The position numbers and the translations under genes were made by a program. Shown one piece after another: positions 1 through 64,000 of a stretch of 64,000 bases of DNA (positions within the stretch are counted from its first letter, which is position 1; each line of letters begins with the position of its first letter). The stretch spans positions 2,812,423 through 2,876,422 of the forward strand of contig CBDDPU010000004.1 of assembly GCA_965232435.1 (NCBI GenBank), in the 5' to 3' direction. The notes beneath the pieces are model-generated. The model had not been told where the DNA came from, ran no database searches, and saw only the letters and a list, made by a program, of their open reading frames with translations. Source of the stretch: Dehalococcoidia bacterium (GTDB lineage: Bacteria > Chloroflexota > Dehalococcoidia > Lucifugimonadales > VXLM01).

Positions 1-540
1 GGGCGTACTTGGACCAGGGGATCAGGGCAAGTCGTGGTCAATGGAGGCGCGGGGGCGCAGGAACCCGGCGTCGTAGAACTGCGCGACGGCCGCGTGCTGA
101 TGTTTATCAGGACCTCGCTCGGCAGGCCGCACAAATGCTACTCGGAGGACGGCGGCGATACCTGGTCGAGTCCCGAGCCGATGAGCGTATGGTCCCCTAC
201 GTCGCCCCAGGCCATTCGTCGCATCCCGTCCACCGGCGACCTGTTGATGGCCTGGAACAACACCTCCGGTCGATTGCGTTCCCCGCTAACCTTGGCTGTC
301 TCCTCCAATGAGGGTCGGACGTGGGGACACATGCTGGACATCGAGACCGAGCAGGGACACACCTACTCCTATCCCAGCATCCTGTTTCAAAACGATGAAA
401 CGGTGCTGACCTACTATGACCACGACTCTACAGCACAGGCCAAGGACGCCGTGTCCAAATCTCCTCAGACTACCGGCTGGCGCGGCCTCGTCTCCCTCAA
501 ACTGGCAATAGTCCCGTTGGCCCGCATCTACTCGGCGTAG
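1..540 (+). CDS. BNR/Asp-box repeat sialidase-like glycoside hydrolase, C-terminal part (5' end outside window)
   Basis: Frame 1 is open from base 1 to the stop at 538-540. Asp-box motifs SEDGGDTW and SNEGRTW (S-x-D-x-G-x-T-W) as in sialidase-type beta-propellers. Confidence 0.6.
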   Translation, partial: GRTWTRGSGQVVVNGGAGAQEPGVVELRDGRVLMFIRTSLGRPHKCYSEDGGDTWSSPEPMSVWSPTSPQAIRRIPSTGDLLMAWNNTSGRLRSPLTLAVSSNEGRTWGHMLDIETEQGHTYSYPSILFQNDETVLTYYDHDSTAQAKDAVSKSPQTTGWRGLVSLKLAIVPLARIYSA

Positions 541-774
541 CAGCGTCTGCCGACCTTACGGGAAGTGCATTGCCAGCTGCCTCTCCCGACCAGGAACCCG
601 TCGGCTATGTCCTCTATCACCCACCAGTTACACTAGCTAACGCCCCAGAACGGCGTAACGGCTCTATAGACTGCTTCCCGGCGGTTCGAATCTCCGCTAC
701 TCTTTGCCCACCGTGGGAGTGCTCGAAGGCTTGCTTCCCTTATGCTCCCGTTCATTGGCTTGTCCAGGCCACAC

Positions 775-1803
775 TTAGCGGCTTAAGCCGGCGATCCGAG
801 CGACGAGGGAGCCAATATCTGAATAGCGGTGCTCTACGCCGCCCATCTTCAATCGCCAGGTGGGTGTATCCGCTGAATCGTCGGCGACTATCTCAACGTC
901 TATCGTCGCGCCGGCAACTCGACTATCGAGAATCCTGAAGCCCTCACGTTCCAGCGCCCGGCGCATCCACCTTCCGGAGAGTCCATCCGCAATCAGCAAG
1001 GCATTGCCTATGGCCGGGATGCGGGGCCTGAAGCCCCCGATGTCAGAATCGAAGATAAGCTCAGAACTGGAGAACGTGGACTGTAACGTTCCCCGCAGTA
1101 TAAGGTCTTCGGGCGCGCCATGTTCAACTCTGCCCTCAGGGGTGATCAACCACAGCGTGTCAGCAGCCCTCAACGCCAAGTCCAAGTCGTGAGTGGACAT
1201 AAGGACTGCCAGACCCGTTTCGCGGGTCAGTCGCTTCAGCAGACCCGTTATCTCAACACGAGTGGGCAGGTCCAGAAATGCAGTAGGTTCATCCAGCAGC
1301 ATGACGGTGGGCTGCTGGGCAAGAGCCCGTGCAATCATCACCCTTTGGCGTTCCCCGTCACTCAGCTCGGAGATGTCACGCGCTGCCAGATCATGGGAGC
1401 GGGTTGCGCCTATAGCCCACTGGATAATCCTGTGGTCTTGAGGCGTTAGCCTTGCCGTCCAACCGGTGTACGGGTACCGCCCCAGGCCCACCAACTCATA
1501 GGCTGTTAGACGACCCACGGTGAGACGATCTGTGAGTACAACGCTCAACAGGGTTGCCAGTGTGTGATTGCTCAGATGGTGAATGTTGCGTCCATCGATC
1601 TCCACACTTCCGGCAAGTAGTGGCTGCATCCTGCCGAAAGTTCTGAGCAGGGTTGACTTGCCAGTGCCATTGGGACCAAGCAGACCGACGAATTCGCCCT
1701 GGTGCAGCTCTAAATCCACACCTTCAAGGACAGTGCGATGCCTTTTTGGGCCTGCTCTATAACCGACAGCAAGAGAATGTGCGGCCAGCGCGACTTCGTT
1801 CAC
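775..1803 (-). CDS. ABC transporter ATP-binding protein, iron-siderophore/cobalamin (FepC/BtuD-like) class, with ~90 aa extra C-terminal domain
   Basis: Walker A GPNGTGKST, signature LSDGERQR, Walker B MLLDEPT, H-loop STHDL. GTG start overlaps the permease stop (GTGA at 1800-1803). Confidence 0.85.
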   Translation of the reverse strand: MNEVALAAHSLAVGYRAGPKRHRTVLEGVDLELHQGEFVGLLGPNGTGKSTLLRTFGRMQPLLAGSVEIDGRNIHHLSNHTLATLLSVVLTDRLTVGRLTAYELVGLGRYPYTGWTARLTPQDHRIIQWAIGATRSHDLAARDISELSDGERQRVMIARALAQQPTVMLLDEPTAFLDLPTRVEITGLLKRLTRETGLAVLMSTHDLDLALRAADTLWLITPEGRVEHGAPEDLILRGTLQSTFSSSELIFDSDIGGFRPRIPAIGNALLIADGLSGRWMRRALEREGFRILDSRVAGATIDVEIVADDSADTPTWRLKMGGVEHRYSDIGSLVARIAGLSR

Positions 1804-2930
1804 AGGGCGAAGCCCCTTCTCGCCTTCAGCAGCACCCAGATGGCCACCGGTCCTCCAAACAATGCTGTCGCTGCGTTTATGGGAAGATTGAGGCTGCTAT
1901 TTGGAAGTTCGGCGAGTATTCCGCAGGCTAACGCGATTGCGATTCCGACCAGTATGGAGCCGGGGACCAGGATTCGATGGTCGGACGTGCCGAATACTCC
2001 GCGAGCGATGTGGGGTATCGCAATACCAAGAAACCCAATAGGCCCGGCATAGGCAACGACCGCCCCGGCCATGAGAGAAGCGCTGCCCATGATGACGACT
2101 CTTGCCCACTTCACGTTGAGCCCCATGCTCTGGGCATAGTTGTCTCCGAGGAGCAGGGCGTTCAGCGGCTTGATCGTGAGAACGGCCAATATCAATGCTA
2201 CCCCAATTGAGGACGACATGTAGGGCATCTCTCCCCAGCGAACGCGATTGAAGCTGCCCAAACCCCACTCCACGAACTCCCTGGTCTCCTGCTCGTTTGC
2301 AAAGAAAACGAGGATGGTTACGATAGCGCCAATCAGCGAAGCCATCACAACTCCCAGCAGCAGCACTACTACCATATCCCCGACTCTGGACGCGACTATC
2401 AGCATGACCGAAAGTACCGCCGCCGCACCAAGAGCCGCGCCTGCAACTGTCCCAAGATTGGTGAAGAAGCTGGCGCCAACTCCTGAGAAAATCTCTGGGG
2501 AGGTCGGACTCACGAGAATTACCAGCGCCACGCCAAGACTGGCTCCGGACGACACTCCCAGGGTGAATGGACTAGCTAGGGGGTTCCTGAACACGGTCTG
2601 CATTTGCAGCCCCGCGAGACCCAGGGCGGTACCGACCAGCATGGCGGTCAAGACTCTCGGAAGCCGGATGTCCATGACGATGGTCTGCCATGATCTCTTC
2701 TCGGCTTCGCCCCCAAGCAGGATGGACACCACCTGATCAACCGGTATGCTGACCGACGACCAGCTCAGGGACGCCATGACTGCAGCTATGCCCAGAATCG
2801 CAAGCAGGGCAAATACGGCCAGTTGGCGCTGTACGCGAGAACCGGTATCAATCGGAAGTTCGTCCTGTTCAGGAATCTGAACAGACCCAGGCCGGGCGGG
2901 AGTTGAGGTTGTTGGATCGGGAGTGCTCAT
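1800..2930 (-). CDS. FecCD/BtuC-family iron-chelate ABC permease
   Basis: 376-aa polytopic membrane protein with FecCD-like glycine-rich helices (GPIGFLGIAIPHIARG). ATGA start/stop overlap with the upstream hydrolase gene at 2927-2930. Confidence 0.85.
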   Translation of the reverse strand: MSTPDPTTSTPARPGSVQIPEQDELPIDTGSRVQRQLAVFALLAILGIAAVMASLSWSSVSIPVDQVVSILLGGEAEKRSWQTIVMDIRLPRVLTAMLVGTALGLAGLQMQTVFRNPLASPFTLGVSSGASLGVALVILVSPTSPEIFSGVGASFFTNLGTVAGAALGAAAVLSVMLIVASRVGDMVVVLLLGVVMASLIGAIVTILVFFANEQETREFVEWGLGSFNRVRWGEMPYMSSSIGVALILAVLTIKPLNALLLGDNYAQSMGLNVKWARVVIMGSASLMAGAVVAYAGPIGFLGIAIPHIARGVFGTSDHRILVPGSILVGIAIALACGILAELPNSSLNLPINAATALFGGPVAIWVLLKARRGFAL

Positions 2931-3718
2931 CCTGTTCGAGTTATTGCTTCGTTGAGCCCTGATCCAAAGAAATCCTTGACTATAGGGATGAGAATGTCCA
3001 GGCGAGAGCGGCTCTCATGGTGGTCGAGTCTCTCAAGAGATGTAAAGGAGACGTTGGGGAACTCAGCCGCTGCCTGCCTGGCTAGATCGTGGTCTTCATC
3101 TTGGGTTCCACATAGCAGCAGGTAGGGAATCTGACCTTGTGAAATCCCTTCACTCAGTCCCTGTATCCTACTCGTAGCGACAAGGGCAGCGCCCAAAGCC
3201 TTCCAGTCGCGGGCCTCTAGCTCCGCTTTCTGTTCATGGCTGAGAGGGCCCGACCCCCTTTCTCTGTTTTCTATCGCGGCCTCTACGCCATGATCAATGT
3301 ACCGCTGACCCCACTCCTCGAAGTCTACGGGAAGTCTCTCACTGTACGGATGGGCGCCGAGAACAATGGCTGAACGGAGACGCTTCGGCGCATAGGTGCA
3401 GACCCCGAAGGTCGTAATGCCACCGAGTGAGTAGCCGAGGATACAGGCTGACTTCACTCCAACGGCATCCAACACTGATGTGACGTCCCGTACCTTCTTC
3501 GGCAAGCTGTAGGCGGCCGGACCGTGAGGCTTATCGCTTCTGCCATGCCCACGGGCGTCCATGGTGATGACTTGAAACTGGTCGCTCAGGGCCTCTACGT
3601 GGCCGCCTGTGTGCCAAGCATCTCCAGACACCCCAAACCCATGGAGCAGAACTAGTGGGGGGCCGGTTCCTTCGACGTGGAAGTGAATCCTCACCCCCTC
3701 ACTAGCTGCATATGGCAT
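2927..3718 (-). CDS. alpha/beta-fold hydrolase embedded in the iron-uptake operon (candidate siderophore esterase)
   Basis: LVLLHGFGVSG oxyanion-region motif and nucleophile elbow GYSLGG. Located between the binding-protein and permease genes on the same strand. Confidence 0.7.
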   Translation of the reverse strand: MPYAASEGVRIHFHVEGTGPPLVLLHGFGVSGDAWHTGGHVEALSDQFQVITMDARGHGRSDKPHGPAAYSLPKKVRDVTSVLDAVGVKSACILGYSLGGITTFGVCTYAPKRLRSAIVLGAHPYSERLPVDFEEWGQRYIDHGVEAAIENRERGSGPLSHEQKAELEARDWKALGAALVATSRIQGLSEGISQGQIPYLLLCGTQDEDHDLARQAAAEFPNVSFTSLERLDHHESRSRLDILIPIVKDFFGSGLNEAITRTG

Positions 3719-3731
3719 GGTTCGACTCCCC

Positions 3732-6281
3732 TTACTCGGAGGGAGGAGCTATGAGCTCCAGCCAGATCGTTTCGTGCGGCTGGTCCAACAACTCCGGGTG
3801 GAGAATGCTTACCAAGTCCATCAGAAGGAGGTCGACCCGGTAGTTGACGGCTGTCTTGTAGAAGTCGTCATTACCGGGCTTGAACTTGTGGAACGCATTC
3901 CCGTTGTGCAACGGGTCCAGCTCACCGTAGATCGGTCTGGTACTTACCCACCCGTCCCCATCTGTAAAGTCCAAGTCGGGGAAGACGGCGTTGTGCGAAT
4001 CGTTCAACCAGAAGTCGGAGGCCGCTGCTACTTCCAGCACCACTTCCCCTGATATTGTGGCGGACGCGTCGAGTGCGATGTCCTCATCGAGCAGGATCGG
4101 CGTCCCGCCCGCGTCGCGGATCAGGTGATAGTCGAGGTAATCCGGGCCGCGCGTGAACCACGCGCCGCTGCTGAGGGCCTGGCCGTGCAGCACCGTGCTG
4201 CGTTCAGCGACCGGAACCGCGCTTGCCACTCTCTCCGCCAGCGCAACGTATGCCTCCTCGACCGGAGCGAACAACTCGGTGGCCTTCTTTTCTTTGTTGA
4301 AGAACAGCGACCAGAACTTCAGGTGCTCCGCTGATCCTAGCGGAACCTCCCAGAACGAATTGTAGAACACGGCAGGAAGGCCAAGGGAGCGCGCCGTCTC
4401 ACGCTGGCTGGCGTTGAACGGAACGACCACCATGTCTGGCTCGGCCGCCACCACCGGCTCCCACGCGTCTGCCGCTCCGGTAACCAGGAAGCCGTCGGAT
4501 TGGTACCGCTTGGCCAGTTCCGGCGTGGTCTCGGAGACATCGCCGGACGGAAGGTACCCCAGCCCTATCAGTGACTCCGCTTCGCCCAGGTACTCCAGCG
4601 CCGTCACAACCGATGCGCCGCGGGAGTTCTCGTAGACCCTTTCCACAGGAATCGGGACGATTTGAGTCCCAGCGAGATTGCCGGTGAGCTCCGGCGCCGG
4701 CGTTCCCTTCTGAACGAGCACGTAGGTCTCTCGGGAACCGGCGTTGGCGTCGCCCACAGGGCCCATGTTCACGATCTTGTAGTTGCCGTGATAGGTGACC
4801 GTCCAATCCTCGGCCCATTTTACCTGGACCTTGTCCGGGAAGTAGTCCGTCCCTGCAACATATTCTTCCACCGGGCCCTGGGGATTGCTCGCGATGACTC
4901 CTATCTCGGCGGCCGTTTCGATCCGATCAAGGAACACAAGCTGGTGATTGGGGAGCAGTCCCGGATGGATTATGCTTACGATGTCCTTCAGGAGGATGTC
5001 CGCCCGCACGGCTCCGGTGCTGTGGTAATCGCTCTCACGCCCATATCTGTGGAAGGCGTTGCCCGCGGTCATCGGGGCGAAATCCCCGTTCAGCGGGTTG
5101 CGCTCGAGAAACTCGGGAACAGTCCGCTCACTGGGAATGTAGGCCATGTCGAACCAGTATTCCGCGCCCTGCCCATGTTCGAGCGCCGTCTCCACCGCGA
5201 CTCCTCCAAAGCCCAGGTGAGCCGTACCGTCCAGCAAGCCCTGGTCGACGGCCTTCAGCAAAGGACGAGCCCCACCCGCGTCTTCGATCAGTATTGACTC
5301 GAGCCGGGTGCGATTCCTGCTCTGGAATTGTCCGGACCTTGCGATAGTGCCCAGCAGAACGGAGGGACTTGCCGGCTGGCTTTGGGCAAGGGACTTGACC
5401 ATATTGTACTCTTCGGCAATTGGCTCGAAGTACCGGTTGGCCCTGGCCTCCAGGTTGAAGAACAGCGACACAAACTTCACCTGCTCCGCCGAGCCCAAAG
5501 GGCCCTCGGAGAAGGGAGAGTAGTGAATGGCGGGCACGCCAACTTGGAGCGCGTTGTTCCGCCAGTCGTCGCCGTTGTACTGGAAGTACACGTCAGGGTC
5601 GCCGTTCAGGATCAGTTCCAAGTCATCTCCGTAGCTGGTCTCCTCGAATATGTCATCCTGGGTGACTCGAGCGACCACATCCGGGAGGAAGTGGTTCTTG
5701 TGGCCTGAAGTTCTTGTGTTGACTCCAATCAGCCGGTCCAGAGCGCCGAGCGCGTTCAGCGCCGCGAAGGTGGCGCCGCCGCCTTCCCAGAAGCGCTGAA
5801 CAGGCACCTCGACAGCCAACGCATCTTCAAGCTCGCCGGAAAGTTCCGGCGCCGGCGTCCCGCACTGCACCAGAACGTATCGAATTAGGTTCTGCGCGTC
5901 CGGGCTGGTGTCCGTATCAACTGTTACCACCTTGTAGTTGTTGAAGTACTCGACCTGCCACTCCTTGGCATATTGAGCTTCAGCCTTGTCGGGAAAGTAG
6001 TCGGTCTCCTCCTCGTAGGTATCCGTGCACTTCTGAAGGTTGTTGATGATAAGGTTCTTCACCACAGGCACCTGTACCTCGACCGGCACCTCTTTCTCCA
6101 CCTCCACTACCCGATCTACGGGAACTTCCACAGGTACCTGTACCTCGACCGGCACCTCTTTTATCACTTCCACTGTCCGTTCTACGGGCACCTCAACTTC
6201 CACTACCCTCTCGCCACAGGCCATAAGAATGGCGACGGTCAAGAGGAGTGGCATTAGGATCCCCAAGCTTATCTTTGGCAT
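3732..6281 (-). CDS. tandem-duplicated periplasmic-binding-protein lipoprotein (two iron-siderophore/cobalamin-type PBP modules in one 849-aa chain)
   Basis: Lipobox LMAC after the signal peptide, then a Val/Glu/Pro repeat linker. Two homologous halves: TDYFPDKAEAQYAKEWQVEYFNNYKVV...YVLVQCGTPAPELSG versus TDYFPDKVQVKWAEDWTVTYHGNYKIV...YVLVQKGTPAPELTG, with tails LLKDIVSIIHPGLL versus LLMDLVSILHPELL. AGGAG RBS at 6292-6296. Confidence 0.75.
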   Translation of the reverse strand: MPKISLGILMPLLLTVAILMACGERVVEVEVPVERTVEVIKEVPVEVQVPVEVPVDRVVEVEKEVPVEVQVPVVKNLIINNLQKCTDTYEEETDYFPDKAEAQYAKEWQVEYFNNYKVVTVDTDTSPDAQNLIRYVLVQCGTPAPELSGELEDALAVEVPVQRFWEGGGATFAALNALGALDRLIGVNTRTSGHKNHFLPDVVARVTQDDIFEETSYGDDLELILNGDPDVYFQYNGDDWRNNALQVGVPAIHYSPFSEGPLGSAEQVKFVSLFFNLEARANRYFEPIAEEYNMVKSLAQSQPASPSVLLGTIARSGQFQSRNRTRLESILIEDAGGARPLLKAVDQGLLDGTAHLGFGGVAVETALEHGQGAEYWFDMAYIPSERTVPEFLERNPLNGDFAPMTAGNAFHRYGRESDYHSTGAVRADILLKDIVSIIHPGLLPNHQLVFLDRIETAAEIGVIASNPQGPVEEYVAGTDYFPDKVQVKWAEDWTVTYHGNYKIVNMGPVGDANAGSRETYVLVQKGTPAPELTGNLAGTQIVPIPVERVYENSRGASVVTALEYLGEAESLIGLGYLPSGDVSETTPELAKRYQSDGFLVTGAADAWEPVVAAEPDMVVVPFNASQRETARSLGLPAVFYNSFWEVPLGSAEHLKFWSLFFNKEKKATELFAPVEEAYVALAERVASAVPVAERSTVLHGQALSSGAWFTRGPDYLDYHLIRDAGGTPILLDEDIALDASATISGEVVLEVAAASDFWLNDSHNAVFPDLDFTDGDGWVSTRPIYGELDPLHNGNAFHKFKPGNDDFYKTAVNYRVDLLLMDLVSILHPELLDQPHETIWLELIAPPSE
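6062..6193 (-). repeat. 2 x 66-bp tandem direct repeat inside the binding-protein gene (22-aa EVPVEVQVPVEVPV-type linker units)
   Basis: 6062-6127 and 6128-6193 align base for base at roughly 85% identity (ccacagg[c/t]acctgtacctcgaccggcacctctt...). Confidence 0.9.
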
Positions 6282-6320
6282 TAACGAAGATCTCCTTTAC
6301 AGCAATTGATTTCCTTTTCT

Positions 6321-6339
6321 GATACTAACTATCATTATA
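6321..6339 (-). promoter_or_regulatory. Fur-box-like operator overlapping a TATAAT -10 hexamer upstream of the iron-uptake operon
   Basis: Minus-strand reading TATAATGATAGTTAGTATC matches the 19-bp Fur consensus GATAATGATAATCATTATC at 15/19 positions. It lies 40-58 nt upstream of the ATG at 6281 in a locally AT-rich patch. Confidence 0.45.
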
Positions 6340-6470
6340 AAGAGATGATTAGCACCAGAAATATAGAACAGCACAGTATAAACTATTGGGGTGAGTGCTG
6401 ACAACTCCAGAGACATATTTGATATGATATCTCAATACATACGCCGATTAGACCTCGCAGTAGGGCGTGA

Positions 6471-6555
6471 GTGAATCTGGCGGCGGAGTACTGCGATCAC
6501 ATCGTCATGTTGCAGAATGGTCGCGTCCAAGCGGCTGGACATCCCAGCGGAAAGT
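6471..6555 (+). pseudogene. 3'-terminal remnant of a FepC/FecE-type ABC ATPase
   Basis: Translates to NLAAEYCDHIVMLQNGRVQAAGHPS, the conserved segment that follows the H-loop in siderophore-type ATPases. An in-frame TGA (6468-6470) lies directly upstream, so the Walker A/B parts are absent. Confidence 0.45.
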
Positions 6556-6572
6556 TCGCTATACAGTCCGCT

Positions 6573-6764
6573 CTATCCCACCCATTTGTATCTGAGACTT
6601 ACGGAGACTCGAACTCCCAAAAGCCCCGAGTAGACATCCGACGCCAGGCCCTGTGGTACGCACCCCGTCAATTGGTTCTTCCGCAGACGCCACCGTTCGA
6701 GGTTGCTGAGTCCGCCTAGCTCGCTCGGAATCGTCCCAGTCCGTTGGTTGCTGTTGAGCCAATG
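6573..6764 (-). pseudogene. leucine-rich-repeat (plant-type LRR) protein fragment
   Basis: Minus-strand frame, translated codon by codon: HWLNSNQRTGTIPSELGGLSNLERWRLRKNQLTGCVPQGL... An in-frame TAG lies directly upstream (6765-6767), there is no start codon, and the stop is at 6573-6575. Confidence 0.45.
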
Positions 6765-7005
6765 CTAGGACATTACGTCTTGCACTTCTGGCTTGAACCC
6801 GCGGTCGTGAACCGCTTCCTGCTGTAGACAGAACTTTCGAGCTTCTGATCCAGTTGTAGAGTATGGGCGACTCCGGTCGATATTCCCAGCGTCCGTGTTC
6901 GCCGGGAGCTACGGCAACTATCCGGGATAAGTGCGTCCGGAGCCAGCACAGTGACTCTATCAGCGGAAGAATGCCTGAGGCGCCGCGAGGAACTGCAAGC
7001 CGTCT

Positions 7006-7464
7006 ATGTGCGTTGCATGGGGGGTCCCGGAGCGTTGCGATCTTGCGCCCACACTTGTCCGCGAGGAGCGGACCGACGAGTTCTTGGCGCAGTGGGTACG
7101 TTTCTCTGGCGAACCGGGCGAGCGTGTACCGGGGTTATTCGTTAGGCCCTTACGCTCCGCCGGCCGACTCCCCGTAATCATCGTGCTACCAGGAGGTCAC
7201 CGTACAAAGGATTTTGCGCTTTTCGGTCACGAGCAGTGGCCCTTACCCTTCGATCTCAAGACGGTGGCCCAAGCGACGAACCGAATTTTGGTGCTGCGCA
7301 ACGGCCGGGTAGTCGAGCAGGGTGGCATAGTCGAGACCATGTCGAGACCAAGCCATCCATACACTTCCCAGCTTGTCTCCGCGTTTGACGACGCACGACG
7401 CGGCACAGGAGAAGAGTTCCGCCCATCCAACGGTACTCTCCCACGCTTGCAATACGAGGACTGA
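7006..7464 (+). pseudogene. chimeric remnant: esterase-like N-terminal segment joined to the C-terminal tail of a Dpp/Opp-type ABC ATPase
   Basis: VRFSGEPGERVPGLFVRPLRSAGRLPVIIVLPGGHRTKD (alpha/beta-hydrolase-like) is followed in frame by TNRILVLRNGRVVEQGGIVETMSRPSHPYTSQLVSAF (ABC C-terminus with the HPYT motif). In-frame stops at 6928, 6952 and 6976 lie just upstream. Confidence 0.4.
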
Positions 7465-7559
7465 CGGCTGGCTATGGCCGCCAAAGGCACGCGACCCGCG
7501 TCGTCGATGGCGTTGACATAGACGTTCATCCCGGAGAGTGCGTCGCCCTGATTGGCCGC

Positions 7560-7961
7560 GTGCGGCTGCCTCCATCTCTTTTGTCGCGATTCCCGCGCGA
7601 GCCCTCTGGGGGCGAGCGCCAGCGCGTCGCTATCGCTCGAGCCCTTGCTGCCGAACCGCAAGTCCTCGTCTGCGATGAAGTGACTTCGGCATTGGATGTG
7701 GAAGTAGAGGCCTCGGTTCTGGATCTGATCGACGAACTCAGGAAGGATAGAGGGATGGCGGTACTGCTCATCACTCGCAACCTGTGAGTGGTCCGCCGAA
7801 TCGCTGACAGGGCTGTCGTCCTGCACGACGGCGGCATTTGCGAACACGGGTCTGTCGCGAGAGTATTCGATGCGCCGGAGCATGAGTTTACGCGCTCGAT
7901 CCTGAAGGTCGATCTACCCGTATCCGATATCTTGCGCCGACGGCTGAAGACCGGAGCGTAG
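7560..7961 (+). pseudogene. Dpp/Opp-type ABC ATPase lacking its Walker-A half and interrupted by an in-frame TGA
   Basis: [32 protein letters not shown]...[10 protein letters not shown][TGA 7785-7787]VVRRIADRAVVLHDGGICEHGSVARVFDAPEHEFTRSIL. The H-loop region reads ITRNL-stop where the intact paralog at 19300-20322 has IAHDLS. Confidence 0.6.
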
Positions 7962-8155
7962 GTGGGTTTCTACGTTAGGTTCCTAAGATGCGTATTGTCC
8001 CACCTGACAGGCGACCGCAACAACAGCAACCAAGGTTACGTTTGGTCGAGCTATTCGTCAGCCAGCTTCGCGTTGATTCGGCTAAAGTAGAATCTCCCAC
8101 CGAACTCCGCCGTTGAGAGCGATCTCAGCGCCTCCCGCCTGCCCCTCCCACCCCC

Positions 8156-8182
8156 GTCATTCCGGCGCAGGCCGGAATCCAG
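8156..8182 (+). repeat. 27-nt hairpin repeat, GTCATTCC family
   Basis: gtcattccggcgcaggccggaatccag, with 7-bp stem ttccggc/gccggaa and loop gcag. Identical to 10908-10934. Confidence 0.9.
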
Positions 8183-8206
8183 ACCCCCACCGTCGCAAAA
8201 GAATCC

Positions 8207-8237
8207 TTGCAATTTCGGGGGGGGGGGGGGGTAGATT
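8207..8237 (+). promoter_or_regulatory. sigma70-like promoter TTGCAA-N19-TAGATT whose spacer contains the G15 tract
   Basis: ttgcaa 8207-8212, spacer tttc+G15 8213-8231, tagatt 8232-8237. It lies 50 nt upstream of the TTG start of the lectin-like gene. Confidence 0.45.
8217..8231 (+). repeat. G15 homopolymeric tract
   Basis: 15 consecutive G counted directly (8217-8231). Confidence 0.95.
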
Positions 8238-8286
8238 ATTAGAGCTTGTGAGAAACCCCCAAAATAGCGGATGAAAGGCAGATGAA

Positions 8287-10713
8287 TTGGAAATTCCATG
8301 TTCGATCCGGCAGTTAATCCTAGTTGGCATCGTTGCTCTAGTCCTCTCCACATTGTCCATCTCGCCTACGACATCCGCTCATGCGGACTCGCCCGACGAC
8401 TTCGACGGCCAGACCCTCTACGTCTGGCACGAGACCGATGAATCCGAAGGCTGCCTGGACGTCAAGCACGGCGACCGTTCCGACGGGCAGGACGTCTGGA
8501 CTTGGGAATGCAACAAGACCGACGCCCAGAAGTGGATTTTCGAAAAGCGTACCGCAGGCGACTACAAGGGCAGCTACCGCCTGGTTAGCGCCCTAGGCAG
8601 CGACACCCATTGCCTGGACAACCGCGGCGACTTCACCACCGGTGACCGCATGGGCATCTGGAGCTGCGTCAGCGACACCCACGGTGCGGCTCCCAACCAG
8701 TCGGTGACCATCGCCGCATCCGGCGACGGCTACACCATAACCTTCGTGCGCAACAGCGACAGCAAGAGCGTCTGGCTGGTGACCGACCGGGCCTCGAACA
8801 ACCCGAAGGGCGGCGCCAACCAGACCACCGTGACCGACACCGTCCCCGACTCGGCGGTGTGGGTAATCAGCGCCACGGCCCCCGACGAGACGCCCAACAT
8901 CGTGCTGCCCAACCTAGTGCTGGCCAACAATAGCGACGACGATGATGACGACGATATCCAGCCCGAGAATGTCGACACCGACACCGACCCGTACGACGGC
9001 AAGACGTTCTTCCTGAGGCACCCGAGTGGCAGCGCCGTGGACTGCCTGGAGGTAGCCAGCTCAGCCCCAACCACCCCACTTGAGACCGGCGACTGCGACT
9101 ACGACGAGAACGAGGAATGGACCTTCCAAAAGCGCACCTCGGGTGAATGGGCGGGCTCCTACAGGATGGTTTACAAGCCGACCATTGGCACCAATAGGGT
9201 GCTCTGCGCCGTCATGAGCGCCGATTACACGAGCATCGACACGAATATAAAGCTCGGCCGTTGCAGAGGCGACAACGACGGCAGGGCGGACTACCAGACG
9301 TTCACGGTAGAGAGTGTGGCCGGCGGCTACGCCATCCGGTTCGCCACCGATCACCCCTATATGCATTTCTATTACACGCGGCTAGGGGTGACCAAAGACG
9401 ACGACAACAACGACGACGTTGCTACCATCCCAGCCGGCACCGCCCGCAACGGGATCGTCGCCCCGACCGCTGCGGTGACCTGGGAGCTGCTGCAAGGGGA
9501 GCCCGCCGAAGACTTTGACGACCAGATTGTGCAGATATACCAGGTGGATGGCACCTCCACGGCCTGCCTCTCGGCGACTCCGCGAAAAAGCAACTACTCA
9601 AGCTTGATATGGGTCGAAGAGGATCTGGTTAATGTCGCCGCGTGCAGCGACAGCCCCTTCCAGTTCTGGCGGTTGGAGAAGATGACGGGCGGCGCCTACC
9701 TGATACGCTCCATGGCTGCCAATCAGGTGAATTGCCTTGACAACCACAGCCACTTCGAGACCAACTCCGCCCTGAAGGCCGGGCGCTGCGCGGTCAATTC
9801 CAACTACACAGCGTCTGTCAACACCGACAGCTACCACTACTACAACCCGGTGGTGGACCAGTCGGTGACCATCACCGCCGAGGGCACCGGCTACACTCTG
9901 AAGTTCGACAATGGCACCAAGAGCTCTTGGATCACCACCGACCGGGCTGCCGGCAGTACTAGCGGGAGCGCAGAGCAGACGACAGTCGTAGACACCGTGC
10001 CTGACTCGGCGGTCTGGGGCATCGGGACGGTTGCTGACCGCATAGCCCTGAGGACCAACCCCACCTTGGTGAAACCCGTGGACCCGTACCACGGCAAGAC
10101 ATTCAGGATCAAATCACGCTACAAGGCGGGGGGAACCGGCGGCTGGATAGCTTCATGCCTGCACCCGGGGGGAAGCAAAGTCCCTAACAACAAAGCCGGT
10201 GACTACCTCATCATCGCCGGTGCAGGTGGCCCCTGCCACAGTCACAACACGGGCGTCTATAATGGCTACGAAAGCTTGGCCTCTTGGACGATCGAGAGGC
10301 GCGCATCCGGCGACTATGCAGGCTACTACCGGTTTGTAAGCCAGGCCGGCAATAAGGACATTTGCCTGGACGCCGACGTTGCCAACACCATTGACGGCGG
10401 CCTGGAGTTCACCACCACCCTCAGCACAGCGAAGACTGGCATCCACGTCGACACCTGCGTCGGCGACGACCATGCCGAAGTGGCGAGCCAGTCGGTGAAG
10501 ATAACCGTGCACAACGACGGCAATGGCGCATGGGGCAAGGACTCCTACACCTTGACCTTCGTCGAAGACACCAGCGATGACGCCAAAGAGGTATGGCTCT
10601 CGGCGATAAACTGGATCGGCCGTGTCGGCCAGCGTGTGGTGACCGACGAGGTGCACGACATGGCCATCTTCTACCTGGAGGAGCAGGTGCACGCCGTCCC
10701 CGATCGCCCGTAG
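8287..10713 (+). CDS. secreted protein with four tandem ricin-B-like (beta-trefoil, QxW) lectin modules and a poly-Asp linker
   Basis: TTG start and signal peptide ending ...SPTTSAHA. Four ~190-aa homologous modules: FDGQTLYVW..QKWIFEKRTAGDYKGSYRLVS..CLDN; YDGKTFFLR..EEWTFQKRTSGEWAGSYRMVY; FDDQIVQIY..FQFWRLEKMTGGAYLIRS..CLDN; YHGKTFRIK..ASWTIERRASGDYAGYYRFVS..CLDA. A D7 run lies between modules 1 and 2. Confidence 0.6.
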   Translation: MEIPCSIRQLILVGIVALVLSTLSISPTTSAHADSPDDFDGQTLYVWHETDESEGCLDVKHGDRSDGQDVWTWECNKTDAQKWIFEKRTAGDYKGSYRLVSALGSDTHCLDNRGDFTTGDRMGIWSCVSDTHGAAPNQSVTIAASGDGYTITFVRNSDSKSVWLVTDRASNNPKGGANQTTVTDTVPDSAVWVISATAPDETPNIVLPNLVLANNSDDDDDDDIQPENVDTDTDPYDGKTFFLRHPSGSAVDCLEVASSAPTTPLETGDCDYDENEEWTFQKRTSGEWAGSYRMVYKPTIGTNRVLCAVMSADYTSIDTNIKLGRCRGDNDGRADYQTFTVESVAGGYAIRFATDHPYMHFYYTRLGVTKDDDNNDDVATIPAGTARNGIVAPTAAVTWELLQGEPAEDFDDQIVQIYQVDGTSTACLSATPRKSNYSSLIWVEEDLVNVAACSDSPFQFWRLEKMTGGAYLIRSMAANQVNCLDNHSHFETNSALKAGRCAVNSNYTASVNTDSYHYYNPVVDQSVTITAEGTGYTLKFDNGTKSSWITTDRAAGSTSGSAEQTTVVDTVPDSAVWGIGTVADRIALRTNPTLVKPVDPYHGKTFRIKSRYKAGGTGGWIASCLHPGGSKVPNNKAGDYLIIAGAGGPCHSHNTGVYNGYESLASWTIERRASGDYAGYYRFVSQAGNKDICLDADVANTIDGGLEFTTTLSTAKTGIHVDTCVGDDHAEVASQSVKITVHNDGNGAWGKDSYTLTFVEDTSDDAKEVWLSAINWIGRVGQRVVTDEVHDMAIFYLEEQVHAVPDRP

Positions 10714-10728
10714 CCCAAGTAAATCCCC

Positions 10729-10755
10729 CAGGGGCAGGCGGGAGGCCTGCCCCTG
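10729..10755 (+). terminator. GC-rich stem-loop 16 nt after the lectin-gene stop (no U-tract)
   Basis: caggggcaggc-gggag-gcctgcccctg: perfect 11-bp stem with a 5-nt loop. Confidence 0.35.
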
Positions 10756-10769
10756 CGAATCCGCAATCC

Positions 10770-10832
10770 CCGTTCGTGGTGAGCCTGTCGAACCATGAAC
10801 CCTTCACTCTTCGACAAGCTCAGGGCGAACGG
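10770..10832 (+). repeat. second dispersed repeat family (ccgttcgtggtgagcc... and ...gctcagggcgaacgg units)
   Basis: ccgttcgtggtgagcc (10770-10785) recurs exactly at 37255-37270. gctcagggcgaacgg (10818-10832) recurs at 11002-11016. Confidence 0.8.
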
Positions 10833-10907
10833 GGCCCCCTCGCGCTAGACCAACCCTCTCCCCGCCCCTCTCCCGCGAACGGGAGAGGGGCCCAGCCCCA
10901 TCCAACC

Positions 10908-10934
10908 GTCATTCCGGCGCAGGCCGGAATCCAG
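10908..10934 (+). repeat. 27-nt hairpin repeat, GTCATTCC family
   Basis: gtcattccggcgcaggccggaatccag, identical to 8156-8182 and in the same orientation. Confidence 0.9.
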
Positions 10935-11317
10935 TCGCATCCCCTCTCCCGTCATGGGAGAGTGCATATGCATCACCCTCCGGCAGCCTCAGGAGAGCCA
11001 AGCTCAGGGCGAACGGGGGGCTCTGACGGATTTTGGGAGACGAGATGAGGGATTGCGAGTACTGTTTTTCCGGGAGTTCTTCTTCGGATTTTGGGACGTT
11101 TTCGGACATTCCCGCTTGTTTGGGCAGTCGGTGATCAGTTTTAAACTACCCCTCGCTCCCGCATCGGGTACGGGGCCTGCCCCATACTCGATACGGGGAA
11201 GACTCTCTCCCAGTACGGGGATTTATTGGATTGGCGCGTATGAATAGAATGGCACATGTGCACTATGACCTCATTTCGGGACGGGAATAGTTGCCTTGTC
11301 CCGGTCCGCAAGTGACC

Positions 11318-11346
11318 TTGAACACGCTGATGAGATGGGATAACAT
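11318..11346 (+). promoter_or_regulatory. sigma70-like promoter TTGAAC-N17-TAACAT upstream of the SMT gene
   Basis: ttgaac 11318-11323, 17-nt spacer, taacat 11341-11346. Confidence 0.35.
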
Positions 11347-11407
11347 TGGGTAACGCTTGCGCGGGTACCCCGGTACCGCTTCTCCGGCTAATAACAGGAC
11401 CGCATTA

Positions 11408-12460
11408 GTGAAAGATCTCCTCCAACTCCGCAAACTGTCCAAGGGCCTAAAGACCTCGTACCACGGATCGGACGTCAACCGTCGAGTGAAAACGTTCGAT
11501 GGATGGCTGGACAGAGCGCCGGACGGCGGGAAAGATGACTCGGCCGGCTACGACCACGCCGAAACCGTCAAGGAATACTACGACCTTTGCACTGATTTCA
11601 TGGTGTTCGGCTGGAGCGAATCTCTCCACTTCGCGCCGCTGTCGCCCATGGAGAGCCTGGAAGAATCTCAGACTCGGCATCAGCGACTGATGATCTCCAA
11701 GCTGGAACTGCAAGAGGGCATGACGGTGATTGATGTCGGATGTGGGATCGGCGGCCCGCTTCGCCGCGTCGTCCGGGAGGCCGGCGTCAAGGCCGTCGGC
11801 GTAAACACCAACGAAATCCAACTGAGCAAGGCGAGATCGTTGGACGCCGAGGCGGGAATCGAGGACATGGTGGACTACCTCACATGCAGCTTCATGAATA
11901 TGGACACCCTCGCAGACGATACCTTCGACCGCGGCTACGCCATCGAATCGACCTGCCATGCGCCGGACAAAGTGGGCGCGTTCGCCGAGATCTACCGCGT
12001 GCTGAAACCGGGAGCGCTGTTTTGGGGTCAGGAAATGTGCATGACCGACAAGTTCAATCCCGATGACCCTCGGCACCGGGACGCCAAGCGGGACCTGATG
12101 CAAGGCATCGCGCTCAAGGAGATCGCAACCATGGGCGAGGTGAACCGAGCCCTCGAAACGGCCGGATTCGAGGTCATCGAGGGGAGGGACAGGGCCGTCG
12201 AAGGAAACGGTTCGACCACTCCGTGGTTTCAGCCGATGGAAACCCGGCGAGGAACGCTTGGCAGCGCCATGCGGAGGATTCCGCTGGGCCGCAAGCTCCT
12301 CATCGGGGGATCGAGGGTGGCCGAAGCGCTGAGGGTGTTCCCGAAGGGTTCCGCGGACGTCATTGAACTGATGGACCGTACCGCCAACGCCTACGTCGCA
12401 GGCGGCAGGACCGGGATATTCACACCGCTATACTGTTTCCTAGCCCGCAAACCCCTTTAA
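11408..12460 (+). CDS. sterol 24-C-methyltransferase family protein (Erg6/SMT-like SAM-dependent methyltransferase)
   Basis: Matches remembered Erg6 blocks. YYDLCTDFMVFGWSESLHF versus YYNVVTDFYEYGWGSSFHF. IDVGCGIGGP versus LDVGCGVGGP. YAIESTCHAP versus YAIEATCHAP. YRVLKPGA versus YKVLKPGG. C-terminal GGRTGIFTPLYCFLARKP versus GGKSKLFTPMMLFVARKP. A GTG start at 11408 is preferred because AGGA lies 9 nt upstream and the promoter is at 11318-11346; the maximal ORF starts with TTG at 11357. Confidence 0.8.
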   Translation: MKDLLQLRKLSKGLKTSYHGSDVNRRVKTFDGWLDRAPDGGKDDSAGYDHAETVKEYYDLCTDFMVFGWSESLHFAPLSPMESLEESQTRHQRLMISKLELQEGMTVIDVGCGIGGPLRRVVREAGVKAVGVNTNEIQLSKARSLDAEAGIEDMVDYLTCSFMNMDTLADDTFDRGYAIESTCHAPDKVGAFAEIYRVLKPGALFWGQEMCMTDKFNPDDPRHRDAKRDLMQGIALKEIATMGEVNRALETAGFEVIEGRDRAVEGNGSTTPWFQPMETRRGTLGSAMRRIPLGRKLLIGGSRVAEALRVFPKGSADVIELMDRTANAYVAGGRTGIFTPLYCFLARKPL

Positions 12461-12591
12461 TGGTTTACGGGGTGTCTCAAAACTGGCGCTCATTGTACTT
12501 CTTGGGAGGCATCATACTTTTCTAAACGGTCCAACCTCAAGAACTGCGACTGTTTAGGTCTTCGGTTCAATCATGCTGGGCTGCCAGCCGA

Positions 12592-15500
12592 ATGATGATG
12601 AACAACAAGAAGATAAACCGGCGGCTAAACGCGATCACGTACGCCATAATCGCGACATGGCAACTTGTCGCCAAGCGCGCGCTCGCCCATTGGCGGCTGC
12701 TTTCATACGTCGTCATCGGCGTTGTTCTGGCATCTGCCATCCTCTCGGGGACCGTCATCTACTTCGAGGCCCTCAGGGAACTGGCCCTCAAGAATTCGCT
12801 GCAAAAGCGAACAACCGAACAGCTCAACATCACCCTCCGCACGAGCAGAGGTCCCACCAACAATGAAGAATACGGCAAGGTCACAGCCGTTGTAGCGCCA
12901 CTCGCGAACCGTCACGTCTCGTGGATGATTCGCGATTCCGTCCATGCGGGCCGCACCCCAACCTTCTTCCTTGGAAGCCCCGGCAGCGAAGCGGCAGCAG
13001 CAGACGGCAATGACCGCACGTTCTTCGCGTTCATAGACGACCTGGAAGAACGATTGCCTCTTTATCAAGGGTCATCGCCCAAACTCGCCGCTGCCATCGG
13101 CTTCGGCGAGCCGCTGGAGTTGGAAGCGTTGGTTCCTCTCCGCGCAATGCGGGAGATGGGCGCTCAAGTCGGCGACCGGTTCGCAGCGGTCCCCACTATC
13201 TCATCCGATATCCCACACGTATACGTCACCATTTCCGGCGTCTTCGACATAGAAGACGCCAACGATCCCGAGCTCGTCGCCTTCACCGAGCAAGTGCTGC
13301 AGACCCGCTCGGTTACGACCGACTTGCAAGTCATGCCGTTCTTCATCTCTCGTCAGTCGTTCCTCGATGCGCTCGGCGTTTCAATCGGAGGCATGACGGC
13401 CAACTACTATTGGTACCTCAAGACCGATCCAAGCCTGATAAACGCCGACAACTCGCAGCTAACCGTGGCCAATATCCAAGTCATGACAAGCCGGGCGGTT
13501 GCGGCTCTGCAAACGTTCTCCCTCACGACGGGCCTTGACGACGCGTTGATCGAGTACGACCAGCGGCTCTTCTTCAGCAGGCTTCCTATGTTCATCGTGC
13601 TCATCCTCATCGCCTTCGTGATCCTCTACTACGTCGCCACCATGTCTTCGCTCCTCGTGGAGAACCAACGTTCCGAAGTCGCGCAGTTCCGCAGCCGAGG
13701 CTCCGACACGTCTCAAATACTCACTGTTTTCATCATGGAGGGAGCGATGATAGCCCTGCTCGCGGCATTCATCGCGCCTCCCATCGCCGCGGTCACCATC
13801 AGCCTGCTGGGCCTCACTCCCGCGTTTTTCGGACTCACAGGCGGCGGTCTGTTGTCGGTTGAAATATCACCTGCCGCATACGCCCTGAGTGTCCTTGGCG
13901 GCGTACTAGGATTCGTCGCTTTACTCCTCCCCGCGCTCCAGGCGTCGCGCTTCGGCATAACACAACAGCGTCAACAGTCTTCCCGCCCTGCCGCCCTGCC
14001 GGTTTTTCAGCGGTACTATTTGGACGTTCTTCTCCTTCTCGTCGCAATTTTTCTATTCCGACAACTGACCGAACAAGGGTCGGTTGTCGCGCGCGACGTG
14101 TTTGGCGCCGCCGTGGCCGACGAACTCCTCCTCGCCGTGCCGGGCCTCGTCCTGGTAGCCTCCGCCATGGTGCTGCTCAGACTCTTCCCGCTCGCAATGA
14201 ACCTCATCAGCAAGCTCTTTTCCAAAGTCTTGCCGGTCGCGGGCGCCATGACCGTCTGGCAAATGTCCCGCCAACCGACTCACTACTCCCGCCTCTCACT
14301 TCTGCTAATTCTCACGGCAGGCCTGGGAATCTTCGCTTCGAGCTTCGGGACAACCCTCCAACGCAGCTTTGAAGAGCGAATCCTCCATGTCTCCGGCAGC
14401 GACGTGCGACTCGTAGGCGTCAACCGATCCTCCGATTCCGACGGCGTCGCCCCCATGATTGACGGGCGATTCGGCGAGGAGATCGCCTACGAGGAAATTC
14501 CGGGCGTGGAGACTGCCAGCGCCGTTCTCAGAAGGGCCGGACGCGACCTGTCCAAACAGCAGGGAGGGTCGTTCGAGTTGATCGCGCTAAACAGCGCCAA
14601 CTTCGACAACGCAGCGTGGTTCCGCGACGACTTCTCCAACGAACCGATATCAGACCTGCTCACGCGAATACGTCCCGATGAGTCAATACGCGCGCGCGGC
14701 GGCATCGAACTCCCGGCCAACGCCTCGTCTATCGGGGCGAGAATTAAGGCGGACCGAATGCAGCCCACGCTCCAGGTGGCGGCGCGCCTGAGGAACTCGA
14801 ACGATAAGCAGGCGACCTACGGCTTGGGCCTGGCCAGGTCAAGCGACTGGCTGACTCTCGATGTCCCATTGGCCACGGAGGGGCGAGAAGAATTCCTGGC
14901 AAACGGCCCCATAACGTTGGACGCCCTTTACGTAATCCAGTCCAACCTCAATATCCCGCTTCGACCCGGCACACTCCTTATTGATGACGTTCACGTCACC
15001 ACGACCGACAACCGCCAGGAATTGATCGAGAGTTTCGATTCCATCGAGGCGTGGTCTCTACTCAAGACGACGGAAGACTCGATCAATGACGAGCTGAGAC
15101 CGTCTGCGGAGGTCTTTAGTGACGTGTCGGGAGCCGCTGTCTTCACTTGGGCGAGGGGCGAACCGCTGACGCCGCGGGGAATCTTTGTCGGCGACGAACC
15201 GCCGCCGATCAGAGTTCTGGCCAGTGAAGTCTTCCTCAACGACGGCGGCCATCGCGTCGGCGATCAATTCGAAGTGTCAGTCGATCGAGCCAGGATACTT
15301 GTCACCATCGTCGGCTCCGTGGAACTCTTCCCCACGGTCACGACCGACCTCAAGAGCTACCTCATCGCGGATATCTCGGCTCTCAACGCCTTCACCGCCA
15401 GTGGCGTCGCCGACCAACCCTTCCTGCCCGAAGAACTTTGGATCGCCTCTCCTACCACCGGCAAGGCAAGGGAGAGCCTCTTGGAGAGCGTCAAGAATAT

Positions 15501-16014
15501 CGAGGGCTTCAATTTCCTCGCCGTTCTCGACCGCGAAGAGCGATTCCGCGCCAATGACGCCAGCGTCGATCCTCTCGTCGACGCCGGATGGCGGGCGCTG
15601 CTCTTCATCGCCTTCTCCGCGGTACTGCTGCTCAGCTGCCTCGGGTTCCTTGTCCACGCCTATTCGTCCTTCCGAAGCAGACAGGTGCAGTTTGCGCTCA
15701 TGAGGACAACCGGGCTGTCCGGCCGTCAGCTCATGATGATGATGTGGTTGGAACAGACCGTCATCATAGCCGTCGGCCTCGCGCTCGGCGCCTGGATGGG
15801 GAGCAGGCTCGGCGCGACAATTATGCCGTTTCTGGGACACGACGACTTCGGCGGCAAAGTTATCCCCCCGTTCGTCATGGTTATCGACTGGAACGCCTTG
15901 CTCATCACGTACGCCGTCATGCTAGTCATCTTCGCCGTCATCACCCTAGCCCTGATCATGCTGATCCGCCGTCTCTCGCTCGCACGCATTCTTCGCATCG
16001 GCGAGTTGGGCTAA
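12592..16014 (+). CDS. large ABC-type permease with two FtsX (MacB/LolCE-like) transmembrane domains and large extracytoplasmic loops
   Basis: 1140 aa with two FtsX-type 4-TM blocks, around residues 330-480 (...ENQRSEVAQFRSRGSDTSQILTVFIMEGAMIALL...) and 1000-1140 (...SRQVQFALMRTTGLSGRQLMMMMWLEQTVIIAVGLALG...). No adjacent ATPase gene. Confidence 0.75.
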   Translation: MMMNNKKINRRLNAITYAIIATWQLVAKRALAHWRLLSYVVIGVVLASAILSGTVIYFEALRELALKNSLQKRTTEQLNITLRTSRGPTNNEEYGKVTAVVAPLANRHVSWMIRDSVHAGRTPTFFLGSPGSEAAAADGNDRTFFAFIDDLEERLPLYQGSSPKLAAAIGFGEPLELEALVPLRAMREMGAQVGDRFAAVPTISSDIPHVYVTISGVFDIEDANDPELVAFTEQVLQTRSVTTDLQVMPFFISRQSFLDALGVSIGGMTANYYWYLKTDPSLINADNSQLTVANIQVMTSRAVAALQTFSLTTGLDDALIEYDQRLFFSRLPMFIVLILIAFVILYYVATMSSLLVENQRSEVAQFRSRGSDTSQILTVFIMEGAMIALLAAFIAPPIAAVTISLLGLTPAFFGLTGGGLLSVEISPAAYALSVLGGVLGFVALLLPALQASRFGITQQRQQSSRPAALPVFQRYYLDVLLLLVAIFLFRQLTEQGSVVARDVFGAAVADELLLAVPGLVLVASAMVLLRLFPLAMNLISKLFSKVLPVAGAMTVWQMSRQPTHYSRLSLLLILTAGLGIFASSFGTTLQRSFEERILHVSGSDVRLVGVNRSSDSDGVAPMIDGRFGEEIAYEEIPGVETASAVLRRAGRDLSKQQGGSFELIALNSANFDNAAWFRDDFSNEPISDLLTRIRPDESIRARGGIELPANASSIGARIKADRMQPTLQVAARLRNSNDKQATYGLGLARSSDWLTLDVPLATEGREEFLANGPITLDALYVIQSNLNIPLRPGTLLIDDVHVTTTDNRQELIESFDSIEAWSLLKTTEDSINDELRPSAEVFSDVSGAAVFTWARGEPLTPRGIFVGDEPPPIRVLASEVFLNDGGHRVGDQFEVSVDRARILVTIVGSVELFPTVTTDLKSYLIADISALNAFTASGVADQPFLPEELWIASPTTGKARESLLESVKNIEGFNFLAVLDREERFRANDASVDPLVDAGWRALLFIAFSAVLLLSCLGFLVHAYSSFRSRQVQFALMRTTGLSGRQLMMMMWLEQTVIIAVGLALGAWMGSRLGATIMPFLGHDDFGGKVIPPFVMVIDWNALLITYAVMLVIFAVITLALIMLIRRLSLARILRIGELG

Positions 16015-16374
16015 GGCGAAACCGCCTCCCACGGGTTGCGCGGTCGATTTCGTCCGACGCCGGCGAAATCAGACGAATTTGCCGCGTTTATAGCGCGTGC
16101 CCAGGCAAGGCAGGACACAAGGCACAAGAGCCATCAGACAACGGCTCCATTTAGGCAAAGTAACCGAGGGACAGAGTTGGGGGGCCTTAGCTTCGTGGAC
16201 GTTACCCGTTACCATTGCCCGCTACTTTACGGCCAGATTAGCTGAAGGTATGACTAACGCGCTGGATCGTCAAGCAGTTCGTCGGGCAGATGCTGTTTGT
16301 GGTTTGACTCTTCGACTGGCTCAAGGGAGCCAAGCTCACTACAACGGTTTTCCGCGACTTCGCAATCAGAGCCT

Positions 16375-19179
16375 CTAAGCCCTCTCGCGATCCAGATTAA
16401 GGGCGAGGAGGCGGGCGATCATTTCGCCGTCGGTTAGGTCGGGGGGCCAGCCGTAGGCGGCAGAGACGGCCTCGTCGAGGTTCTTGCACGCCAGGTCAAG
16501 CCACGTGGGGCGGGCGTTGTAGAGGTTCGTCAGGGTGCGGCGTTTAAGTTCGCTTGGACTCACGGCATCCTCCGCCGGGTTCAGCCAGCCCTGGCGGAGG
16601 GAGTCGAGGCGTTGGGCGGCGTCCGCTATAGCCGCTTGCTGATCGGGCGATGGGCGTGGGAAGGGGAAGGTCTCGAAGGTTGTCGTGGGCGTGTATCGGA
16701 ACCCGGATTCGACCTCACGGAGTTGAGTGCCCTGAGACCGCGCCCAGAGTTCATGCGGCCGGGAATGGAGCACCCCGAAGAAATAGTCGTCGTCGCGGGC
16801 AAAGGCTATGACTACGTTGGCGGCAAGAGTATTGTTCTGCGCCCACACAAACATCCTATGTTTTGATAAGTTGGGAGTGACAATGAAACGGCCCAGCCCC
16901 TGTATCGCGGCGCGCATTCCGGGTCGTGGCTCCATGTGGAGCCACCAGTTCTTGGCATATGCCTCTCGCTTGCTCTTGCTGCGAAACGGTTTGACGTTCT
17001 CACGGACGTACTCGAAAGGCGCTTCGTAGAGCGCGGCTTCTTCCAACGTCGTCCCCGGCGGAAAGTCGATAATCCACATATTCCGACGGCGTCCCGTGAT
17101 GTCCGACCCGTTGATCCACGGACGCACCACGTCTCTATTCGAGCGACCGTCGGGGTTTGGCTGGGCGAGAAGCCGCTTGGCCAGCGCGTCGTCAATGTCG
17201 AAGGGGCCTCCCTTCGTATCTCCCATGAAGGCGATTCCGAGATTTTCCTTCAGCCTTCCGGCCTTCGTTACGTCAGTATCGCCGGAGGTCAGGTTGGCGT
17301 ATATATCGGAAACTTGGAGGCCGTCCAGTTCGCGGGCCGTTTCCCGCCCGTCGTCGAATCCGACCATCGACACCTGCACGGCGGCGCCGTCGAGCGTCCA
17401 CACACGGTCGGACTGCGCCCAGAATATGCCGCCCGACTGCGCTATGCGGTTGAGGACGTCGCGGTTTCTCCCGCCGCGAATGCCCTGGGTGGCAAGCAGG
17501 CCCGCGCGTTCCGCCCGTCCCGATTCGACTTGCTCCCTAGCCTTCTCGAACCAATAGCAGCAAAGGTCGGCCTCGCGAGGGACGCGATCATTCCACACAT
17601 CGAACATTGCATCGACGTATTCGTCTCCCAACTCCTGGCGAAGCAGCTTGCCACCAAGAAACGGCGGATTGCCGACGATGACCTCCGCGACCGGCCATTC
17701 GGGCTCGGTCAACGCGCCGGTCTTGTCTCGCCCAACAATGGCGTCCATCCGCGCGATGTTCTCGAGAGGTTCGAGGATAGGCGATTCGCTTTCGAGATCG
17801 AAGGCGTTGCGATACTTCCATTGGAGGTATCCGATCCACACGACGGCGGACGCGAGCTCCTGCGCGTACTCGTTGGTCTCTATGCCCCAAAGCTGCCGGG
17901 GATGTACGCCGGGGGTCAGACCCGCGACGCCGTACTGCTCTCCGAAAGCGATGACTTCCTTTTCCAGCGCCTTGAGCAGCGTCAGACTGACGTACAGGAA
18001 GTTTCCCGAACCGCAGGCCGGATCGAGGACTCGGATCGTGGCGAGTCGCCCAAGGAACCGCGAAAGTATCTCGGTGAGCTGGGATTTGAGGAACTCACTG
18101 TCGTATTCGGGTTGGACCTGCCAGTCGATGTATTTCTCCGCCTTCGCCTTCTCTCGTTCCCACGCCTGCCGCAGCGGACTCATCAAGACAGGTTCGACGA
18201 TAAGCTCGATGTCCTCTCGCGACGTGTAGTGCGTTCCGAGCTGCCTGCGCTTGCTCTCGTCGATGATCCGCTCGAACAGCGTGCCGAAAATCGAAGGTTC
18301 GATATCCGACCAGTCCAGGTCGTTCAGTTTTTCGAGCAGGGCGATCTGGTCTGCGATCAGCTCGGGAACGGAGGTGTCGTCGAAGAGTCCGCCGTTGAAG
18401 TGCGGCACGTCCCGCATGAGGAACCGCCCGCCGTCCTTCATAGCGGCGAAGAGCTCGCCCGTGTACTTCTGAAAGTCATCGGGCCTGGTCCTGTTGACCC
18501 TTATCAGATTGGTAAATGCCTCTTGATCCAGGAGACCAACGTCGCTTGCGAAGAAGCAGAAGATCATGCGCATGATGAAGTGCGCGATTTCCTGCTCGCT
18601 GATGGGACTCTTGCTCTTTGCGTTCCACGTCCGCATGTCGTCCGCGAGGACGCGAAGCAGTTCCGCCGCCTCCTCGGTGAGCTTGGACTGGAGTTTGCCG
18701 GGATTGAGGCGTTCCGGGTCTTCGAACAGCGCTCGAAGTATTTGGAGGGGCGTGAGTCCCGAATCGTCTACCGGGTTGTCGGTTGATAGATCGGCGTTCG
18801 AGAACTCGTACTTGCGCTTTACGGTGTTGGTGAAGTTGGTATGGACCTGAAACGTGTTGAGGTCGCATACGACTAGCAGAGGGGGATTGCCGAGGGCCTC
18901 ACGATAGAGTTGAAGCTGCTGGTACGCCGCCGACAGGTCTTTGTTCGGCCCCTTGTATTCCCAGCCGAAGCAGTCTTTTCGCCAGACGTCGGCGAAGCCC
19001 TTGCCGCCGGTAGACTTGTCGAGGCCCTTTTCGAACGTGAACCAGTCGCCCTTCGGGTCTGCCTCCACGGGCGTTTGCTGGCCGGCCAGCCGGCAGATGT
19101 CAATGAAGTGCTCCTGAGCGCCTGCGCGCTCTCGAAGCTCCACTGTCGCCCATTTATTTACGTACTCAATCGGATTCAT
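16375..19179 (-). CDS. MmeI-family Type IIL restriction-modification enzyme (fused nuclease / N6-adenine DNA methyltransferase / specificity domain)
   Basis: N-terminal D-X9-E-X-K nuclease motif (ADVWRKDCFGWEYK, compare MmeI VDLFWPGILLIEMK). GTHYTS, SAM motif LDPACGSGNFL and catalytic motif VGNPPF. C-terminal LTNLYNARP...LDEAVSAAYGW resembles the MmeI tail. The ATG at 19179 (MNPIEYVNKW) is preferred; the maximal ORF starts at 19245. Confidence 0.8.
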   Translation of the reverse strand: MNPIEYVNKWATVELRERAGAQEHFIDICRLAGQQTPVEADPKGDWFTFEKGLDKSTGGKGFADVWRKDCFGWEYKGPNKDLSAAYQQLQLYREALGNPPLLVVCDLNTFQVHTNFTNTVKRKYEFSNADLSTDNPVDDSGLTPLQILRALFEDPERLNPGKLQSKLTEEAAELLRVLADDMRTWNAKSKSPISEQEIAHFIMRMIFCFFASDVGLLDQEAFTNLIRVNRTRPDDFQKYTGELFAAMKDGGRFLMRDVPHFNGGLFDDTSVPELIADQIALLEKLNDLDWSDIEPSIFGTLFERIIDESKRRQLGTHYTSREDIELIVEPVLMSPLRQAWEREKAKAEKYIDWQVQPEYDSEFLKSQLTEILSRFLGRLATIRVLDPACGSGNFLYVSLTLLKALEKEVIAFGEQYGVAGLTPGVHPRQLWGIETNEYAQELASAVVWIGYLQWKYRNAFDLESESPILEPLENIARMDAIVGRDKTGALTEPEWPVAEVIVGNPPFLGGKLLRQELGDEYVDAMFDVWNDRVPREADLCCYWFEKAREQVESGRAERAGLLATQGIRGGRNRDVLNRIAQSGGIFWAQSDRVWTLDGAAVQVSMVGFDDGRETARELDGLQVSDIYANLTSGDTDVTKAGRLKENLGIAFMGDTKGGPFDIDDALAKRLLAQPNPDGRSNRDVVRPWINGSDITGRRRNMWIIDFPPGTTLEEAALYEAPFEYVRENVKPFRSKSKREAYAKNWWLHMEPRPGMRAAIQGLGRFIVTPNLSKHRMFVWAQNNTLAANVVIAFARDDDYFFGVLHSRPHELWARSQGTQLREVESGFRYTPTTTFETFPFPRPSPDQQAAIADAAQRLDSLRQGWLNPAEDAVSPSELKRRTLTNLYNARPTWLDLACKNLDEAVSAAYGWPPDLTDGEMIARLLALNLDRERA

Positions 19180-19299
19180 GCTGTACCCATGGTGCAAGTT
19201 TCGCCAAGAGGTGAATCGCAATGGCGGTAAGTAATATTCCGCCAAGGGGTTCCATTCGGATATGCCACCAAGATAAGTTGGGAGAAGGCTTTAGCCCAA

Positions 19300-20322
19300 C
19301 TACCCTGTTGCGGCGGTCTCGTATCCGTCGGCCCGAATGCAGCCCACCCAGTGGTTGGGGCTGACCTCGCGGAGCGACGGCATCTCGTCCTTGCACTCGT
19401 CCACCGCGACCGGGCAGCGAGTGTGGAAAACACACCCTTCAGGGGGTGACATGGGACTGGGCAGTTCACCATGAAGGATGATGCGCTCTCGCTCTTCCTC
19501 CATGTCCGGGTCGGGGATGGGAATCGCAGAAAGCAACGCCCGGGTGTAGGGGTGCAGCGGGTTGTCATACAGCTCTTGGCGGCTTGCCACCTCGACAATG
19601 TGGCCCAAATACATGACCGCCACCCGATCGCTAATGTGACGCACCACCGACAGATCGTGGGCGATGAACAGATACGTTAGTTGGAGTCTTTCCTTCAGTT
19701 CCTCGAGCAGATTGATGATCTGGGCCTGAATCGAGACATCGAGGGCCGAGACGGGCTCATCGCACACGATGAAGTCGGGGTTCACTGCCAACGCTCGCGC
19801 TATGCCGATTCGCTGGCGCTGCCCACCTGAGAACTCGTGCGGATACCGATCCGCCATGAACGGGTTGAGACCGACGGTTTGGAGCAACTCGGATACCCTG
19901 TCTTGGTATTCGCCCTTGCTATCGGTCAGCTTGTGCACGGATAGCGGCTCGCCTACGATGTCGCCGCAAGTCATTCGGGGATTGAGGGAACCGTAGGGGT
20001 CCTGGAAGATAACCTGCATCTTCCGGCGGATGGGTCTGAGCTCCTTGTGCCTGAGGCCGTTCAGCCTTTGCCCGTCGTAAAACACGTCTCCCGAAGTCTG
20101 CTGCTGAAGCTGAAGAATCACTCTGCCAAGCGTCGTCTTGCCGCTCCCACTCTCACCGACGAGACCCAGTACTTCGCCCTTGTTGATGGATAGCGAGACG
20201 TTGTCTACCGCCTTGACTTCCGCCACTTTCCGCTGAAAGAGGATCCCCGAAGTAACGGGGAAGTACATCCTAACGTCCCTGACCTCTATCAGTGGCCTTC
20301 CGGCGCCGTTCGACTCGACCAA
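19300..20322 (-). CDS. oligopeptide/dipeptide-type ABC ATP-binding protein (OppF/DppF-like)
   Basis: Walker [10 protein letters not shown], signature [15 protein letters not shown], Walker [13 protein letters not shown] and C-terminal HPYT motif. TTG start at 20322 is preceded by AGGAGG and lies 2 nt after the upstream stop; the maximal ORF starts at 20385. Confidence 0.85.
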
Positions 20323-20324
20323 GT

Positions 20325-21344
20325 TTATCCTCCTGCCGCCGTTGGCGAACCGACCAAGTTGGGGAGATCCTCGGATCGCCAGCAAGCCGCGTGGTGTGGC
20401 GGGGTTGCTTCTCTAATTGCTTCAAGGTTCGGGGTTTCAGTCAGGCACATGTCAATCGCATAGCGGCACCTCGGCGCAAAATTGCAATTGTCGCCTAGAC
20501 CGATCAGGTTGGGAGGCAGGCCTTCGATCGGCTCCAATTTCACGCCTTCCTCTTCGTCCAGGCGCGGGACGGAGCGCAGGAGTCCCAACGTATACGGGTG
20601 CCGGGGATCGTAATATATCTGCCGCGCAGTGCCTTCCTCAATGATCGACCCCGCGTACATCACAATCACTCGTTTAGCGTATCGAGCCACCACGCCAAGA
20701 TTGTGAGTGATGAGGATCATCGCCGTTCCCAACTCATTCGACAGTCCCTGCATCAGTTCGAGAATTTGCGCTTGGATCGTCATATCCAAGGCCGTCGTCG
20801 GTTCATCCGCGATGATCAACTTCGGATTGCAGCTTACCGCCATCGCGATCATCACCCTCTGACGCATCCCTCCGCTCATCTGGTGGGGGTAATCCTTCAG
20901 TCGCCGCTCCGCGTCCGGTATGCCGACAAGGCTGAGCAGTTCGGCCGCCCGTTCGTTCGCCGCGCTGGCCGTCATATTCAGGTGGAGCTCAAGAGTTTCG
21001 GTCAGTTGTCTGCCGATGGTCAAGACGGGATTCAACGATGTCATCGGCTCCTGGAACACCATGCCGATATCGTTGCCTCGCACCTTCCGCATCTGGGCGT
21101 TTGATAGTTGCAGGAGGTCCTGTCCGTCGAATATAACCTCGCCCGCGACTATCTTGCCGGGAGGATCAGGTATCAACCCCATGATGGAAAGCGCGCTAAC
21201 GCTCTTGCCGCAGCCGCTCTCTCCCACGATGCCGACGATCTCCCCTTCGTCCACCGAATAGGAGATGCCGTCAACCGCCTCGACGACGCCGTTGTCGGTA
21301 TAGAAGTGGGTAGTCAGATTGTTGACTTCGAGAATTTTCGCCAT
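20325..21344 (-). CDS. oligopeptide/dipeptide-type ABC ATP-binding protein (OppD/DppD-like)
   Basis: Walker [10 protein letters not shown], signature [14 protein letters not shown], Walker [12 protein letters not shown] and C-terminal HPYT motif. Start ATG at 21344 (MAKILEV) or 21362. Confidence 0.85.
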
Positions 21345-21472
21345 GGCCTCAATACGCTGCAACGCTCAAGTGTCGGTGTTAGGGTAGCAACGCGGCGCCA
21401 AACCGTCAATAGAACCCGAAGAACACACAGAGAACCGTGAATCCCGTTACGCAATACCCTCAGAACTGCGAC

Positions 21473-22459
21473 TTAGCACCCCTTCACGATCGGGCGCATG
21501 GCCTGAATGTGCTCCGGGCCTGAGGCGCAGCATCCACCGATGATCTGCGCGCCCATGGTCTTCCATTCAGCGGCGAACTCCGCGAGGCGTGAAGGATAGT
21601 AATCGGCGGTTTGCAGGATATCCTCGCCACCGCTCGGCTTCTGGTTCGTGAGCATCGGCATGTTCGTTATGGGGCCGGTTGGATTGTAGCCGATGTTGGG
21701 GTAGGCTCCGACCGGACCCGGGGACGCCTCCCTGAGTATCGGAAGCCCTTTGGAGATATTTTCGGGGTTGCTGCACATGATCAGGACGGCATCGACAGGA
21801 TGGCCCTCAAGGGCGCGAGCAAGGTCGGTCAAGCTCTCGCCATAGTTCATCGTCCCATCGCTCATGATATGCCGAACACCTAAGAAAACCGGCAGTCCGG
21901 CCTCCGCGCATCCGTCAACGGCCACTACACAGTCCTCGATAAACCCCACGTACTCCGGCAGGATCACATCAGCCCCCTCGTCGGCCAGGAGCTTGGCGTG
22001 GTCGGCCCACTCCTTCCGGTACGAGTCGGCGCCCAGCTGTTCGGTGTCGGAGACGGGATCGTGCACTGGCGGAAGCCCCCCTTGGAGACTCGGGGCGGCG
22101 ATGCCTCCTGCAACGTATGCACCGGGCTTCATCGCGTCACGGGCCTGCACGGCGTTGCGGATCGCCGCCGTGGCGTACTTGCGCCAGTTATCACGCTCGC
22201 CGATCCTTTCGAGGCGAGTGGGAGTCGTCCAGAAGTTGTTGCTGATGATGATATCGGCCCCGACTCGCAGATAGTCCGAGTGCACCTGCCTCACAACGTC
22301 GGCGTATTCGATATTCGTAGTAGCCGTCCACGCCGTCAGCCGATCCTCCGCCCCCTTGAGAACGTCGGCCCCGCGGCGCTGAAGCTCCGACCCGGTGCCG
22401 CCGTCCATAAGAAGCCTCTCCCCGTTGTGGAGACGTTCAACTATTGGTTCTCTTGTCAT
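21473..22459 (-). CDS. homocysteine S-methyltransferase domain protein
   Basis: LLMDGGTGSEL N-terminal motif and C-terminal zinc-site GGCCASGPEHI. ATG at 22459 is preceded by GGAG; the longer ORF (to 22735) would overlap the upstream gene by 230 nt. Confidence 0.75.
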   Translation of the reverse strand: MTREPIVERLHNGERLLMDGGTGSELQRRGADVLKGAEDRLTAWTATTNIEYADVVRQVHSDYLRVGADIIISNNFWTTPTRLERIGERDNWRKYATAAIRNAVQARDAMKPGAYVAGGIAAPSLQGGLPPVHDPVSDTEQLGADSYRKEWADHAKLLADEGADVILPEYVGFIEDCVVAVDGCAEAGLPVFLGVRHIMSDGTMNYGESLTDLARALEGHPVDAVLIMCSNPENISKGLPILREASPGPVGAYPNIGYNPTGPITNMPMLTNQKPSGGEDILQTADYYPSRLAEFAAEWKTMGAQIIGGCCASGPEHIQAMRPIVKGC

Positions 22460-22505
22460 CGTGGTTACTCCTGGCGTTGTGGTACTGCGCCAAACTGAGA
22501 GGCGG

Positions 22506-23531
22506 TCACCCCGCCAAGTCCAAGAGCCTGTCAGCCAGGTCCTCGATGCGGCGCCGCTGTGGGAGTGAATCCAGCCACCGACTCGGTATAGCCGACGCCC
22601 CGTACTTCGCGCCGAGAACGGCCCCGGCGACAGCGCCGTTGGTATCCGTATCACCGCCGGCCTCCACCACTTGACGCAGGGCGGCTTCGAAGCCCAGAGG
22701 CGTGACGGCGCACCACATCCCTGCCTGCAGCGCAATCAGGGAATGGCCGATCAATTTCTGGTCTTCCCACAGCCAGGAAACGTCCTTCGGCATGGCGGCC
22801 CCTTCGACGATGCTCTCCAGGACGTGCGTGGGGATTCCATCGTTTCGGGCCGTTCCCAGTAGATCGGGGCATCCGTCCGCAGCGGCCGATTGCATCAGGC
22901 CGGATAAATCCGGCTCCACGCCTTTGAGCAACAAGGCGATGATGGCGTTGGCGATGATGCAGCTCCACTGCGCAACCACTGCATAGTGAGTTACTACGCT
23001 CGTCGCGGCGCTGTCACCAACCAGGACCTTCGGCTGCCGAAATCGAGCTATAGCGACCGGAGCGCAGCGCATCACTGCGCCGTTTGGGGCTATGGGATTC
23101 TCCTCGTAGTCGATACGGGCCGCTTCCGGCGGTATGTACCCAGCTTCCAACAGACTGACAACGCGCCTTGTCAAGAATCCTATTCCCCGACCGTTCTCCA
23201 GGGCCCAGATGACCAGCCGCTCCCCCAATCTTTCGACGTAGTCTCCTCCCTCCAGCAGCGCTCCAGCAAGTTCCACGGCCTGCGCTAGGTCATCGTCCAT
23301 TGGTCGATGCTTCTCGCGCGGGTCTATGTCTACAACCCCATCGGGATACTCTCGCTCAATCTGATGGCGCCACCAAAATTCCATTGGCAGTCCCAAGACA
23401 TTTCCAGCCGCCAACCCCAGCATGACCCCGCGAGCGCGGTCGGAGAGACCCTGCTCGCACTCTGCTGCGGAGCCTAACATCAAGGAAACTCTCGGCGCTT
23501 GGTCAACAACGTTGGGGTCGTACATAGTCAC
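22506..23531 (-). CDS. ADP-ribosylglycohydrolase family protein
   Basis: GLAAGNVLGLPMEF and GGDTDTNGAVAGAVLGAKYG..IP..W motifs typical of the ARH/DraG fold. Confidence 0.75.
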   Translation of the reverse strand: MTMYDPNVVDQAPRVSLMLGSAAECEQGLSDRARGVMLGLAAGNVLGLPMEFWWRHQIEREYPDGVVDIDPREKHRPMDDDLAQAVELAGALLEGGDYVERLGERLVIWALENGRGIGFLTRRVVSLLEAGYIPPEAARIDYEENPIAPNGAVMRCAPVAIARFRQPKVLVGDSAATSVVTHYAVVAQWSCIIANAIIALLLKGVEPDLSGLMQSAAADGCPDLLGTARNDGIPTHVLESIVEGAAMPKDVSWLWEDQKLIGHSLIALQAGMWCAVTPLGFEAALRQVVEAGGDTDTNGAVAGAVLGAKYGASAIPSRWLDSLPQRRRIEDLADRLLDLAG

Positions 23532-23680
23532 CTCGGACCGGGAGTTTGGATCACAGTAAGTCTACTGCGAGGACTATGGAAAATCCACAGGCGGCGATTT
23601 TCCGGGACTGTTCAGAGTCCGTGAGAACCAGTCACGATCCGCGCCGGCGCTTCCCTACTAACGATATGCGGAATAGGGCC

Positions 23681-23731
23681 TGACAGGTGGGGGGTCTTAT
23701 TTACCCTGACATATTCTGACATTTCCTGACA
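23681..23731 (+). promoter_or_regulatory. CTGACA direct-repeat array (4 copies, last three phased at exactly 10 bp) in a divergent promoter region
   Basis: TGACA at 23681, 23707, 23717 and 23727 (cCTGACAgg ... cCTGACAtattCTGACAtttcCTGACAcag). Confidence 0.4.
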
Positions 23732-23777
23732 CAGCTCTTGCGCACAGGGGATTTCGTCGTCCCGAACGGGGTTCTTC

Positions 23778-23804
23778 TAGAATAGAAAAAATGTTCGGTA
23801 GAAT
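23778..23804 (+). promoter_or_regulatory. two TAGAAT -10-like hexamers upstream of the DSD-like gene pair
   Basis: tagaat at 23778-23783 and 23799-23804. Both have poor -35 regions. Confidence 0.3.
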
Positions 23805-23933
23805 CAAATTCGAGGATTATGCTGCAATTGTTCAATCTTGGTGAGATGAACAGTTGGCGCCCGGCGGTTCTGATAGACTCACCTATGCGGGTATGCTATT
23901 CTGCCAAAGTCTACGACCAGCAAGGAGCCTTGA

Positions 23934-25043
23934 ATGGAACGACCGATCTTCAAGCCCATCGGAACACCAACAGAAGAACTCGACACCCCTTCGCTCATCG
24001 TCGATTTGGAGGCTCTCAGCCACAACATCGCGACGGTGGCATCTTTCTTCGAGAATACCGTCGCAAACCTTCGCCCTCATGTTGAGGCGCACCGAACGCC
24101 GGCCATCGCGCACAAGCAGCTTGCGGCCGGCGGCAATGTCGGGGGAATCGCCGTATCGAGCATCGGCCAAGCCGAGGTCTTCATTCCCAACGGCTTCAAC
24201 GATGTATTCGTTGCCAACCTCGTCGTGACCCATCAGAAAATCACCCGACTGTGCGCCCTCGCTCGACAGGCCAAGATCAGCGTCGCGGTCGACAGCGCCG
24301 CAAATGTGGCCGACCTATCAGACGCCGCGGTCGCCAATAACGTGATCATCGGCGTGTCCATATTCGTCAACACCCGACTCGGACTCTACGGAGTGGAACC
24401 CGGACCGGCGGCGGTCGAGTTGGCGAAAGCGGCCGTGAATGCCCCGGGCCTCGATTTCACCGGGATAATGACCCAAGAAGGCGGCATCCTGGTGGACGAC
24501 GCCGACCAAGCAGCCGACGAATCCCGCGCCGCCGTCCAACCGCTCTTGAACACTCGCGAAGATATCGAACGGGCCGGGATCGACGTTCGAGCAGTGAGCG
24601 CCGGGAACACCTCCAATTATCAGGTCGTCGGATCCATTGCCGGCGTGACCGAAGTGCCCGCAGGCGCATATTCGCTCCTCGACGCTCAGCACGCCCCCTT
24701 CTTACCGCATCTCAAGGCCGCCGGGCGGGTCATGACTACCGTCACCAGTCGTCCAGAGCCGGGTTACATGATCACCGACGGCGGCCAAAAGGCCATTGGC
24801 GCCGACACCGGGTTCCCCTCGATCGACAACCTGCCGAGCCCCACCGTGAAGGGCCTCAGCGCCGAACATGGCAGCATATACTTCGACTCGACGGGCGGGG
24901 TCGATCCCCAGCTTGGCGACAAGATATGGTGCACACCTTGGGACGCCGCCACGTGCGCCAACCTTCACGACTACATGTTTGCCGTCCGAAACGACGCCTT
25001 GGAAGCCGTGTGGGAAGTATCCGCGCGAGGACGGTATCGGTAA
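23934..25043 (+). CDS. D-serine dehydratase / D-threonine aldolase-like (alanine racemase N-domain fold) paralog lacking the PLP-lysine motif
   Basis: Family-typical N-terminus (LDTPSLIVDLEALSHNI) and C-terminus (AVWEVSARGRY). The RPHxKxHK motif reads RPHVEAHR, and the C-terminal PSHVDP-type metal motif reads TPWDAAT. Confidence 0.65.
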   Translation: MERPIFKPIGTPTEELDTPSLIVDLEALSHNIATVASFFENTVANLRPHVEAHRTPAIAHKQLAAGGNVGGIAVSSIGQAEVFIPNGFNDVFVANLVVTHQKITRLCALARQAKISVAVDSAANVADLSDAAVANNVIIGVSIFVNTRLGLYGVEPGPAAVELAKAAVNAPGLDFTGIMTQEGGILVDDADQAADESRAAVQPLLNTREDIERAGIDVRAVSAGNTSNYQVVGSIAGVTEVPAGAYSLLDAQHAPFLPHLKAAGRVMTTVTSRPEPGYMITDGGQKAIGADTGFPSIDNLPSPTVKGLSAEHGSIYFDSTGGVDPQLGDKIWCTPWDAATCANLHDYMFAVRNDALEAVWEVSARGRYR

Positions 25044-25101
25044 TCCCAAAAGGACTCTTCTACGCACTCTTATGAATGAAAAACCCCGGTCGGAGGACAA
25101 G

Positions 25102-26202
25102 ATGGACAGCACGGCCCATCAACGCGGCACACCACTAGACGAATTGGAAACCCCCTGCCTCATCGTCGAAATAGACTCGCTTGAGCACAACTACCGCGTG
25201 GTCTCGGACACTTACCGCAATACCGTGTGCAAGATGCGCCAGCACACCAAGAACATCAAGAGTCCCTTCCTTGCCAAGATGCAGATGGACATCGGCGGCT
25301 CGAACGGCGGCGTCTGCACGGCCAAGGTAGCCGAAGCGGAGATCATGGTTGAAGGCGGAATCACGGACATCCTCATTCCCAATCAAATCGTCACGGATGA
25401 CAAGATCAACCGTGTCTGTGCGCTCGCGAGGCACGGCGACATCAAGCTCTGTGTCGACAGCGTGGAGAACGTTCGGGCCATCTCCGAGGTCGCGACCCGC
25501 AACGGCGTCGACGTCGGCATTCTCATTGAAGTCGACACGTCCATGGGGCGGGCGGGTGTGCGCGGCCCCGAAGCCGGCGTGGAAATCGCACGCGCGGCCC
25601 AGGAATTGCCGGGCGTGGCATTCCGGGGCGTTATGAGCCACCAGAACGTTGGAGAGGCTTACAGCAAAGAAGATCGCTACCTCCGCGGCAAGGAAACCAT
25701 AGACATCTGCTTAAGGGTAAAGGACGCCATCGAGACGGCCGGCATCCCGGTCGAAATCGTCTCCAGCGGCGAAACGTTCTGCTACGACATAGCCGCGAAA
25801 ATCCCCGGCGTTACCGAAGTTGAAGGCGGCACATACGCCCTCATGTCCACGGGATACGGCTACATGAGCGAGTTCCAAATCGCAGGCAAGGTGCTCGGCA
25901 CCGTCGTCAGCGCTCCCCGTCCCGGAGTGGTCATCGGAGACGTGGGAATTCGCTCCATAGCGGGTCCTCAAGGCTTGCTGCCAACGGTCGACGGTCTGCC
26001 CGGAGTCGAAGTCAAGTCGCTCCATGACGACCACATCGTCCTATCCATGGACGACGCAAGCCCCCTCCACGTAGGCGACAAGTTCAAGCTCTTGCCCGGC
26101 CATCAAGACATGCTCGTCAACCGCTGGGACGAATACGTGGCCGTCCGTGACGGCGTCGTCGAAGAAGTATGGGATATTCCCGGTCGCGGCTGCTATCACT
26201 AG
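25102..26202 (+). CDS. D-serine dehydratase / D-threonine aldolase-like PLP enzyme (intact motifs)
   Basis: LETPCLIVEIDSLEHNY, lysine motif RQHTKNIK, C-terminal LPGHQDM and EVWDIPGRG. ATG at 25102 is preceded by GGAGG; the maximal ORF (24868) overlaps the upstream gene. Confidence 0.7.
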   Translation: MDSTAHQRGTPLDELETPCLIVEIDSLEHNYRVVSDTYRNTVCKMRQHTKNIKSPFLAKMQMDIGGSNGGVCTAKVAEAEIMVEGGITDILIPNQIVTDDKINRVCALARHGDIKLCVDSVENVRAISEVATRNGVDVGILIEVDTSMGRAGVRGPEAGVEIARAAQELPGVAFRGVMSHQNVGEAYSKEDRYLRGKETIDICLRVKDAIETAGIPVEIVSSGETFCYDIAAKIPGVTEVEGGTYALMSTGYGYMSEFQIAGKVLGTVVSAPRPGVVIGDVGIRSIAGPQGLLPTVDGLPGVEVKSLHDDHIVLSMDDASPLHVGDKFKLLPGHQDMLVNRWDEYVAVRDGVVEEVWDIPGRGCYH

Positions 26203-26213
26203 GGAGTTGATCG

Positions 26214-26777
26214 GTGAACTGCGCCGCGATTGCCTGGTCGGTTCTCTTGGGTGGGTTGGCCCTCATCCTTACGTCATGCGGCACCGGCGAAGATCCGACT
26301 CTGCTGCCTGAAGAGACCGGGCCGCCCCCGACGATCGAAGGACTCCGAACCCGGGCCGCGGAAGCCACCTTGGCCCTGAACGAGAACCGGTGGCTCGATC
26401 TCTACGAGTTCAAGAGTCCGCGCTCGGTCAGGCCTCGAATTCCATACGGACTCCCCGCCGTGCAGCTATGCACGCAAGAGCAGTTCATCTTCGACTTGGG
26501 CGACAAGCTCGCAAGGATCAGGGCATTGGCCGAACTCTACCGCGAAGAGAAGCTCATCTGGGAAATCGTGGACGTCTCGACTGCAGAAGATGACACCCGC
26601 GTCGGCGTCGTGCGGCTGAACATTTACCATGAGGGCGAGCTTGTGACCGATGACTTCCACGACTACTTGGGCGAAGTGGAGGAAGGCGCGCGGTGGGTCT
26701 ACCTCGACGGCGAATGGTGGATGGAACCGGTGGACTGGGACGAGGGATGCCACAAAGGCCGGTTCCTCGGCGTCTAG
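26214..26777 (+). CDS. hypothetical lipoprotein
   Basis: Signal peptide with lipobox LTSC. No recognisable domain. Confidence 0.5.
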   Translation: MNCAAIAWSVLLGGLALILTSCGTGEDPTLLPEETGPPPTIEGLRTRAAEATLALNENRWLDLYEFKSPRSVRPRIPYGLPAVQLCTQEQFIFDLGDKLARIRALAELYREEKLIWEIVDVSTAEDDTRVGVVRLNIYHEGELVTDDFHDYLGEVEEGARWVYLDGEWWMEPVDWDEGCHKGRFLGV

Positions 26778-27406
26778 TTAGGGAAAGACCTTCCCATCTT
26801 GCCCCGCAGCCGCTCCTTCAGCATGGCCGACTCCTCGTTTAGCAGCCTCAGGGCCAGCTGAAGCGCATTCGAGATATCGTCCACTTCCAAGACTCCCTGC
26901 TTCCCGATAACCTCCCCACTGAGGCGGGAGCCGACCCAGTAGCGGAGCCGCGCGGCGTCCGTCGGCGGACTCGGCGGGGCGGCCCACTCGCCCCGAAGCG
27001 CCATGAGCATTTTGGAATGTTCCTTCGCGGCCTGTCTAACGTCCGCTATGAGAGTCTCCTGCACATCGAATGAGAGATCGTCCTCCAGAGGGTTCACCTC
27101 GGCGATGATGTACGGCGTCTCCCGGACAATTTCCACTATCCGAAAACGCTGCTCGCCTTCGACGACCATCACCATCCGTCCATCATCGAGGATCCGCACC
27201 TGGTCGATCTTCGCAATCGTGCCCACGGCCTCCGGTGTCGCCAGTTCGCCCACTTCCGCCCCTGAACTGATCAGCACAACCCCAAAACGCCGGTCTCCGT
27301 CGAGGCAGCGACGCATCATCAAACGGTACCTTTCCTCGAAGATATGCAGCGGCAGATGCCCACCGGGAAACAACACCACATTCAAGGGAAACAGAGACAG
27401 ACGCAC
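26774..27406 (-). CDS. LON N-terminal (substrate-binding) domain protein
   Basis: LFPLNVVLFPGGHLPLHIFEERYRLMM...RFGVVLI is the typical stand-alone Lon N-domain start. Confidence 0.75.
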   Translation of the reverse strand: MRLSLFPLNVVLFPGGHLPLHIFEERYRLMMRRCLDGDRRFGVVLISSGAEVGELATPEAVGTIAKIDQVRILDDGRMVMVVEGEQRFRIVEIVRETPYIIAEVNPLEDDLSFDVQETLIADVRQAAKEHSKMLMALRGEWAAPPSPPTDAARLRYWVGSRLSGEVIGKQGVLEVDDISNALQLALRLLNEESAMLKERLRGKMGRSFPN

Positions 27407-27564
27407 GCGCTAGACACCCACGACCGGAAGTTGATCCTAAAAATGATAGACCGTTCCGCACTCACGGTAAAGCCGCGATCTTGGAGAATTCCGCATACCT
27501 CATTGGCAAGCCAAACAACTCGCGAGGCATGGGCTGAATCAAGGCTGTGCCAGACCTCACCGGG

Positions 27565-27586
27565 TTCCGGCGCTCGCGGGAATGAC
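27565..27586 (-). repeat. GTCATTCC-family hairpin repeat (reverse orientation, imperfect)
   Basis: The plus strand reads ttccggcgctcgcgggaatgac; the reverse complement is gtcattcccgcgagcgccggaa. Confidence 0.7.
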
Positions 27587-27730
27587 GGTTTAGCAAGGTG
27601 TCTTTTCACGGGAACCGATAGCCACCGAGACGTGGGGAATCCAAGTGGAGAGCACTCATATCGAGTAGACTGGAGAGTTCGTGTCGGTATTGGTGATTGT
27701 CTTGAAGGTTTGCGTATGCTATAGTCGATT

Positions 27731-28363
27731 GTGCCGTCCAATTCGGACGGACTGTTTGTTTGGAGAGGTGTTGGCATCCCACGAGATTATCGTGTAAATG
27801 AACGGATCCGCATTCCGGAAATCCGTCTGATCGACGAAGCGGGCAAGCAGTTGGGCGTTATGCCCACTCGTCAGGCCCTCATATTCGCACGGGAACGGGG
27901 CCTCGATCTCGTAGAGGTCGCGCCGAGTAGCAGGCCGCCCGTCTGTCGGCTGATGGATTACGGAAAATTCCGTTATGAGGCCACCCGTCGCGAGCGCGAA
28001 GCGCGGAAGGTTCAGCGAAGCAAGAATACCAACGAATTGCGAGAGGTGCGGCTTGAGGGTCGTATCGGCGATCACGATCTCGAGACGAAGATCCGCCAAG
28101 TAAAGCGTCTCCTGGGCGAAGGTTCCAAAGTCCGCGTCTCGGTCCGCTTTCGAGGGCGCGAAATTACCCACCCTGAGATCGGCATGGCCTTGCTCCGACG
28201 AGTCGCTGAAAGTCTCGTCGAGGACGCGGGCATGGAGAAGGCCCCTTCGTTTGAGGGACGGTTTCTCGCCATGATCTTGGCCCCCGCAGGGGGCGGCGGG
28301 AAGAGTTCTAAACAACGAGAAGCTCAATCACAGCAGACGGAAAAGGAGAAGACGCGTGCCTAA
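27731..28363 (+). CDS. infC: translation initiation factor IF-3
   Basis: RIPEIRLIDEAGKQLGVMPTRQALIFARERGLDLVEVAP...PVCRLMDYGKFRYE. The start is ambiguous: GTG at 27731, or a non-canonical ATC at 27776 preceded by GGAGAGG 7 nt upstream. Confidence 0.9.
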   Translation: MPSNSDGLFVWRGVGIPRDYRVNERIRIPEIRLIDEAGKQLGVMPTRQALIFARERGLDLVEVAPSSRPPVCRLMDYGKFRYEATRREREARKVQRSKNTNELREVRLEGRIGDHDLETKIRQVKRLLGEGSKVRVSVRFRGREITHPEIGMALLRRVAESLVEDAGMEKAPSFEGRFLAMILAPAGGGGKSSKQREAQSQQTEKEKTRA

Positions 28364-28562
28364 GCTCAAGACCCACAAGGGAGCAGCCGCGCGGTTCAGA
28401 TTTACCAAGACCGGCAAGGTGCTCCGCATGAAAGGACGGCACGGCCACTTTCGCCGCCGGAAGCCCAAGCGCGTCAAGCGACAGATGCGGCAAACCCTTC
28501 CCGGAAGCTCCGCGGACGCCAAGAACCTGCGCAGCGTGCTGCCCTACGGCTCCACCAAGTAG
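28356..28562 (+). CDS. rpmI: 50S ribosomal protein L35
   Basis: (M)PKLKTHKGAAARFRFTKTGKV..., GTG start, AAGGAG RBS, 8-nt overlap with infC. Confidence 0.9.
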   Translation: MPKLKTHKGAAARFRFTKTGKVLRMKGRHGHFRRRKPKRVKRQMRQTLPGSSADAKNLRSVLPYGSTK

Positions 28563-28577
28563 AACGAGGATCATAAC

Positions 28578-28949
28578 GTGACACGAGTCAAACGAGGATA
28601 CATAAGACGGCGGCGGCACAAGAAGATCGTGCGCATGGCGTCGGGCCACCAGAGCGGCCGTTCCCGCGTGTTCAAGCAGGCGAACGAGTCAGTCATGCAC
28701 GCGCTGAGATACGCATACTTCCACCGGCGCGAAAAGAAGGGCGACATGCGCCGTCTTTGGAACATTCGCATCAATGCAGCCGCCCGCGCAAACGGTCTGT
28801 CATACAGCAAGCTCATTCACGGGCTGAAGTTGGCGGGAGTCGATGTCAACCGCAAGATGCTCGCCGAGCTCGGCGCGAACGACCCGGAGGCCTTCGCCGC
28901 TATCGCCGAAACGGCTAAAGCTCATCTGCCCTCTCAATCGGCCGCCTAA
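28578..28949 (+). CDS. rplT: 50S ribosomal protein L20
   Basis: TRVKRGYIRRRRHKKIVRMASGHQSGRSRVFKQANESVMHALRYAYFHRREKK. Confidence 0.9.
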   Translation: MTRVKRGYIRRRRHKKIVRMASGHQSGRSRVFKQANESVMHALRYAYFHRREKKGDMRRLWNIRINAAARANGLSYSKLIHGLKLAGVDVNRKMLAELGANDPEAFAAIAETAKAHLPSQSAA

Positions 28950-28991
28950 ACTGTCCGGCCATTACCGCTCCCTCGCCTCAAGAACCGGCTT

Positions 28992-29696
28992 CTATTCATC
29001 CTCCCGCAACAGGGCCCGAACGTCGGCCGCGACGTCCTCCGGGGCGATCGGCAGCGTGTGGAGAACTCGTATCCTCCCCTGCTTGTCGATGAGATAGACC
29101 GGGGCCTGGTGAGTTACCGTATATCGCGAGGCGATATCACGCCTCAGCGCATCGACGCCGCGGACCCGGTCGACTTTCCACTCCTGCGGCGCTTCCCCGA
29201 CACGGGCCTCCTCATCGACGGCGGCGGCCACGTAATATGATTCCCACACCGGCCTCAACTCCTCCTCACTACCGACGAGGTACGCCCACTTGTCGTGCAT
29301 CTCCCAGGCTTCGGAATACTCCCTCGCCCGGGCGACCGTGTCCCGCTCCGGGTCCACGCTCACCACGACGATGGACACGTCCCGCGCATCCTCACCCAGC
29401 GCCTCGCTCACACTCCGAACATGGTGGGCGACGATGGGGCAAATATCGGGGCAGTACGTGTACAGGAAGGTGAGAACAACGACCTTCCCTTCGTTGTACT
29501 GATCCAGGGAGCCGGAGTTCCCGAAGTGGTCCGTCAAACGGAATTCTTGCGCCTCTCGCCGATCCTCAATAACGGTGCCGGAAAACGATACCTCCGTGGT
29601 CGAACAGCCGGTGAGAGCAAGGAAAACGATAACGACCATCGCCTGCCACGCTGTGACAACGAAGAGCGATGGTCGCTTGATGTGCTTTCTGAGCAA
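28992..29696 (-). CDS. SCO1/SenC-family copper chaperone (thioredoxin fold) lipoprotein
   Basis: Lipobox LTGC, CxxxC motif YTYCPDICP, last gene of the cox cluster. Confidence 0.8.
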   Translation of the reverse strand: MLRKHIKRPSLFVVTAWQAMVVIVFLALTGCSTTEVSFSGTVIEDRREAQEFRLTDHFGNSGSLDQYNEGKVVVLTFLYTYCPDICPIVAHHVRSVSEALGEDARDVSIVVVSVDPERDTVARAREYSEAWEMHDKWAYLVGSEEELRPVWESYYVAAAVDEEARVGEAPQEWKVDRVRGVDALRRDIASRYTVTHQAPVYLIDKQGRIRVLHTLPIAPEDVAADVRALLREDE

Positions 29697-29709
29697 GTCC
29701 GCTCGAAGC

Positions 29710-29925
29710 CTAGCTGCTCATCTTCCGTTCGAGATATGCGGCGACGGCGGGAACGCCGACCACGAGCAGCAGGCCGATGGCGATCACGCCCCATTCCTTC
29801 AGATCGGTGTTCACGTAAACGGTTGTGAATATTACGCCCAGCCCAACCGCAAACAGGCCCACTGAGAACACCGATGCCGCCGGTATCCAGATCGCGTCCC
29901 ACAATCGACGCTTTTCTCTATCCAT
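29710..29925 (-). CDS. small two-helix membrane protein in the cox cluster
   Basis: 71 aa with two hydrophobic helices, tightly packed between ctaG and SCO1. Confidence 0.45.
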   Translation of the reverse strand: MDREKRRLWDAIWIPAASVFSVGLFAVGLGVIFTTVYVNTDLKEWGVIAIGLLLVVGVPAVAAYLERKMSS

Positions 29926-29941
29926 GATGTGATCCTCTCTG

Positions 29942-30817
29942 CTACGCGGTGCTCAGAAGGTTGTCCTCATCGGCCGAGAATTGATGAGGGCTTACTCGCC
30001 GCTTTTCGTCTTTCGTGCGGCGCTCTTCATCACTGTACCATTTGAAGAACGCGATCACGATCAGCGTCAGGAAGAGAAGACTTCCCCCAACCTTCATGAT
30101 GATGCCGCCGATCTGTTGATCGGCCAAGGGTGAAACGGCCCATATCTGCGGAGCCTTCACGTACCATTCATACAGCGGCTGCTTGGAGAACGTAACGAAG
30201 GCGAAGACGAATATTTGCGTTATCGAAAGAGCGAACAGGTAGACCATCTGCAGCGAATACGAGAGGCGCGGCAGTTCCGGCATCGAGCTCGTCAGCGGCC
30301 ACCACATCAAGACGGCCGCCCCGATGAACATCAGGTGCTCGGCAACGTGAACCGCGTGAACCGTAACGGACAGGTTGTACAGGTCCGGAACGTGCCATAG
30401 CGCAAATACCAGATTGAACACGATAACTGCGACGACCGGGCGAGTAGCGAAGCGCCACACGTAAAAGTTCAGGTTGGGCCGGAGCAGTGGACGAATCAGC
30501 CAGTCCGGCGTGCCCAGAATGAGCAGCGGGGGCGCAACCAGCGTCAAAAGCACGTGCTGCGTCATGTGCGCGCTGAAGAGATAGTGGTCCCCGAGAATGT
30601 GAAGCGGAGACAGCAGGGAAAAGAAGATGACCAGAACGCCGGCTGTGAACGTCGCTATTTTCCGAGGGTCTATCTCATCGGCGAGGTTCCAGCGTTCCCG
30701 AAGCGGCCCGACGCCGAACAGATAGGCGCCCTCCAAGAGAGCGAGACCGATCACGACTTCCACGTGGCCGTGCCAATGCGTCCATATGGGGCGGATGGAC
30801 TCTTCCATGTCCTGCAA
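29942..30817 (-). CDS. ctaG: cytochrome c oxidase assembly factor CtaG (caa3 type)
   Basis: 291-aa polytopic protein with a Bacillus-CtaG-like start (IWTHWHGHVEVVIGLALLEGAYL) and His-rich helices. Confidence 0.7.
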   Translation of the reverse strand: MQDMEESIRPIWTHWHGHVEVVIGLALLEGAYLFGVGPLRERWNLADEIDPRKIATFTAGVLVIFFSLLSPLHILGDHYLFSAHMTQHVLLTLVAPPLLILGTPDWLIRPLLRPNLNFYVWRFATRPVVAVIVFNLVFALWHVPDLYNLSVTVHAVHVAEHLMFIGAAVLMWWPLTSSMPELPRLSYSLQMVYLFALSITQIFVFAFVTFSKQPLYEWYVKAPQIWAVSPLADQQIGGIIMKVGGSLLFLTLIVIAFFKWYSDEERRTKDEKRRVSPHQFSADEDNLLSTA

Positions 30818-30841
30818 GCGCCTCCTTGTGAACCGCGCGTC

Positions 30842-31171
30842 TTATGCGAAGAACTGAAATAGCGCCAAGAGCGCCAGGCCGACGCCAAATGCCAGTACCA
30901 AGCCTCCCACAAACAGCCCGGTAAAGAGCTTTGCGTCATAGCGCAAATGCATGTAGAACATCGCCACCAGCGCAAACTTCGCGCCGGACAGGATCACCAA
31001 AATCGGAATGATTCCGTGCTTCAAGCCCTCGAAGTAGAATACGGCAACCTCTATGGCCGTGATCACCGACAGGATCATGGCGACCTTGAAGTAGGTGAAC
31101 GCGGACGGGTGACCCGTCTCCGACGTTGAGTGAGTGTCCTTGTCGTTTAATCCGTGTGCCATTTTCCGCAC
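30842..31171 (-). CDS. ctaF: cytochrome c oxidase subunit IV (prokaryotic CtaF type)
   Basis: Three TM helices with the KFALVAMFYMHLRYD motif. Confidence 0.75.
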   Translation of the reverse strand: MRKMAHGLNDKDTHSTSETGHPSAFTYFKVAMILSVITAIEVAVFYFEGLKHGIIPILVILSGAKFALVAMFYMHLRYDAKLFTGLFVGGLVLAFGVGLALLALFQFFA

Positions 31172-31186
31172 CTTCCGCTGAACCCT

Positions 31187-31921
31187 CTAATCGAACCCGG
31201 GGAACACGCCGAACAGGTATACCACGGTGAATATGATAATCCACACTATGTCCACGAAGTGCCAGTACAGCGCGGCCAAGTCGACTTCTTCGTGATGCTT
31301 CGGCGTGATCCCGCCCTTCCTCAGCGAGAAGAAAAAGATCGACAGAAGCCAAATGACTCCAATCGTCACGTGTCCGCCGTGGAAGCCAGTCAAAGTGAAG
31401 AACGTCGTGCCGAACAAGTTCGTCCTGGGCGTGAGTCCCGCATTCACCTCGACGTGATCGACCGTGCCGTCGCACCGGTCCACGAAGGTCTTCTCGAAGT
31501 CCGTCAACTCTTCGATGTCGAGATTCTTGCAATCAATCTCGATGTGGTGATTGGCGAACTCGTTGAACTCGAACACCTGGAAGCCCAGGAAGGTCGCTCC
31601 CAAAATGCACGTGGAGAGGAGCCAAATTCGAAAGCCCTTCATATTACCGCGAGTTAGCGCGCTGTACGCCAACACCATGCTCATGCTGCTCATCAGCAGC
31701 ACAAACGTGCTCGTCGAGGTCGTCAGAATATCGAAGACGTCCTCGGGGAACGGCCCGACTTGGCTGCTGTTCTTATAGACGAGATACGTCGCTATGAACG
31801 AACCGAAGAACATGCAGTCCGAGCCCAGGAAGGCCCACATGAGGAGCTTCCTGTGGCTGAGACCCGTCGTCGTGTCGTGATCTTCGTGTCCGCCAGGGGG
31901 GGCGACTTCTGCGTTTGCCAC
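31187..31921 (-). CDS. ctaE: cytochrome c oxidase subunit III
   Basis: TGFHGGHVTIGV and YWHFVDIVWIIIF motifs. Contains a ~35-aa Cys-containing loop insertion. Confidence 0.85.
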   Translation of the reverse strand: MANAEVAPPGGHEDHDTTTGLSHRKLLMWAFLGSDCMFFGSFIATYLVYKNSSQVGPFPEDVFDILTTSTSTFVLLMSSMSMVLAYSALTRGNMKGFRIWLLSTCILGATFLGFQVFEFNEFANHHIEIDCKNLDIEELTDFEKTFVDRCDGTVDHVEVNAGLTPRTNLFGTTFFTLTGFHGGHVTIGVIWLLSIFFFSLRKGGITPKHHEEVDLAALYWHFVDIVWIIIFTVVYLFGVFPGFD

Positions 31922-31933
31922 GTAATTCTCCGT

Positions 31934-33814
31934 TTAGTGGTGCTCCGGCGATTCTTCCGGCTCGTTAACCGGTTCCAACGCCCACGCCACGATGCCCACC
32001 ATAGTGATCGCTCCGCCGATGATCGCTAAGACCGGGACGCTCGTAATTCCTGCGATCTCGAAGGTAAACAGCAGGCCATAGGCCCCGATGAACAGGCCGA
32101 TGGACGTTACTAGCGGCCAATACGACGGTTGCGGCAGGTGAATATCGTGCCCGTTGTGCTCGTCCTCCGAGCTCCCCGCCACCGGCACGGCGGGAATTCG
32201 CTCGCGCTTTTGGGCCCACCATGCGTCGCGGTCGAACACTTGGGGGATCTGCACAAAGTTGTAGTGCGGCGGCGGTGAAGAAATCGACCACTCGAGAGTC
32301 CGTCCGTCCCATGGATCGGCGCTTGCCTTCTCACCGTTCCTGGCGCTCTTAATGTAGTTCACGATAAAGATCAGTATCCCGAAGGCCAGGACAAAGGAAC
32401 CGATGGTGGAGAGCATGTTCATGACATCCCATCCCATGTTCTCCGGATACGTGAACACTCGACGGGGCATCCCGTCCATGCCGACGAAGTGCATCGGGAA
32501 GAACGCGAGGTTCATGCCGATAAACATCACCCAGAAATTGAGCTTGCCCAGTCGCTCATCCATGAATCGACCGTATATTTTGGGGAACCAGTAGTAGATG
32601 CCCGCGAACAGCGCGAAAATCGCGCCGCCGAACAGTACGTAGTGAATGTGCGCGACGATGAAGTAGGTGTCCTGCTGCTGGGCGTCCGAAGCCGCCGACG
32701 AGTGCATAACCCCGCTCAGGCCGCCCACGATGAACAGCGCGATGAATCCCACTGAAAACAGCATGGGGGTCTTGAAGTCGATCGAACCGCCCCACATCGT
32801 CCCGATCCAGTTGAATATCTTCACGCCGGTGGGCACCGCGATCGCCATTGTCGTTATTGCGAAGACCGAGTTGGCCACCGGCCCCAAGCCGACTGTGAAC
32901 ATATGGTGGCTCCACACCATCCAGCCCATGAACCCGATGATGATCCCGGACAGCACGATGACGGGGTAGCCGAACAGCGGCTTTTTCGAGAAGGTCGGCA
33001 GTATCTCCGAGACAATCCCCATCGCCGGAAGGATGAGGATGTAAACCTCCGGATGGCCGAAGATCCAAAACAGATGCTGCCAAAGCAGGGGGTTCGCTCC
33101 GGCGCTCGTGACGAAGAAATTCGTCCCGTAGAAACGGTCGAAGAGAAGTTCGATGAGCGCCACCGTGATAACTGGGAACGCCAGAATCAGCAGGAATGCC
33201 GTCACCAGGGTCATCCAGGTAAACAACGGCATTCGCATCAGAGACATGCCAGGGGCGCGCATGTTCAGTATCGTCACGATGAAGTTGAACGCCGCCGCCA
33301 GCGAGGCGATGCCGAGCACCTGCAAGCTAAGAATCCAGAAGTCGATGCCGTGTCCGGGGTTGTATTCAATGCCCGTGATCGGAGAGTAACCGAACCATCC
33401 GGCGTTCGGAGAACCGCCCATGAACCAGCTAAACTTGAGGATCAGCGCCCCGGCCAGGAATGTCCAGTAGCTGAAGGCGTTCAGACGCGGGAAGGCCACG
33501 TCGCGCGCGCCGATCTGCAGCGGAATGATGTAATTGAAGAACGCCGCCCCCATCGGCATCACGCCGAGGAAGATCATGGTTGTGGCGTGCATCGTGAACA
33601 GTTGGTTGTACACCTCGGGGCTTACCAGGTCGGCTTCCGGCGTGGCAAGCTGGGCGCGGATGTACAGCGCCTCGATGCCTCCGGTCAAGAACATGATGAA
33701 GGCCGTAACGCCGTACAAAATACCGATCTTCTTGTGATCGATCGTCGTTATCCAGTCCCAAATCCCCGTCGGGTGAGACGGACGTTTCGGCAGAGGTATC
33801 GCAAGCATAGTCAT
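31934..33814 (-). CDS. ctaD: cytochrome c oxidase subunit I
   Basis: DHKKIGILYG, WFFGHPEVYILILP-type (WIFGHPEVYILILPAMG) and HHMFTVG motifs. 626 aa. Confidence 0.95.
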   Translation of the reverse strand: MTMLAIPLPKRPSHPTGIWDWITTIDHKKIGILYGVTAFIMFLTGGIEALYIRAQLATPEADLVSPEVYNQLFTMHATTMIFLGVMPMGAAFFNYIIPLQIGARDVAFPRLNAFSYWTFLAGALILKFSWFMGGSPNAGWFGYSPITGIEYNPGHGIDFWILSLQVLGIASLAAAFNFIVTILNMRAPGMSLMRMPLFTWMTLVTAFLLILAFPVITVALIELLFDRFYGTNFFVTSAGANPLLWQHLFWIFGHPEVYILILPAMGIVSEILPTFSKKPLFGYPVIVLSGIIIGFMGWMVWSHHMFTVGLGPVANSVFAITTMAIAVPTGVKIFNWIGTMWGGSIDFKTPMLFSVGFIALFIVGGLSGVMHSSAASDAQQQDTYFIVAHIHYVLFGGAIFALFAGIYYWFPKIYGRFMDERLGKLNFWVMFIGMNLAFFPMHFVGMDGMPRRVFTYPENMGWDVMNMLSTIGSFVLAFGILIFIVNYIKSARNGEKASADPWDGRTLEWSISSPPPHYNFVQIPQVFDRDAWWAQKRERIPAVPVAGSSEDEHNGHDIHLPQPSYWPLVTSIGLFIGAYGLLFTFEIAGITSVPVLAIIGGAITMVGIVAWALEPVNEPEESPEHH

Positions 33815-33839
33815 GGGATTTTCCTTGACCTCCGGTCGG

Positions 33840-34913
33840 TCACTGCAAGCCCTGGAGGTATCTCACCAGCGCCGCTACTTGGGATTCGCTCAGTTGCAGC
33901 GTCGGGTCTTTGTATACCTCGCCCTGGGAAGACATGATGTTGCCCGGCTTGACGGAATTCGGGTCTCTAATCCACTCCGTCAAATTCTCCTGAGTATTCT
34001 CACGTATCCCGCCGGCTATGTGAGTCCGGCGTCCCACGTGGGTCAAATCCGGCCCAATTTTCCCCTGAGACCTCGGCGAGCCCTTAACCGTATGACACGA
34101 CCAGCACTGCGCCTGCGGCCCCTCGAAAATCGCCTGTCCCTGTCTGGCCAGCGGGTCCGTAGGCTCAACGGCATCCGCCCGCTCGGAAGCCAGCCATGCG
34201 TCGAACTCTTCGCGAGTCTCCACGATCACCCAAAAGCGCATCAGCGCGTGAGATTCACCGCAGAACTCCGCGCACTGGGCATAGAATGTCCCCGTCTCTT
34301 CGCCCTTGATCCACATCGTGTTGCGGTTGTTGGGAATAAGGTCCACCTTGCCCGCGATTTTCGGAATCCAGAAGCTGTGCAGGACGTCACGTGAGTCCAA
34401 GGTTATATTGACAACCTCGTTTACGGGGATGTGCAGTTCATTGGCCGTGATCAGGGTGTTGTCCGGATCGTCCGGATCGGGATAATTGAATTCCCACCAC
34501 CACTGCTCACCGACCACGCCGACCTGGAGCGCGCCCTCCGGATCGGGCGAATTCGCGTTGTCGAATATCGTCAGCACCGTGGGGACCGCGACGACCACCA
34601 AGACAATGGAAGGGATGATCGTCCAGCCAATTTCCAACGGCGTGTTGCCGTGGGTCTGCGGAGGGTCGCCGTCACCGGGCTTGCGTCGATACCGAAACGC
34701 GGCGTACACGAGAATGCCCTCGACCACCACGAAAACGAAGACCGCCGCCCAGAAGATGACCCAGAATAACGTGAGCTGCGACCGCGCGACCGGGCCCGTA
34801 GCGTCAAACGTGGACTGCGGATTGTCGGGGTAACAGGCTGTGAGGAGAATGCCGAAAAAGACTAACAGGAGAACGGTAATCAGCTTCCCGTTTGGCGCCT
34901 TTAGCATTGACAT
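33840..34913 (-). CDS. ctaC: cytochrome c oxidase subunit II with C-terminal cytochrome c domain (caa3 type)
   Basis: Lipobox LLTAC, CuA site HSFWIP...CAEFCGESHALM, heme c motif CWSCH. Confidence 0.9.
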   Translation of the reverse strand: MSMLKAPNGKLITVLLLVFFGILLTACYPDNPQSTFDATGPVARSQLTLFWVIFWAAVFVFVVVEGILVYAAFRYRRKPGDGDPPQTHGNTPLEIGWTIIPSIVLVVVAVPTVLTIFDNANSPDPEGALQVGVVGEQWWWEFNYPDPDDPDNTLITANELHIPVNEVVNITLDSRDVLHSFWIPKIAGKVDLIPNNRNTMWIKGEETGTFYAQCAEFCGESHALMRFWVIVETREEFDAWLASERADAVEPTDPLARQGQAIFEGPQAQCWSCHTVKGSPRSQGKIGPDLTHVGRRTHIAGGIRENTQENLTEWIRDPNSVKPGNIMSSQGEVYKDPTLQLSESQVAALVRYLQGLQ

Positions 34914-35121
34914 TGTGTTGGCTGTCTTCTCCTACCGCCCGATATCGGACAAAGCCCAAGCTAGGGACAATCTATCAAAGGGCTGATATGCAGTCAAGGG
35001 ATTCTCCGAACCGGTGGTTGTTTTGTCTCGGTGAGATGCACAATTCGCTCCCCGTGGATGCACACCCCGCACCGGCGCGAGTAATGACGAAAGAGGGGCG
35101 CCAAAAGCTGCTGCTCCGTCA

Positions 35122-36021
35122 TCACGCCGGCCCTCCGCCGGTCATGATTCCGTCCAGCATCACCGCAACAAACAGCAGAGCCAGGTACAGTAGGGAATAG
35201 AGATACAGCGATTTTGTTCCTTCCGTATGTTCCGAGCGAAGGTGGACCGCCGCCAAGTAGATGAACCCGCCACCCAGCGCAAGAGCGGACGCGAGGTAGA
35301 TCAATCCGACCTCGCCCGTGGTGTAAAACATGAGCGAGAGCGCGAGGAGGAGCGCGGTGTACAACAGGATGTGCCGCTTCGTGTCCGGAACGCTGGTGAC
35401 GACCGGCAGCATGGGCACTCCCGCTCGCGCGTAATCATCCTTAATGAGGAGAGCAAGGGCCCAGAAATGCGGGGGAGTCCAGAAGAAGATGATGGCGAAC
35501 AAGTATACCGCGGGCAGCCCCACCGTGCCCGTCACCGCCGCCCATCCGACCATCGGGGGCACCGCCCCGGCCGCACCGCCGATGACGATGTTCTGCGGAG
35601 TCGCGCGCTTCAGCCCAATGGTGTAGACGAAGATGTAAATCAGGGTGCCGCTCAGCGTAAGGGCCGCGCTCAGCATGTTCACGAACACGCCGAGCAGCGC
35701 AAACGCGCCGACCGTGAGGGCAACCCCGAAGACCAGAGCCTGCCGGCGCGAGACCCTGCCGCTGGCCACCGGACGTCCCCGAGTGCGTCGCATTCTCTTG
35801 TCCAAATCACTCTCGATGAAGTGGTTCAAGGCATGTGCGCCCCCGGCCGCCAAATACCCGCAGACGATCACGAACGCCGCTATCGTCGGATCGGGGATCC
35901 CCTTGGCCGCCAGCACCATGCCTCCCACCGCCGTGACGAGCAGCAGCGAGATGATGCGAGGCTTGGTAAGCGCGATGTAATCGCGAACAATCCCGGACGA
36001 ACGGACGGCTTGGCCAATCAT
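35122..36021 (-). CDS. ctaB: protoheme IX farnesyltransferase (heme O synthase)
   Basis: YIALTKPRIISLLLVTAVGG, UbiA-type motifs. ATG at 36021 forms an ATGA overlap with the ctaA stop. The supplied longer ORF (to 36462) overlaps ctaA. Confidence 0.85.
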   Translation of the reverse strand: MIGQAVRSSGIVRDYIALTKPRIISLLLVTAVGGMVLAAKGIPDPTIAAFVIVCGYLAAGGAHALNHFIESDLDKRMRRTRGRPVASGRVSRRQALVFGVALTVGAFALLGVFVNMLSAALTLSGTLIYIFVYTIGLKRATPQNIVIGGAAGAVPPMVGWAAVTGTVGLPAVYLFAIIFFWTPPHFWALALLIKDDYARAGVPMLPVVTSVPDTKRHILLYTALLLALSLMFYTTGEVGLIYLASALALGGGFIYLAAVHLRSEHTEGTKSLYLYSLLYLALLFVAVMLDGIMTGGGPA

Positions 36022-36959
36022 CCGGCAGAGCTCTCGGCGCGCCATGAATGGACTCGAAACAGATCGGGTCGGAGATAGACCGCCGCCAGCAGGACCGCGG
36101 AGGCCCACATCAGCGTAGCCACTGTCAGATGAAGCGACTTCATCGTCGCGGTGAAGCCGAGCCATACCGTAAACGCCCCGACCAGCACCTCCGCGACAAA
36201 GAACCCCGCCATGAGAACGGTGAGCCACCGAAGCTCCGTATCGACAGAACCTCGCCGCCAGGCCGCGAAGCCGATTACCCCGACCATCACTGCGAGAAGA
36301 ACCGCCAAGTACCGGTGCCCCATGTGAATCTCGTATGCGATACCGTCCGGAATCCCCCAGCCTTGGCACAGCGGCCAGCTGCCGCAACTTGAACCGTAGC
36401 CCAAACCTACTACGAACGACCCGTAGAGAATCATGAGGAGAACACTGCCCAGGGTGCCCCACATGAGAATTCGGTCGAACTTCATCCTCGGTCTTTCCTT
36501 ACCTTCCGCAGAAGGATGCCGCTCCGGTTCTTCGCTCGACAGCCATGCGACTGCCATGCTGGCAACGACAAGCTCGGCCAAAGCCAGGTGGATCAGACGG
36601 ACCCACCACGTCAGTTCACTGAGAACCGTCAGACCTCCGAGGACGACCGCCGCGATGACCAAGACCGTCGCGGAGCTTGTGGAAATCAGCGCAGGACGGC
36701 TTCCGCGAAGGTGTCGCCACGCAAGATACAGGGCTGCAATCACCAGGAGTCCCACCACTGTCGCCGACAGCCGATGTCCATATTCCAACATCGTGTGGTA
36801 GTCCAAAGGGGGGATGAGCTGTCCGTGACACAGCGGCCAGTCGGGACAAGCGTCACCGGAGTTGGTCACCCGCACAATACCGCCGAGGGTAACCTGAGTA
36901 ATCACCGCAATGAGGCCAAGCAAAGCGACCGCACGAAATCTTGTCTGCGCGGTTGTCAT
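36018..36959 (-). CDS. ctaA: heme A synthase (COX15/CtaA)
   Basis: CPDWPLCHG motif, paired His-containing helices, second Cys pair CGSWPLC. Confidence 0.85.
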   Translation of the reverse strand: MTTAQTRFRAVALLGLIAVITQVTLGGIVRVTNSGDACPDWPLCHGQLIPPLDYHTMLEYGHRLSATVVGLLVIAALYLAWRHLRGSRPALISTSSATVLVIAAVVLGGLTVLSELTWWVRLIHLALAELVVASMAVAWLSSEEPERHPSAEGKERPRMKFDRILMWGTLGSVLLMILYGSFVVGLGYGSSCGSWPLCQGWGIPDGIAYEIHMGHRYLAVLLAVMVGVIGFAAWRRGSVDTELRWLTVLMAGFFVAEVLVGAFTVWLGFTATMKSLHLTVATLMWASAVLLAAVYLRPDLFRVHSWRAESSAG

Positions 36960-37020
36960 GCTGCGCTCTTCGGCAAATTGGCCGCTCCCAGAATGATTCG
37001 GGGCCTCTTCGGATAATTAA

Positions 37021-37049
37021 AATCTAGCACAGCCCCTATGCCCGGTCAA
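37021..37049 (-). promoter_or_regulatory. sigma70-like promoter TTGACC-N17-TAGATT for the ctaA-led cox operon
   Basis: Minus strand: ttgacc (37049-37044), 17-nt spacer, tagatt (37026-37021). It lies ~60 nt upstream of the ctaA ATG at 36959. Confidence 0.45.
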
Positions 37050-37123
37050 CGGAACCTCGTTTTGCTGCGTCGCTCGCGCCGCCATTCCCGCGGGTCTCCA
37101 CCGTCGTTCCCATGCCTCAAATT

Positions 37124-37152
37124 TTGACAAATAAGCACATATATGCTATATT
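37124..37152 (+). promoter_or_regulatory. orphan near-consensus sigma70 promoter TTGACA-N17-TATATT facing away from ctaA
   Basis: ttgaca 37124-37129, 17-nt spacer, tatatt 37147-37152, in an AT-rich patch. No plus-strand gene lies downstream. Confidence 0.4.
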
Positions 37153-37254
37153 GGCTATAAGTGCTCACCTACTACGCAACTTTACAATAACTAAAGGAAA
37201 AGCAATACAATGCGACTGGATGCGACAAATTCCGGAAAATAAGCGCCTCCCATC

Positions 37255-37313
37255 CCGTTCGTGGTGAGCCGGTCTAGCCAGCCCCTCATCATCATTCCCG
37301 CGAACGCGGGAAG
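37255..37313 (+). repeat. composite repeat: ccgttcgtggtgagcc unit plus GTCATTCC-family hairpin
   Basis: 37255-37270 is identical to 10770-10785. 37292-37313 reads tcattcccgcgaacgcgggaag, with palindromic arms ttcccgcg/cgcgggaa. Confidence 0.85.
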
Positions 37314-37362
37314 CCGGCAATCACTTCTCAGTATGGTATCGATATGCCGAAACCGTCCTTGC

Positions 37363-37662
37363 CTAAGACAGATACACCGAAATCCCCGCGTGAGGAAAGA
37401 ACACCTCAACATTCGCCTGACGTTCCCGCTGCATAGTCACTCGATAATCGACTCGATCAAGGTCGTCCGCGGGCAGCCGGTGCGGGCATAACTCTCGCCG
37501 CTCCTCATGAGGACACAAATGCATGTCCGCTCGGCGGTCCCAAAACCCTACGAGCTGCATGGGGTAGTACAGCGTCTCGGCAGCGGCGCGTAAATCGGCA
37601 ATGATCTCGCTGGCGCGGACACCCCCCTGCGTGTCAATGTGCACGACCACTTTGTCCATCAC
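37363..37662 (-). CDS. hypothetical protein (weak call)
   Basis: 99-aa ORF starting 8 nt after the thiL stop. No recognisable motif. Confidence 0.3.
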   Translation of the reverse strand: MMDKVVVHIDTQGGVRASEIIADLRAAAETLYYPMQLVGFWDRRADMHLCPHEERRELCPHRLPADDLDRVDYRVTMQRERQANVEVFFPHAGISVYLS

Positions 37663-37669
37663 GTCCGGA

Positions 37670-38719
37670 TCATCCGTTCCCGCGTTTCCGTCCGGCCGCG
37701 AAATGGTCCCAGCCGTCCCCTCTCGGCAAAACCGCGTTTCCGACGGCGTCCACCACGGTCACCCCGCGTGAGGCCTCGACGATTTCTCCAATGATCGTCA
37801 CCGGAATGTCGCCTGCCTCCAACTCGTCCCTAACCGCGTCCTCAGGGGCGGTGAACAGCAGCTCGTAATCCTCTCCCCCGCTCAGCGCCAGGGAAAGCCA
37901 ATCATCGCCAAACCGGGATCGCAGCGTGTCGCTCACCGGCAGGTCGGAAGCCCGAACGATCGCGCCCACTCCGGCGGCCTCGCACAGCTTGGCCAAATCC
38001 CCAGTCAGTCCGTCGCTAATATCGATGGCCGCCTTGATTCCCGCCCTCGTGAGTGCTTGCCCAACCGAAATGCGCGGCTCCGGGCGAAAGTGGGCCGCAT
38101 GAAGCCTGGCAGTTGAATCGTCGAAAGGCTCTCCCGCCAACGCCATCCGCAATCCTCCCGCCGAGTCACCGATACTGCCCGTCACGGCGATAACGTCTCC
38201 GACCTCGGCAGCGCTGCGAGTCAGAACCGCCCCTCGTCCGTCCCGGTCCGCGATACTCGCCCTCCCCTCCATCGACACGCTCACAAAAAAGACGGGCGAC
38301 CGAACGACGTCCCCGCCTACGACTCCGCCGCCATGGCTCCGGCACGCCTCCGCGATTCCACGGTACATCTCAACCAGCCCATCGACCGGCAGATCGTCGC
38401 GCAGACCGAGCGTGACTGCCGATATTCCGGGAAGGCAGCCCATGGCGGCTATATCGCTCAAATTGACCGCCATCGCCTTCCAGCCGAGGTCGCGCCAACC
38501 GGTCAGCGTGAGATCGAAATGGACGCCTTCCACCATCGCATCGGTCGAAAAGACGCGCGTGCCCGACTCGTCGTCCCACACTGCCGCGTCGTCTCCAATG
38601 CCTATTCGCAATCTCCATTCATCCGAGCAGGCGTCGCTCAAACCGTCCACGCCCTCATTGAGCAGGATTTCGGAGAGTAAGCCAATGAGGCGAAATTCAC
38701 CGGCGTCACGTACCAGCAT
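37670..38719 (-). CDS. thiL: thiamine-monophosphate kinase
   Basis: GEFRLIGLL..., IGDDAAVW and AIR-synthase-related fold motifs (GGDVV, SGGEDYELLFT). Confidence 0.85.
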   Translation of the reverse strand: MLVRDAGEFRLIGLLSEILLNEGVDGLSDACSDEWRLRIGIGDDAAVWDDESGTRVFSTDAMVEGVHFDLTLTGWRDLGWKAMAVNLSDIAAMGCLPGISAVTLGLRDDLPVDGLVEMYRGIAEACRSHGGGVVGGDVVRSPVFFVSVSMEGRASIADRDGRGAVLTRSAAEVGDVIAVTGSIGDSAGGLRMALAGEPFDDSTARLHAAHFRPEPRISVGQALTRAGIKAAIDISDGLTGDLAKLCEAAGVGAIVRASDLPVSDTLRSRFGDDWLSLALSGGEDYELLFTAPEDAVRDELEAGDIPVTIIGEIVEASRGVTVVDAVGNAVLPRGDGWDHFAAGRKRGNG

Positions 38720-38754
38720 AGCGGAGATCCCCCGTTCGCGTATCGCAGCTGGAT

Positions 38755-39330
38755 TCAGAACCCCACGCCGCTGACGCCCAGATGCTCCGACTCGAGGTTG
38801 CCTTGGCGCTTGAACCGTTTGGCCTTTTCGATATAGTGGTCGGCCGTAGACTCCATGAGCCTCCGATGGCGCGACTGAACCTCCCCGCGAACCCTTCCGG
38901 GGACACCGAGGGCCATCGTCCCGGGGGGCACCTTCATGTTCTCAATCAGCATCGCGCCCGAGGCGACAAGGCTGCCTTCTCCGATCTCGGCTCCGTCGTT
39001 GACAATCGAACCGTTCCCTATCAGCGCTCCGTCGCCCACCGTCTTCGCGTGGCACAGCACCCGGTGGCCGATGACCACCCGGTCGCCAATCCGCACGTCG
39101 GCGTCGCCGTGCACTACCGAATTATCTTGTACGCACGTAAACCGGCCAATGACGATCTTCCCGGCGTCCGCGCGGATTACCGCGCCCGGCCATATACTCG
39201 AACCCTCCCCGATCTCCACGTCCCCCACGATGTACGCCGTCTCGCTTATGAACGCCGTGGGGTGGATCTTCGGTGACTTTCCGTCCAAACTGCGTATCAT
39301 CATTCCTCCGGTGATATCACGTATAGCCAC
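38755..39330 (-). CDS. gamma-class carbonic anhydrase-like / hexapeptide-repeat (LbH) protein
   Basis: KIHPTAFISETAYIVGDVEIGEGSSIWPGAVIRAD..., with left-handed beta-helix hexapeptide periodicity. The start could instead be the Met pair at 39303/39300. Confidence 0.75.
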   Translation of the reverse strand: MAIRDITGGMMIRSLDGKSPKIHPTAFISETAYIVGDVEIGEGSSIWPGAVIRADAGKIVIGRFTCVQDNSVVHGDADVRIGDRVVIGHRVLCHAKTVGDGALIGNGSIVNDGAEIGEGSLVASGAMLIENMKVPPGTMALGVPGRVRGEVQSRHRRLMESTADHYIEKAKRFKRQGNLESEHLGVSGVGF

Positions 39331-39577
39331 TGCGCTTCAGGTAACGAAAGCCTTCGCCAATCGTTATATCGGCTAGAACCTTTAAGAATACTCTGTAGAA
39401 CCGCATCGCTTAAGCCGACCGAATGTTGAGAGACTCTCACCGTCATCCCCATGCACCCATGCATTAGGGGCTTATTTGGACGACTGCCGGCGCGGCGCGC
39501 AAACCTAAGCGTACACTAATCGCAGGTACGAAAGTCAACATATGGTATCCTCTATTCCACATCACGGAGAGCCGAAG

Positions 39578-40438
39578 ATGCAAAACTTGCCGTGCGCCGT
39601 CGCACTCGGCGCCACACTTGCCGCGCTCGTTCTCTTGACCGCGTGTGGCGGAACCTCGCCCGACCCGACACCGTCGGCAATTCCCCCCACGCCGACCGCG
39701 ACGGTTCCGACTCCCGAACCAACCGCCGCCGTATCGCAAGCCGACATCGAGAAGGCCGTTCAGCAGGCGATTGAGGAAAAGGGGAGCGATATCACCCCCG
39801 ACGACGTCGATCTCCCGTCGGGAGTCGACACCGATGCCGTGCGGGCACTGGTGGAGGAAGAACTCGCGCGGGCCGTGGAAGTCGCCGACGACGCCGAAGA
39901 AGAGGAAGAGGCATCCGATCCGGACGTTCTCTTTCGATATATGAACGCCGTCAACACACTCTATGCCGGCCAGAACGAAGAATCGATCTCCGCGTTCGAC
40001 CTGATCATTCGTGTCCACCCCGAAATGCCCAGAGCCTACTACTACCGAGGCGTGGCGTTCTATCGCTCCGAACAGAATGACTTGGCCCTGGCCGATTTTG
40101 AAAAGTCACTCGAACTGGATCCCGATTCGGGAGACACGTATCTCCAACGCGGCTTGCTCTACTATGACTCAGGAGATAAACAGGCCGCCTTCGACGACTT
40201 CAACAGCGCCATTGATCTCGCTCCCTGGCTCGCCGACGCCTACCGCAACCGCGGCGCCCTGCTCATCAATAACGGCCAAACCGCCCCGGGAAGGGCCGAT
40301 CTCGAACGAGCGCTCGAACTATACCTCTTCGAGCGCAACCGGGAACGAATCGACGAGGTGCGCGACTTGCTCGGCAACCCGCCCGATGGCCCGGTCGAAA
40401 TGTTCAAAGCCATCGACATTTTGCCCAGGCTGCCGTGA
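39578..40438 (+). CDS. TPR-repeat lipoprotein
   Basis: ATG at 39578 preceded by GGAG, lipobox LLTAC, Pro/Thr/Glu-rich linker. At least four TPR units (AYYYRGVAFYR..., DTYLQRGLLYY..., DAYRNRGALLI...). Confidence 0.7.
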   Translation: MQNLPCAVALGATLAALVLLTACGGTSPDPTPSAIPPTPTATVPTPEPTAAVSQADIEKAVQQAIEEKGSDITPDDVDLPSGVDTDAVRALVEEELARAVEVADDAEEEEEASDPDVLFRYMNAVNTLYAGQNEESISAFDLIIRVHPEMPRAYYYRGVAFYRSEQNDLALADFEKSLELDPDSGDTYLQRGLLYYDSGDKQAAFDDFNSAIDLAPWLADAYRNRGALLINNGQTAPGRADLERALELYLFERNRERIDEVRDLLGNPPDGPVEMFKAIDILPRLP

Positions 40439-41744
40439 ACCTCTCGCCTCTCGAAGCCTGGCGTGGCCCGTCCACCGCGCGATCGGAAATGCCGAACGCG
40501 CCCGCCGCACTTCGCATGTGCTTATACAGATGAAGTAACCCCTGCTGCCGACGCGCTCCGCGCGTGTCGATGTCGGGGGGGAGCAGACGCTTCATTTCCC
40601 GCGTGATCTCGTTGTCGCCAAGATTGGGCATCCGCCGATACGCTTCCATCGCCGCCTCCCGCAGATCACGGTCCCGCGCAATGCCGCCCCATGCGTACAA
40701 AAAGGGAAGCGCGACGTTGACAGCGATCTCCCGCGCTCGCGCCTCGCCGACATAGGGCGGAGCGATCAGCCGGCGAATGACCGGTCGAGGGGCTCCCTGC
40801 CGCGCCGCACCGGCCAGAGCCGATATGAAGCCCTCGTCGAAGGCGCGGTTCGTCAAAACCGCCGCGCCTTCGAGCCGCCGGAGGGGATGGTTGGCAGGTC
40901 TCACTCGAAAGACATTCCACGTCTCTTTGATCTCTTCAACCGACGGCAAACCTCTCAAAGCGTCTTGAAACCTCTCCGCCTCCTCCGGCCCCGCCGAGGA
41001 CATCAGCCGCGCCGCCGACACCAGGAGCGCGCGGATGCCCAGCAGGCGCGCATCCCCTGAGTGCCTCCCCAGGGCCGCACGAAGCCGCGCCATGGAAACG
41101 CTCGCCGCCAACGCCGAGAACGGCTTTCGATTGGAGGAATATCCAAGTGCTTCCATGATCCCGGCATACAGCGCCTGCTCGCCGTCGCCCGCCTCAATCT
41201 CCATGGAGTACCCGTCCGCCTTCGAGCGGAACCTGGCGTCCCCCGCTCGGTCAAGCCTCTGCTGAAGGGACGGGAGCGATTCGATCCGACTCGATTCGTA
41301 AGCAGGTTGGCTATCGAATTCCGCTTCTTGTGAGGGAAATCCCAGAGCCGCCACCGGAGTTTCCGCGCCCGATTCCAGTGTCGTCGTCGTTCGGGCCCCC
41401 GGCGCGAGGACAACGTGAAGGACAACCCCGTTGTAGTTTGGATCGACGTGGTGGCCGTGCGCGCTCCATCCACTCGCGCGGACGTGCACTTCAACGTCGC
41501 CCACAACGATTTCTCCGTCATCGGCGCTCAGCACGCAGTCCCGAAAGTCCGGGCCGGCCGCGCTGCTCCTTCTCCCGGGATACAAGACCCTGAGCCGCCT
41601 GCCGTCCTGCGTCACGAGTCCCGACGCGAGCTGATCGGCGTTCTGCCAAAGGCGCGCCACGGCCTCTTCGGGCCCGTGTCTCGGCTCGCCGATCCCGCCT
41701 CGATGAACGGCATCCCCTCGAATTATCGCAGTGCAAATGGTCAA
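40404..41744 (-). CDS. DUF2851-like protein
   Basis: GPDF...GDVEVHVRASGWSAHGHHVDPNYNGVVLHVVL resembles the DUF2851 signature (GPDF..G.VEIH...SDW..HGH..D..Y..VILHVV) as I remember it. Confidence 0.5.
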   Translation of the reverse strand: MTICTAIIRGDAVHRGGIGEPRHGPEEAVARLWQNADQLASGLVTQDGRRLRVLYPGRRSSAAGPDFRDCVLSADDGEIVVGDVEVHVRASGWSAHGHHVDPNYNGVVLHVVLAPGARTTTTLESGAETPVAALGFPSQEAEFDSQPAYESSRIESLPSLQQRLDRAGDARFRSKADGYSMEIEAGDGEQALYAGIMEALGYSSNRKPFSALAASVSMARLRAALGRHSGDARLLGIRALLVSAARLMSSAGPEEAERFQDALRGLPSVEEIKETWNVFRVRPANHPLRRLEGAAVLTNRAFDEGFISALAGAARQGAPRPVIRRLIAPPYVGEARAREIAVNVALPFLYAWGGIARDRDLREAAMEAYRRMPNLGDNEITREMKRLLPPDIDTRGARRQQGLLHLYKHMRSAAGAFGISDRAVDGPRQASRGERFTAAWAKCRWL

Positions 41745-42167
41745 CCTGGGTTATCTCCCTCTGGGGATTGTAGCACGATTTCCCTCTTTCTCCGGCCCGC
41801 GGGAGTTTTCCAACGTCTGCGGATCTCGTCGAGGCGATGCACGTATGAGAAACCGCTCGCGTCTCCGGTACGTAGTAGGGTGTGACCCCCTTCTCGAAAG
41901 GCGGTGTCCGGCCAAGGTGATGGGAGTGGAGGATTGACCGGACACCGTCTTTCTTGTGTCCGATCGAATGAGACGGATTCCCCCGGCGTTCAGCGCGGGC
42001 AACCGTGCGTCACATCAGGGAGACCCACTCACAAAGTCTCGCTCGATCATTCCCGCGCACGGAGACGCACGGAGATTCTTGCATAGCTCATTTGCAAGCT
42101 AGGGAAAGTCGCGATATCGCGGACTATGGGCGGAAACGAAGGCGGCTGAACCTTACTGGATTCTCGG

Positions 42168-42247
42168 ATTCTCGCGTGCGCGGGAATGAGCACAGACTCG
42201 GACACTAGGCGCGGACTGGGTAGCTGGATTCCCGCGTGCGCGGGAAT
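42168..42247 (+). repeat. two palindromic GTCATTCC-family cores 60 bp apart
   Basis: attctcgcgtgcgcgggaat (42168-42187) and the perfect palindrome attcccgcgtgcgcgggaat (42228-42247). A related degenerate copy tcattcccgcgcacgg lies at ~42047. Confidence 0.85.
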
Positions 42248-42320
42248 TGAGGGTTATGGAAAGGACTCCGAAAGCGGTAGTCCGCCGGCGGGGAACTCGG
42301 CTTGAAGAGTCTGAACCCGA

Positions 42321-42530
42321 CTAGGGACGACCCATTCGGAACCGGCGGTTGAACCGCTCCACTCGTCCTTCGGTGTCCACGATCCGCTGCTCACCCGTGA
42401 AGAACGGGTGGCACTCCTTGCAAATCTCAACGTGCAGTTCGGACTTGGTCGATCCCGTCGTGTAGGACTTGCCGCACGAGCAGTTGACTGTCGCGTTGGG
42501 GTAGTAGGTCGGATGAATATCGGCTTTCAT
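42321..42530 (-). CDS. rpmE: 50S ribosomal protein L31 (Cys-containing type A)
   Basis: [10 protein letters not shown]...CSCG...[10 protein letters not shown]. Confidence 0.9.
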
Positions 42531-42541
42531 GGAATATCCCT

Positions 42542-42799
42542 TCAGGAAATCGGATAGACGCTGGCCCGCTTCTTGTCCCGTCTCGCCTGCTCGAACTTGA
42601 CCGCGCCGTCGATCAGGGCGTACAGCGTGTGGTCCTTCCCGACGCCGACGTTGCTTCCGGCCTCGATCTTTGTGCCCCGCTGTCGGACGATAATGCTGCC
42701 CGCGCTCACAAACTCCGTGTCGTAACGCTTCACGCCCAGGCGCTGGCCCTGGCTGTCTCTGCCGTTTCGCGTGCTCCCGCCGCCCTTCTTATGAGCCAT
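42542..42799 (-). CDS. rpmA: 50S ribosomal protein L27
   Basis: [24 protein letters not shown]. Confidence 0.95.
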
Positions 42800-43391
42800 G
42801 CTTGTCCTCCTTCACTTCGTCCTTGTCGACCGGCTCGGCAACCGATTCGGGTTCATCCGGCGTTTCATCCACCACATCGTCGTTCGCTTCAGTCACGGGT
42901 CCACCGTCCGCGGCATCATCTTCCGTCTCCCGCGCCAGCTGCTCCGTCACGCTCTCCTCGACCACGACGGCTTCGTCGGCAGACGCATCCGCGGCTTCTT
43001 CCGGTTCGACGGACGCAACCTCCCGTTCTTCAACCGCATCCAAAGATTCACCGCCGACTGAGATGTCGATAATCCGCAGGTCGGTATACTTTTGGCGGTG
43101 CCCCTTGGTCCGGCGATACCGCACCTTCGACTTATACTTGAAGACGGTGATCTTCCGTCCTCGACCGCGAGACGTCACCTGGGCACGAACCCTCGCCCCT
43201 GTCACATTCGGCGTGCCGAGCGTCACGTCGCCGTCTCGCGAGACCATCAGAACGTCATCTATGTTCACGATCTCTCCCGCGTACACCGGCAGCGATTCAA
43301 CGCGGATGCTGTCCCCCGCCTGAACTCGGTACTGCTTGCTGCCCGTTTGCACAATCGCATACGTATTCAACGAATCACGTACTCCAATCAC
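42789..43391 (-). CDS. rplU: 50S ribosomal protein L21 with ~95-aa acidic C-terminal extension
   Basis: [22 protein letters not shown]...[23 protein letters not shown] core, followed by an Asp/Glu/Ala/Val-rich tail. Confidence 0.85.
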
Positions 43392-43399
43392 AAAGACAA

Positions 43400-43425
43400 G
43401 GGCCGCCTAAGTCCGAACGCGGCCC
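43400..43425 (-). other. GC-rich stem-loop immediately upstream of rplU (possible leader structure)
   Basis: gggccgc (43400-43406) pairs with gcggccc (43419-43425) around a 12-nt loop. On the minus strand it is followed by ttgtctttgtg and then the rplU start. Confidence 0.3.
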
Positions 43426-43548
43426 GAAAAATTCAGTATATCACAGGCCGAACCCTTGAGGCCCTCCTTGGGCGCCCTCGTATCCGGAGACGAGCGCTCC
43501 TCACTTTTAAGAAGTGGATACCCGCCTTTCGGAGACTTTCGCAAAATC

Positions 43549-43574
43549 GTCATTCCGGCGAAGATCCGGAAATG
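43549..43574 (+). repeat. GTCATTCC-family hairpin repeat
   Basis: gtcattccggcgaagatccggaaatg. Confidence 0.8.
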
Positions 43575-43965
43575 TCGAGCACGGCGTTGATGCTGCCCTT
43601 AATCTCACCTCTTGCCCGGCTTGGCGATAAATTACACCAGAGTTTCCCTTCGCGAGTATGACGATGCGCCGCATGAGCGAGGGTTTCCGAACGGACCCGG
43701 CTCGCCTGCGATCCGGCTTACCCACCATCGCAGTATTCGGGGAGACGGTAACCGTCTACACGCAACCGCTTCTTTAATCCCTCTCAAGGGGGGCGGAAGA
43801 TACGAACCGCAGGGTTGAAGGGCGGCGAAGAACTGTCTACGCGAAACTCGGGGCCTCAATAGAGCGGCGTCGGGACGTTCCAAATGGCGCTTCCCGAGTT
43901 ATCGGCCCCTTCAAACCGTCGCGGCCTGAAGGGGATCACACAGAAATCGTGGTTGAAAGCGTACG

Positions 43966-44163
43966 CTAGCTCTCTTCTTCGATTCCGTCCGCCCGCAACT
44001 TATCGGCCTCCGCCGCGCTCAAGATACGAAACACCGACGTGTCGGGGTCCTCGTCGGCCACCCCGCGCACTGCAGGACGCCCGTTCTTCAGTATCACCAG
44101 CTTGGGGTCTCGTATCACGACATTCTTTCGAAGTTTGAACGAGTACGCGGTCAGTTCGGCCAT
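43966..44163 (-). CDS. small DUF5679-like protein lacking the zinc-ribbon cysteines
   Basis: ATG at 44163 preceded by AGGAGAG. MAELTAYSFKLRKNVVIRDPKLVILKNGRPAVRGVADEDPDTSVFRIL resembles the remembered pattern AYCVKC+.K......V.LKNGRPA..G.CP.CGTK.FRI, but with no Cys. Confidence 0.4.
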   Translation of the reverse strand: MAELTAYSFKLRKNVVIRDPKLVILKNGRPAVRGVADEDPDTSVFRILSAAEADKLRADGIEEES

Positions 44164-44577
44164 AACTCTCTCTCCTGATGAAGGATATCTTATTTTCTTC
44201 GTTCCCGCGCAAAACGGGAACCGCTGAAGGAGGTTCTCTGGCCGCGCCACTAATACCGGTCCAGTTGCAGAGCCGAAACTATGTCAACTTTAATCCCGAT
44301 ACATATAGCCGTTTGCCCGTAACCGGCCCGGTCGCGTGAGCCTCCCTTGAACTGCGCAGAGAAACAATACCCGCGCGAGCAGGTATTGTCAATAGATTTT
44401 CCCCCAAGGCGCGCATCCTAGTCAACACGGGCTGTCTCCATATCGCCCGGCGCAGCGGGGGTCTCCCGTCCACTGGACGAATGCGTCCGTTCATGAGAAC
44501 GTATACGGACTGAGCCGATAATCCCCTCCGGCGAGCGAGAAAATCGCCTCGCCGGATCAAGCCGAAGGAGCAGTCGC

Positions 44578-45696
44578 ATGTCCCCCAGGAAACACCGAGT
44601 GGCGATGATTGGGGTTGGACGGATGGGCACGAATCACGCCAGGGGATATGAACTCCATCCCAAGTGCGAAGTCGTCGCCGCCGCCGATCCCGATCGGCGG
44701 AATCTCGAACGCTTCCGAGAGCGATTCGGCGTCTCCGCCCTCTATAGCAGCTACCAAGACCTCCTTGCCAACGAGCAGATAGACATCGCCGCGCCCGTCC
44801 TGCCCGTAAGCGTGAACCCGGAGGTCGTCATCGCCTGCGCCGAAGCCGGAGTGCGCGCAGTCTTCAGCGAGAAACCGATCGCGGCCAGTCTCGAGGAAGC
44901 CGACCGCATGGTGGAGGCCTGTCGCTCCCGCGACATTCCCTTCGCATGTGGGGACGCATGGCGTAACCTGCCGCAGTTCCGGCAGTTCAAGTCCCTGGTC
45001 GACCGAGGCGAAGTCGGCGAAGTCAGAAGCATCAACGTCTACCATCCGCACGACGAGATATCGGGGGGCGGATGTCAAAGCCTTGGCGTCATGCGGCTCA
45101 TGGCCGGAGACGCGGATGTCGATTGGGTGGTCGGATGGGTCAAGGACGATCCCCTCAGTGACAACGACCAGGGCATGGGCGGAGTCGTGCGCTTCGTCAA
45201 CGGCATCGAGGCCTTCATCCACATGAACGCGGTCGGAAAGTTCGGTATCGAGGTGAATACGAGCCGATCCGTTTTTTTCAGCGACTGGAAGACCTTCCGG
45301 CTCTGGCCCCTGTCCGAGGACGCAGTCCCCACTGAAGCCGGCTGGCCGGATCACGAAACACCCGGGGTTTTTGAGGACGCCGCCAACCCCGTTGACCCGT
45401 ATGGCGAGGACGGCCGCAGGCTCCCGTACTATCGACAGCGCGCCAGCATCAACGCGATAGTACAGGCCCTTGAAGAGGGTCGCGAACCTTGGACGAGCGG
45501 CGACAACATGCGCAAGGCGCTGGAAATCGGCATCGCCCTGCGGGAATCTCACCGACGCGGCCACGCGCCCGTCGCCCTTCCACTCGAGGACCGCAGCCTT
45601 CGCATACTCCCGCGGCCCGGCCGCTGGCTCAACAAGCGAGAAGTCTACGGCGACGAATGGTACGAAGACGCCATGGCCGCGCATCAGCGCACATAG
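44578..45696 (+). CDS. Gfo/Idh/MocA-family NAD(P)-dependent oxidoreductase
   Basis: Rossmann start VAMIGVGRMGTNHARGY and the EKP motif (VFSEKPIAASLEEADRMVEA). Confidence 0.8.
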   Translation: MSPRKHRVAMIGVGRMGTNHARGYELHPKCEVVAAADPDRRNLERFRERFGVSALYSSYQDLLANEQIDIAAPVLPVSVNPEVVIACAEAGVRAVFSEKPIAASLEEADRMVEACRSRDIPFACGDAWRNLPQFRQFKSLVDRGEVGEVRSINVYHPHDEISGGGCQSLGVMRLMAGDADVDWVVGWVKDDPLSDNDQGMGGVVRFVNGIEAFIHMNAVGKFGIEVNTSRSVFFSDWKTFRLWPLSEDAVPTEAGWPDHETPGVFEDAANPVDPYGEDGRRLPYYRQRASINAIVQALEEGREPWTSGDNMRKALEIGIALRESHRRGHAPVALPLEDRSLRILPRPGRWLNKREVYGDEWYEDAMAAHQRT

Positions 45697-45731
45697 AGCC
45701 GCGCCCGAAAACGCTAGGCTCGACTCGGTGC

Positions 45732-46100
45732 TCACGAAATAGGCACGATTGCCCGTTTGTGAACCGCCTTGCCGATCATCTTCTCGCCCTCGCGCGCCTC
45801 GATATGATAGGTCAGCTTATTGCCGTCCACCTCGGTAAGCTCCGCAGTCACCGTGACCTGCCCTCCGATGAACGTCGGCGCAAGATGACGCATCTGATCG
45901 ACTCCGTACCCAACGGTCGTCTTGCCATCAGGAAGCAAATGGTCGGTGCTGTGGATACTCGACCATTCCATCAGGGCAAGAAGCGAGGGCGTCGAGAGCA
46001 CATCCGCCTCGGGCTTGCCCATTCGATTAATGGTCTGCTCCGCCTTCACAATGTCCGTAAGCTCGTAACGCAGTCCCGGCCTGATCTCGTCCATTCCCAT
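45732..46100 (-). CDS. hotdog-fold thioesterase family protein
   Basis: ATG at 46100 preceded by AGGAG. LSTPSLLALMEWSS...TVGYGVDQMRHLAPTFIGGQVTVTAELTEVDGNKLTY is typical of a thioesterase-superfamily core. Confidence 0.6.
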   Translation of the reverse strand: MGMDEIRPGLRYELTDIVKAEQTINRMGKPEADVLSTPSLLALMEWSSIHSTDHLLPDGKTTVGYGVDQMRHLAPTFIGGQVTVTAELTEVDGNKLTYHIEAREGEKMIGKAVHKRAIVPIS

Positions 46101-46146
46101 CTTTGTCACTCCTATCGTGATCCCTTCATGCCAGGCGCAGCCGCCC

Positions 46147-46536
46147 TCATCCGGAGGGGATGAGATTGCCTTCCGAACTGTGGCCGACAACCGAGGCGAC
46201 CGCGTAATTCTTCGAATGAGAGAGGGAAAGGGCGATGTCGGTCAGGCCGATGCGCTCGGCTCGCGCGCGGGCGGTGCCGTGGAGCGCTATGCGCGGAGCC
46301 ATTCCCGGCGGGCGAACCACCTCGATGTCCCGCCAGCGCACCCCGCGCACTCCCGTGCCGAGCAGTTTCATCACAGCCTCCTTCGCCGCGAACCTGCTCG
46401 CGAGCTGTGGAGCGCGACCCCGCGCGTACCGCGCCTCTCCGTCTCGGTAAATTCGCTTCAGGAACCTTTCGCCATACCGCTCAAAGACCCGTTCCACTCG
46501 GTCGATCTCTATAATGTCGACCCCGGTTACCAGCAT
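46147..46536 (-). CDS. acpS: holo-[acyl-carrier-protein] synthase
   Basis: MLVTGVDIIEIDRV...FAAKEAVMKLLG...SLSHSKNYAVA. The ATG at 46536 was chosen; the longer ORF overlaps metF. Confidence 0.85.
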   Translation of the reverse strand: MLVTGVDIIEIDRVERVFERYGERFLKRIYRDGEARYARGRAPQLASRFAAKEAVMKLLGTGVRGVRWRDIEVVRPPGMAPRIALHGTARARAERIGLTDIALSLSHSKNYAVASVVGHSSEGNLIPSG

Positions 46537-46594
46537 GTGCCAAGGTTCTCGACGTCCGGGCGCCGTCCGATAGCGTGATTCCTCTTCACTCGTT

Positions 46595-47476
46595 CTACTC
46601 GCCTTGAAGCAGTCCCGCCGCTTCCAAAATCGCCGGAATGCGCGATTCCCAGCCAATAGCCATGATGTGCGTCCCATCGCACATTCCCCGCACTTCGCTG
46701 ATTAGCCTAGCCGTTATCCTCACGCCCGCGGCCGCCCGGTCCTCCGCCGTATCGATCTCGTCGATGATGCTCTGCGGAATACTCACACCCGGCAGCTTAT
46801 CGTTCAGAAACCGCGCCATTCTCCCGGACTTGAGGACGATCATACCGGCCAGAACCGGCGCGCCGAAGTCTCGCGCGCCTTCCATAAATCGCTCGAAGCC
46901 CGCCGCGTCGTACACGCCCTGGGTCTGAAAGAACTGCGCCCCGGCCCTCACCTTCTCCTCCATGCGCGCTAGTTCCTTGTCGAGATCGTCCGCGCCGGGA
47001 TTGGCCACGGCTCCGGCAAACAGCGTTGGCGTGCCTTTGAGCTCGTTCCCGTACATGTCCGCGCCGGAGTTCATCGCGGCGACCGCCTCGAGCAGCGTCT
47101 CGGCCTTCAGGTCGAACACCCCCTTGGCATCCGGATGGTCTCCACGGCCCGGCGGATCGCCGCTCATGCACAGCACGTTTCGGATTCCGAGCGCGGCGGC
47201 CGCAAGGATTTCGCCCTCCAACGCGATGCGGTTCCTGTCGCGTCCCGTCACTTGGAGAATCGGTTCGATTCCCCTGTCGAGCATCAAGTGCGCCGCCGCA
47301 ATCGGCGCCATCGACATGTTCGCTCCCGCCGAGTCGGTCACGTTGAACGCTCCCACCATACCGTTCAAAGACTCCGCTCGACCAAGCAGCGGCCCCAAGT
47401 CCGTGCCCTTCGGCGGATTCAACTCGGTCGTAACAACGAACTCACCCGAAGTGAGGGTCTCGGAAAACGTTCTCAA
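46595..47476 (-). CDS. metF: methylenetetrahydrofolate reductase
   Basis: FVVTTELNPPKG...FNVTDSAGANMSM...TGRDRNRIALEGEILAAAALGIRNVLCMSGDPP. Confidence 0.8.
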   Translation of the reverse strand: MRTFSETLTSGEFVVTTELNPPKGTDLGPLLGRAESLNGMVGAFNVTDSAGANMSMAPIAAAHLMLDRGIEPILQVTGRDRNRIALEGEILAAAALGIRNVLCMSGDPPGRGDHPDAKGVFDLKAETLLEAVAAMNSGADMYGNELKGTPTLFAGAVANPGADDLDKELARMEEKVRAGAQFFQTQGVYDAAGFERFMEGARDFGAPVLAGMIVLKSGRMARFLNDKLPGVSIPQSIIDEIDTAEDRAAAGVRITARLISEVRGMCDGTHIMAIGWESRIPAILEAAGLLQGE

Positions 47477-47691
47477 ATGGGGCCTCCTCGAATCGGGCGA
47501 CTCGCGGCCACCCGCAGCCGCCTCAATTGGCAGAAATTATAGTCGCGACCGGCCGCAATTGAAAGCTCCCTTGAATGCCAAGAACCGGCATCGCCCGCTC
47601 GTCCGCCGTGACAAGATGCAACCGGAATGGCGCATGATACAATCCTAACCATTAGTGCAAGTTTGGCGATCTGACGATCGAGGGAGGGCTC

Positions 47692-48582
47692 GTGAGCGCG
47701 AAGATCATCGACGGGGCAAGGATCGCGGCGGAGGTGCGCGCGGAAGTTGCGGCGGACGTCACGGCATTCGCCGAGGCACACGGCTTCGCCCCGCATCTGG
47801 CCGTCGTCCTCGTCGGCGACGACCCCGCGTCAAAGGTCTACGTGCGCAACAAGCATCGCGCCGCCGCCGAGGCCGGCATGACCACGAGCGACGTGACTCT
47901 ACCCGCCTCAACTGACCAGGGATATTTCCTCTCCGAAGTGCGTCGGCTCGGCGACTCGCCAAACGTCCACGGTATTCTCGTCCAACTGCCCCTGCCGGAT
48001 CACCTCGATCAATACTCCGTCATCGAGACCATTGATCCCCTGAAGGACGTGGACGCCCTCCACCCCTTCAATGTCGGTCTCCTCTCCCAGGGCCGTGAGC
48101 GATTCGCCCCCGCTACTCCCGCCGGCATCCGTGAAATGCTCATCCGTGAAGGTCACGACCCCGCCGGAAGGCACGTCGCGGTTGTCGGGCGCAGCGAAAT
48201 TGTCGGCAAGCCCATCGCCTCCATGCTCATGCAAAAACAGGCCGGCGCAGACGCCACCGTGACGATCTGCCACTCTCGCACCGCCGACATGCCCTCGATC
48301 ACGAGGCAGGCCGACATCCTCGTCGCCGCTATCGGACGCCCGCGATACATCACGGCCGACATGATTAAAGATGGCGCGGTCATCATCGACGTCGGGATCA
48401 ATCGGATCGACGCCCCTGAACGCCGACGCGGATATCGGCTCGTGGGCGACGTGGACTTTGACTCCGTGTCCGAAAAGGCCTCAGCCATAACACCCGTCCC
48501 CGGCGGCGTCGGCCCCATGACCATCGCAATGCTCCTCCGCAACACCTTGAAGGCCGCCCAATTGTCCGTAAATTCGTCATAG
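47692..48582 (+). CDS. folD: bifunctional methylenetetrahydrofolate dehydrogenase / methenyl-THF cyclohydrolase
   Basis: GTG start. KIIDGARIAAEVR..., LAVVLVGDDPASKVYVRNK, GILVQLPLP, VVGRSEIVGKP, TPVPGGVGPMTIAML. Confidence 0.9.
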   Translation: MSAKIIDGARIAAEVRAEVAADVTAFAEAHGFAPHLAVVLVGDDPASKVYVRNKHRAAAEAGMTTSDVTLPASTDQGYFLSEVRRLGDSPNVHGILVQLPLPDHLDQYSVIETIDPLKDVDALHPFNVGLLSQGRERFAPATPAGIREMLIREGHDPAGRHVAVVGRSEIVGKPIASMLMQKQAGADATVTICHSRTADMPSITRQADILVAAIGRPRYITADMIKDGAVIIDVGINRIDAPERRRGYRLVGDVDFDSVSEKASAITPVPGGVGPMTIAMLLRNTLKAAQLSVNSS

Positions 48583-48697
48583 TCGCAATCTCGCGGCCAC
48601 GCGCGACCGACCCTCAGGCGGCGCCCTGTACATCGCAAGCGCATCCTCCGATTTGACGTTGCGTCAACGGCATTGCTACCATTCGCGAGAGTTCGAT

Positions 48698-49429
48698 ATG
48701 ATCGATTCTATCCTTACGTCAGACTTTCATGAGCTAGAGCGGCGCATCAGCGTATGCGCCCTCTGCACACTCGGAACCAAGAGGACCACGGCCGTGCCCG
48801 GAAACGGCTCGCGCACGGCCGGGCTCATGTTCATCGGCGAAGGGCCCGGCTACTACGAAGACCAGCAGGGCCTCCCGTTCGTCGGACGGGCCGGCCAACT
48901 TCTCAACGAAATGCTGGCGACAATCGGCATCAGACGCGAGGATGTGTTCGTCACGAACATGATCAAGTGCCGCGCGCCCAACAACCGCGACCCCCTTCCC
49001 ATAGAAATCAGGTCCTGCGCGCCCTATCTCGACCGGCAAATAGAGCTCCTCTCGCCCAAGGTCATCGTAACACTCGGCCGCTATTCGACCGCCAAATTCT
49101 TCCCCGACGAGCCGATCGGCAAACTGCGAGGCGTTCCGGCCAATTGGAACGGCATCACCATATATCCGATGTACCACCCGGCGGCCGCTCTGCGAAATTC
49201 CAACATCCGCGCCTCGCTGGAACGCGACTTTCTCCAACTTCCCGCCCTTTTGGAAGCTCCACCCGTAACCTCCCGTCCCGAACCTGTCTCACCCCCTGCG
49301 CCGCAAATCGCTCAACTCGGACTCCTCGATACGGCCCCGCCCCAAGCGCCCGCCCCACCGAGCGATGACCCGGTTAGCGACCCTCCCGAAGATCCCCTGC
49401 CGCATCCGGGGCAGCTTGGCATGTTCTAG
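48698..49429 (+). CDS. family-4 uracil-DNA glycosylase with Pro-rich C-terminal tail
   Basis: CALC...LMFIGEGPGYYEDQQGLPFVGRAGQLL, HPAAALR. ATG at 48698; the maximal ORF starts with TTG at 48653. Confidence 0.8.
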   Translation: MIDSILTSDFHELERRISVCALCTLGTKRTTAVPGNGSRTAGLMFIGEGPGYYEDQQGLPFVGRAGQLLNEMLATIGIRREDVFVTNMIKCRAPNNRDPLPIEIRSCAPYLDRQIELLSPKVIVTLGRYSTAKFFPDEPIGKLRGVPANWNGITIYPMYHPAAALRNSNIRASLERDFLQLPALLEAPPVTSRPEPVSPPAPQIAQLGLLDTAPPQAPAPPSDDPVSDPPEDPLPHPGQLGMF

Positions 49430-49481
49430 CCGCGCGGCAGCGACCTTTGCGTCACCGACCGCTCAAGTCCTTCATTCCGAC

Positions 49482-49507
49482 CGTAGGGAGGAATCTCGAG
49501 TATTGAG
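49482..49507 (+). repeat. GTCATTCC-family variant hairpin
   Basis: tcattccgaccgtagggaggaatctc (arms attcc/ggaat). Confidence 0.7.
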
Positions 49508-49562
49508 CGGTCGCGATAGGGTCGTTCCAGCTGCTGCGCCGGTTTGGAGGACAAGGATTTTC

Positions 49563-49597
49563 GATTCCTCACTCCGCTGCGCTGCGTTCGGCGTGAC
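49563..49597 (-). repeat. GTCA...GGAATC-family variant (reverse orientation)
   Basis: The plus strand reads gattcctcactccgctgcgctgcgttcggcgtgac. The reverse-complement core cgaacgcagc..ag.gtgaggaatc recurs at 52534-52557. Confidence 0.75.
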
Positions 49598-49664
49598 AGC
49601 GGCCGGGGTTACATAAGGGTCTCCGCAGTACGGGAACGCTCGGCTATCAACGTCCGCGAAACCC

Positions 49665-49693
49665 TTACCCCATGCCGGCGGTTCTAGTAGAAT
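49665..49693 (+). promoter_or_regulatory. candidate promoter TTACCC-N17-TAGAAT upstream of rnj
   Basis: ttaccc 49665-49670, 17-nt spacer, tagaat 49688-49693. Confidence 0.35.
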
Positions 49694-49739
49694 ACATAGT
49701 GTGCGCTCAACTTCCGCCCGAAGAGACACCCCATTTAAG

Positions 49740-51398
49740 ATGAACGAAACTCCACTGCGAGTCATCCCGCTTGGCGGACTCGGCGAGATCGGCAAGAACA
49801 TGATGGTCATCGAGTACGGCGACGAGGCCGTTGTGATCGATGCCGGCGTCCTGTTTCCCGAGGAATCCATGCCGGGGGTGGATTTCGTCATCCCCGACCT
49901 CTCATACTTGGTCGAGAACGTCGACAAGATCAAGGGCATCCTCATCACTCATGGGCATGAAGACCACATCGGCGCTCTGCCCCACGTCCTAGACCGCATC
50001 GACGTCCCCGTATACTCCTCGAGGCTGACGCACGGACTCATCACCGTAAAACTCCGCGAACATGGACAACTCGCCGACGCCCGACTCAATGTCGTCGAAC
50101 CCTACCAGCCATTCACTCTTGGCAAGCTGGGCGTCGAGTTCTTCCGTGTATGCCACTCCATCCCGGACGCCATGGGCATTGCCGTAAGGACACCCCTCGG
50201 ATTGGTAATTCACACCGGCGATTTCAAAGTAGACCACACGCCGGTCGACGGCAAGGCCACCGACTTCTCCGCCCTCGCAAGAATGGCCGAGGAAGACGTT
50301 CTCCTTCTGTGTTCCGATTCCACCTACGCCGAAGTTGACGGCTATACCCCCTCGGAGCAGGTTGTCGGCGACGCCCTCGACCGCGAGATCGCACGAGCTT
50401 CAGGCCGCGTGATGGTCGCCACATTCGCATCTCTCATCTCACGAGTGCAGCAGGTCATCGATGCCGCCGCCAAGTACGACCGCAAAGTGACCGTCGTCGG
50501 GCGGAGTATGATCAACAACGTCAAAATGGCTCGAAATATGGGCTACCTGCGCGTTCCGCCCGATTTTCTTGTCTCTATAAACTCGGCCCGTAAACTGCCG
50601 CAGGACGAGGTTGTCATCATAGCCACCGGTGCCCAGGGTGAACCTACTTCCGCCCTCGTGCGAATCGCCAACGGCGAACACCAAGACATCGAAATTGAAG
50701 AAGGCGACACCGTCATCGTTTCCGCCTCCCCGATTCCCGGAAACGAAACGCTCGTTGCCCGCACGCTCGACAACCTCCTGCGACAGGGCGCCAGGGTCCT
50801 CTACAGCCGCGTCGCCACGGTTCACGTCCACGGTCACGCCAGCCGTGAAGAACTGAAGATGATGATCAGCCTCGTCAAACCGAAGTTCTTTGTCCCAGTG
50901 CACGGCGAATATCGCCACCTCGTCGCCCATGCCGATCTGGCCGTCTCGATGGGAATTCCCTCTGAAAACGCCTTCGTGCTCGAGGACGGCGAGGTGCTGG
51001 CCCTATGGGAAGACTATGGCGAAGTAGTCGACGACGTGCCCGCAGGCCACATCTACGTGGACGGCCACCGCACTTGGGACGACACCAGCGGAATCCTCCA
51101 TGAACGCAGACGTCTCGCCAGCGACGGGGTAGTCACTTTTACCGTGACAATCGACAAGGACACGGGTCACTCACTCAATCACCCTGTCGTTAGATCGTCG
51201 GGTTTCCTCGATCAAAATGGCGGGGGCGGCATCCTTGACCATGCCTCGGATGTCGTTCTAGACGCCGTCGAAGAACTCACGGCAAGCGAGCGGCGCAACG
51301 GCAAAATCGAGCCCACCATCAAGCGCGCCCTATCGAAATATCTCTACGATGAAACCCGGATGCGCCCAACTATCATCGTCCAAACGGAGCTTATGTAA
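49740..51398 (+). CDS. rnj: ribonuclease J (metallo-beta-lactamase / beta-CASP)
   Basis: LRVIPLGGLGEIGKNMMVIEY and the HGHEDHIGALP motif. ATG at 49740; the maximal ORF starts with GTG at 49701. Confidence 0.9.
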   Translation: MNETPLRVIPLGGLGEIGKNMMVIEYGDEAVVIDAGVLFPEESMPGVDFVIPDLSYLVENVDKIKGILITHGHEDHIGALPHVLDRIDVPVYSSRLTHGLITVKLREHGQLADARLNVVEPYQPFTLGKLGVEFFRVCHSIPDAMGIAVRTPLGLVIHTGDFKVDHTPVDGKATDFSALARMAEEDVLLLCSDSTYAEVDGYTPSEQVVGDALDREIARASGRVMVATFASLISRVQQVIDAAAKYDRKVTVVGRSMINNVKMARNMGYLRVPPDFLVSINSARKLPQDEVVIIATGAQGEPTSALVRIANGEHQDIEIEEGDTVIVSASPIPGNETLVARTLDNLLRQGARVLYSRVATVHVHGHASREELKMMISLVKPKFFVPVHGEYRHLVAHADLAVSMGIPSENAFVLEDGEVLALWEDYGEVVDDVPAGHIYVDGHRTWDDTSGILHERRRLASDGVVTFTVTIDKDTGHSLNHPVVRSSGFLDQNGGGGILDHASDVVLDAVEELTASERRNGKIEPTIKRALSKYLYDETRMRPTIIVQTELM

Positions 51399-51400
51399 TA

Positions 51401-52327
51401 ATGCCTTTCATGCACTATGTACGCAACGCGTCCCGCCGCTCCATTCGTCAAACGGCTGATTCGAGCGACGGATTCACGCTCATTGAGCTCATCGTGGTCA
51501 TCGCAATCCTCGGCATCCTCATCGCCATCGCCGTGCCCACGATCAGAGGATTCCTCGAAAGCTCCAGGGAGCAGGCCTACGAGACCGACCGTCGCGTCAT
51601 TCAACTCGCCGTGGACGCCTATTACTACAGCCCCGGCAACGAACGAGTCGACAACAAGCGTCAGTATCCCGTCATGGGTAAGCGCAACCAGAATCGGCCC
51701 GTGGACGAAAGAGGATTCAGTGACACGCACACCCGCCTCCGGCTCGACAAGTGCGAAGGCAGCGACGCCGATGATCCCATCGTGTTTACGTTTGAAGAGA
51801 AATTCTATGAACAGCCCGCGCCTCCCCATCCCGTGCTCGGAACCCAAGGCGGCATCCCCATCTGGCAGGAGGGTTCCGGCCCCAACCGCGACGGCGTAAG
51901 AAACGACGCGACGCGGGACAAAACCCTTCTCTACTGTCCGCCCGATCCCGAAGAAGATACCGACGACACCGATAACGACGATCCCGAAGATCGCACCGAT
52001 CATTGGCTCGCAGTCGTAACGACCCCTCAGGGCACTGCCTGCAGCCCGCAAAGCGACACCGGCTGCGTCGTCTTCAGCAGCCGCGACTACATCATCGACT
52101 TCTGCGAACTCATCTGGAAAGGGTTCTTAGAGGACATCCCAAGGTCGGCGTCCAACGATCACGATCGCAAATGCACCCTCGGAAGCGCCGATCCCGAAGC
52201 CGACGCCTCATCCGAACAGGAGCACGGGAGCTACACCTGGTATGTCGATGTTGGCGGCAAGGTGCAGAGCCTCTATTTCTTCCTCCCCACGGAAGATCGA
52301 GTCGGCTATCAAATCGCCTACCCTTAG
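51401..52327 (+). CDS. type IV pilin-like protein (prepilin-type N-terminal cleavage/methylation domain) with acidic, Cys-containing globular part
   Basis: Class III signal ...SSDG/FTLIELIVVIAILGILIAIAVP. Starts 3 nt after the rnj stop. 308 aa. Confidence 0.7.
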   Translation: MPFMHYVRNASRRSIRQTADSSDGFTLIELIVVIAILGILIAIAVPTIRGFLESSREQAYETDRRVIQLAVDAYYYSPGNERVDNKRQYPVMGKRNQNRPVDERGFSDTHTRLRLDKCEGSDADDPIVFTFEEKFYEQPAPPHPVLGTQGGIPIWQEGSGPNRDGVRNDATRDKTLLYCPPDPEEDTDDTDNDDPEDRTDHWLAVVTTPQGTACSPQSDTGCVVFSSRDYIIDFCELIWKGFLEDIPRSASNDHDRKCTLGSADPEADASSEQEHGSYTWYVDVGGKVQSLYFFLPTEDRVGYQIAYP

Positions 52328-52351
52328 CTTCCTTCAGCCGGTTCAACTCTC

Positions 52352-52402
52352 GTCATTCCCGTGAAGGGTTCTCGACCCGTACTCAGTACGGGACGGGAAT
52401 AC
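52352..52402 (+). repeat. nested-hairpin member of the GTCATTCC family
   Basis: gtcattcccg...cgggaatac outer arms enclose the inner palindrome cccgtactcagtacggg (52377-52393). Confidence 0.75.
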
Positions 52403-52533
52403 CCCGCACCTAGAGTCCCTGCCTGCCAACAACGTCCTCAAAATTCTGTATGAGCGCACAAACTCACTCCGTCCACGCGCTCCGTTTCCACAAGGACAGG
52501 CTCCGGAGCCCCTCGCATAATTCCGACCTCCGC

Positions 52534-52557
52534 CCGAACGCAGCAGAGTGAGGAATC
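52534..52557 (+). repeat. repeat unit shared with 49563-49597
   Basis: ccgaacgcagcagagtgaggaatc versus the reverse complement of 49563-49597, gccgaacgcagcgcagcggagtgaggaatc. Confidence 0.75.
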
Positions 52558-52626
52558 TAGCATCCTTGACCTCAAAAACACGCCCGGCAAGTGGGATGAT
52601 CTTATGGCGATGGGCGAACACTTGAG

Positions 52627-52650
52627 ATTCGGCCCTTCGGTTGGAATGAC
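52627..52650 (-). repeat. GTCATTCC-family hairpin (reverse orientation)
   Basis: The plus strand reads gattcggcccttcggttggaatgac; the reverse complement is gtcattccaaccgaagggccgaatc. Confidence 0.75.
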
Positions 52651-52773
52651 AAAGTTGAGCATCGGTTTTGCGTAGGTTTCCCTCCACGGGAATCCACCGC
52701 GCCACGTATCGAACATACCTTCACACCTTCGCCGAAGAGTTCTCTTTCCTCTGTGAAATGCTCTTCAAAATAC

Positions 52774-52779
52774 TAGAAT
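52774..52779 (+). promoter_or_regulatory. TAGAAT -10-like hexamer in the AT-rich patch upstream of ftsK
   Basis: tactagaatatt at 52771-52782, ~95 nt upstream of the ATG at 52875. The -35 is weak. Confidence 0.3.
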
Positions 52780-52874
52780 ATTCCGGGAATCTATCTAAAA
52801 TAAAGACGGAAGACTCCCGTAATCCGCGTCCAAACACGCTCGGAAAACAAGACATTCTCCCCCTAGGTGCAGCG

Positions 52875-55472
52875 ATGGCAAAGAACGTTAGCAACACGAA
52901 CATGAATTCAATGCTCTTCGGCGCGATCCTGTCGTCGTGGTACGGAAGGATCGCCATGTTCGTCTTGCTGGCGGCGGCCATGGGCGCCGCCTACTGGCGC
53001 CGCGACTCGCTTTCACTCACCGCAGCATCCGGCCAAGAAGGCATCATCTCCCTTCTTGGCCTCGGCATCATACCGGTTGCATTGTGGATCGGCGCCTTCG
53101 GTTTTGCCCTGTTCGTTCATCAGCCACTGTTTCGGCACTACCGGCTGTGGTTCGCTTCCCCGTTCTTTCTCGCATTCTTGCTTGGCGCCCTGTCATTCTT
53201 CGCCCCCTTCCAAGGCCCATTCGCCCGCTTCACCCTCGAAGGCGAAGTCACCCTCGGCGGCGCCGTAGGTTACGCCATCGCCGGAGAGACAGTCTGGCTG
53301 GGCGTCTTAAGAGTCGCGATCGCCTTGGCCGTGGCCGTGGCCATTGCGTTCCCGCCCATTGCCGCGATCGGCCTTCAGGGACTTTGGAAAGCCATGCTCG
53401 GCATCTACATCCTGGCGATGAGCGCCGGCGGAGCCATTGCCGGCCTATTCGGCGCGGGAGCAAAGTCTCAGAAGGGGAGTTCCTCATCTACGCCGGAGAC
53501 ACCGTCAGAAGGCCGATGGAGCGAGTCATTGCGGCAAACTATGGAGCTGCAAGAGTTTCGCGAAAGAGTCTCTCCAACATCAGCATGGGAACCGCGATCC
53601 GAAGGCCAAGAACAAGACCCTGAAGAATCGACCGAGCCTCCAGGGCAAGCGGAGGCTGAGGAAGGCGCCGATCGGCGCCTCGATGCCGGACTCAACGGAC
53701 TGTCGACATACCTCGCAGAACCCGAACATCGAAAGCATCGGAGCGCCTTCGATTCCGAGCCCGTCCAACATGCGGACAACGGCGGCGCCGACACCGAGCG
53801 CGACATGGCGGAGGAGACCGCACCTGACCTGAACGAACCGGAGGATTCCGGACGAAAGTTCAACCGACTTTGGGGCAGCGGATCAATGAGATCAGAAAAC
53901 GGCGGCGAAGCTGGGAACGGCTCCCACGGCAAAATGATGTCCATGGTTCAAGCCGTCATGGGGGCCGCGTCATCATGGGGCAAACCCTCACTCTCCATGT
54001 TCGTCGACGCCAACGAAGGGGGCATCACCCAGGACGAAATGAACGCCACCGCCGGGACAATTCGCGATACCCTCGGACACTACGGCGTGGAAGTCGAAGT
54101 CGAAGACGCTCAGCCCGGCCCCACCGTAACGATGTACGGCCTCGTCCCCGGATGGATCCGCCGACAGAAGCAGGTCAATGTCACCAATGCGGACGGCAGG
54201 CCCCAACTGGACGAGAAAGGCAAACAGATAAAGACCAGTCTCGAGACCAAGACGAGGGTGAAGGTCGACGCAATCACCGCTCGGGAGAAGGACCTCGCAC
54301 TCGCCCTCAAGACGCCCAGCATCCGTATTGAAACGCCCGTCATGGGCAAGTCGCTCGTCGGGGTCGAAGTGCCCAATCCCAACCCCGCGCTCGTGACGCT
54401 GCGGAACGTGATGCAGGACCGCGAATTTGAGAGCCTACGAAAAAAAGCCAAGCTCCCCGTCGCCATCGGCAAAGGCGGAAGCGGAGAAACCGTCATCATA
54501 GACCTCGCCAAGATGCCTCATCTCCTCGTCGCCGGCTCTACCGGCAGCGGCAAGAGCGTCTTCGTCAACACCATCATTTCCTGCCTGCTCATCGAAAAAG
54601 ACCCCTCCGAACTCCGTCTCCTGCTCGTAGACCCAAAGCGAGTGGAACTCACACCCTACAACGGCATCCCACACCTTCTCACTCCGGTCGTTGTCGAAAC
54701 CGACCAGGTCGTTAGCCTGCTGCGCGGCCTCATCCGCGAGATGATGGAGCGATACCGCCGAATGGAAGATATCGGGGTTCGCAACATCGACAGCTACAAC
54801 AAGAAGTCGCACGATCGAATGCCCTATCTGGTCGTCGCCGTCGATGAACTCGCCGACCTCATGATGACTGCGTCGGTCGATGTCGAACAGGCTCTATGCC
54901 GGCTCGCCCAACTCGGACGCGCAACGGGGATTCACCTCGTCGTCGCTACACAGCGCCCCTCAGTTGACGTCCTGACCGGACTCATCAAAGCCAACTTCCC
55001 CAGCCGCGTGAGCTTCGCCCTCACTTCACAAATCGATTCCCGTACCATCCTCGATACCGCAGGGGCAGAAAAACTCCTCGGCAAGGGGGACATGCTCTAC
55101 CAAAGCGTCGATATGTCCAGACCGGAGCGCGTGCAAGGCGTGTTCATTTCCGATCAAGAAATTGAAGACCTCGTCTCGTTCTGGAAAACGACGCCTCGCG
55201 GCCCCATGAGCGAAATAACGCTCGAACCGGTCGGCGGGGCCGAAGCCGACGGCCAAGGCGACGACGACAACTACGACGAAGACCGAGACGACATGATGGA
55301 CAAGGCCATCGAACTCGCTACCCGGCAGAAGAAGATATCGACTTCACTGCTCCAGCGCCGCCTGCGAATCGGCTACCCGCGCGCCGCCCGCCTCATGGAC
55401 CAATTGGAGGAAGAAGGAATCGTCGGCCCCAGCGACGGCTCCAAGTCCCGTGATGTTATAATAGGCGTGTAA
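52875..55472 (+). CDS. ftsK: DNA translocase FtsK/SpoIIIE
   Basis: N-terminal TM helices, acidic low-complexity linker, Walker A GSTGSGKS, Walker B VVAVDELADL, gamma-domain ISTSLLQRRLRIGYPRAARLMDQLEEEGIVGP. ATG at 52875 was chosen; the supplied ORF (52668) runs through repeat sequence. Confidence 0.9.
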   Translation: MAKNVSNTNMNSMLFGAILSSWYGRIAMFVLLAAAMGAAYWRRDSLSLTAASGQEGIISLLGLGIIPVALWIGAFGFALFVHQPLFRHYRLWFASPFFLAFLLGALSFFAPFQGPFARFTLEGEVTLGGAVGYAIAGETVWLGVLRVAIALAVAVAIAFPPIAAIGLQGLWKAMLGIYILAMSAGGAIAGLFGAGAKSQKGSSSSTPETPSEGRWSESLRQTMELQEFRERVSPTSAWEPRSEGQEQDPEESTEPPGQAEAEEGADRRLDAGLNGLSTYLAEPEHRKHRSAFDSEPVQHADNGGADTERDMAEETAPDLNEPEDSGRKFNRLWGSGSMRSENGGEAGNGSHGKMMSMVQAVMGAASSWGKPSLSMFVDANEGGITQDEMNATAGTIRDTLGHYGVEVEVEDAQPGPTVTMYGLVPGWIRRQKQVNVTNADGRPQLDEKGKQIKTSLETKTRVKVDAITAREKDLALALKTPSIRIETPVMGKSLVGVEVPNPNPALVTLRNVMQDREFESLRKKAKLPVAIGKGGSGETVIIDLAKMPHLLVAGSTGSGKSVFVNTIISCLLIEKDPSELRLLLVDPKRVELTPYNGIPHLLTPVVVETDQVVSLLRGLIREMMERYRRMEDIGVRNIDSYNKKSHDRMPYLVVAVDELADLMMTASVDVEQALCRLAQLGRATGIHLVVATQRPSVDVLTGLIKANFPSRVSFALTSQIDSRTILDTAGAEKLLGKGDMLYQSVDMSRPERVQGVFISDQEIEDLVSFWKTTPRGPMSEITLEPVGGAEADGQGDDDNYDEDRDDMMDKAIELATRQKKISTSLLQRRLRIGYPRAARLMDQLEEEGIVGPSDGSKSRDVIIGV

Positions 55473-55558
55473 CCGAATCCCCAGACGTGCCGACGCTCAA
55501 CGTCGGCGCTCATTTCGGAAAATTAACGGGCGCGACGCCTCGGACCGAAAGGCGAGAC

Positions 55559-57403
55559 ATGGTACGAAACATCGCCGATATGCTGAGCTCCGTCATGAGC
55601 CGGACGCACTCGGAGGCGGAAACCGTCGTGAGAGAATTCTGCCTCGTCTGTGATGAGTCCCTCGTCAATTCCGATCTCTACCAAAGGTACAATATCTGCC
55701 CACGGTGTCGTTTCCACTATAGCCTCACCGCGCGAGAGCGCATAGAAGCCCTGGCCGACCCCGGGTCATTCAAAGAGATCAACCGCACCGTCACTTCGCT
55801 CGACCCGCTCTCGTTTTCTTCCCGCACTTCCTACCGGCAAAGCGTCTTCCGCGATCAGCGGCGCACCGGCCTAACCGAGGCTGCCGTCACTGGCGCGTGC
55901 TCGATCGGCGGGACGACGGCCACGCTCATCGTACTCGACTTCGGGTTCATGGGCGGCACCATGGGATGCGTCGTCGGCGAAAAGGTCGCCCTCGCATTCG
56001 AGTACGCCGCTCGACGCAAACAGCCCGTGGTTGCCGTCGTCACAAGCGGCGGCGTTCGCATCCAAGAGGGAGTGCTCTCCCTCATGCAAATGGCGAAGAC
56101 CGCCATGGCGGCCAACCGGCTCGCCGATGCCGGACTGCCCTTTATCTCCATTCTGGCCAATCCCTCGACCGGACACGCCTACGCCAGCTTCGCCAACCTC
56201 GCCGATATCATCATCGCCGAGCCGGGGGCAATTGTCGGTCTATCGTCCATGCGATCCATCAAGAACTCCACAGATGAACACGGCCCTGCGGATTCACACT
56301 CTGCCGAATCCCGCCTCCAACACGGCATGATTGACGCCGTCGTCGACCGCACTCAGTCCAAGGACACCCTCGCCGCGCTCCTCGATATGCTCATGTCAAA
56401 GTACCATTTGAGCCGCAGCGATCGCCACGATAAGCATGTTCATTCCCCAAGGGCCGCCACACTCAGCGCATGGGAAGCCGTGAATCTCGCCAGGCATCCG
56501 GAACGACCTACCGGCCTCGACTACATGAGCCAAATGGTGACCAATTTCGTCGAACTGCACGGCGACCGAGTCTTCGGGGACGATGATGCCCTTGTTTGGG
56601 GGCTCGGACAACTTGGCGGCGAGACGATCGTCGTCATCGGGCAAGAACGGGGCGACTCCAATGGCGCACGACAGGGAGGACGCATCTCTCCGGAAGGCTT
56701 CCGCGAGACCCAGAGGGCCGTACGTCTCGCCGCCAAGTTCGACCTCCCCATCCTTACCCTCATAGACACTCCGGGGCCGCACGTGAGCGCCGCCGCCGAG
56801 AAACGCGGACTTGGCAGCGCCATCGCAGCCGCAATGGCCGATCTCGCCGGTGTCGATGTGCCTACTATCGCGGTAATCATCGGAGAAGGCGGCAGCGAGG
56901 GAGCCCTCCCCCTAGCCGTGGCCGACCGGGTCCTCATGCTCGAAAACGCTATCTACTCCGTAATCTCACCTGAGGACGCCGCCGCACTCATATACCAGGA
57001 CGCGGCCCGCGCCGATGAGGCCGCAGAATCCCTCAAACTCACGGCCCATGACTGCTATGAACTCGGCATCGTCGACTTAATCGTCCAGGAACCGGCCGGA
57101 GGCGCTCACATCAACCCGACCGAGGCCGCGCGGCATCTCCGCCGAGTCTTGCTCCAAGAGTTGTCCACGCTCCAAGCCGGCTCCCGAAAACGCCTCCTCA
57201 AATCTCGCTACAAGAAGTTCCGAAAAATGGGCGAGTACAGTTCCCACTTCCGAACGGCCATTACCCGTGAAGTAAACTCGCTTCGAGGGATCGTCTCTAC
57301 CGGTGTCAATCGAATACGCCGCAGTTCCGATGCCGAGTCGGAAGACCATGACTTCGCAGCCGACGGCTTCTCCAACGCCAACGGCAAGCAAGAAGGCGCC
57401 TGA
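55559..57403 (+). CDS. acetyl-CoA carboxylase carboxyltransferase, fused beta-alpha (AccD-AccA) polypeptide
   Basis: AccD zinc ribbon CLVCDE...CPRCRFHY and FGFMGGTMG. AccA part ERPTGLDYM...ELHGDR.FGDD.A...G.G..GG, GEGGSEGAL. Start ATG at 55559 or GTG at 55487. Confidence 0.85.
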   Translation: MVRNIADMLSSVMSRTHSEAETVVREFCLVCDESLVNSDLYQRYNICPRCRFHYSLTARERIEALADPGSFKEINRTVTSLDPLSFSSRTSYRQSVFRDQRRTGLTEAAVTGACSIGGTTATLIVLDFGFMGGTMGCVVGEKVALAFEYAARRKQPVVAVVTSGGVRIQEGVLSLMQMAKTAMAANRLADAGLPFISILANPSTGHAYASFANLADIIIAEPGAIVGLSSMRSIKNSTDEHGPADSHSAESRLQHGMIDAVVDRTQSKDTLAALLDMLMSKYHLSRSDRHDKHVHSPRAATLSAWEAVNLARHPERPTGLDYMSQMVTNFVELHGDRVFGDDDALVWGLGQLGGETIVVIGQERGDSNGARQGGRISPEGFRETQRAVRLAAKFDLPILTLIDTPGPHVSAAAEKRGLGSAIAAAMADLAGVDVPTIAVIIGEGGSEGALPLAVADRVLMLENAIYSVISPEDAAALIYQDAARADEAAESLKLTAHDCYELGIVDLIVQEPAGGAHINPTEAARHLRRVLLQELSTLQAGSRKRLLKSRYKKFRKMGEYSSHFRTAITREVNSLRGIVSTGVNRIRRSSDAESEDHDFAADGFSNANGKQEGA

Positions 57404-57479
57404 CAAATACCTTTCCGACCGTCGAGCGCCGTCGCGCATTCCGGCGGCGCGTCACGGAGCGCAGCAGGAAACACACCGA

Positions 57480-58184
57480 ATGATGAATGAACGCAGATGG
57501 CAAAAGGCCATCGAGCAGACTTTTGTAGTCAGGTTCCCGAAGCAGCATCTCGCCACTTTCGGCACGACCAATATCAAGTACTATGTCGTGACCGAACCCG
57601 CTTTTCAGGAGGACTTGCCCGAAACCTACGAGGGCGTCGTGCGCACAGGCAAAGTCATGGCTGAACGCCCCGCCATCGTCACTCCATCATACATGTCGAA
57701 TCTCGACGGCTTCAGTTCGGAGGCTTATGAATTCTTCCACGATCTCATGCGAACAACCGGGCCGAACAGCCCGGGCATCATGTACCGCTACAGCAATAAA
57801 CCCGAAAACCTCGAAGTCGTCGGCGGAGTCGCAACGGATATCGCGCACCGCATCAGCAAGGATCTGAACGACCGCAAGGAAGAATTGTCGGTCGTCATGG
57901 TCGGAGTCGACGAGCTGTGGGATGTCGCGCTTCTCAAGTTCATCTACGAGTTCACCGCATTATCCGTGGCCGGCAATGTGCAGGAATTCAACTCCCGAGG
58001 CCTGCTGAATCCTGATGAGAATTTCGGTGGCGCGCCGGCCGCCGCCATCCAACAAATCGACCGTCTCTTCCGCGAAGTGGAGCGAGGAAACCGAGGCGGC
58101 ATCGACCTGCTCAAACAGGAAATCGACCGCTGGGGGCTGTTCGAGTTCTACCAGGACAGGTTCCTCAACCTGTTTCGGAAGTAG
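57480..58184 (+). CDS. conserved-looking hypothetical protein
   Basis: 234-aa ORF from the ATG-ATG at 57480. No motif I recognise. Protein-like composition in this frame. Confidence 0.5.
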   Translation: MMNERRWQKAIEQTFVVRFPKQHLATFGTTNIKYYVVTEPAFQEDLPETYEGVVRTGKVMAERPAIVTPSYMSNLDGFSSEAYEFFHDLMRTTGPNSPGIMYRYSNKPENLEVVGGVATDIAHRISKDLNDRKEELSVVMVGVDELWDVALLKFIYEFTALSVAGNVQEFNSRGLLNPDENFGGAPAAAIQQIDRLFREVERGNRGGIDLLKQEIDRWGLFEFYQDRFLNLFRK

Positions 58185-58187
58185 AAA

Positions 58188-59243
58188 TTACTCAAGCTCC
58201 AGCTTGACCTCAGGCGCCACGTACGCGTGGTCCTTCGCGTAGACCTGAAGTCGCCCGCAGGCATCCGCAATAATGATGCGATCCCGCTCATCAACCTCGA
58301 TTCCCGTTGGACGCTGGAACCGCCCCATGCCCGTATAGTCCTTAACCTGACGATACGCCTTAATCGTTCCCGGGTCCCGCCGAATAATGTACTCTCCCGC
58401 CTTTGACAACGTCGTCGCGTCCCCGTAGAACGTTGTCAAGACGTCTCCGTCCGGCTCATATACTTGCACCCTTCTATTCCCGAAGTCCGTAACGTATACA
58501 TCCCCCTCGCTGTCCACCGCCACGTTCGCGGGGTGCTTCAATTCCCCACCGAACGAAGAAGCGCCGAACGACATCACGTACTCGCCTTCGGGCGAGAATT
58601 TCTGTATGCGGTTGTTGCCCCAGTCGGCGACGTAGATGTACCCTTCCCGGTCAATGGTGATCCCCCATGGACGCTCGAACTCGCCTTCCGCGTCGCCACG
58701 TCCACCGAATCCGGAGATGTGCTGCCCGTCCTTGGTGAACTTCTGTACGCGATGGTTTCGACTCTCGACGATGTACAGGTTGTCCTCTGCGTCGAACGCT
58801 ATGCCGCTCGGTCCGTCCAGCTGACCCGGCGCGCTCCCGCCGCCGCCCCAACCTTCGATCCACTCCTCCGACGAGTCGCTGCCCGGATACGGTACGACTC
58901 CGTCCGGGTCATACCGCCGAACGACGTTTTCGTACTCGTCGGTCACGTAGACCCAGCCCTGACTGTCGAGGGCGATGCCTCCGGGCCAGGTGAAGTCGCG
59001 TCGCGCGAAGTCTCCGAGGTGGTGTTCGTCGAGAGTGGTCTTGCCGATGCGTCCGTTGTCCCGATGCTCTATCTGCTCGGTGACCTGAAAGCCCTTGTTC
59101 AGGACGAAGAGGATTTCGCCCGGCGCAATGGCGAGGTCGGTCGGGTAACGGAATCCTCCCACTTTCCCGTTGTGCTCGTTCGTGGGGCGTCCGAGGGAAC
59201 GGTCGAAGTGCCAAGTTCTGCCCGCGGCGGTGGTGGTAATCAT
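58188..59243 (-). CDS. NHL-repeat six-bladed beta-propeller protein (paralog 2), no signal peptide
   Basis: Repeated NHL units (FERPWGITIDREGYIYVADWGNNRIQKFSPEG, LKHPANVAVDSEGDVYVTDFGNRRVQVY...). Confidence 0.8.
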   Translation of the reverse strand: MITTTAAGRTWHFDRSLGRPTNEHNGKVGGFRYPTDLAIAPGEILFVLNKGFQVTEQIEHRDNGRIGKTTLDEHHLGDFARRDFTWPGGIALDSQGWVYVTDEYENVVRRYDPDGVVPYPGSDSSEEWIEGWGGGGSAPGQLDGPSGIAFDAEDNLYIVESRNHRVQKFTKDGQHISGFGGRGDAEGEFERPWGITIDREGYIYVADWGNNRIQKFSPEGEYVMSFGASSFGGELKHPANVAVDSEGDVYVTDFGNRRVQVYEPDGDVLTTFYGDATTLSKAGEYIIRRDPGTIKAYRQVKDYTGMGRFQRPTGIEVDERDRIIIADACGRLQVYAKDHAYVAPEVKLELE

Positions 59244-59249
59244 GGGCGA

Positions 59250-60305
59250 CTACTCCAACTCCAGTTTTACTTCCGGCGCAACATATGCGTGATCCTTGGC
59301 GTATACCTGCAATCTTCCACACAGGTCGGCCACGAGCACGCGGTCGTGGTTATCGATCTCGATACCGGTCGGCCTTTGGAACCTTCCCATCGACGTGTAG
59401 TCCTTAACCATCCGATAGGCCTTGATGGTGCCCGGATCGCGGCGGATGATGTACTCTCCCGCCTTGGACAGCGAGGTCGCATCCCCGTAAAACGACGTCA
59501 AGATATCTCCGTTCGGCTCATACACTTGCACACGCCGGTTTCCAAAGTCGGTAACGTACACATCGCCTTCGCTGTCCACCGCCACATTGGCCGGTCGCTT
59601 GATCTCGCCGCCGAACTCCTCACCGAAGCTCATGAGGTACTTTCCCTCCGGCGAGAATTTTTGTATGCGGTCATTGCCCCAGTCGGCGACGTAGACGTCT
59701 CCGCTCCGGTCGATGGTGATACCCCACGGTCGGTTGAATTCGCCGGCCTTCGCGCCCGGGCCTCCGAATGCCAGGAGAAATATCCCGTCTTTCGTGAACT
59801 TCTGCACACGGTTGTTTTGGCTCTCGACAACGTAGAGATTGTCTTCGGAATCGAATTGGATCCCCGTCGGCCCGCCGAGTTGTCCCGGGTACGATCCCGC
59901 CACCCCGAACGCGGCGACTGCCTCTCCGTTCGGGTCAAACGAAGGGAATGGGTGAGTTGCGTCGGGGTCGAACCTCCTCACGATGCACTCGTGTTCGTCG
60001 GAGACGTAGACCCACCCCTCCGAGTCCACGGCGATGCCTGAGGGCCAGGTGAACTCTCGGCGGGCGAAGTCTCCCAGATGATGCTCGTCGAACGTCGTCT
60101 TGCCCACACGCCCGTTGTCCCGGTAGCCGATCTGCCCCATGCCGAACTGGCTGCCGTGACTCAGCACGAAGATGATGCCGTCCGGCGCTATCGCAAGGTC
60201 TACCGGATACCGGTACCCACCGACCTTCCCATTATGCTCGTTTGTAGGCCGTCCAAGCGAACGATCAAAATGCCATGTGCGCCCTGCGGCGGTAGTAGTA
60301 ATCAT
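59250..60305 (-). CDS. NHL-repeat six-bladed beta-propeller protein (paralog 1), no signal peptide
   Basis: Same length (351 aa) and roughly three-quarters identical by eye to 58188-59243. NHL units FNRPWGITIDRSGDVYVADWGNDRIQKFSPEG and others. Confidence 0.8.
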   Translation of the reverse strand: MITTTAAGRTWHFDRSLGRPTNEHNGKVGGYRYPVDLAIAPDGIIFVLSHGSQFGMGQIGYRDNGRVGKTTFDEHHLGDFARREFTWPSGIAVDSEGWVYVSDEHECIVRRFDPDATHPFPSFDPNGEAVAAFGVAGSYPGQLGGPTGIQFDSEDNLYVVESQNNRVQKFTKDGIFLLAFGGPGAKAGEFNRPWGITIDRSGDVYVADWGNDRIQKFSPEGKYLMSFGEEFGGEIKRPANVAVDSEGDVYVTDFGNRRVQVYEPNGDILTSFYGDATSLSKAGEYIIRRDPGTIKAYRMVKDYTSMGRFQRPTGIEIDNHDRVLVADLCGRLQVYAKDHAYVAPEVKLELE

Positions 60306-60357
60306 CCCATGCCCTTCACAGCGAGCGAAGTCACCCGTTCGGCGTCAGGAACAATGC

Positions 60358-61497
60358 TCAGTTCCGGATGAGAGCCGGCTTCTCAAAAGAGCCATTCACG
60401 ATGGGCTTCGCGTCCAAGTCGAACCAGTCCTCCAAGATGGCGGTGTAAACGCCCCGGAAATCCTGATCGGGGGCTAGATCGCCCTCCCGCAAGTCCTCAG
60501 GCTTCATTGAAGGATAATCGTTATGCTGCCCGCCAATGGCCTTCGGCCCGATCATGAACGATACTCCTCCCGCTCCGTGATCCGTCCCCGTCCCGTTTTC
60601 CCGAACTCGCCTGCCGAACTCGGTGAAGATGAACATGATGACGTTCTCCGCCGCGTCATGCTCCTTGAGGTCGTCCCAAAAGTCCGTGACCGCCGCCGCC
60701 ACGTCGCCCAGCAGCTTCGGATGGTTGTTCGCCTGGCTCGCGTGAGTGTCATAGCCGCCATGCTCGGTATAGAAGATGCGTGTGCCTAGGTCCGCCGTGT
60801 GAATCGTGGCCACGTCCCGCAGTTTCTTGGAAAGCGGAGTGTCGGCATACTCGACGTTGGAGTTGTACGACGCCGGCGCGGTCTTCAGCATATCGGCGCC
60901 CTTCAGTGCGTCGAGACCGGTCTGGGCCAAGTAGTCCATCACCGGGCCGGAACCGATGGCGGGGGAATAGATGCTGGCAAAGTGATCGAGCATCTTCGCC
61001 CGCTCCTGTCTCTCTTCTATTCCCGTCAGTAAACCGTAGGTCGAGAGATCGGCCACCGACGCCACCGACGCGCCCGGAGCCACCAAGGCCCTCGGAAGCC
61101 CTTGACCGATATTCACCGCGGTTACCGGGTTCTCGCCCTCCGGATCCAGGTCGCGGATGGCCCGTCCCAGCCATCCCTCGGTGCCGACCTTGTGCGGCTC
61201 CGATGTATGCCAGATGTCCATAGCCCTGAAGTGAGAGCGTGTGGACTCCGGGAAACCCACTCCGTGAATAACCGCCATCTCGCCTCGGTCGTAGATGTCC
61301 TTCATCGTTCCCATCGCGGGGTTGAAGCCGACGTTGTCGTCGATCCTGATGACCTCATCTTCCGGTATCGCCAACGTCGCCCGGTTGTCGTAGTACAAGG
61401 GATCGCTGTAAGGGACAACCGTGTTCATATAGTCGTTCCCACCCGTAAGCTGAAGAACCACTAAAACGGGCTGACCGCCATTACCGTTAGTACCCAT
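60358..61497 (-). CDS. DUF1501-family (sulfatase/phosphatase-fold) protein lacking a Tat/Sec signal
   Basis: LVVLQLTGGNDYMNTVVPY...VIHGVGFPESTRSHFRAMDIWHT...GTDHGAGG. Strong AAGGAGG RBS 6 nt before the ATG at 61497. The N-terminus is MGTNGNGGQPV with no RR motif. Confidence 0.7.
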   Translation of the reverse strand: MGTNGNGGQPVLVVLQLTGGNDYMNTVVPYSDPLYYDNRATLAIPEDEVIRIDDNVGFNPAMGTMKDIYDRGEMAVIHGVGFPESTRSHFRAMDIWHTSEPHKVGTEGWLGRAIRDLDPEGENPVTAVNIGQGLPRALVAPGASVASVADLSTYGLLTGIEERQERAKMLDHFASIYSPAIGSGPVMDYLAQTGLDALKGADMLKTAPASYNSNVEYADTPLSKKLRDVATIHTADLGTRIFYTEHGGYDTHASQANNHPKLLGDVAAAVTDFWDDLKEHDAAENVIMFIFTEFGRRVRENGTGTDHGAGGVSFMIGPKAIGGQHNDYPSMKPEDLREGDLAPDQDFRGVYTAILEDWFDLDAKPIVNGSFEKPALIRN

Positions 61498-61693
61498 GCC
61501 GCCCTCCTTCTCATCTGCGCCATATCATACCAAACGAATGGCCGGTTAGCCAGACGAACGACCGTCCAATAACCGATCAGTCCGGATGCGATGAACCTCC
61601 TGCGACTACTCGTCCTCAAAGCCTCTTGCATAATTCGTTAGCAGGCCGACTGAGGCGCGAAATTATGGGCAGAATGATAGTTGGCGTTTGATT

Positions 61694-64000
61694 CTAATGA
61701 ACCAACTGGGCTCGCGGCTGATCCTCCGGATTCGCCCCATGAGCAATGAGAATCTCGTTTATCTTTTCCGAATTGCGGCGCTGCCGACTCGGCCAATTCG
61801 TTCTCAACGCCACAGCGCCCCATTGGTTCTCCAAACTGACATCGGCGCCTCGATCCAGAACCAGTTCGACCATTTCCAGCGAATCGCTGAATACGGCGGC
61901 ATGCAGCGCGGTACTCTTCCCATAGCCTCCGCCTTGCCGGGTCGCCTGCCCGTTGATATTCGCTCCTCGGTCGAGCAAAAGCTCCACAACGCCAACGTGA
62001 GCCTTGCTGGCCGCGACCTTGAGCGGAGTCATCTCACTCATGGGCCGGTCTAGGTACAACGTCTCCAAAACGGACGGATCGCTATCCAGCATCGCCCGAA
62101 CAGCCTCCACTCGCCCCAAAGCCGCCGCCGCATGGATTGTCATCGCCGAGCCGCGCTCGAGCAACGCATCCACCACGTTCCCCTTCCCGTTCCATGCTGC
62201 ATCGTGAAAAAGTGACACTCGATATACACTCGACTCCATCAGCCACGGCGCCGCATCCAATACACTCGACATCTCATCCGCCCCGTCGTCAATATAGGCG
62301 TCGATTAGCAGACGACGCTGATCCAACGTCCGACTCGCCTCATCGCCCGGGAGGCTGCGTACTTCGGCGTGTTCGTTCAGCAGTTCGATTACGGATGTAT
62401 GCCGCTCCTTCCGCGCCTGCTGCATAGCGGTCATACCGTCCCGTCCCACGTACTCCGGGTCGGCCCCGTGACAAATCAGCAGTTCCACCGCCAGGGTTTG
62501 CCCGTTTCCCGCGGCGATGCCCAGGTCCTCTCTCCCAAAGCCGCCGGGCGGAGATTCTTCGCCAACAATTCGCCCATAATCGAGAAGCGCTTTAGTCTTG
62601 GGAAGATTCCCTGCCCAAGCTCCGAAAAAGTTGTCTGCCAGGTTCGCGTCGGCTCCCGCGTCCATAAGCATCACCAACGCGCTTAGCGTCCCGTTCCGCA
62701 GGGCGACTCGCATGGTCGATGGGCTCGCCTTGCCCATAAACTCGGGATCGGCCCCGTAGTCCAGCAGCAGACGAATTACTCCATCCTCTTGGTATGAAAT
62801 CGCCATGTCCAGCGGCGTCTTGCCGAAATGATCGATATCCCGCCAAACGTTCGGTTCAGCCCCCGCTTCCAGCAGCAGACGAATGATTTCTCGGTCTCCG
62901 TACCGCCCAGCCCAAATAAGCGGCGCCGGTCCGTCTCCCACGGGATTGGCTCCCATTGGATCATCGCTCAACAGCCTGCGTATCCGGTCTGCGTCTCTGT
63001 CCATGATCGCCCCGAATATATCCTGCTGAGCCCCACGCCTCAAAAGGGCCTGAACGCCCTCCTCATCTCCGACGGAACGCGCAGCCATCAGAGGCGTATA
63101 CCCCTGCGGATCACGCGCGTTCACGTTGGCTCCTCGCTCAAGGAAAAGGTTGAAGATATCCCGATTTCCCGCTGCCAGGACGAGTGGCACCTCTCCTTCC
63201 GGCCAGCGTGGATCCACGCTCTTCGTTCGGTTCAAGAGAGAGGGATCGGCGTCCAGCAGTTCCCGGGTCTCTTCAAGCATCTTCATTCGGATCGTGTGCT
63301 GAATGCCGTAGCGCGCCCCGGCATTGATGAGCAGCTTGAATATGTCCTTTCGCCCATGACTTACCGCAGTGCTGACCGGGTTGTAGTCGGCATCCTCGTC
63401 ACCGCCCTTTTCCGGATCAGCCCCGTTCCGCAGCAAGAGCTTGACCATCCCTATGTTTCCCGCCCAGGCCGCCGCGTCCAAGGGAGTCGAGCCGACCGTG
63501 TTCTCCCGCCCGCCCACCGCGTCAATATCCACGCCCCGGTCGATCAGCATCTGCGCCACCTGTAAATGAGGGTCGCAGGGATTCGTCCCGTCATCCACTT
63601 GCTGAGGATCCGAGCGATGCAGCAGAGTATCCCCTTCCCGGTAATCGCTCCGCACTCGAACATGGACCAGCTCAGGATCGACGTTCAGCAGCGCTCGCAC
63701 CCGTTCGACATCCCCATCTTCCACCGCTTTAAGAACGGTCTCGACCGGCGCAGGGAGGTCTCCTTCGGGATATACGACCTTCTTCCCACCGGCTCCGGGC
63801 AGTACCGCGTCGATATGCCGTATCAGCGCGTCCCAGTCGGCGAAGCCGTACTCCAAAATAAGCACACGCCGGGCATCCCGAAAACCGAGCCCGGCCTCAA
63901 ATACCTCGTCACTCGAAAGACCCGCCAATTCGGGTAGGGACTCACGGAAACGCGCCGCCGTATCCGGACAACGGGCATGAAACGACTCCCACAGTTCCTT
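61694..64000 (-). CDS. large ankyrin-repeat protein, 5'-partial (continues beyond the window end)
   Basis: About 18-20 ANK units (e.g. GSTPLDAAAWAGNIGMVKLLLRNGADP, GYTPLMAARSVGDEEGVQALLRRGAQ). The frame stays open from 63928 to 64000 (KELWESFHARCPDTAARFRESLPELAGLSS...), and the upstream part has an LILEYGFADWDAL-type motif. Confidence 0.8.
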   Translation of the reverse strand, partial: KELWESFHARCPDTAARFRESLPELAGLSSDEVFEAGLGFRDARRVLILEYGFADWDALIRHIDAVLPGAGGKKVVYPEGDLPAPVETVLKAVEDGDVERVRALLNVDPELVHVRVRSDYREGDTLLHRSDPQQVDDGTNPCDPHLQVAQMLIDRGVDIDAVGGRENTVGSTPLDAAAWAGNIGMVKLLLRNGADPEKGGDEDADYNPVSTAVSHGRKDIFKLLINAGARYGIQHTIRMKMLEETRELLDADPSLLNRTKSVDPRWPEGEVPLVLAAGNRDIFNLFLERGANVNARDPQGYTPLMAARSVGDEEGVQALLRRGAQQDIFGAIMDRDADRIRRLLSDDPMGANPVGDGPAPLIWAGRYGDREIIRLLLEAGAEPNVWRDIDHFGKTPLDMAISYQEDGVIRLLLDYGADPEFMGKASPSTMRVALRNGTLSALVMLMDAGADANLADNFFGAWAGNLPKTKALLDYGRIVGEESPPGGFGREDLGIAAGNGQTLAVELLICHGADPEYVGRDGMTAMQQARKERHTSVIELLNEHAEVRSLPGDEASRTLDQRRLLIDAYIDDGADEMSSVLDAAPWLMESSVYRVSLFHDAAWNGKGNVVDALLERGSAMTIHAAAALGRVEAVRAMLDSDPSVLETLYLDRPMSEMTPLKVAASKAHVGVVELLLDRGANINGQATRQGGGYGKSTALHAAVFSDSLEMVELVLDRGADVSLENQWGAVALRTNWPSRQRRNSEKINEILIAHGANPEDQPRAQLVH

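What the first reader, a model, noticed from the sequence alone, without database searches (positions are those of the whole stretch)
8207..8237. G15 tract forms the -35/-10 spacer of the lectin-gene promoter: candidate phase-variable switch
Read directly from the sequence: TTGCAA (8207-8212), tttc plus 15 G (8213-8231), then TAGATT (8232-8237). This lies 50 nt upstream of the TTG start of the secreted lectin-like gene. The spacer is 19 nt, and loss of two G would give the optimal 17 nt. Homopolymer tracts in promoter spacers are the classic slipped-strand mechanism for on/off or volume control of surface proteins, as in Neisseria porA/opc. TAGATT/TAGAAT also recurs as the apparent -10 at other promoters in this window, which supports the hexamer assignment.
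Basis: partly seen in the sequence, partly recalled or inferred. Interest (0 to 1): 0.65.

Follow-up and report, generated by a model that had tools for sequence, protein, structure and literature searches.

The report
Poly-G tract inside a lectin-gene promoter
A run of 15 G sits between the two recognition boxes of the likely promoter of a secreted lectin gene in an uncultured, probably sponge-associated Chloroflexota bacterium, which is the layout of a known slippage-driven expression switch, but no data here show that its length varies.

Summary
TTGCAA (8207-8212), tttc plus G15 (8213-8231) and TAGATT (8232-8237) lie 50 nt before the TTG start of an 808-aa ricin-type lectin with a signal peptide.

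G15 is not chance. It is the only homopolymer longer than 7 nt in 64 kb, about 0.002 runs of 15 or more are expected, and runs of 7 or more are depleted overall.

The promoter reading holds up in silico:
- TTGNNN-N17-TANNNT is enriched in intergenic DNA (9 of 15, p=2e-4).
- TTGACT-17-TAGATT and TTGACC-17-TAGATT precede coxB and ctaA.
- AGAATCC directly before the -35 box occurs only at the lectin and coxB promoters.
- A G15 dropped at a random intergenic position would be bracketed this way 0.3% of the time.

The host is a Dehalococcoidia/SAR202-like bacterium on a 3.07 Mb contig. A two-colour poly-G artefact is therefore unlikely, although the exact count of 15 is uncertain.

The lectin belongs to a mosaic, multi-copy family, as contingency genes often do.

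Three things are missing: tract-length variation, a mapped transcription start and expression data. No reads or orthologous DNA could be retrieved.

Verdict: a credible candidate and a new member of the porA/fetA/tp0126 kind, in a lineage for which my literature searches found no such switch.

The parts
8154..8182 (.). REP-like hairpin repeat (ATTCCGGC-GCAG-GCCGGAAT core) upstream of the promoter. An identical copy lies at 10906-10934, downstream of the lectin gene.
   Evidence: family D6, both copies 100% identical; sequence read
8200..8206 (+). AGAATCC motif directly upstream of the -35 box, shared with the coxB promoter
   Evidence: AGAATCC(N0-2)TTG occurs only twice in 64 kb, here and at 34995-35005 on the minus strand (expected 0.30; 3 of 100 shuffles reach 2)
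8207..8212 (+). -35-like hexamer TTGCAA (4 of 6 matches to TTGACA)
8213..8231 (+). 19-nt spacer, tttc plus the G15 tract at 8217-8231. G13 would give the 17-nt spacing seen at the other promoters in the window.
8232..8237 (+). -10-like hexamer TAGATT, preceded by GGG, so the TGn extended -10 motif seen at coxB and ctaA is absent
8243..8245 (+). Predicted transcription start, about 6-8 nt after the -10 box. Inferred only, not mapped. It would give a 5' UTR of about 43 nt without the G tract.
   Evidence: inference from sigma-70 promoter geometry; fold of 8244-8320
8274..8278 (+). Shine-Dalgarno-like AAAGG, 8 nt before the TTG start
   Evidence: read from the sequence
8287..10713 (+). 808-aa secreted lectin built of tandem ricin-type beta-trefoil modules. 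The in-frame stop at 8272-8274 keeps the G tract out of the coding region.
34969..34997 (-). Comparator promoter TTGACT-17-(TGa)TAGATT, 55 nt before the coxB start at 34913
37021..37049 (-). Comparator promoter TTGACC-17-(TGc)TAGATT, 61 nt before the ctaA start at 36959

Best explanation
The G15 tract fills most of the spacer of the sigma-70-type promoter of the lectin gene, TTGCAA-N19-TAGATT. The proposed mechanism is that slipped-strand mispairing during replication adds or removes G residues and so changes the distance and rotation between the -35 and -10 boxes.

G13 would give a 17-nt spacer and should be the most active state. G12 and G14 should be intermediate. The assembled G15 (19 nt) should be low or off. 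This promoter has a weak -35 box and lacks the TGn extended -10 motif of its TAGATT siblings, so it should depend strongly on spacing.

The result would be heritable but reversible cell-to-cell variation in how much of a secreted, host-glycan-binding lectin is made.

Shown here:
- the tract and its flanks;
- the non-randomness of the tract;
- use of the same boxes at 17-nt spacing elsewhere in the window;
- the nature of the gene.

Inferred:
- the transcription start;
- hypermutability, from the known behaviour of poly-G tracts of about 8 nt or more in Neisseria and Treponema;
- the effect of tract length on expression;
- any selective value.
For: - G15 is the only homopolymer longer than 7 nt in the window; 0.0018 runs of 15 or more are expected and shorter runs are depleted. 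No other simple repeat of contingency type is present.
- TTGNNN-N17-TANNNT is enriched in intergenic DNA, 9 of 15 sites against 16.9% of bases (p=2e-4). The N19 version is not enriched, 4 of 13 (p=0.16).
- TAGATT occurs 6 times, 5 of them intergenic. It forms TTGAC-17-TAGATT promoters 55 and 61 nt before coxB and ctaA, compared with 49 nt for the lectin.
- AGAATCC directly before the -35 box is found only at the lectin and coxB promoters.
- TTGCAA-19-TAGATT is the top plus-strand promoter candidate in 7930-8300.
- A G15 inserted at a random intergenic position is bracketed by TTGNNN and TANNNT in 0.29% of cases.
- The tract cannot be coding, because an in-frame stop lies at 8272-8274.
- The gene is a secreted ricin-type lectin. 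It belongs to a multi-copy mosaic family: paralogue P0010 on the same contig is about 97% identical over the first 200 aa or so and far more divergent beyond that (51% over the whole alignment), other genomes carry similar pairs, and some members look frameshifted.
- The context fits a symbiont. The closest COX1 relatives include a sponge-derived Chloroflexi bin, and ankyrin and NHL repeat proteins lie nearby.
- Experimentally proven precedents exist for the same architecture: porA, fetA and tp0126 (PMC5320596, PMC7864442).
Against: - There is only one sequence. No reads and no orthologous or paralogous promoter DNA were available, so length variation is unobserved.
- The hexamers match the consensus at only 8 of 12 positions. 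The stock promoter scan, limited to 16-18 nt spacers, finds nothing in this region.
- The assembled allele has the spacing that is not enriched among intergenic sites, so the majority state may be off, or the promoter may lie elsewhere.
- A TAGAAT box at 8088 could start a longer transcript that carries the tract in its 5' UTR.
- The region upstream is pseudogene debris, so a neutrally expanded tract in decaying DNA cannot be excluded.
- My literature searches returned no report of phase variation by simple repeats in Chloroflexota or in sponge symbionts.
- Homopolymer length calls from long reads are imprecise, especially with amplified low-input libraries, which at least one sponge-metagenome project of this kind used (PMC12398682).
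Confidence: 0.5

Rival explanations
1. The tract is real and probably unstable, but it is not a switch. It would be a neutral slippage expansion in a G-rich stretch of decaying intergenic DNA. The lectin gene would be transcribed from another promoter or with the help of an activator, so tract length would have little effect on expression.
For: The upstream 1.5 kb holds ABC ATPase fragments in several frames. The -35 box is weak, TTGCAA, and the total match is 8 of 12. The 19-nt spacing is not enriched in intergenic DNA. Other spacers in the window are also G-rich, for example gggcataggggctgtgc at ctaA.
Against: Being bracketed by the two boxes is improbable by chance (0.29%). The flanks copy the coxB promoter, AGAATCC..TTG and TAGATT. 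No better promoter exists in the intergenic region. Homopolymers are otherwise depleted in the window. The lectin ORF is intact and conserved.
Confidence: 0.25
2. The tract works as a structure rather than as a spacer ruler. G15 is exactly the minimum for a three-tetrad G-quadruplex (GGG-G-GGG-G-GGG-G-GGG). It could act in the non-template DNA strand. Alternatively, if transcription starts upstream, for example from TAGAAT at 8088, it could act in a roughly 190-nt 5' UTR, where it could also pair with the C-rich run at 8128-8156.
For: With G-quadruplexes allowed, the predicted fold of 8200-8320 improves from -31.7 to -58.9 kcal/mol and uses the tract as a quadruplex. Without quadruplexes, the tract pairs with the upstream C-rich run in the fold of 8100-8320. 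TTCGCG-15-TAGAAT at 8067-8093 ties with the proposed promoter at 8 of 12.
Against: The upstream candidate has a poor -35 box and a 15-nt spacer. Nothing in Rfam matches the region. This reading does not explain why the flanks reproduce the -35 and -10 context of the coxB promoter. A structural role would also change with tract length, so it overlaps the main explanation.
Confidence: 0.1
3. The tract is a sequencing or assembly artefact, such as a two-colour-chemistry poly-G, a chimeric junction or a gross homopolymer miscall.
For: Poly-G is the classic no-signal artefact of two-colour Illumina chemistry. The count of 15 may be off by a base or two in long-read consensus, especially with amplified low-input libraries (PMC12398682).
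Against: The tract lies inside a window from a 3,071,145-bp contig, which implies a long-read assembly. The closest relatives in the genome collection are MAGs with contigs of 0.5-4 Mb. Artefactual poly-G sits at read or contig ends and is not bracketed by promoter boxes. Composition is continuous on both sides of the tract and there are no N bases.
Confidence: 0.05

Closest known systems
Neisseria meningitidis porA promoter (poly-G between the -35 and -10 boxes; van der Ende et al. 1995, as cited in PMC5320596 and PMC7864442)
   Same: A poly-G tract lies in the spacer of a sigma-70-type promoter of a gene whose product leaves the cytoplasm. In porA, expression falls when the spacer departs from 17 nt.
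   Different: Variation and its effect on expression are proven by experiment for porA and not here. Here the organism is an uncultured Chloroflexota bacterium, the product is a secreted lectin rather than a porin, the tract is G15, and the assembled state is two bases too long rather than optimal.
Neisseria gonorrhoeae fetA (frpB) promoter (poly-C of 10-14 in the spacer; Carson et al. 2000, as cited in PMC5320596)
   Same: A G:C homopolymer of similar length (10-14 against 15) lies between the -10 and -35 boxes, and fetA tract lengths differ between strains.
   Different: The fetA tract is written as poly-C on the coding strand and the gene encodes an iron-regulated outer-membrane receptor.
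Treponema pallidum tp0126 and the tprE/G/J/L promoters (PMC7864442)
   Same: In tp0126 a poly-G tract lies between the -35 and -10 boxes and expression is best at a 17-nt spacer. The tpr genes are a paralogous family encoding putative outer-membrane proteins, and several of them carry promoter poly-G tracts. Here too the gene belongs to a mosaic family with conserved 5' ends. T. pallidum is also a host-restricted organism, studied through rabbit infection and a heterologous E. coli reporter.
   Different: The Treponema tracts are shorter, 7-11 G, and are documented to vary in vivo. It is not known here whether the paralogues also carry a tract.
Neisseria meningitidis opc promoter (poly-C)
   Same: A homopolymer in the promoter gives graded control of transcription of a surface protein gene.
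   Different: The opc tract overlaps the -35 region and probably acts through a regulator (PMC7864442).
G-quadruplex-forming promoter elements
   Same: G15 satisfies the minimal G3-N1-G3-N1-G3-N1-G3 pattern, and a quadruplex is predicted when the tract is single-stranded.
   Different: Known functional bacterial quadruplex motifs, from my own knowledge, are mixed sequences rather than pure homopolymers. No evidence for formation was obtained here.

Membership tests
Transcriptional phase variation by a homopolymer in the -35/-10 spacer (porA, fetA, tp0126 type) | A homopolymeric tract long enough to be hypermutable (about 8 nt or more) | tested here: met
   G15 at 8217-8231; the only run longer than 7 nt in 64 kb; 0.0018 expected
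Transcriptional phase variation by a homopolymer in the -35/-10 spacer (porA, fetA, tp0126 type) | The tract lies between the functional -35 and -10 elements of the promoter that drives the gene | tested here: inconclusive
   In silico the evidence is in favour: it is the best candidate in the intergenic region, its -10 box is identical to those of coxB and ctaA, it shares the AGAATCC context, and chance bracketing is 0.29%. No transcription start is mapped, the match is 8 of 12, and the stock scan finds nothing.
Transcriptional phase variation by a homopolymer in the -35/-10 spacer (porA, fetA, tp0126 type) | Tract length varies reversibly within and between populations | not testable with these tools
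   No reads were available. All attempts to fetch the same or related loci failed.
Transcriptional phase variation by a homopolymer in the -35/-10 spacer (porA, fetA, tp0126 type) | Expression changes with tract length, with an optimum at a 17-nt spacer | not testable with these tools
   Indirect only: 17 nt is the spacing enriched in intergenic DNA of this window and 19 nt is not.
Transcriptional phase variation by a homopolymer in the -35/-10 spacer (porA, fetA, tp0126 type) | The controlled gene encodes a surface or secreted host-interaction product, often from a variable family | tested here: met
   Ricin-type lectin with a signal peptide and a mosaic multi-copy family
Translational (frameshift) phase variation | The repeat lies inside the reading frame | tested here: not met
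   An in-frame stop at 8272-8274 separates the tract from the ORF. The gene itself has no run of 7 or more.
Two-colour-chemistry poly-G artefact | Poly-G at a read or contig end in a short-read assembly, with unrelated flanks | tested here: not met
   The tract is internal to the window, the source contig is 3,071,145 bp, composition is continuous on both sides, and the flanks form a coherent promoter.
G-quadruplex promoter or 5' UTR element | Four G-runs of 3 or more with short loops, and formation in vivo | tested here: inconclusive
   The sequence pattern is met and a quadruplex is predicted for the single strand. Formation in vivo cannot be tested here.

The most novel reading that the evidence does not exclude
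An uncultured, probably sponge-associated Chloroflexota (Dehalococcoidia/SAR202-like) symbiont uses a hypermutable poly-G promoter spacer as a true contingency locus. The locus would switch a secreted, mosaic ricin-type lectin on and off. This would extend phase variation by simple repeats from pathogens to a symbiont in a phylum where my literature searches found no report of it. If paralogues with the same 5' module carry their own tracts, the population could display combinations of host-glycan-binding proteins.
Probability: 0.35. Interest if true: 0.7.

Novelty: new member of a known kind. Interest (0 to 1): 0.45.

Why it matters
If tract length does vary and sets lectin expression, a symbiont, probably of sponges, would be diversifying its host-facing proteins by the same stochastic switch that mucosal pathogens use. 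Sponge symbionts are rich in eukaryote-like proteins such as ankyrin, NHL, LRR and lectin domains, and little is known about how these are regulated. A promoter-borne simple repeat would be a regulatory handle that can be read directly from metagenomic reads. It would also make homopolymer-length heterogeneity in long-read metagenomes worth mining rather than polishing away. The claim is cheap to test if the reads behind the source assembly are public, as they are for comparable sponge-metagenome projects (PMC12398682).

Tried and rejected
- **Exact-protein look-ups.** I searched for contigs encoding the lectin, its paralogue, six homologues and two neighbouring genes. All 11 look-ups returned nothing.
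- **Related loci.** The lectin alignment A1 found no relative in genome contigs, metagenome contigs or viral contigs.
- **Exact DNA pattern.** A pattern of the promoter flanks with a variable gap found no match in metagenome contigs.
- **Spurious ORFs.** I looked for ORFs reading through the tract (poly-Gly or poly-Pro) in the protein collection, as a proxy for related promoters. None is on record.
- **Relatives' cox loci.** The TTGAC-N18-TAGATT pattern gave no match in the 80 fetched COX1 loci, whose 1-kb flanks stop short of the coxB promoter.
- **Known RNA families and tRNAs.** Neither was found anywhere in the window.
- **Stock promoter scan.** It found nothing in 7000-11500 because it allows only 16-18 nt spacers.
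- **Translational phase variation.** Rejected because of the in-frame stop at 8272-8274.
- **Tract as part of the REP-like element.** Rejected because the other copies have no G run.
- **Literature.** Searches for phase variation in sponge symbionts or Chloroflexota, and for Dehalococcoides promoter mapping, returned nothing relevant.

Full report
**1. The observation**

The sequence reads exactly as described. TTGCAA is at 8207-8212, tttc at 8213-8216, fifteen G at 8217-8231 and TAGATT at 8232-8237. The spacer is 19 nt, and the -10-like box ends 50 nt before the TTG at 8287.

That TTG opens an 808-aa ORF, 8287..10713. An in-frame stop at 8272-8274 closes the frame just upstream. The tract is therefore non-coding, and a frameshift type of switch is excluded.

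The tract is far from chance.
- It is the only homopolymer longer than 7 nt in the 64 kb.
- About 0.0018 runs of 15 or more are expected from base composition.
- Runs of 7 or more are depleted in this DNA, 5 observed against 22 expected.
- Tandem Repeats Finder lists no other repeat of contingency type in the window.

**2. The gene and the organism**

The ORF matches RicinB_lectin_2 (E=4.6e-16) and Ricin_B_lectin (E=2.2e-14). Internal alignments show several tandem beta-trefoil-like modules.

Its N-terminus reads as a Sec signal peptide, with an Arg-containing n-region, the hydrophobic core LILVGIVALVLSTLSI and an AHA|D cleavage motif. Eight homologues at 64-80% identity begin at the same aligned position, which supports the TTG start.

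The protein collection places the gene on a contig of 3,071,145 bp.

The COX1 gene of the window (31934-33814, minus strand) is most similar, at 64-78% identity, to Dehalococcoidia, Chloroflexota and SAR202 MAGs. These include a sponge-derived bin and several MAGs with contigs of 0.5-4 Mb. The window also encodes a 744-aa ankyrin-repeat protein and two tandem NHL-repeat proteins, which are eukaryote-like proteins typical of sponge symbionts. The source is therefore most likely a sponge-associated Chloroflexota genome assembled from long reads. This is an inference, because the record itself could not be retrieved.

**3. Is it a promoter?**

The stock scan, limited to 16-18 nt spacers, finds nothing in 7000-11500. 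I therefore asked what promoters look like in this window.

- *Spacing.* TTGNNN-N17-TANNNT occurs 15 times, and 9 of these lie fully in the 16.9% of the window that is intergenic (binomial p=2e-4). The same boxes at N19 are not enriched, 4 of 13 (p=0.16). The organism therefore appears to use sigma-70-type promoters with a 17-nt optimum.
- *The -10 box.* TAGATT occurs six times, five of them intergenic. TTGACT-17-TAGATT lies 55 nt before coxB, and TTGACC-17-TAGATT lies 61 nt before ctaA. The corresponding distance for the lectin is 49 nt.
- *The -35 context.* The heptamer AGAATCC directly before the -35 box occurs in the window only at the lectin and coxB promoters (expected 0.30).
- *Rank.* Within 7930-8300, TTGCAA-19-TAGATT is the top plus-strand candidate. 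It ties at 8 of 12 with a poorer TTCGCG-15-TAGAAT at 8067-8093.
- *Chance bracketing.* If a G15 is inserted at every intergenic position in turn, it ends up wholly inside a TTGNNN...TANNNT spacer of 21 nt or less in 0.29% of cases.
- *Extended -10.* Three of the other TAGATT sites carry the TGn motif. The lectin site has GGG instead. It has a weak -35 box and no TG, so it should depend on correct spacing more than its siblings do.

None of its 11 copies pairs with a TTG box at a plausible spacing.

**4. Mechanism**

The best-supported reading is the classic one. The tract is the spacer, slippage changes its length, and spacing sets promoter strength. G13 would give 17 nt and should be optimal. 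The assembled G15 gives 19 nt and should be weak or off.

Only the anatomy is shown here. Hypermutability of a 15-G run, the start site near 8244 and the dependence of expression on length are inferred from established behaviour in three proven systems:
- porA, with poly-G in the spacer;
- fetA, with poly-C of 10-14 in the spacer that differs between strains (PMC5320596);
- T. pallidum tp0126 and tprL, where poly-G varies in vivo and tp0126 expression is best at a 17-nt spacer (PMC7864442).

**5. Supporting context**

The lectin belongs to a multi-copy, mosaic family. Paralogue P0010 on the same 3.07 Mb contig is about 97% identical over the first 200 residues or so. It diverges sharply beyond that, and identity over the whole alignment is 51%.

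In related genomes, pairs on the same contigs share the first 400 residues or so and differ in the C-terminal half (P0003/P0004, P0063/P0008, P0064/P0067, P0065/P0066). P0014 and P0018 look frameshifted or truncated. Conserved 5' modules combined with variable 3' parts is the pattern of the tpr and opa families.

Whether the paralogue's promoter carries its own tract is the most informative open question.

**6. Rivals**

- *Neutral expansion in decaying DNA (0.25).* The 1.5 kb upstream consists of ABC ATPase fragments, and the hexamers are only 8 of 12. The coxB-like flanks and the low chance of such bracketing argue against this.
- *A structural role (0.10).* G15 is the minimal three-tetrad quadruplex. 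It is predicted to fold as one, or to pair with the C-rich run at 8128-8156, if it is transcribed from an upstream start. No known RNA family matches the region.
- *Artefact (0.05).* The tract is internal to a megabase contig, composition is continuous on both sides, and there are no N bases. A two-colour poly-G artefact does not fit. However, the exact count of 15 could be off by a base or two. At least one sponge-metagenome project of this kind used amplified low-input HiFi libraries assembled with metaMDBG (PMC12398682).

**7. What could not be done**

No reads were available, and no DNA of the same or related loci could be retrieved. Eleven exact-protein look-ups, three related-locus scans and one DNA-pattern scan all came back empty. 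A look-up of spurious ORFs reading through the tract also found nothing. Length variation, the feature that defines a phase-variable locus, therefore remains untested.

**8. Verdict**

The switch itself is plausible but unproven.

It is a new member of a known kind, in a phylum and lifestyle for which my literature searches found no report of such a switch.

My confidence that tract length modulates lectin transcription is about 0.5. My confidence that it is a selected contingency locus is about 0.35. Interest is moderate (0.45). The mechanism would not surprise a specialist, but the setting would, and the test is straightforward if the raw reads of the source assembly are public.

Noticed in passing
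window 11357-12460 (+): A gene with a sterol methyltransferase C-terminal domain (Sterol_MT_C E=2.3e-15) plus CMAS and SAM-methyltransferase domains lies directly downstream of the lectin. A bacterial sterol-methyltransferase-like gene in a probable sponge symbiont bears on the debate over sponge sterol biomarkers.
   Followed up: no
window 8154-8182 and 10906-10934; diverged copies at 27559-27590 (-), 37289-37317 and 42155-42247: A REP-like hairpin repeat, CCGTCATTCCGGCGCAGGCCGGAATCCAG. Two 100% identical direct copies bracket the lectin gene together with its promoter, 2752 nt apart. Other palindromic repeats, such as CCCTCTCCCGCGAACGGGAGAGGG at about 10868-10891, fill the 640-nt region downstream.
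   Followed up: partly
window 6440-7961 (+): Several fragments of ABC-transporter ATPase genes lie in different frames (the tail of ABC_tran at 7560-7787, an oligo_HPY piece in 7006-7464). This is pseudogene debris between the periplasmic-binding-protein gene and the lectin promoter.
   Followed up: partly
lectin family proteins P0010, P0003/P0004, P0063/P0008, P0064/P0067, P0065/P0066, P0014, P0018: The family is mosaic. Paralogues in one genome share near-identical N-terminal parts (about 200-400 aa) and differ in the C-terminal modules, and two members look frameshifted or truncated. This suggests gene conversion or segmental recombination among lectin genes.
   Followed up: partly
window 61694-63928 (-); 58188-59243 (-) and 59250-60305 (-): A 744-aa ankyrin-repeat protein, and two tandem NHL-repeat (beta-propeller) paralogues about 75% identical at the DNA level. 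These are eukaryote-like proteins typical of sponge symbionts.
   Followed up: partly
window 34969-34977 (-), 37021-37029 (-), 52554-52562 (-): A recurrent extended -10 motif, TGnTAGATT: 3 copies against 0.77 expected. The copy at 52554-52562 has no -35 box and lies in one arm of a 39-nt inverted repeat (49543-49581 / 52539-52577) that flanks the RNase J gene and a gene encoding a protein with a prepilin-type N-terminal methylation motif.
   Followed up: partly
window 8271-8285 (+): A four-codon upstream ORF, ATG AAA GGC AGA TGA, ends one base before the TTG start of the lectin gene. This might allow translational coupling to the weak start codon.
   Followed up: no
window 8128-8156 (+): A C-rich run, cgcctcccgcctgcccctcccaccccc, lies 60-90 nt upstream of G15. 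It is predicted to pair with the tract if the two are transcribed together, enclosing the REP hairpin.
   Followed up: partly
window 16375-19245 (-): A 956-aa MmeI-like type IIL restriction-modification enzyme, with all four MmeI domains.
   Followed up: no
window 3732-6281 (-): An 849-aa protein with two periplasmic-binding-protein (Peripla_BP_2) halves from an internal duplication (repeats at 4675 and 5830). Its N-terminal region has a repetitive VPVEV-type stretch encoded by a 66-nt tandem repeat at 6062-6193.
   Followed up: no
whole window: Homopolymer runs of 7 nt or more are about four-fold depleted relative to base composition, 5 observed against 22 expected. This makes the single G15 stand out further.
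   Followed up: yes

Follow-up and report, generated by a model that had tools for sequence, protein, structure and literature searches.

The window, by which we mean the whole 64-kb stretch of DNA analysed here, carries on its + strand a gene for a putative methyltransferase of the Erg6/SMT family (Table 1). The open reading frame of 11357–12460 that the sequence-only reading reported is present, together with the four motifs quoted from it (DFMVFGWSESLHF, IDVGCGIGGP, YAIESTCHAP and GGRTGIFTPLYCFLARKP), and comprises 367 codons when counted from the TTG. This TTG is probably 17 codons too early. The database copy of the protein (P0001, 100% identity) is 350 aa long and the nucleotide homology to the nearest relative, locus L001 (84%), is limited to positions 11409–12459, and GTG 11408 is therefore favoured as the start. 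An AGGA is located 8 nt 5' of this GTG, and the stretch between the TTG and the GTG has no counterpart among homologs.

Table 1. Features of the SMT gene and its flanks (positions in the window; residues in Erg6 numbering where indicated).
Feature	Position	Strand	Remarks
Cluster of short REP-like palindromes	10765..11020	.	In the 695-nt upstream spacer; hairpin pairs I1/I2, direct repeat D2
In-frame 5' extension from TTG	11357..11407	+	Start of the sequence-only reading; mechanical ORF finder; probably untranslated
SMT-family methyltransferase CDS	11408..12460	+	350 aa; GTG start, TAA stop
Region I (sterol-binding), DFMVFGWSESLHF	11594..11632	+	Divergent: Met81, Phe83, Ser86, Leu89 (Erg6 numbering)
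Class I SAM-methyltransferase core	11729..12022	+	Methyltransf_11, 4.3e-15 over aa 125-222
Region II, IDVGCGIGGP	11729-11758	+	SAM loop, DxGxGxxGP
Region III, YAIESTCHAP	11936-11965	+	E195 kept
Region IV, LKPGALF	12002-12022	+	G217 kept
Sterol_MT_C domain incl. tail GGRTGIFTPLYCFLARKP	12272..12454	+	PF08498, 56.9 bits, cutoff 21.7
C-terminal tail GGRTGIFTPLYCFLARKP	12401-12454	+	Within Sterol_MT_C
Weak terminator-like hairpin	12470..12491	+	10 nt past the stop; consensus scan only, low confidence

The upstream REP-like cluster stands where, in relatives, a transporter gene abuts the SMT gene. Exact second copies of the REP-like elements are present at 11000 and 8156 and degenerate copies at 16307 and 27559. 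The gene had been described as lying between repeat clusters; this holds for the upstream side, but the 132-nt downstream spacer contains no REP-like palindromes. The GC content across the region is flat (0.59–0.61). The terminator consensus scan returned 4 sites versus 2.0 expected, a sigma-70-type promoter was not found upstream of the SMT gene on the + strand, and Rfam and tRNA scans of the 64-kb window were empty. Pfam scans of the 41 large ORFs detected no other sterol gene in the 64 kb, nor did SE-OSC, transporter, P450 and Rieske queries match the window by tblastn, in agreement with what had been stated before (SE, squalene epoxidase; OSC, oxidosqualene cyclase). An SMT gene beside an OSC or other sterol-synthesis gene, the arrangement of a de novo cluster, was not found within the 64 kb.

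Family assignment and diverged pocket residues

The assignment of the ORF was assessed by domain searches and by pairwise alignment. Sterol_MT_C was matched well above its cutoff (Table 1), over aa 306-366 and profile positions 5-65 of 66. The other Pfam matches were Methyltransf_11, Methyltransf_25, Methyltransf_31 and CMAS, so that all profiles named beforehand as a check (Methyltransf_11/25 and Sterol_MT_C) were matched. The protein is 35% identical to yeast Erg6 over 333 aa (BLASTP, E=4e-73; the Erg6 query agrees with 25 of 25 published residue/position pairs) and 39% identical over 341 aa to a rice SMT1-like protein from the database (E=1e-86). Outside its own clade, the closest relatives are sponge-MAG proteins that carry the NCBI name sterol methyltransferase, followed by plant SMT1. 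Judged from these matches, the ORF is an intact bacterial gene related to eukaryotic Erg6/SMT, which methylates the sterol side chain, and goes beyond a generic class I methyltransferase, as had been proposed.

One alternative would be that the protein merely resembles an SMT and is a generic methyltransferase of lipids or small molecules, such as a CFA/mycolic acid synthase or a UbiE- or MitM-like enzyme. The top Pfam E-value belongs to CMAS (3.3e-16), the best solved-structure matches are MitM and other non-sterol methyltransferases, and no NCBIfam model scored above its cutoff. The non-sterol matches are, however, confined to the shared core (aa 67-230), and the alignments to Erg6 and plant SMT1 extend over the full length. 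A missing Sterol_MT_C match had been named in advance as the mark of such an enzyme, and the domain is present. The ranking of structures is uninformative, as the sequence search of the PDB did not retrieve a genuine SMT structure; entry 6f5z, annotated as '24-sterol C-methyltransferase', was rejected as such because it is 231 aa long and aligns over the core only (aa 109-223, E=1.2e-6). We therefore consider this alternative extremely unlikely.

Residues were compared by alignment (MAFFT) of the window protein to Erg6 and 82 clade members. SMTs with in vitro activity share, without exception, a set of 25 residues (bioRxiv 10.64898/2025.12.19.695621), and 22 of these are found in the window protein; the deviations are G86S, F89L and L341M. 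The SAM-core residues D125, G127, G129, G132, P133, E195 and G217 are all kept, as are G333, G352, F357 and P359 of the C-terminal part. The changes are concentrated in Region I (FMVFGWSESLHF), in which G84, W85, H90 and F91 are kept with Phe at position 83, and Y81M, G86S and F89L are altered. Position 249 is Ile, in a register on which MAFFT and BLASTP agree. Three of the replacements are typical of the clade as a whole (Leu89 in 82/82 members, Met81 in 81/82 and Ile249 in 80/82); Ser86 and Met341 are present in 25/82 and 38/82, respectively, and their bearers are mostly cassette-linked.

These positions bear on the number of methyl groups transferred. Gly249 is needed for propylation, that is, for 24-isopropyl formation; among G249 mutants every substitution including Ile abolished the C30 products, and C29 products were kept only with A, S, N or T (bioRxiv 10.64898/2025.12.19.695621). 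In soybean SMT1, replacement of Region I aromatics by Leu blocked the second methylation, and in published models residues 81 and 249 lie less than 5 Å from the docked sterol side chain. Propylating SMTs have Gly249 and a Phe at 81 and/or 83; the window protein has Phe83, with Met at 81 and Ile at 249. Because Met81 and Leu89 replace Region I aromatics and Ile249 stands in place of Gly, we predict at most one methylation, without a 24-ethyl or 24-isopropyl product. The bearing on 24-alkyl steranes put forward in the sequence-only reading is thereby weakened as far as 24-isopropyl compounds are concerned. Every SMT with demonstrated activity has F89 (bioRxiv 10.64898/2025.12.19.695621) and all 82 clade members have Leu89, so that the subclade may be inactive on desmosterol or use another substrate.

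The subclade, its gene cassette and the stand-alone copy

Relatives of the window protein were found by a scan in at least 283 species-representative genomes, in addition to thousands of metagenome proteins. The best 80 are from Dehalococcoidia/SAR202/Chloroflexota MAGs (72-82% identity), many of them from sponges, and members of the subclade are present in metagenomes of A. aerophoba, P. ficiformis and S. foetidus. Where its source could be identified, the subclade is confined to Chloroflexota (Dehalococcoidia/SAR202-like) that live in symbiosis with marine sponges. Activity in vitro has been shown for SMTs of sponge symbionts and of free-living bacteria (PMC10070321), and SMT1/ERG6 is enriched among sponge-symbiont MAGs (PMC9531527), so that the view of SMTs as almost exclusively eukaryotic is out of date; by homology, the window gene is a further member of a family known from bacterial symbionts of sponges and is not unique. 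Nor is 'orphan', the term used before, appropriate for a gene with so many relatives, for which a conserved sterol-associated cassette surrounds the SMT gene in 63/77 full-context loci.

The cassette consists of a sterol-sensing-domain transporter, the SMT, a GPP34-P450 fusion and a KshA-like Rieske oxygenase. The transporter (59/77 full-context loci) is of the Patched/NPC1-like sterol-sensing RND type and is encoded on the same strand immediately upstream of the SMT gene, at a median distance of 12 nt; among proteins of solved structure it is closest to the sterol-sensing domain of Patched-1, HpnN and NPC1. The gene for the GPP34-P450 fusion is convergent and downstream of the SMT gene, and the Rieske protein has KshA as its closest match. 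We found no paper joining GPP34, P450 and sterol in bacteria. ERG4/ERG24 reductases are encoded in 7 related loci, and in four loci the same cassette contains a further SMT of canonical type (Y81/F89/G249).

The partners of the cassette (transporter, GPP34-P450 and Rieske) are absent from the 64-kb window by tblastn, and no remnants of cassette genes were detected in the flanks of the SMT gene at tblastn E-values up to 10. None of the best 120 of more than 1,200 matches to the L001 transporter is on a contig of 3,071,145 bp, the length of the source chromosome; as these 120 also lack the known transporter of L064, such an absence carries little weight. In the tree, constructed by neighbour-joining on Kimura distances and relied on only for this sister relation, the window copy is sister to the cassette-bearing L001 (82% aa and 84% nt identity). 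The homology between the two stops at the borders of the coding sequence, and the solo state (14/77 full-context loci) is scattered over the tree. On these grounds the stand-alone state is derived, with the coding sequence alone being kept at another chromosomal site. ABC/FecCD genes near both copies were considered as a sign of site synteny and rejected, as they are only 31-38% identical, a family-level similarity. If the enzyme depends on the partners, its role in the window may differ from that in relatives.

A copy stripped of its partners could be a functionless relic. All cassette partners are missing from the 64 kb, the window copy deviates further at two positions (Ser86 and Met341), the upstream scan gave no promoter-like site, and some other solo copies have a dN/dS of ~0.6. 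The reading frame is nevertheless full length, with neither stop nor frameshift; the dN/dS of the window copy versus its nearest relatives is 0.17-0.20, which equals that of cassette-linked copies (0.19-0.21); and Ser86 and Met341 recur in the clade, mostly in cassette-linked members. By the intact frame and this substitution pattern, the window copy is selectively maintained, and we regard loss of function as highly improbable.

Proposed reaction and source of the sterol

The reading that we prefer, at about an even chance as a whole, is that of an intact, maintained Erg6/SMT-family enzyme of the sponge-symbiont subclade that performs a single C-24 methylation, likely on an exogenous sterol. 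By analogy with the family, SAM would be bound by the GxGxG loop, and Region I and the C-terminal domain would hold the side chain of the sterol; the methyl group would be moved to the delta-24 double bond of this side chain, and deprotonation would yield a 24-methyl or 24-methylene sterol. Transcription of the window copy would then have to start within the spacer upstream of it, in which the promoter scan gave no sigma-70-type site.

The sterol more likely originates from the host or from neighbouring cells than from the bacterium itself, this being the step of which we are least certain. The Patched/NPC1-type transporter that abuts the SMT in relatives favours a host-derived sterol. No OSC or SE was found within 10 kb of the SMT loci L001-L112, and among the best 120 of more than 1,200 OSC matches there is one of the ~75 large (Mb-scale) SMT-bearing contigs, which also favours an exogenous source. 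SE and OSC beside a paralogous transporter and P450 speak against it: the 3,477,165-bp cassette chromosome of L064 has, ~0.4 Mb from this locus, SE-OSC with a paralogous SSD transporter and GPP34-P450 after it, and an Ircinia symbiont scaffold shows the same SE-OSC/transporter/GPP34-P450 arrangement. These two cases, together with a Chloroflexi MAG contig in which an SE-OSC fusion adjoins an SMT, support the alternative that the same enzyme acts on self-made sterols, with SE and OSC elsewhere on the chromosome and the SMT as a scattered step of de novo synthesis. In symbionts, steroid genes frequently lie dispersed over the chromosome, and Dehalococcoidia are among the bearers of ERG24-CYP51-LSS clusters (PMC9531527). 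The scarcity of SMT-bearing contigs among the best 120 OSC matches, in which no contig with the 3,071,145 bp of the source chromosome figures, and the 64 kb without OSC or SE argue against it, as does the entry 'CSG present: No' for the cassette MAGs Bin90, Bin127 and jk18x22bins.70 (PMC9531527 Table S1). This flag, which covers the three-gene ERG24-CYP51-LSS operon only, was not accepted as proof that sterol synthesis is lacking, and we gave it less weight because the SE-OSC-transporter-P450 arrangement of L113 and L114 would go uncounted. Overall, self-made sterol appears somewhat unlikely.

The altered Region I may also reflect a new substrate or regiochemistry, beyond a restriction to one methyl transfer: C-26/C-27 methylation of a delta-25 side chain, for instance, or alkylation of another polycyclic triterpenoid. 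The clade-wide swaps at positions 81, 89 and 249, two of which (81 and 249) are close to the docked side chain, are in line with this, and the canonical second SMT in four cassettes suggests a division of labour. In addition, the enzymes for the 26-methyl sterols of sponges are unknown (PMC10070321). On the other hand, 22 of the 25 signature residues and all SAM and Region III/IV residues are canonical, and a plain single-methylating enzyme could have Leu or Met in place of Region I aromatics too. We thus consider a changed chemistry unlikely, and still less probable is its most specific form, in which the Met81/Leu89/Ile249 subclade would be a regiochemically distinct side-chain alkylase, adding for example the 26-methyl of aplysterol-type sterols to a transporter-delivered substrate. 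Aplysterol-type sterols are precursors of the 26-methylstigmastane 'sponge' biomarker, and a bacterial enzyme of this kind would further undercut the assignment of 26-methylstigmastane fossils to animals.

Significance and comparison with known systems

Side-chain alkylated steranes are read as fossil traces of eukaryotes and of the first animals, and every bacterial source of sterol alkylation therefore matters. This point was already made with assayed enzymes in 2023-2025, and the SMT of the window is not a discovery in itself. What is added here is a very widespread SMT subclade of sponge-associated Chloroflexota, found in at least 283 species genomes. Its pocket residues set it apart from every SMT assayed so far, and its genes usually lie together with those for a Patched/NPC1-like transporter, a GPP34-P450 fusion and a Rieske oxygenase. 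As the window copy shows, the methyltransferase alone can stay under purifying selection after its partners are lost, which makes this copy a clean candidate for expression.

Compared with eukaryotic SMT1/Erg6 (EC 2.1.1.41), the window protein is 35-39% identical over the full length, and Regions I-IV and the C-terminal tail are colinear. It differs in being bacterial, in its shorter N-terminus, in the replacement of the Region I aromatics 81 and 89, and in the absence of sterol pathway genes from the surrounding 64 kb.

The bacterial SMTs of Brown et al. 2023 (PMC10070321) and Brown & Welander 2025 (bioRxiv 10.64898/2025.12.19.695621) belong to the same family (Methyltransf_11 plus Sterol_MT_C) and share with the window protein the sponge habitat and 22/25 signature residues. 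The bacterial SMTs shown to be active have F89, whereas the window subclade has Leu89, Met81 and Ile249. The contigs that bear the subclade did not match those tested in 2023 (PMC10070321), and no member of the subclade was found in the published SMT test sets. In the tested clusters the SMT is associated with OSC, CYP51 and sdmAB; the cassette of the subclade is made up of transporter, GPP34-P450 and Rieske genes, and the window copy is unlinked.

The clusters of Ircinia symbiont MAGs (Kelly et al. 2022, PMC9531527) consist of ERG24-CYP51-LSS, in some cases joined by SMT1/ERG6, and the classes for which that study reports such clusters include Dehalococcoidia; one of our loci (L069) comes from a Chloroflexota MAG of the same work. 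Those clusters are centred on the cyclase, whereas the SMT of the window has no cyclase nearby, and the SSD transporter, GPP34-P450 and Rieske partners of the subclade are not described in PMC9531527.

A parallel in gene context is the SMT of a Chlamydiae MAG (Brown et al. 2023, PMC10070321), which is from a host-associated bacterium that lacks other sterol genes; according to the authors, it may modify sterols of the host. Unlike the window protein, which has Ile249 and falls into another clade, the Chlamydiae enzyme is a propylating SMT (Gly249, Phe83).

Identity and limits of the window SMT

The open reading frame at 11357-12460 (+), first read as a sterol methyltransferase (SMT) homolog, exists and holds every motif quoted for it. 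In Pfam searches, Sterol_MT_C matched the last 61 residues at 56.9 bits (gathering score 21.7); Methyltransf_11/25/31 were also matched, as was CMAS over the core. The sequence-only reading had named a lack of Sterol_MT_C as grounds for rejecting the assignment; the domain is present, and that objection therefore falls away. BLASTP aligned the protein with yeast Erg6 over 333 residues at 35% identity (E=4e-73), using an Erg6 sequence in which all 25 residues discussed below agree with the published Erg6-numbered positions, and with a database rice protein, 'cycloartenol-C-24-methyltransferase 1-like', over 341 residues at 39% (E=1e-86). On domain content and homology, the window protein is classed as an SMT-family member. 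Its start should be moved from 11357 to the GTG at 11408: the database copy has 350 aa, nucleotide homology with the closest relative spans 11409-12459, ending at both CDS borders, and an AGGA precedes the GTG by 8 nt.

Distribution and gene context of the subclade

The window SMT gave 2,655 protein matches at E<=1e-10, and each of the best 120 had a length of 343-373 aa, an identity of 74-82% and the PF08498 domain. Relatives were present in 283 genomes (scan with one genome per species); the gene does not form the orphan family first proposed, and SMT genes of this type are very common. The best 80 of the 283 genomes carry the labels of Dehalococcoidia, SAR202 or Chloroflexota MAGs, except for one labelled Acidimicrobiales. 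Many of these 80 stem from known sponge studies (Aplysina aerophoba bins 90 and 127, Ircinia bins, 2-4 Mb long-read chromosomes), and all traceable metagenome matches are from sponges (Sarcotragus foetidus, Petrosia ficiformis, A. aerophoba). The nearest sequences outside the subclade, the Chloroflexota group holding the window copy, belong to sponge-associated Acidimicrobiia (45%; a 'Ca. Poriferisocius' protein named 'sterol methyltransferase' by NCBI) and Dadabacteria (43%), followed by plant SMT1 (41%). Between the window and the related loci L017, L079 and L070, SMT is 72-77% identical, FolD 55-56% and ribosomal protein L21 44%. The better conservation of SMT in the same loci suggests that the gene spread laterally among sponge Chloroflexota or is under unusually strong constraint.

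On the JGI contig L081, SMT is flanked by an MMPL/Patched/Sterol-sensing (SSD) transporter, a GPP34-P450 fusion and a Rieske/KshA_C protein. Among the 77 loci in which SMT is flanked by 3.5 kb or more of sequence on either side (tblastn), all three partners were present in 46, one or two in 17 and none in 14. The transporter lies on the same strand, ending a median of 12 nt before the SMT start, and the P450 gene converges on SMT from about 50 nt downstream. Other partners also recur: 31 loci encode an FAD amine-oxidase-like protein, 23-24 an MFS transporter together with an LppX/LprAFG-type lipoprotein, 7 encode ERG4/ERG24 reductases and 4 a second SMT paralog. The nearest solved structures of the transporter are the Patched-1 sterol-sensing domain, the hopanoid transporter HpnN, MmpL4/5, NPC1 and NPC1L1; that of the Rieske protein is 3-ketosteroid 9-alpha-hydroxylase KshA. 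Among solved structures, CYP120 and CYP51 are only distant relatives of the P450 (~1e-16). The cassette context provides independent support for a sterol or steroid substrate in the subclade.

Predicted product and origin of the sterol

All SMTs active in the assays of Brown & Welander (bioRxiv 10.64898/2025.12.19.695621) share 25 invariant residues, of which the window protein retains 22. The exceptions are G86 (Ser, as in 25/82 clade members), F89 (Leu, 82/82) and L341 (Met, 38/82). Since F89 is replaced in all 82, no assayed active enzyme falls within the subclade; the 2023 test-set contig identifiers likewise differ from the contigs carrying it. Window residues at other positions are Met for Y81 (81/82), Phe at 83 (76/82) and Ile at 249 (80/82), the register at 249 being confirmed by BLASTP against Erg6 and the rice protein. 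In published mutagenesis, C30 products were lost with every G249 replacement, including Ile, and C29 products with most; changing the Region I aromatics of soybean SMT1 to Leu blocked the second methylation; and of the yeast mutants Y81F alone gained ethylation. From the G249 and Region I mutants, the window SMT is predicted to transfer a single methyl group at most. For 24-isopropyl formation, Gly249 is necessary and Phe at 81 or 83 promotes it (bioRxiv 10.64898/2025.12.19.695621); with Ile249 the window SMT is not a likely producer. A changed substrate or regiochemistry of the subclade is conceivable. The second SMT of four cassette loci has the canonical set Y81, F89 and G249, which hints at a division of labour between the two.

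The proposal that host sterols are modified had rested on the lack of a nearby pathway. In relatives, the SSD transporter is coupled to SMT in an operon-like manner, which speaks for exogenous sterol. No oxidosqualene cyclase (OSC) adjoins SMT in L001-L112, and no cyclase motif was found in ORFs within 10 kb of 80 genome-scan SMTs. With a sponge-symbiont OSC as query (supplementary FASTA of PMC9531527), the best 120 matches included only one of ~75 large (Mb-scale) SMT-bearing contigs and not the window's 3,071,145-bp contig. Against exogenous sterol, the 3,477,165-bp L064 chromosome carries squalene epoxidase (SE), OSC, SSD transporter and GPP34-P450 in that order, and an Ircinia symbiont scaffold (L114) has the same four genes. 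The SMT-linked transporter and P450 are paralogous to these two (56-62% and 53-58% identity), which ties the module to both sterol synthesis and tailoring; it exists in two versions, one with synthesis and one with tailoring genes. Dehalococcoidia with cyclase-containing clusters are described, with steroid genes scattered in symbiont genomes (PMC9531527). Three cassette-bearing MAGs are scored there as lacking a cluster (Table S1), a flag that covers only the ERG24-CYP51-LSS operon. In Chloroflexi MAG GCA_026707265.1 (5.7-kb contig), an SE-OSC fusion adjoins a canonical-type SMT, another arrangement with the cyclase directly linked. For the window genome, the evidence overall appears to favour exogenous sterol somewhat over de novo synthesis.

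The window copy and known systems

In a neighbour-joining tree the window SMT is sister to the full-cassette copy L001, and solo copies are scattered. Its flanks hold no remnants of cassette partners, and synteny with L001 is confined to the CDS. The ORF is intact and dN/dS against L001-L004 is 0.17-0.20, matching the 0.19-0.21 among cassette-linked copies. The window SMT is a derived stand-alone copy, and it is being maintained. Two stand-alone SMTs (L035, L048) share contig CBDEGP010000002.1. The solo lineage L035/L048/L059 shows a dN/dS of ~0.6 against L047 (~0.2 elsewhere), indicating that selection was relaxed or altered after cassette loss.

SMT is the sole sterol-related domain in 41 large ORFs scanned with Pfam, and the symbiont SE/OSC fusion and cassette proteins, used as tblastn queries, gave no match within the 64-kb window; the gene is locally unlinked, as had been noted. 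Housekeeping genes in the window encode cytochrome c oxidase and assembly factors, FolD, MTHFR, RNase J, FtsK and acetyl-CoA carboxylase. Sponge-symbiont-typical proteins are also present: ankyrin-repeat and NHL-repeat (both eukaryote-like), ricin-lectin repeat and an MmeI-type restriction enzyme. The setting had been called accessory-looking, between repeat clusters, which holds only in part; REP-like palindromes do occur in the 695-nt upstream spacer and recur elsewhere, but none lies in the downstream spacer and GC content is flat. The pseudo-peptides 'SLSNHE...RQAQGER' and 'VIPAQAGIQ' in spurious ORFs are translated REP-like elements. In the Ala_racemase_N pair, the two ORFs as called mechanically share 176 nt, so that one start is probably miscalled.

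Features of the window and of related loci
Feature	Location	Strand	Remark
66-nt tandem duplication, 85% identity	6062-6193	-	inside ORF 3732-6281, 849 aa, periplasmic-binding domain
REP-like palindromic intergenic elements, short	8156-8182, 10765-11020, 16307-16338, 27559-27590		
Ricin-type lectin gene	8287-10713	+	directly upstream of SMT spacer; 808 aa, ricin-type beta-trefoil lectin domains, internal repeats (8696/9857), acidic linker
FtsX-type permease, 1140 aa	12592-16014		other immediate neighbour of SMT
MmeI-family type IIL restriction-modification enzyme	16375-19245	-	70% identical to one in locus L007
Two adjacent paralogs, Ala_racemase_N and D-serine dehydratase-like domains	23934-25043 and 24868-26202	+	
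Ribosomal protein L21	42789-43391		compared with L017/L079/L070
FolD	47692-48582		compared with L017/L079/L070
Two tandem NHL-repeat paralogs	58188-59243 and 59250-60305	-	74-76% nucleotide identity
Ankyrin-repeat protein, 744 aa	61694-63928	-	
Cassette, example	L061:7510-19180		seen ~3 kb either side of SMT, L001-L080
SE, OSC, SSD/MMPL transporter and GPP34-P450 module	L113:8702-16817 and L114:8452-16568		L113 on L064 chromosome
SE-OSC fusion with SMT	L115:1-3518		GCA_026707265.1

In a non-exhaustive literature search we found no description of the subclade pocket signature, the transporter/GPP34-P450/Rieske cassette or the SE-OSC paralogous module, and nothing combining GPP34, P450 and sterol. 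The cassette and the SE-OSC-side module belong to related loci and not to the window, and the subclade and cassette are of more interest than the window gene itself. Of the initial interpretation, a locally unlinked SMT homolog stands; the orphan family and bacterial novelty do not. A 24-isopropyl role is unlikely. Bacterial SMTs, including those of sponge symbionts, are published and several are active in vitro (PMC10070321); a Chlamydiae MAG has an SMT without any sterol pathway (PMC10070321), and SMT1/ERG6 is enriched in sponge MAGs (PMC9531527), one Chloroflexota MAG of that study carrying the cassette (L069). An SMT in a bacterium is thus no surprise, and the window SMT therefore adds to a known group.
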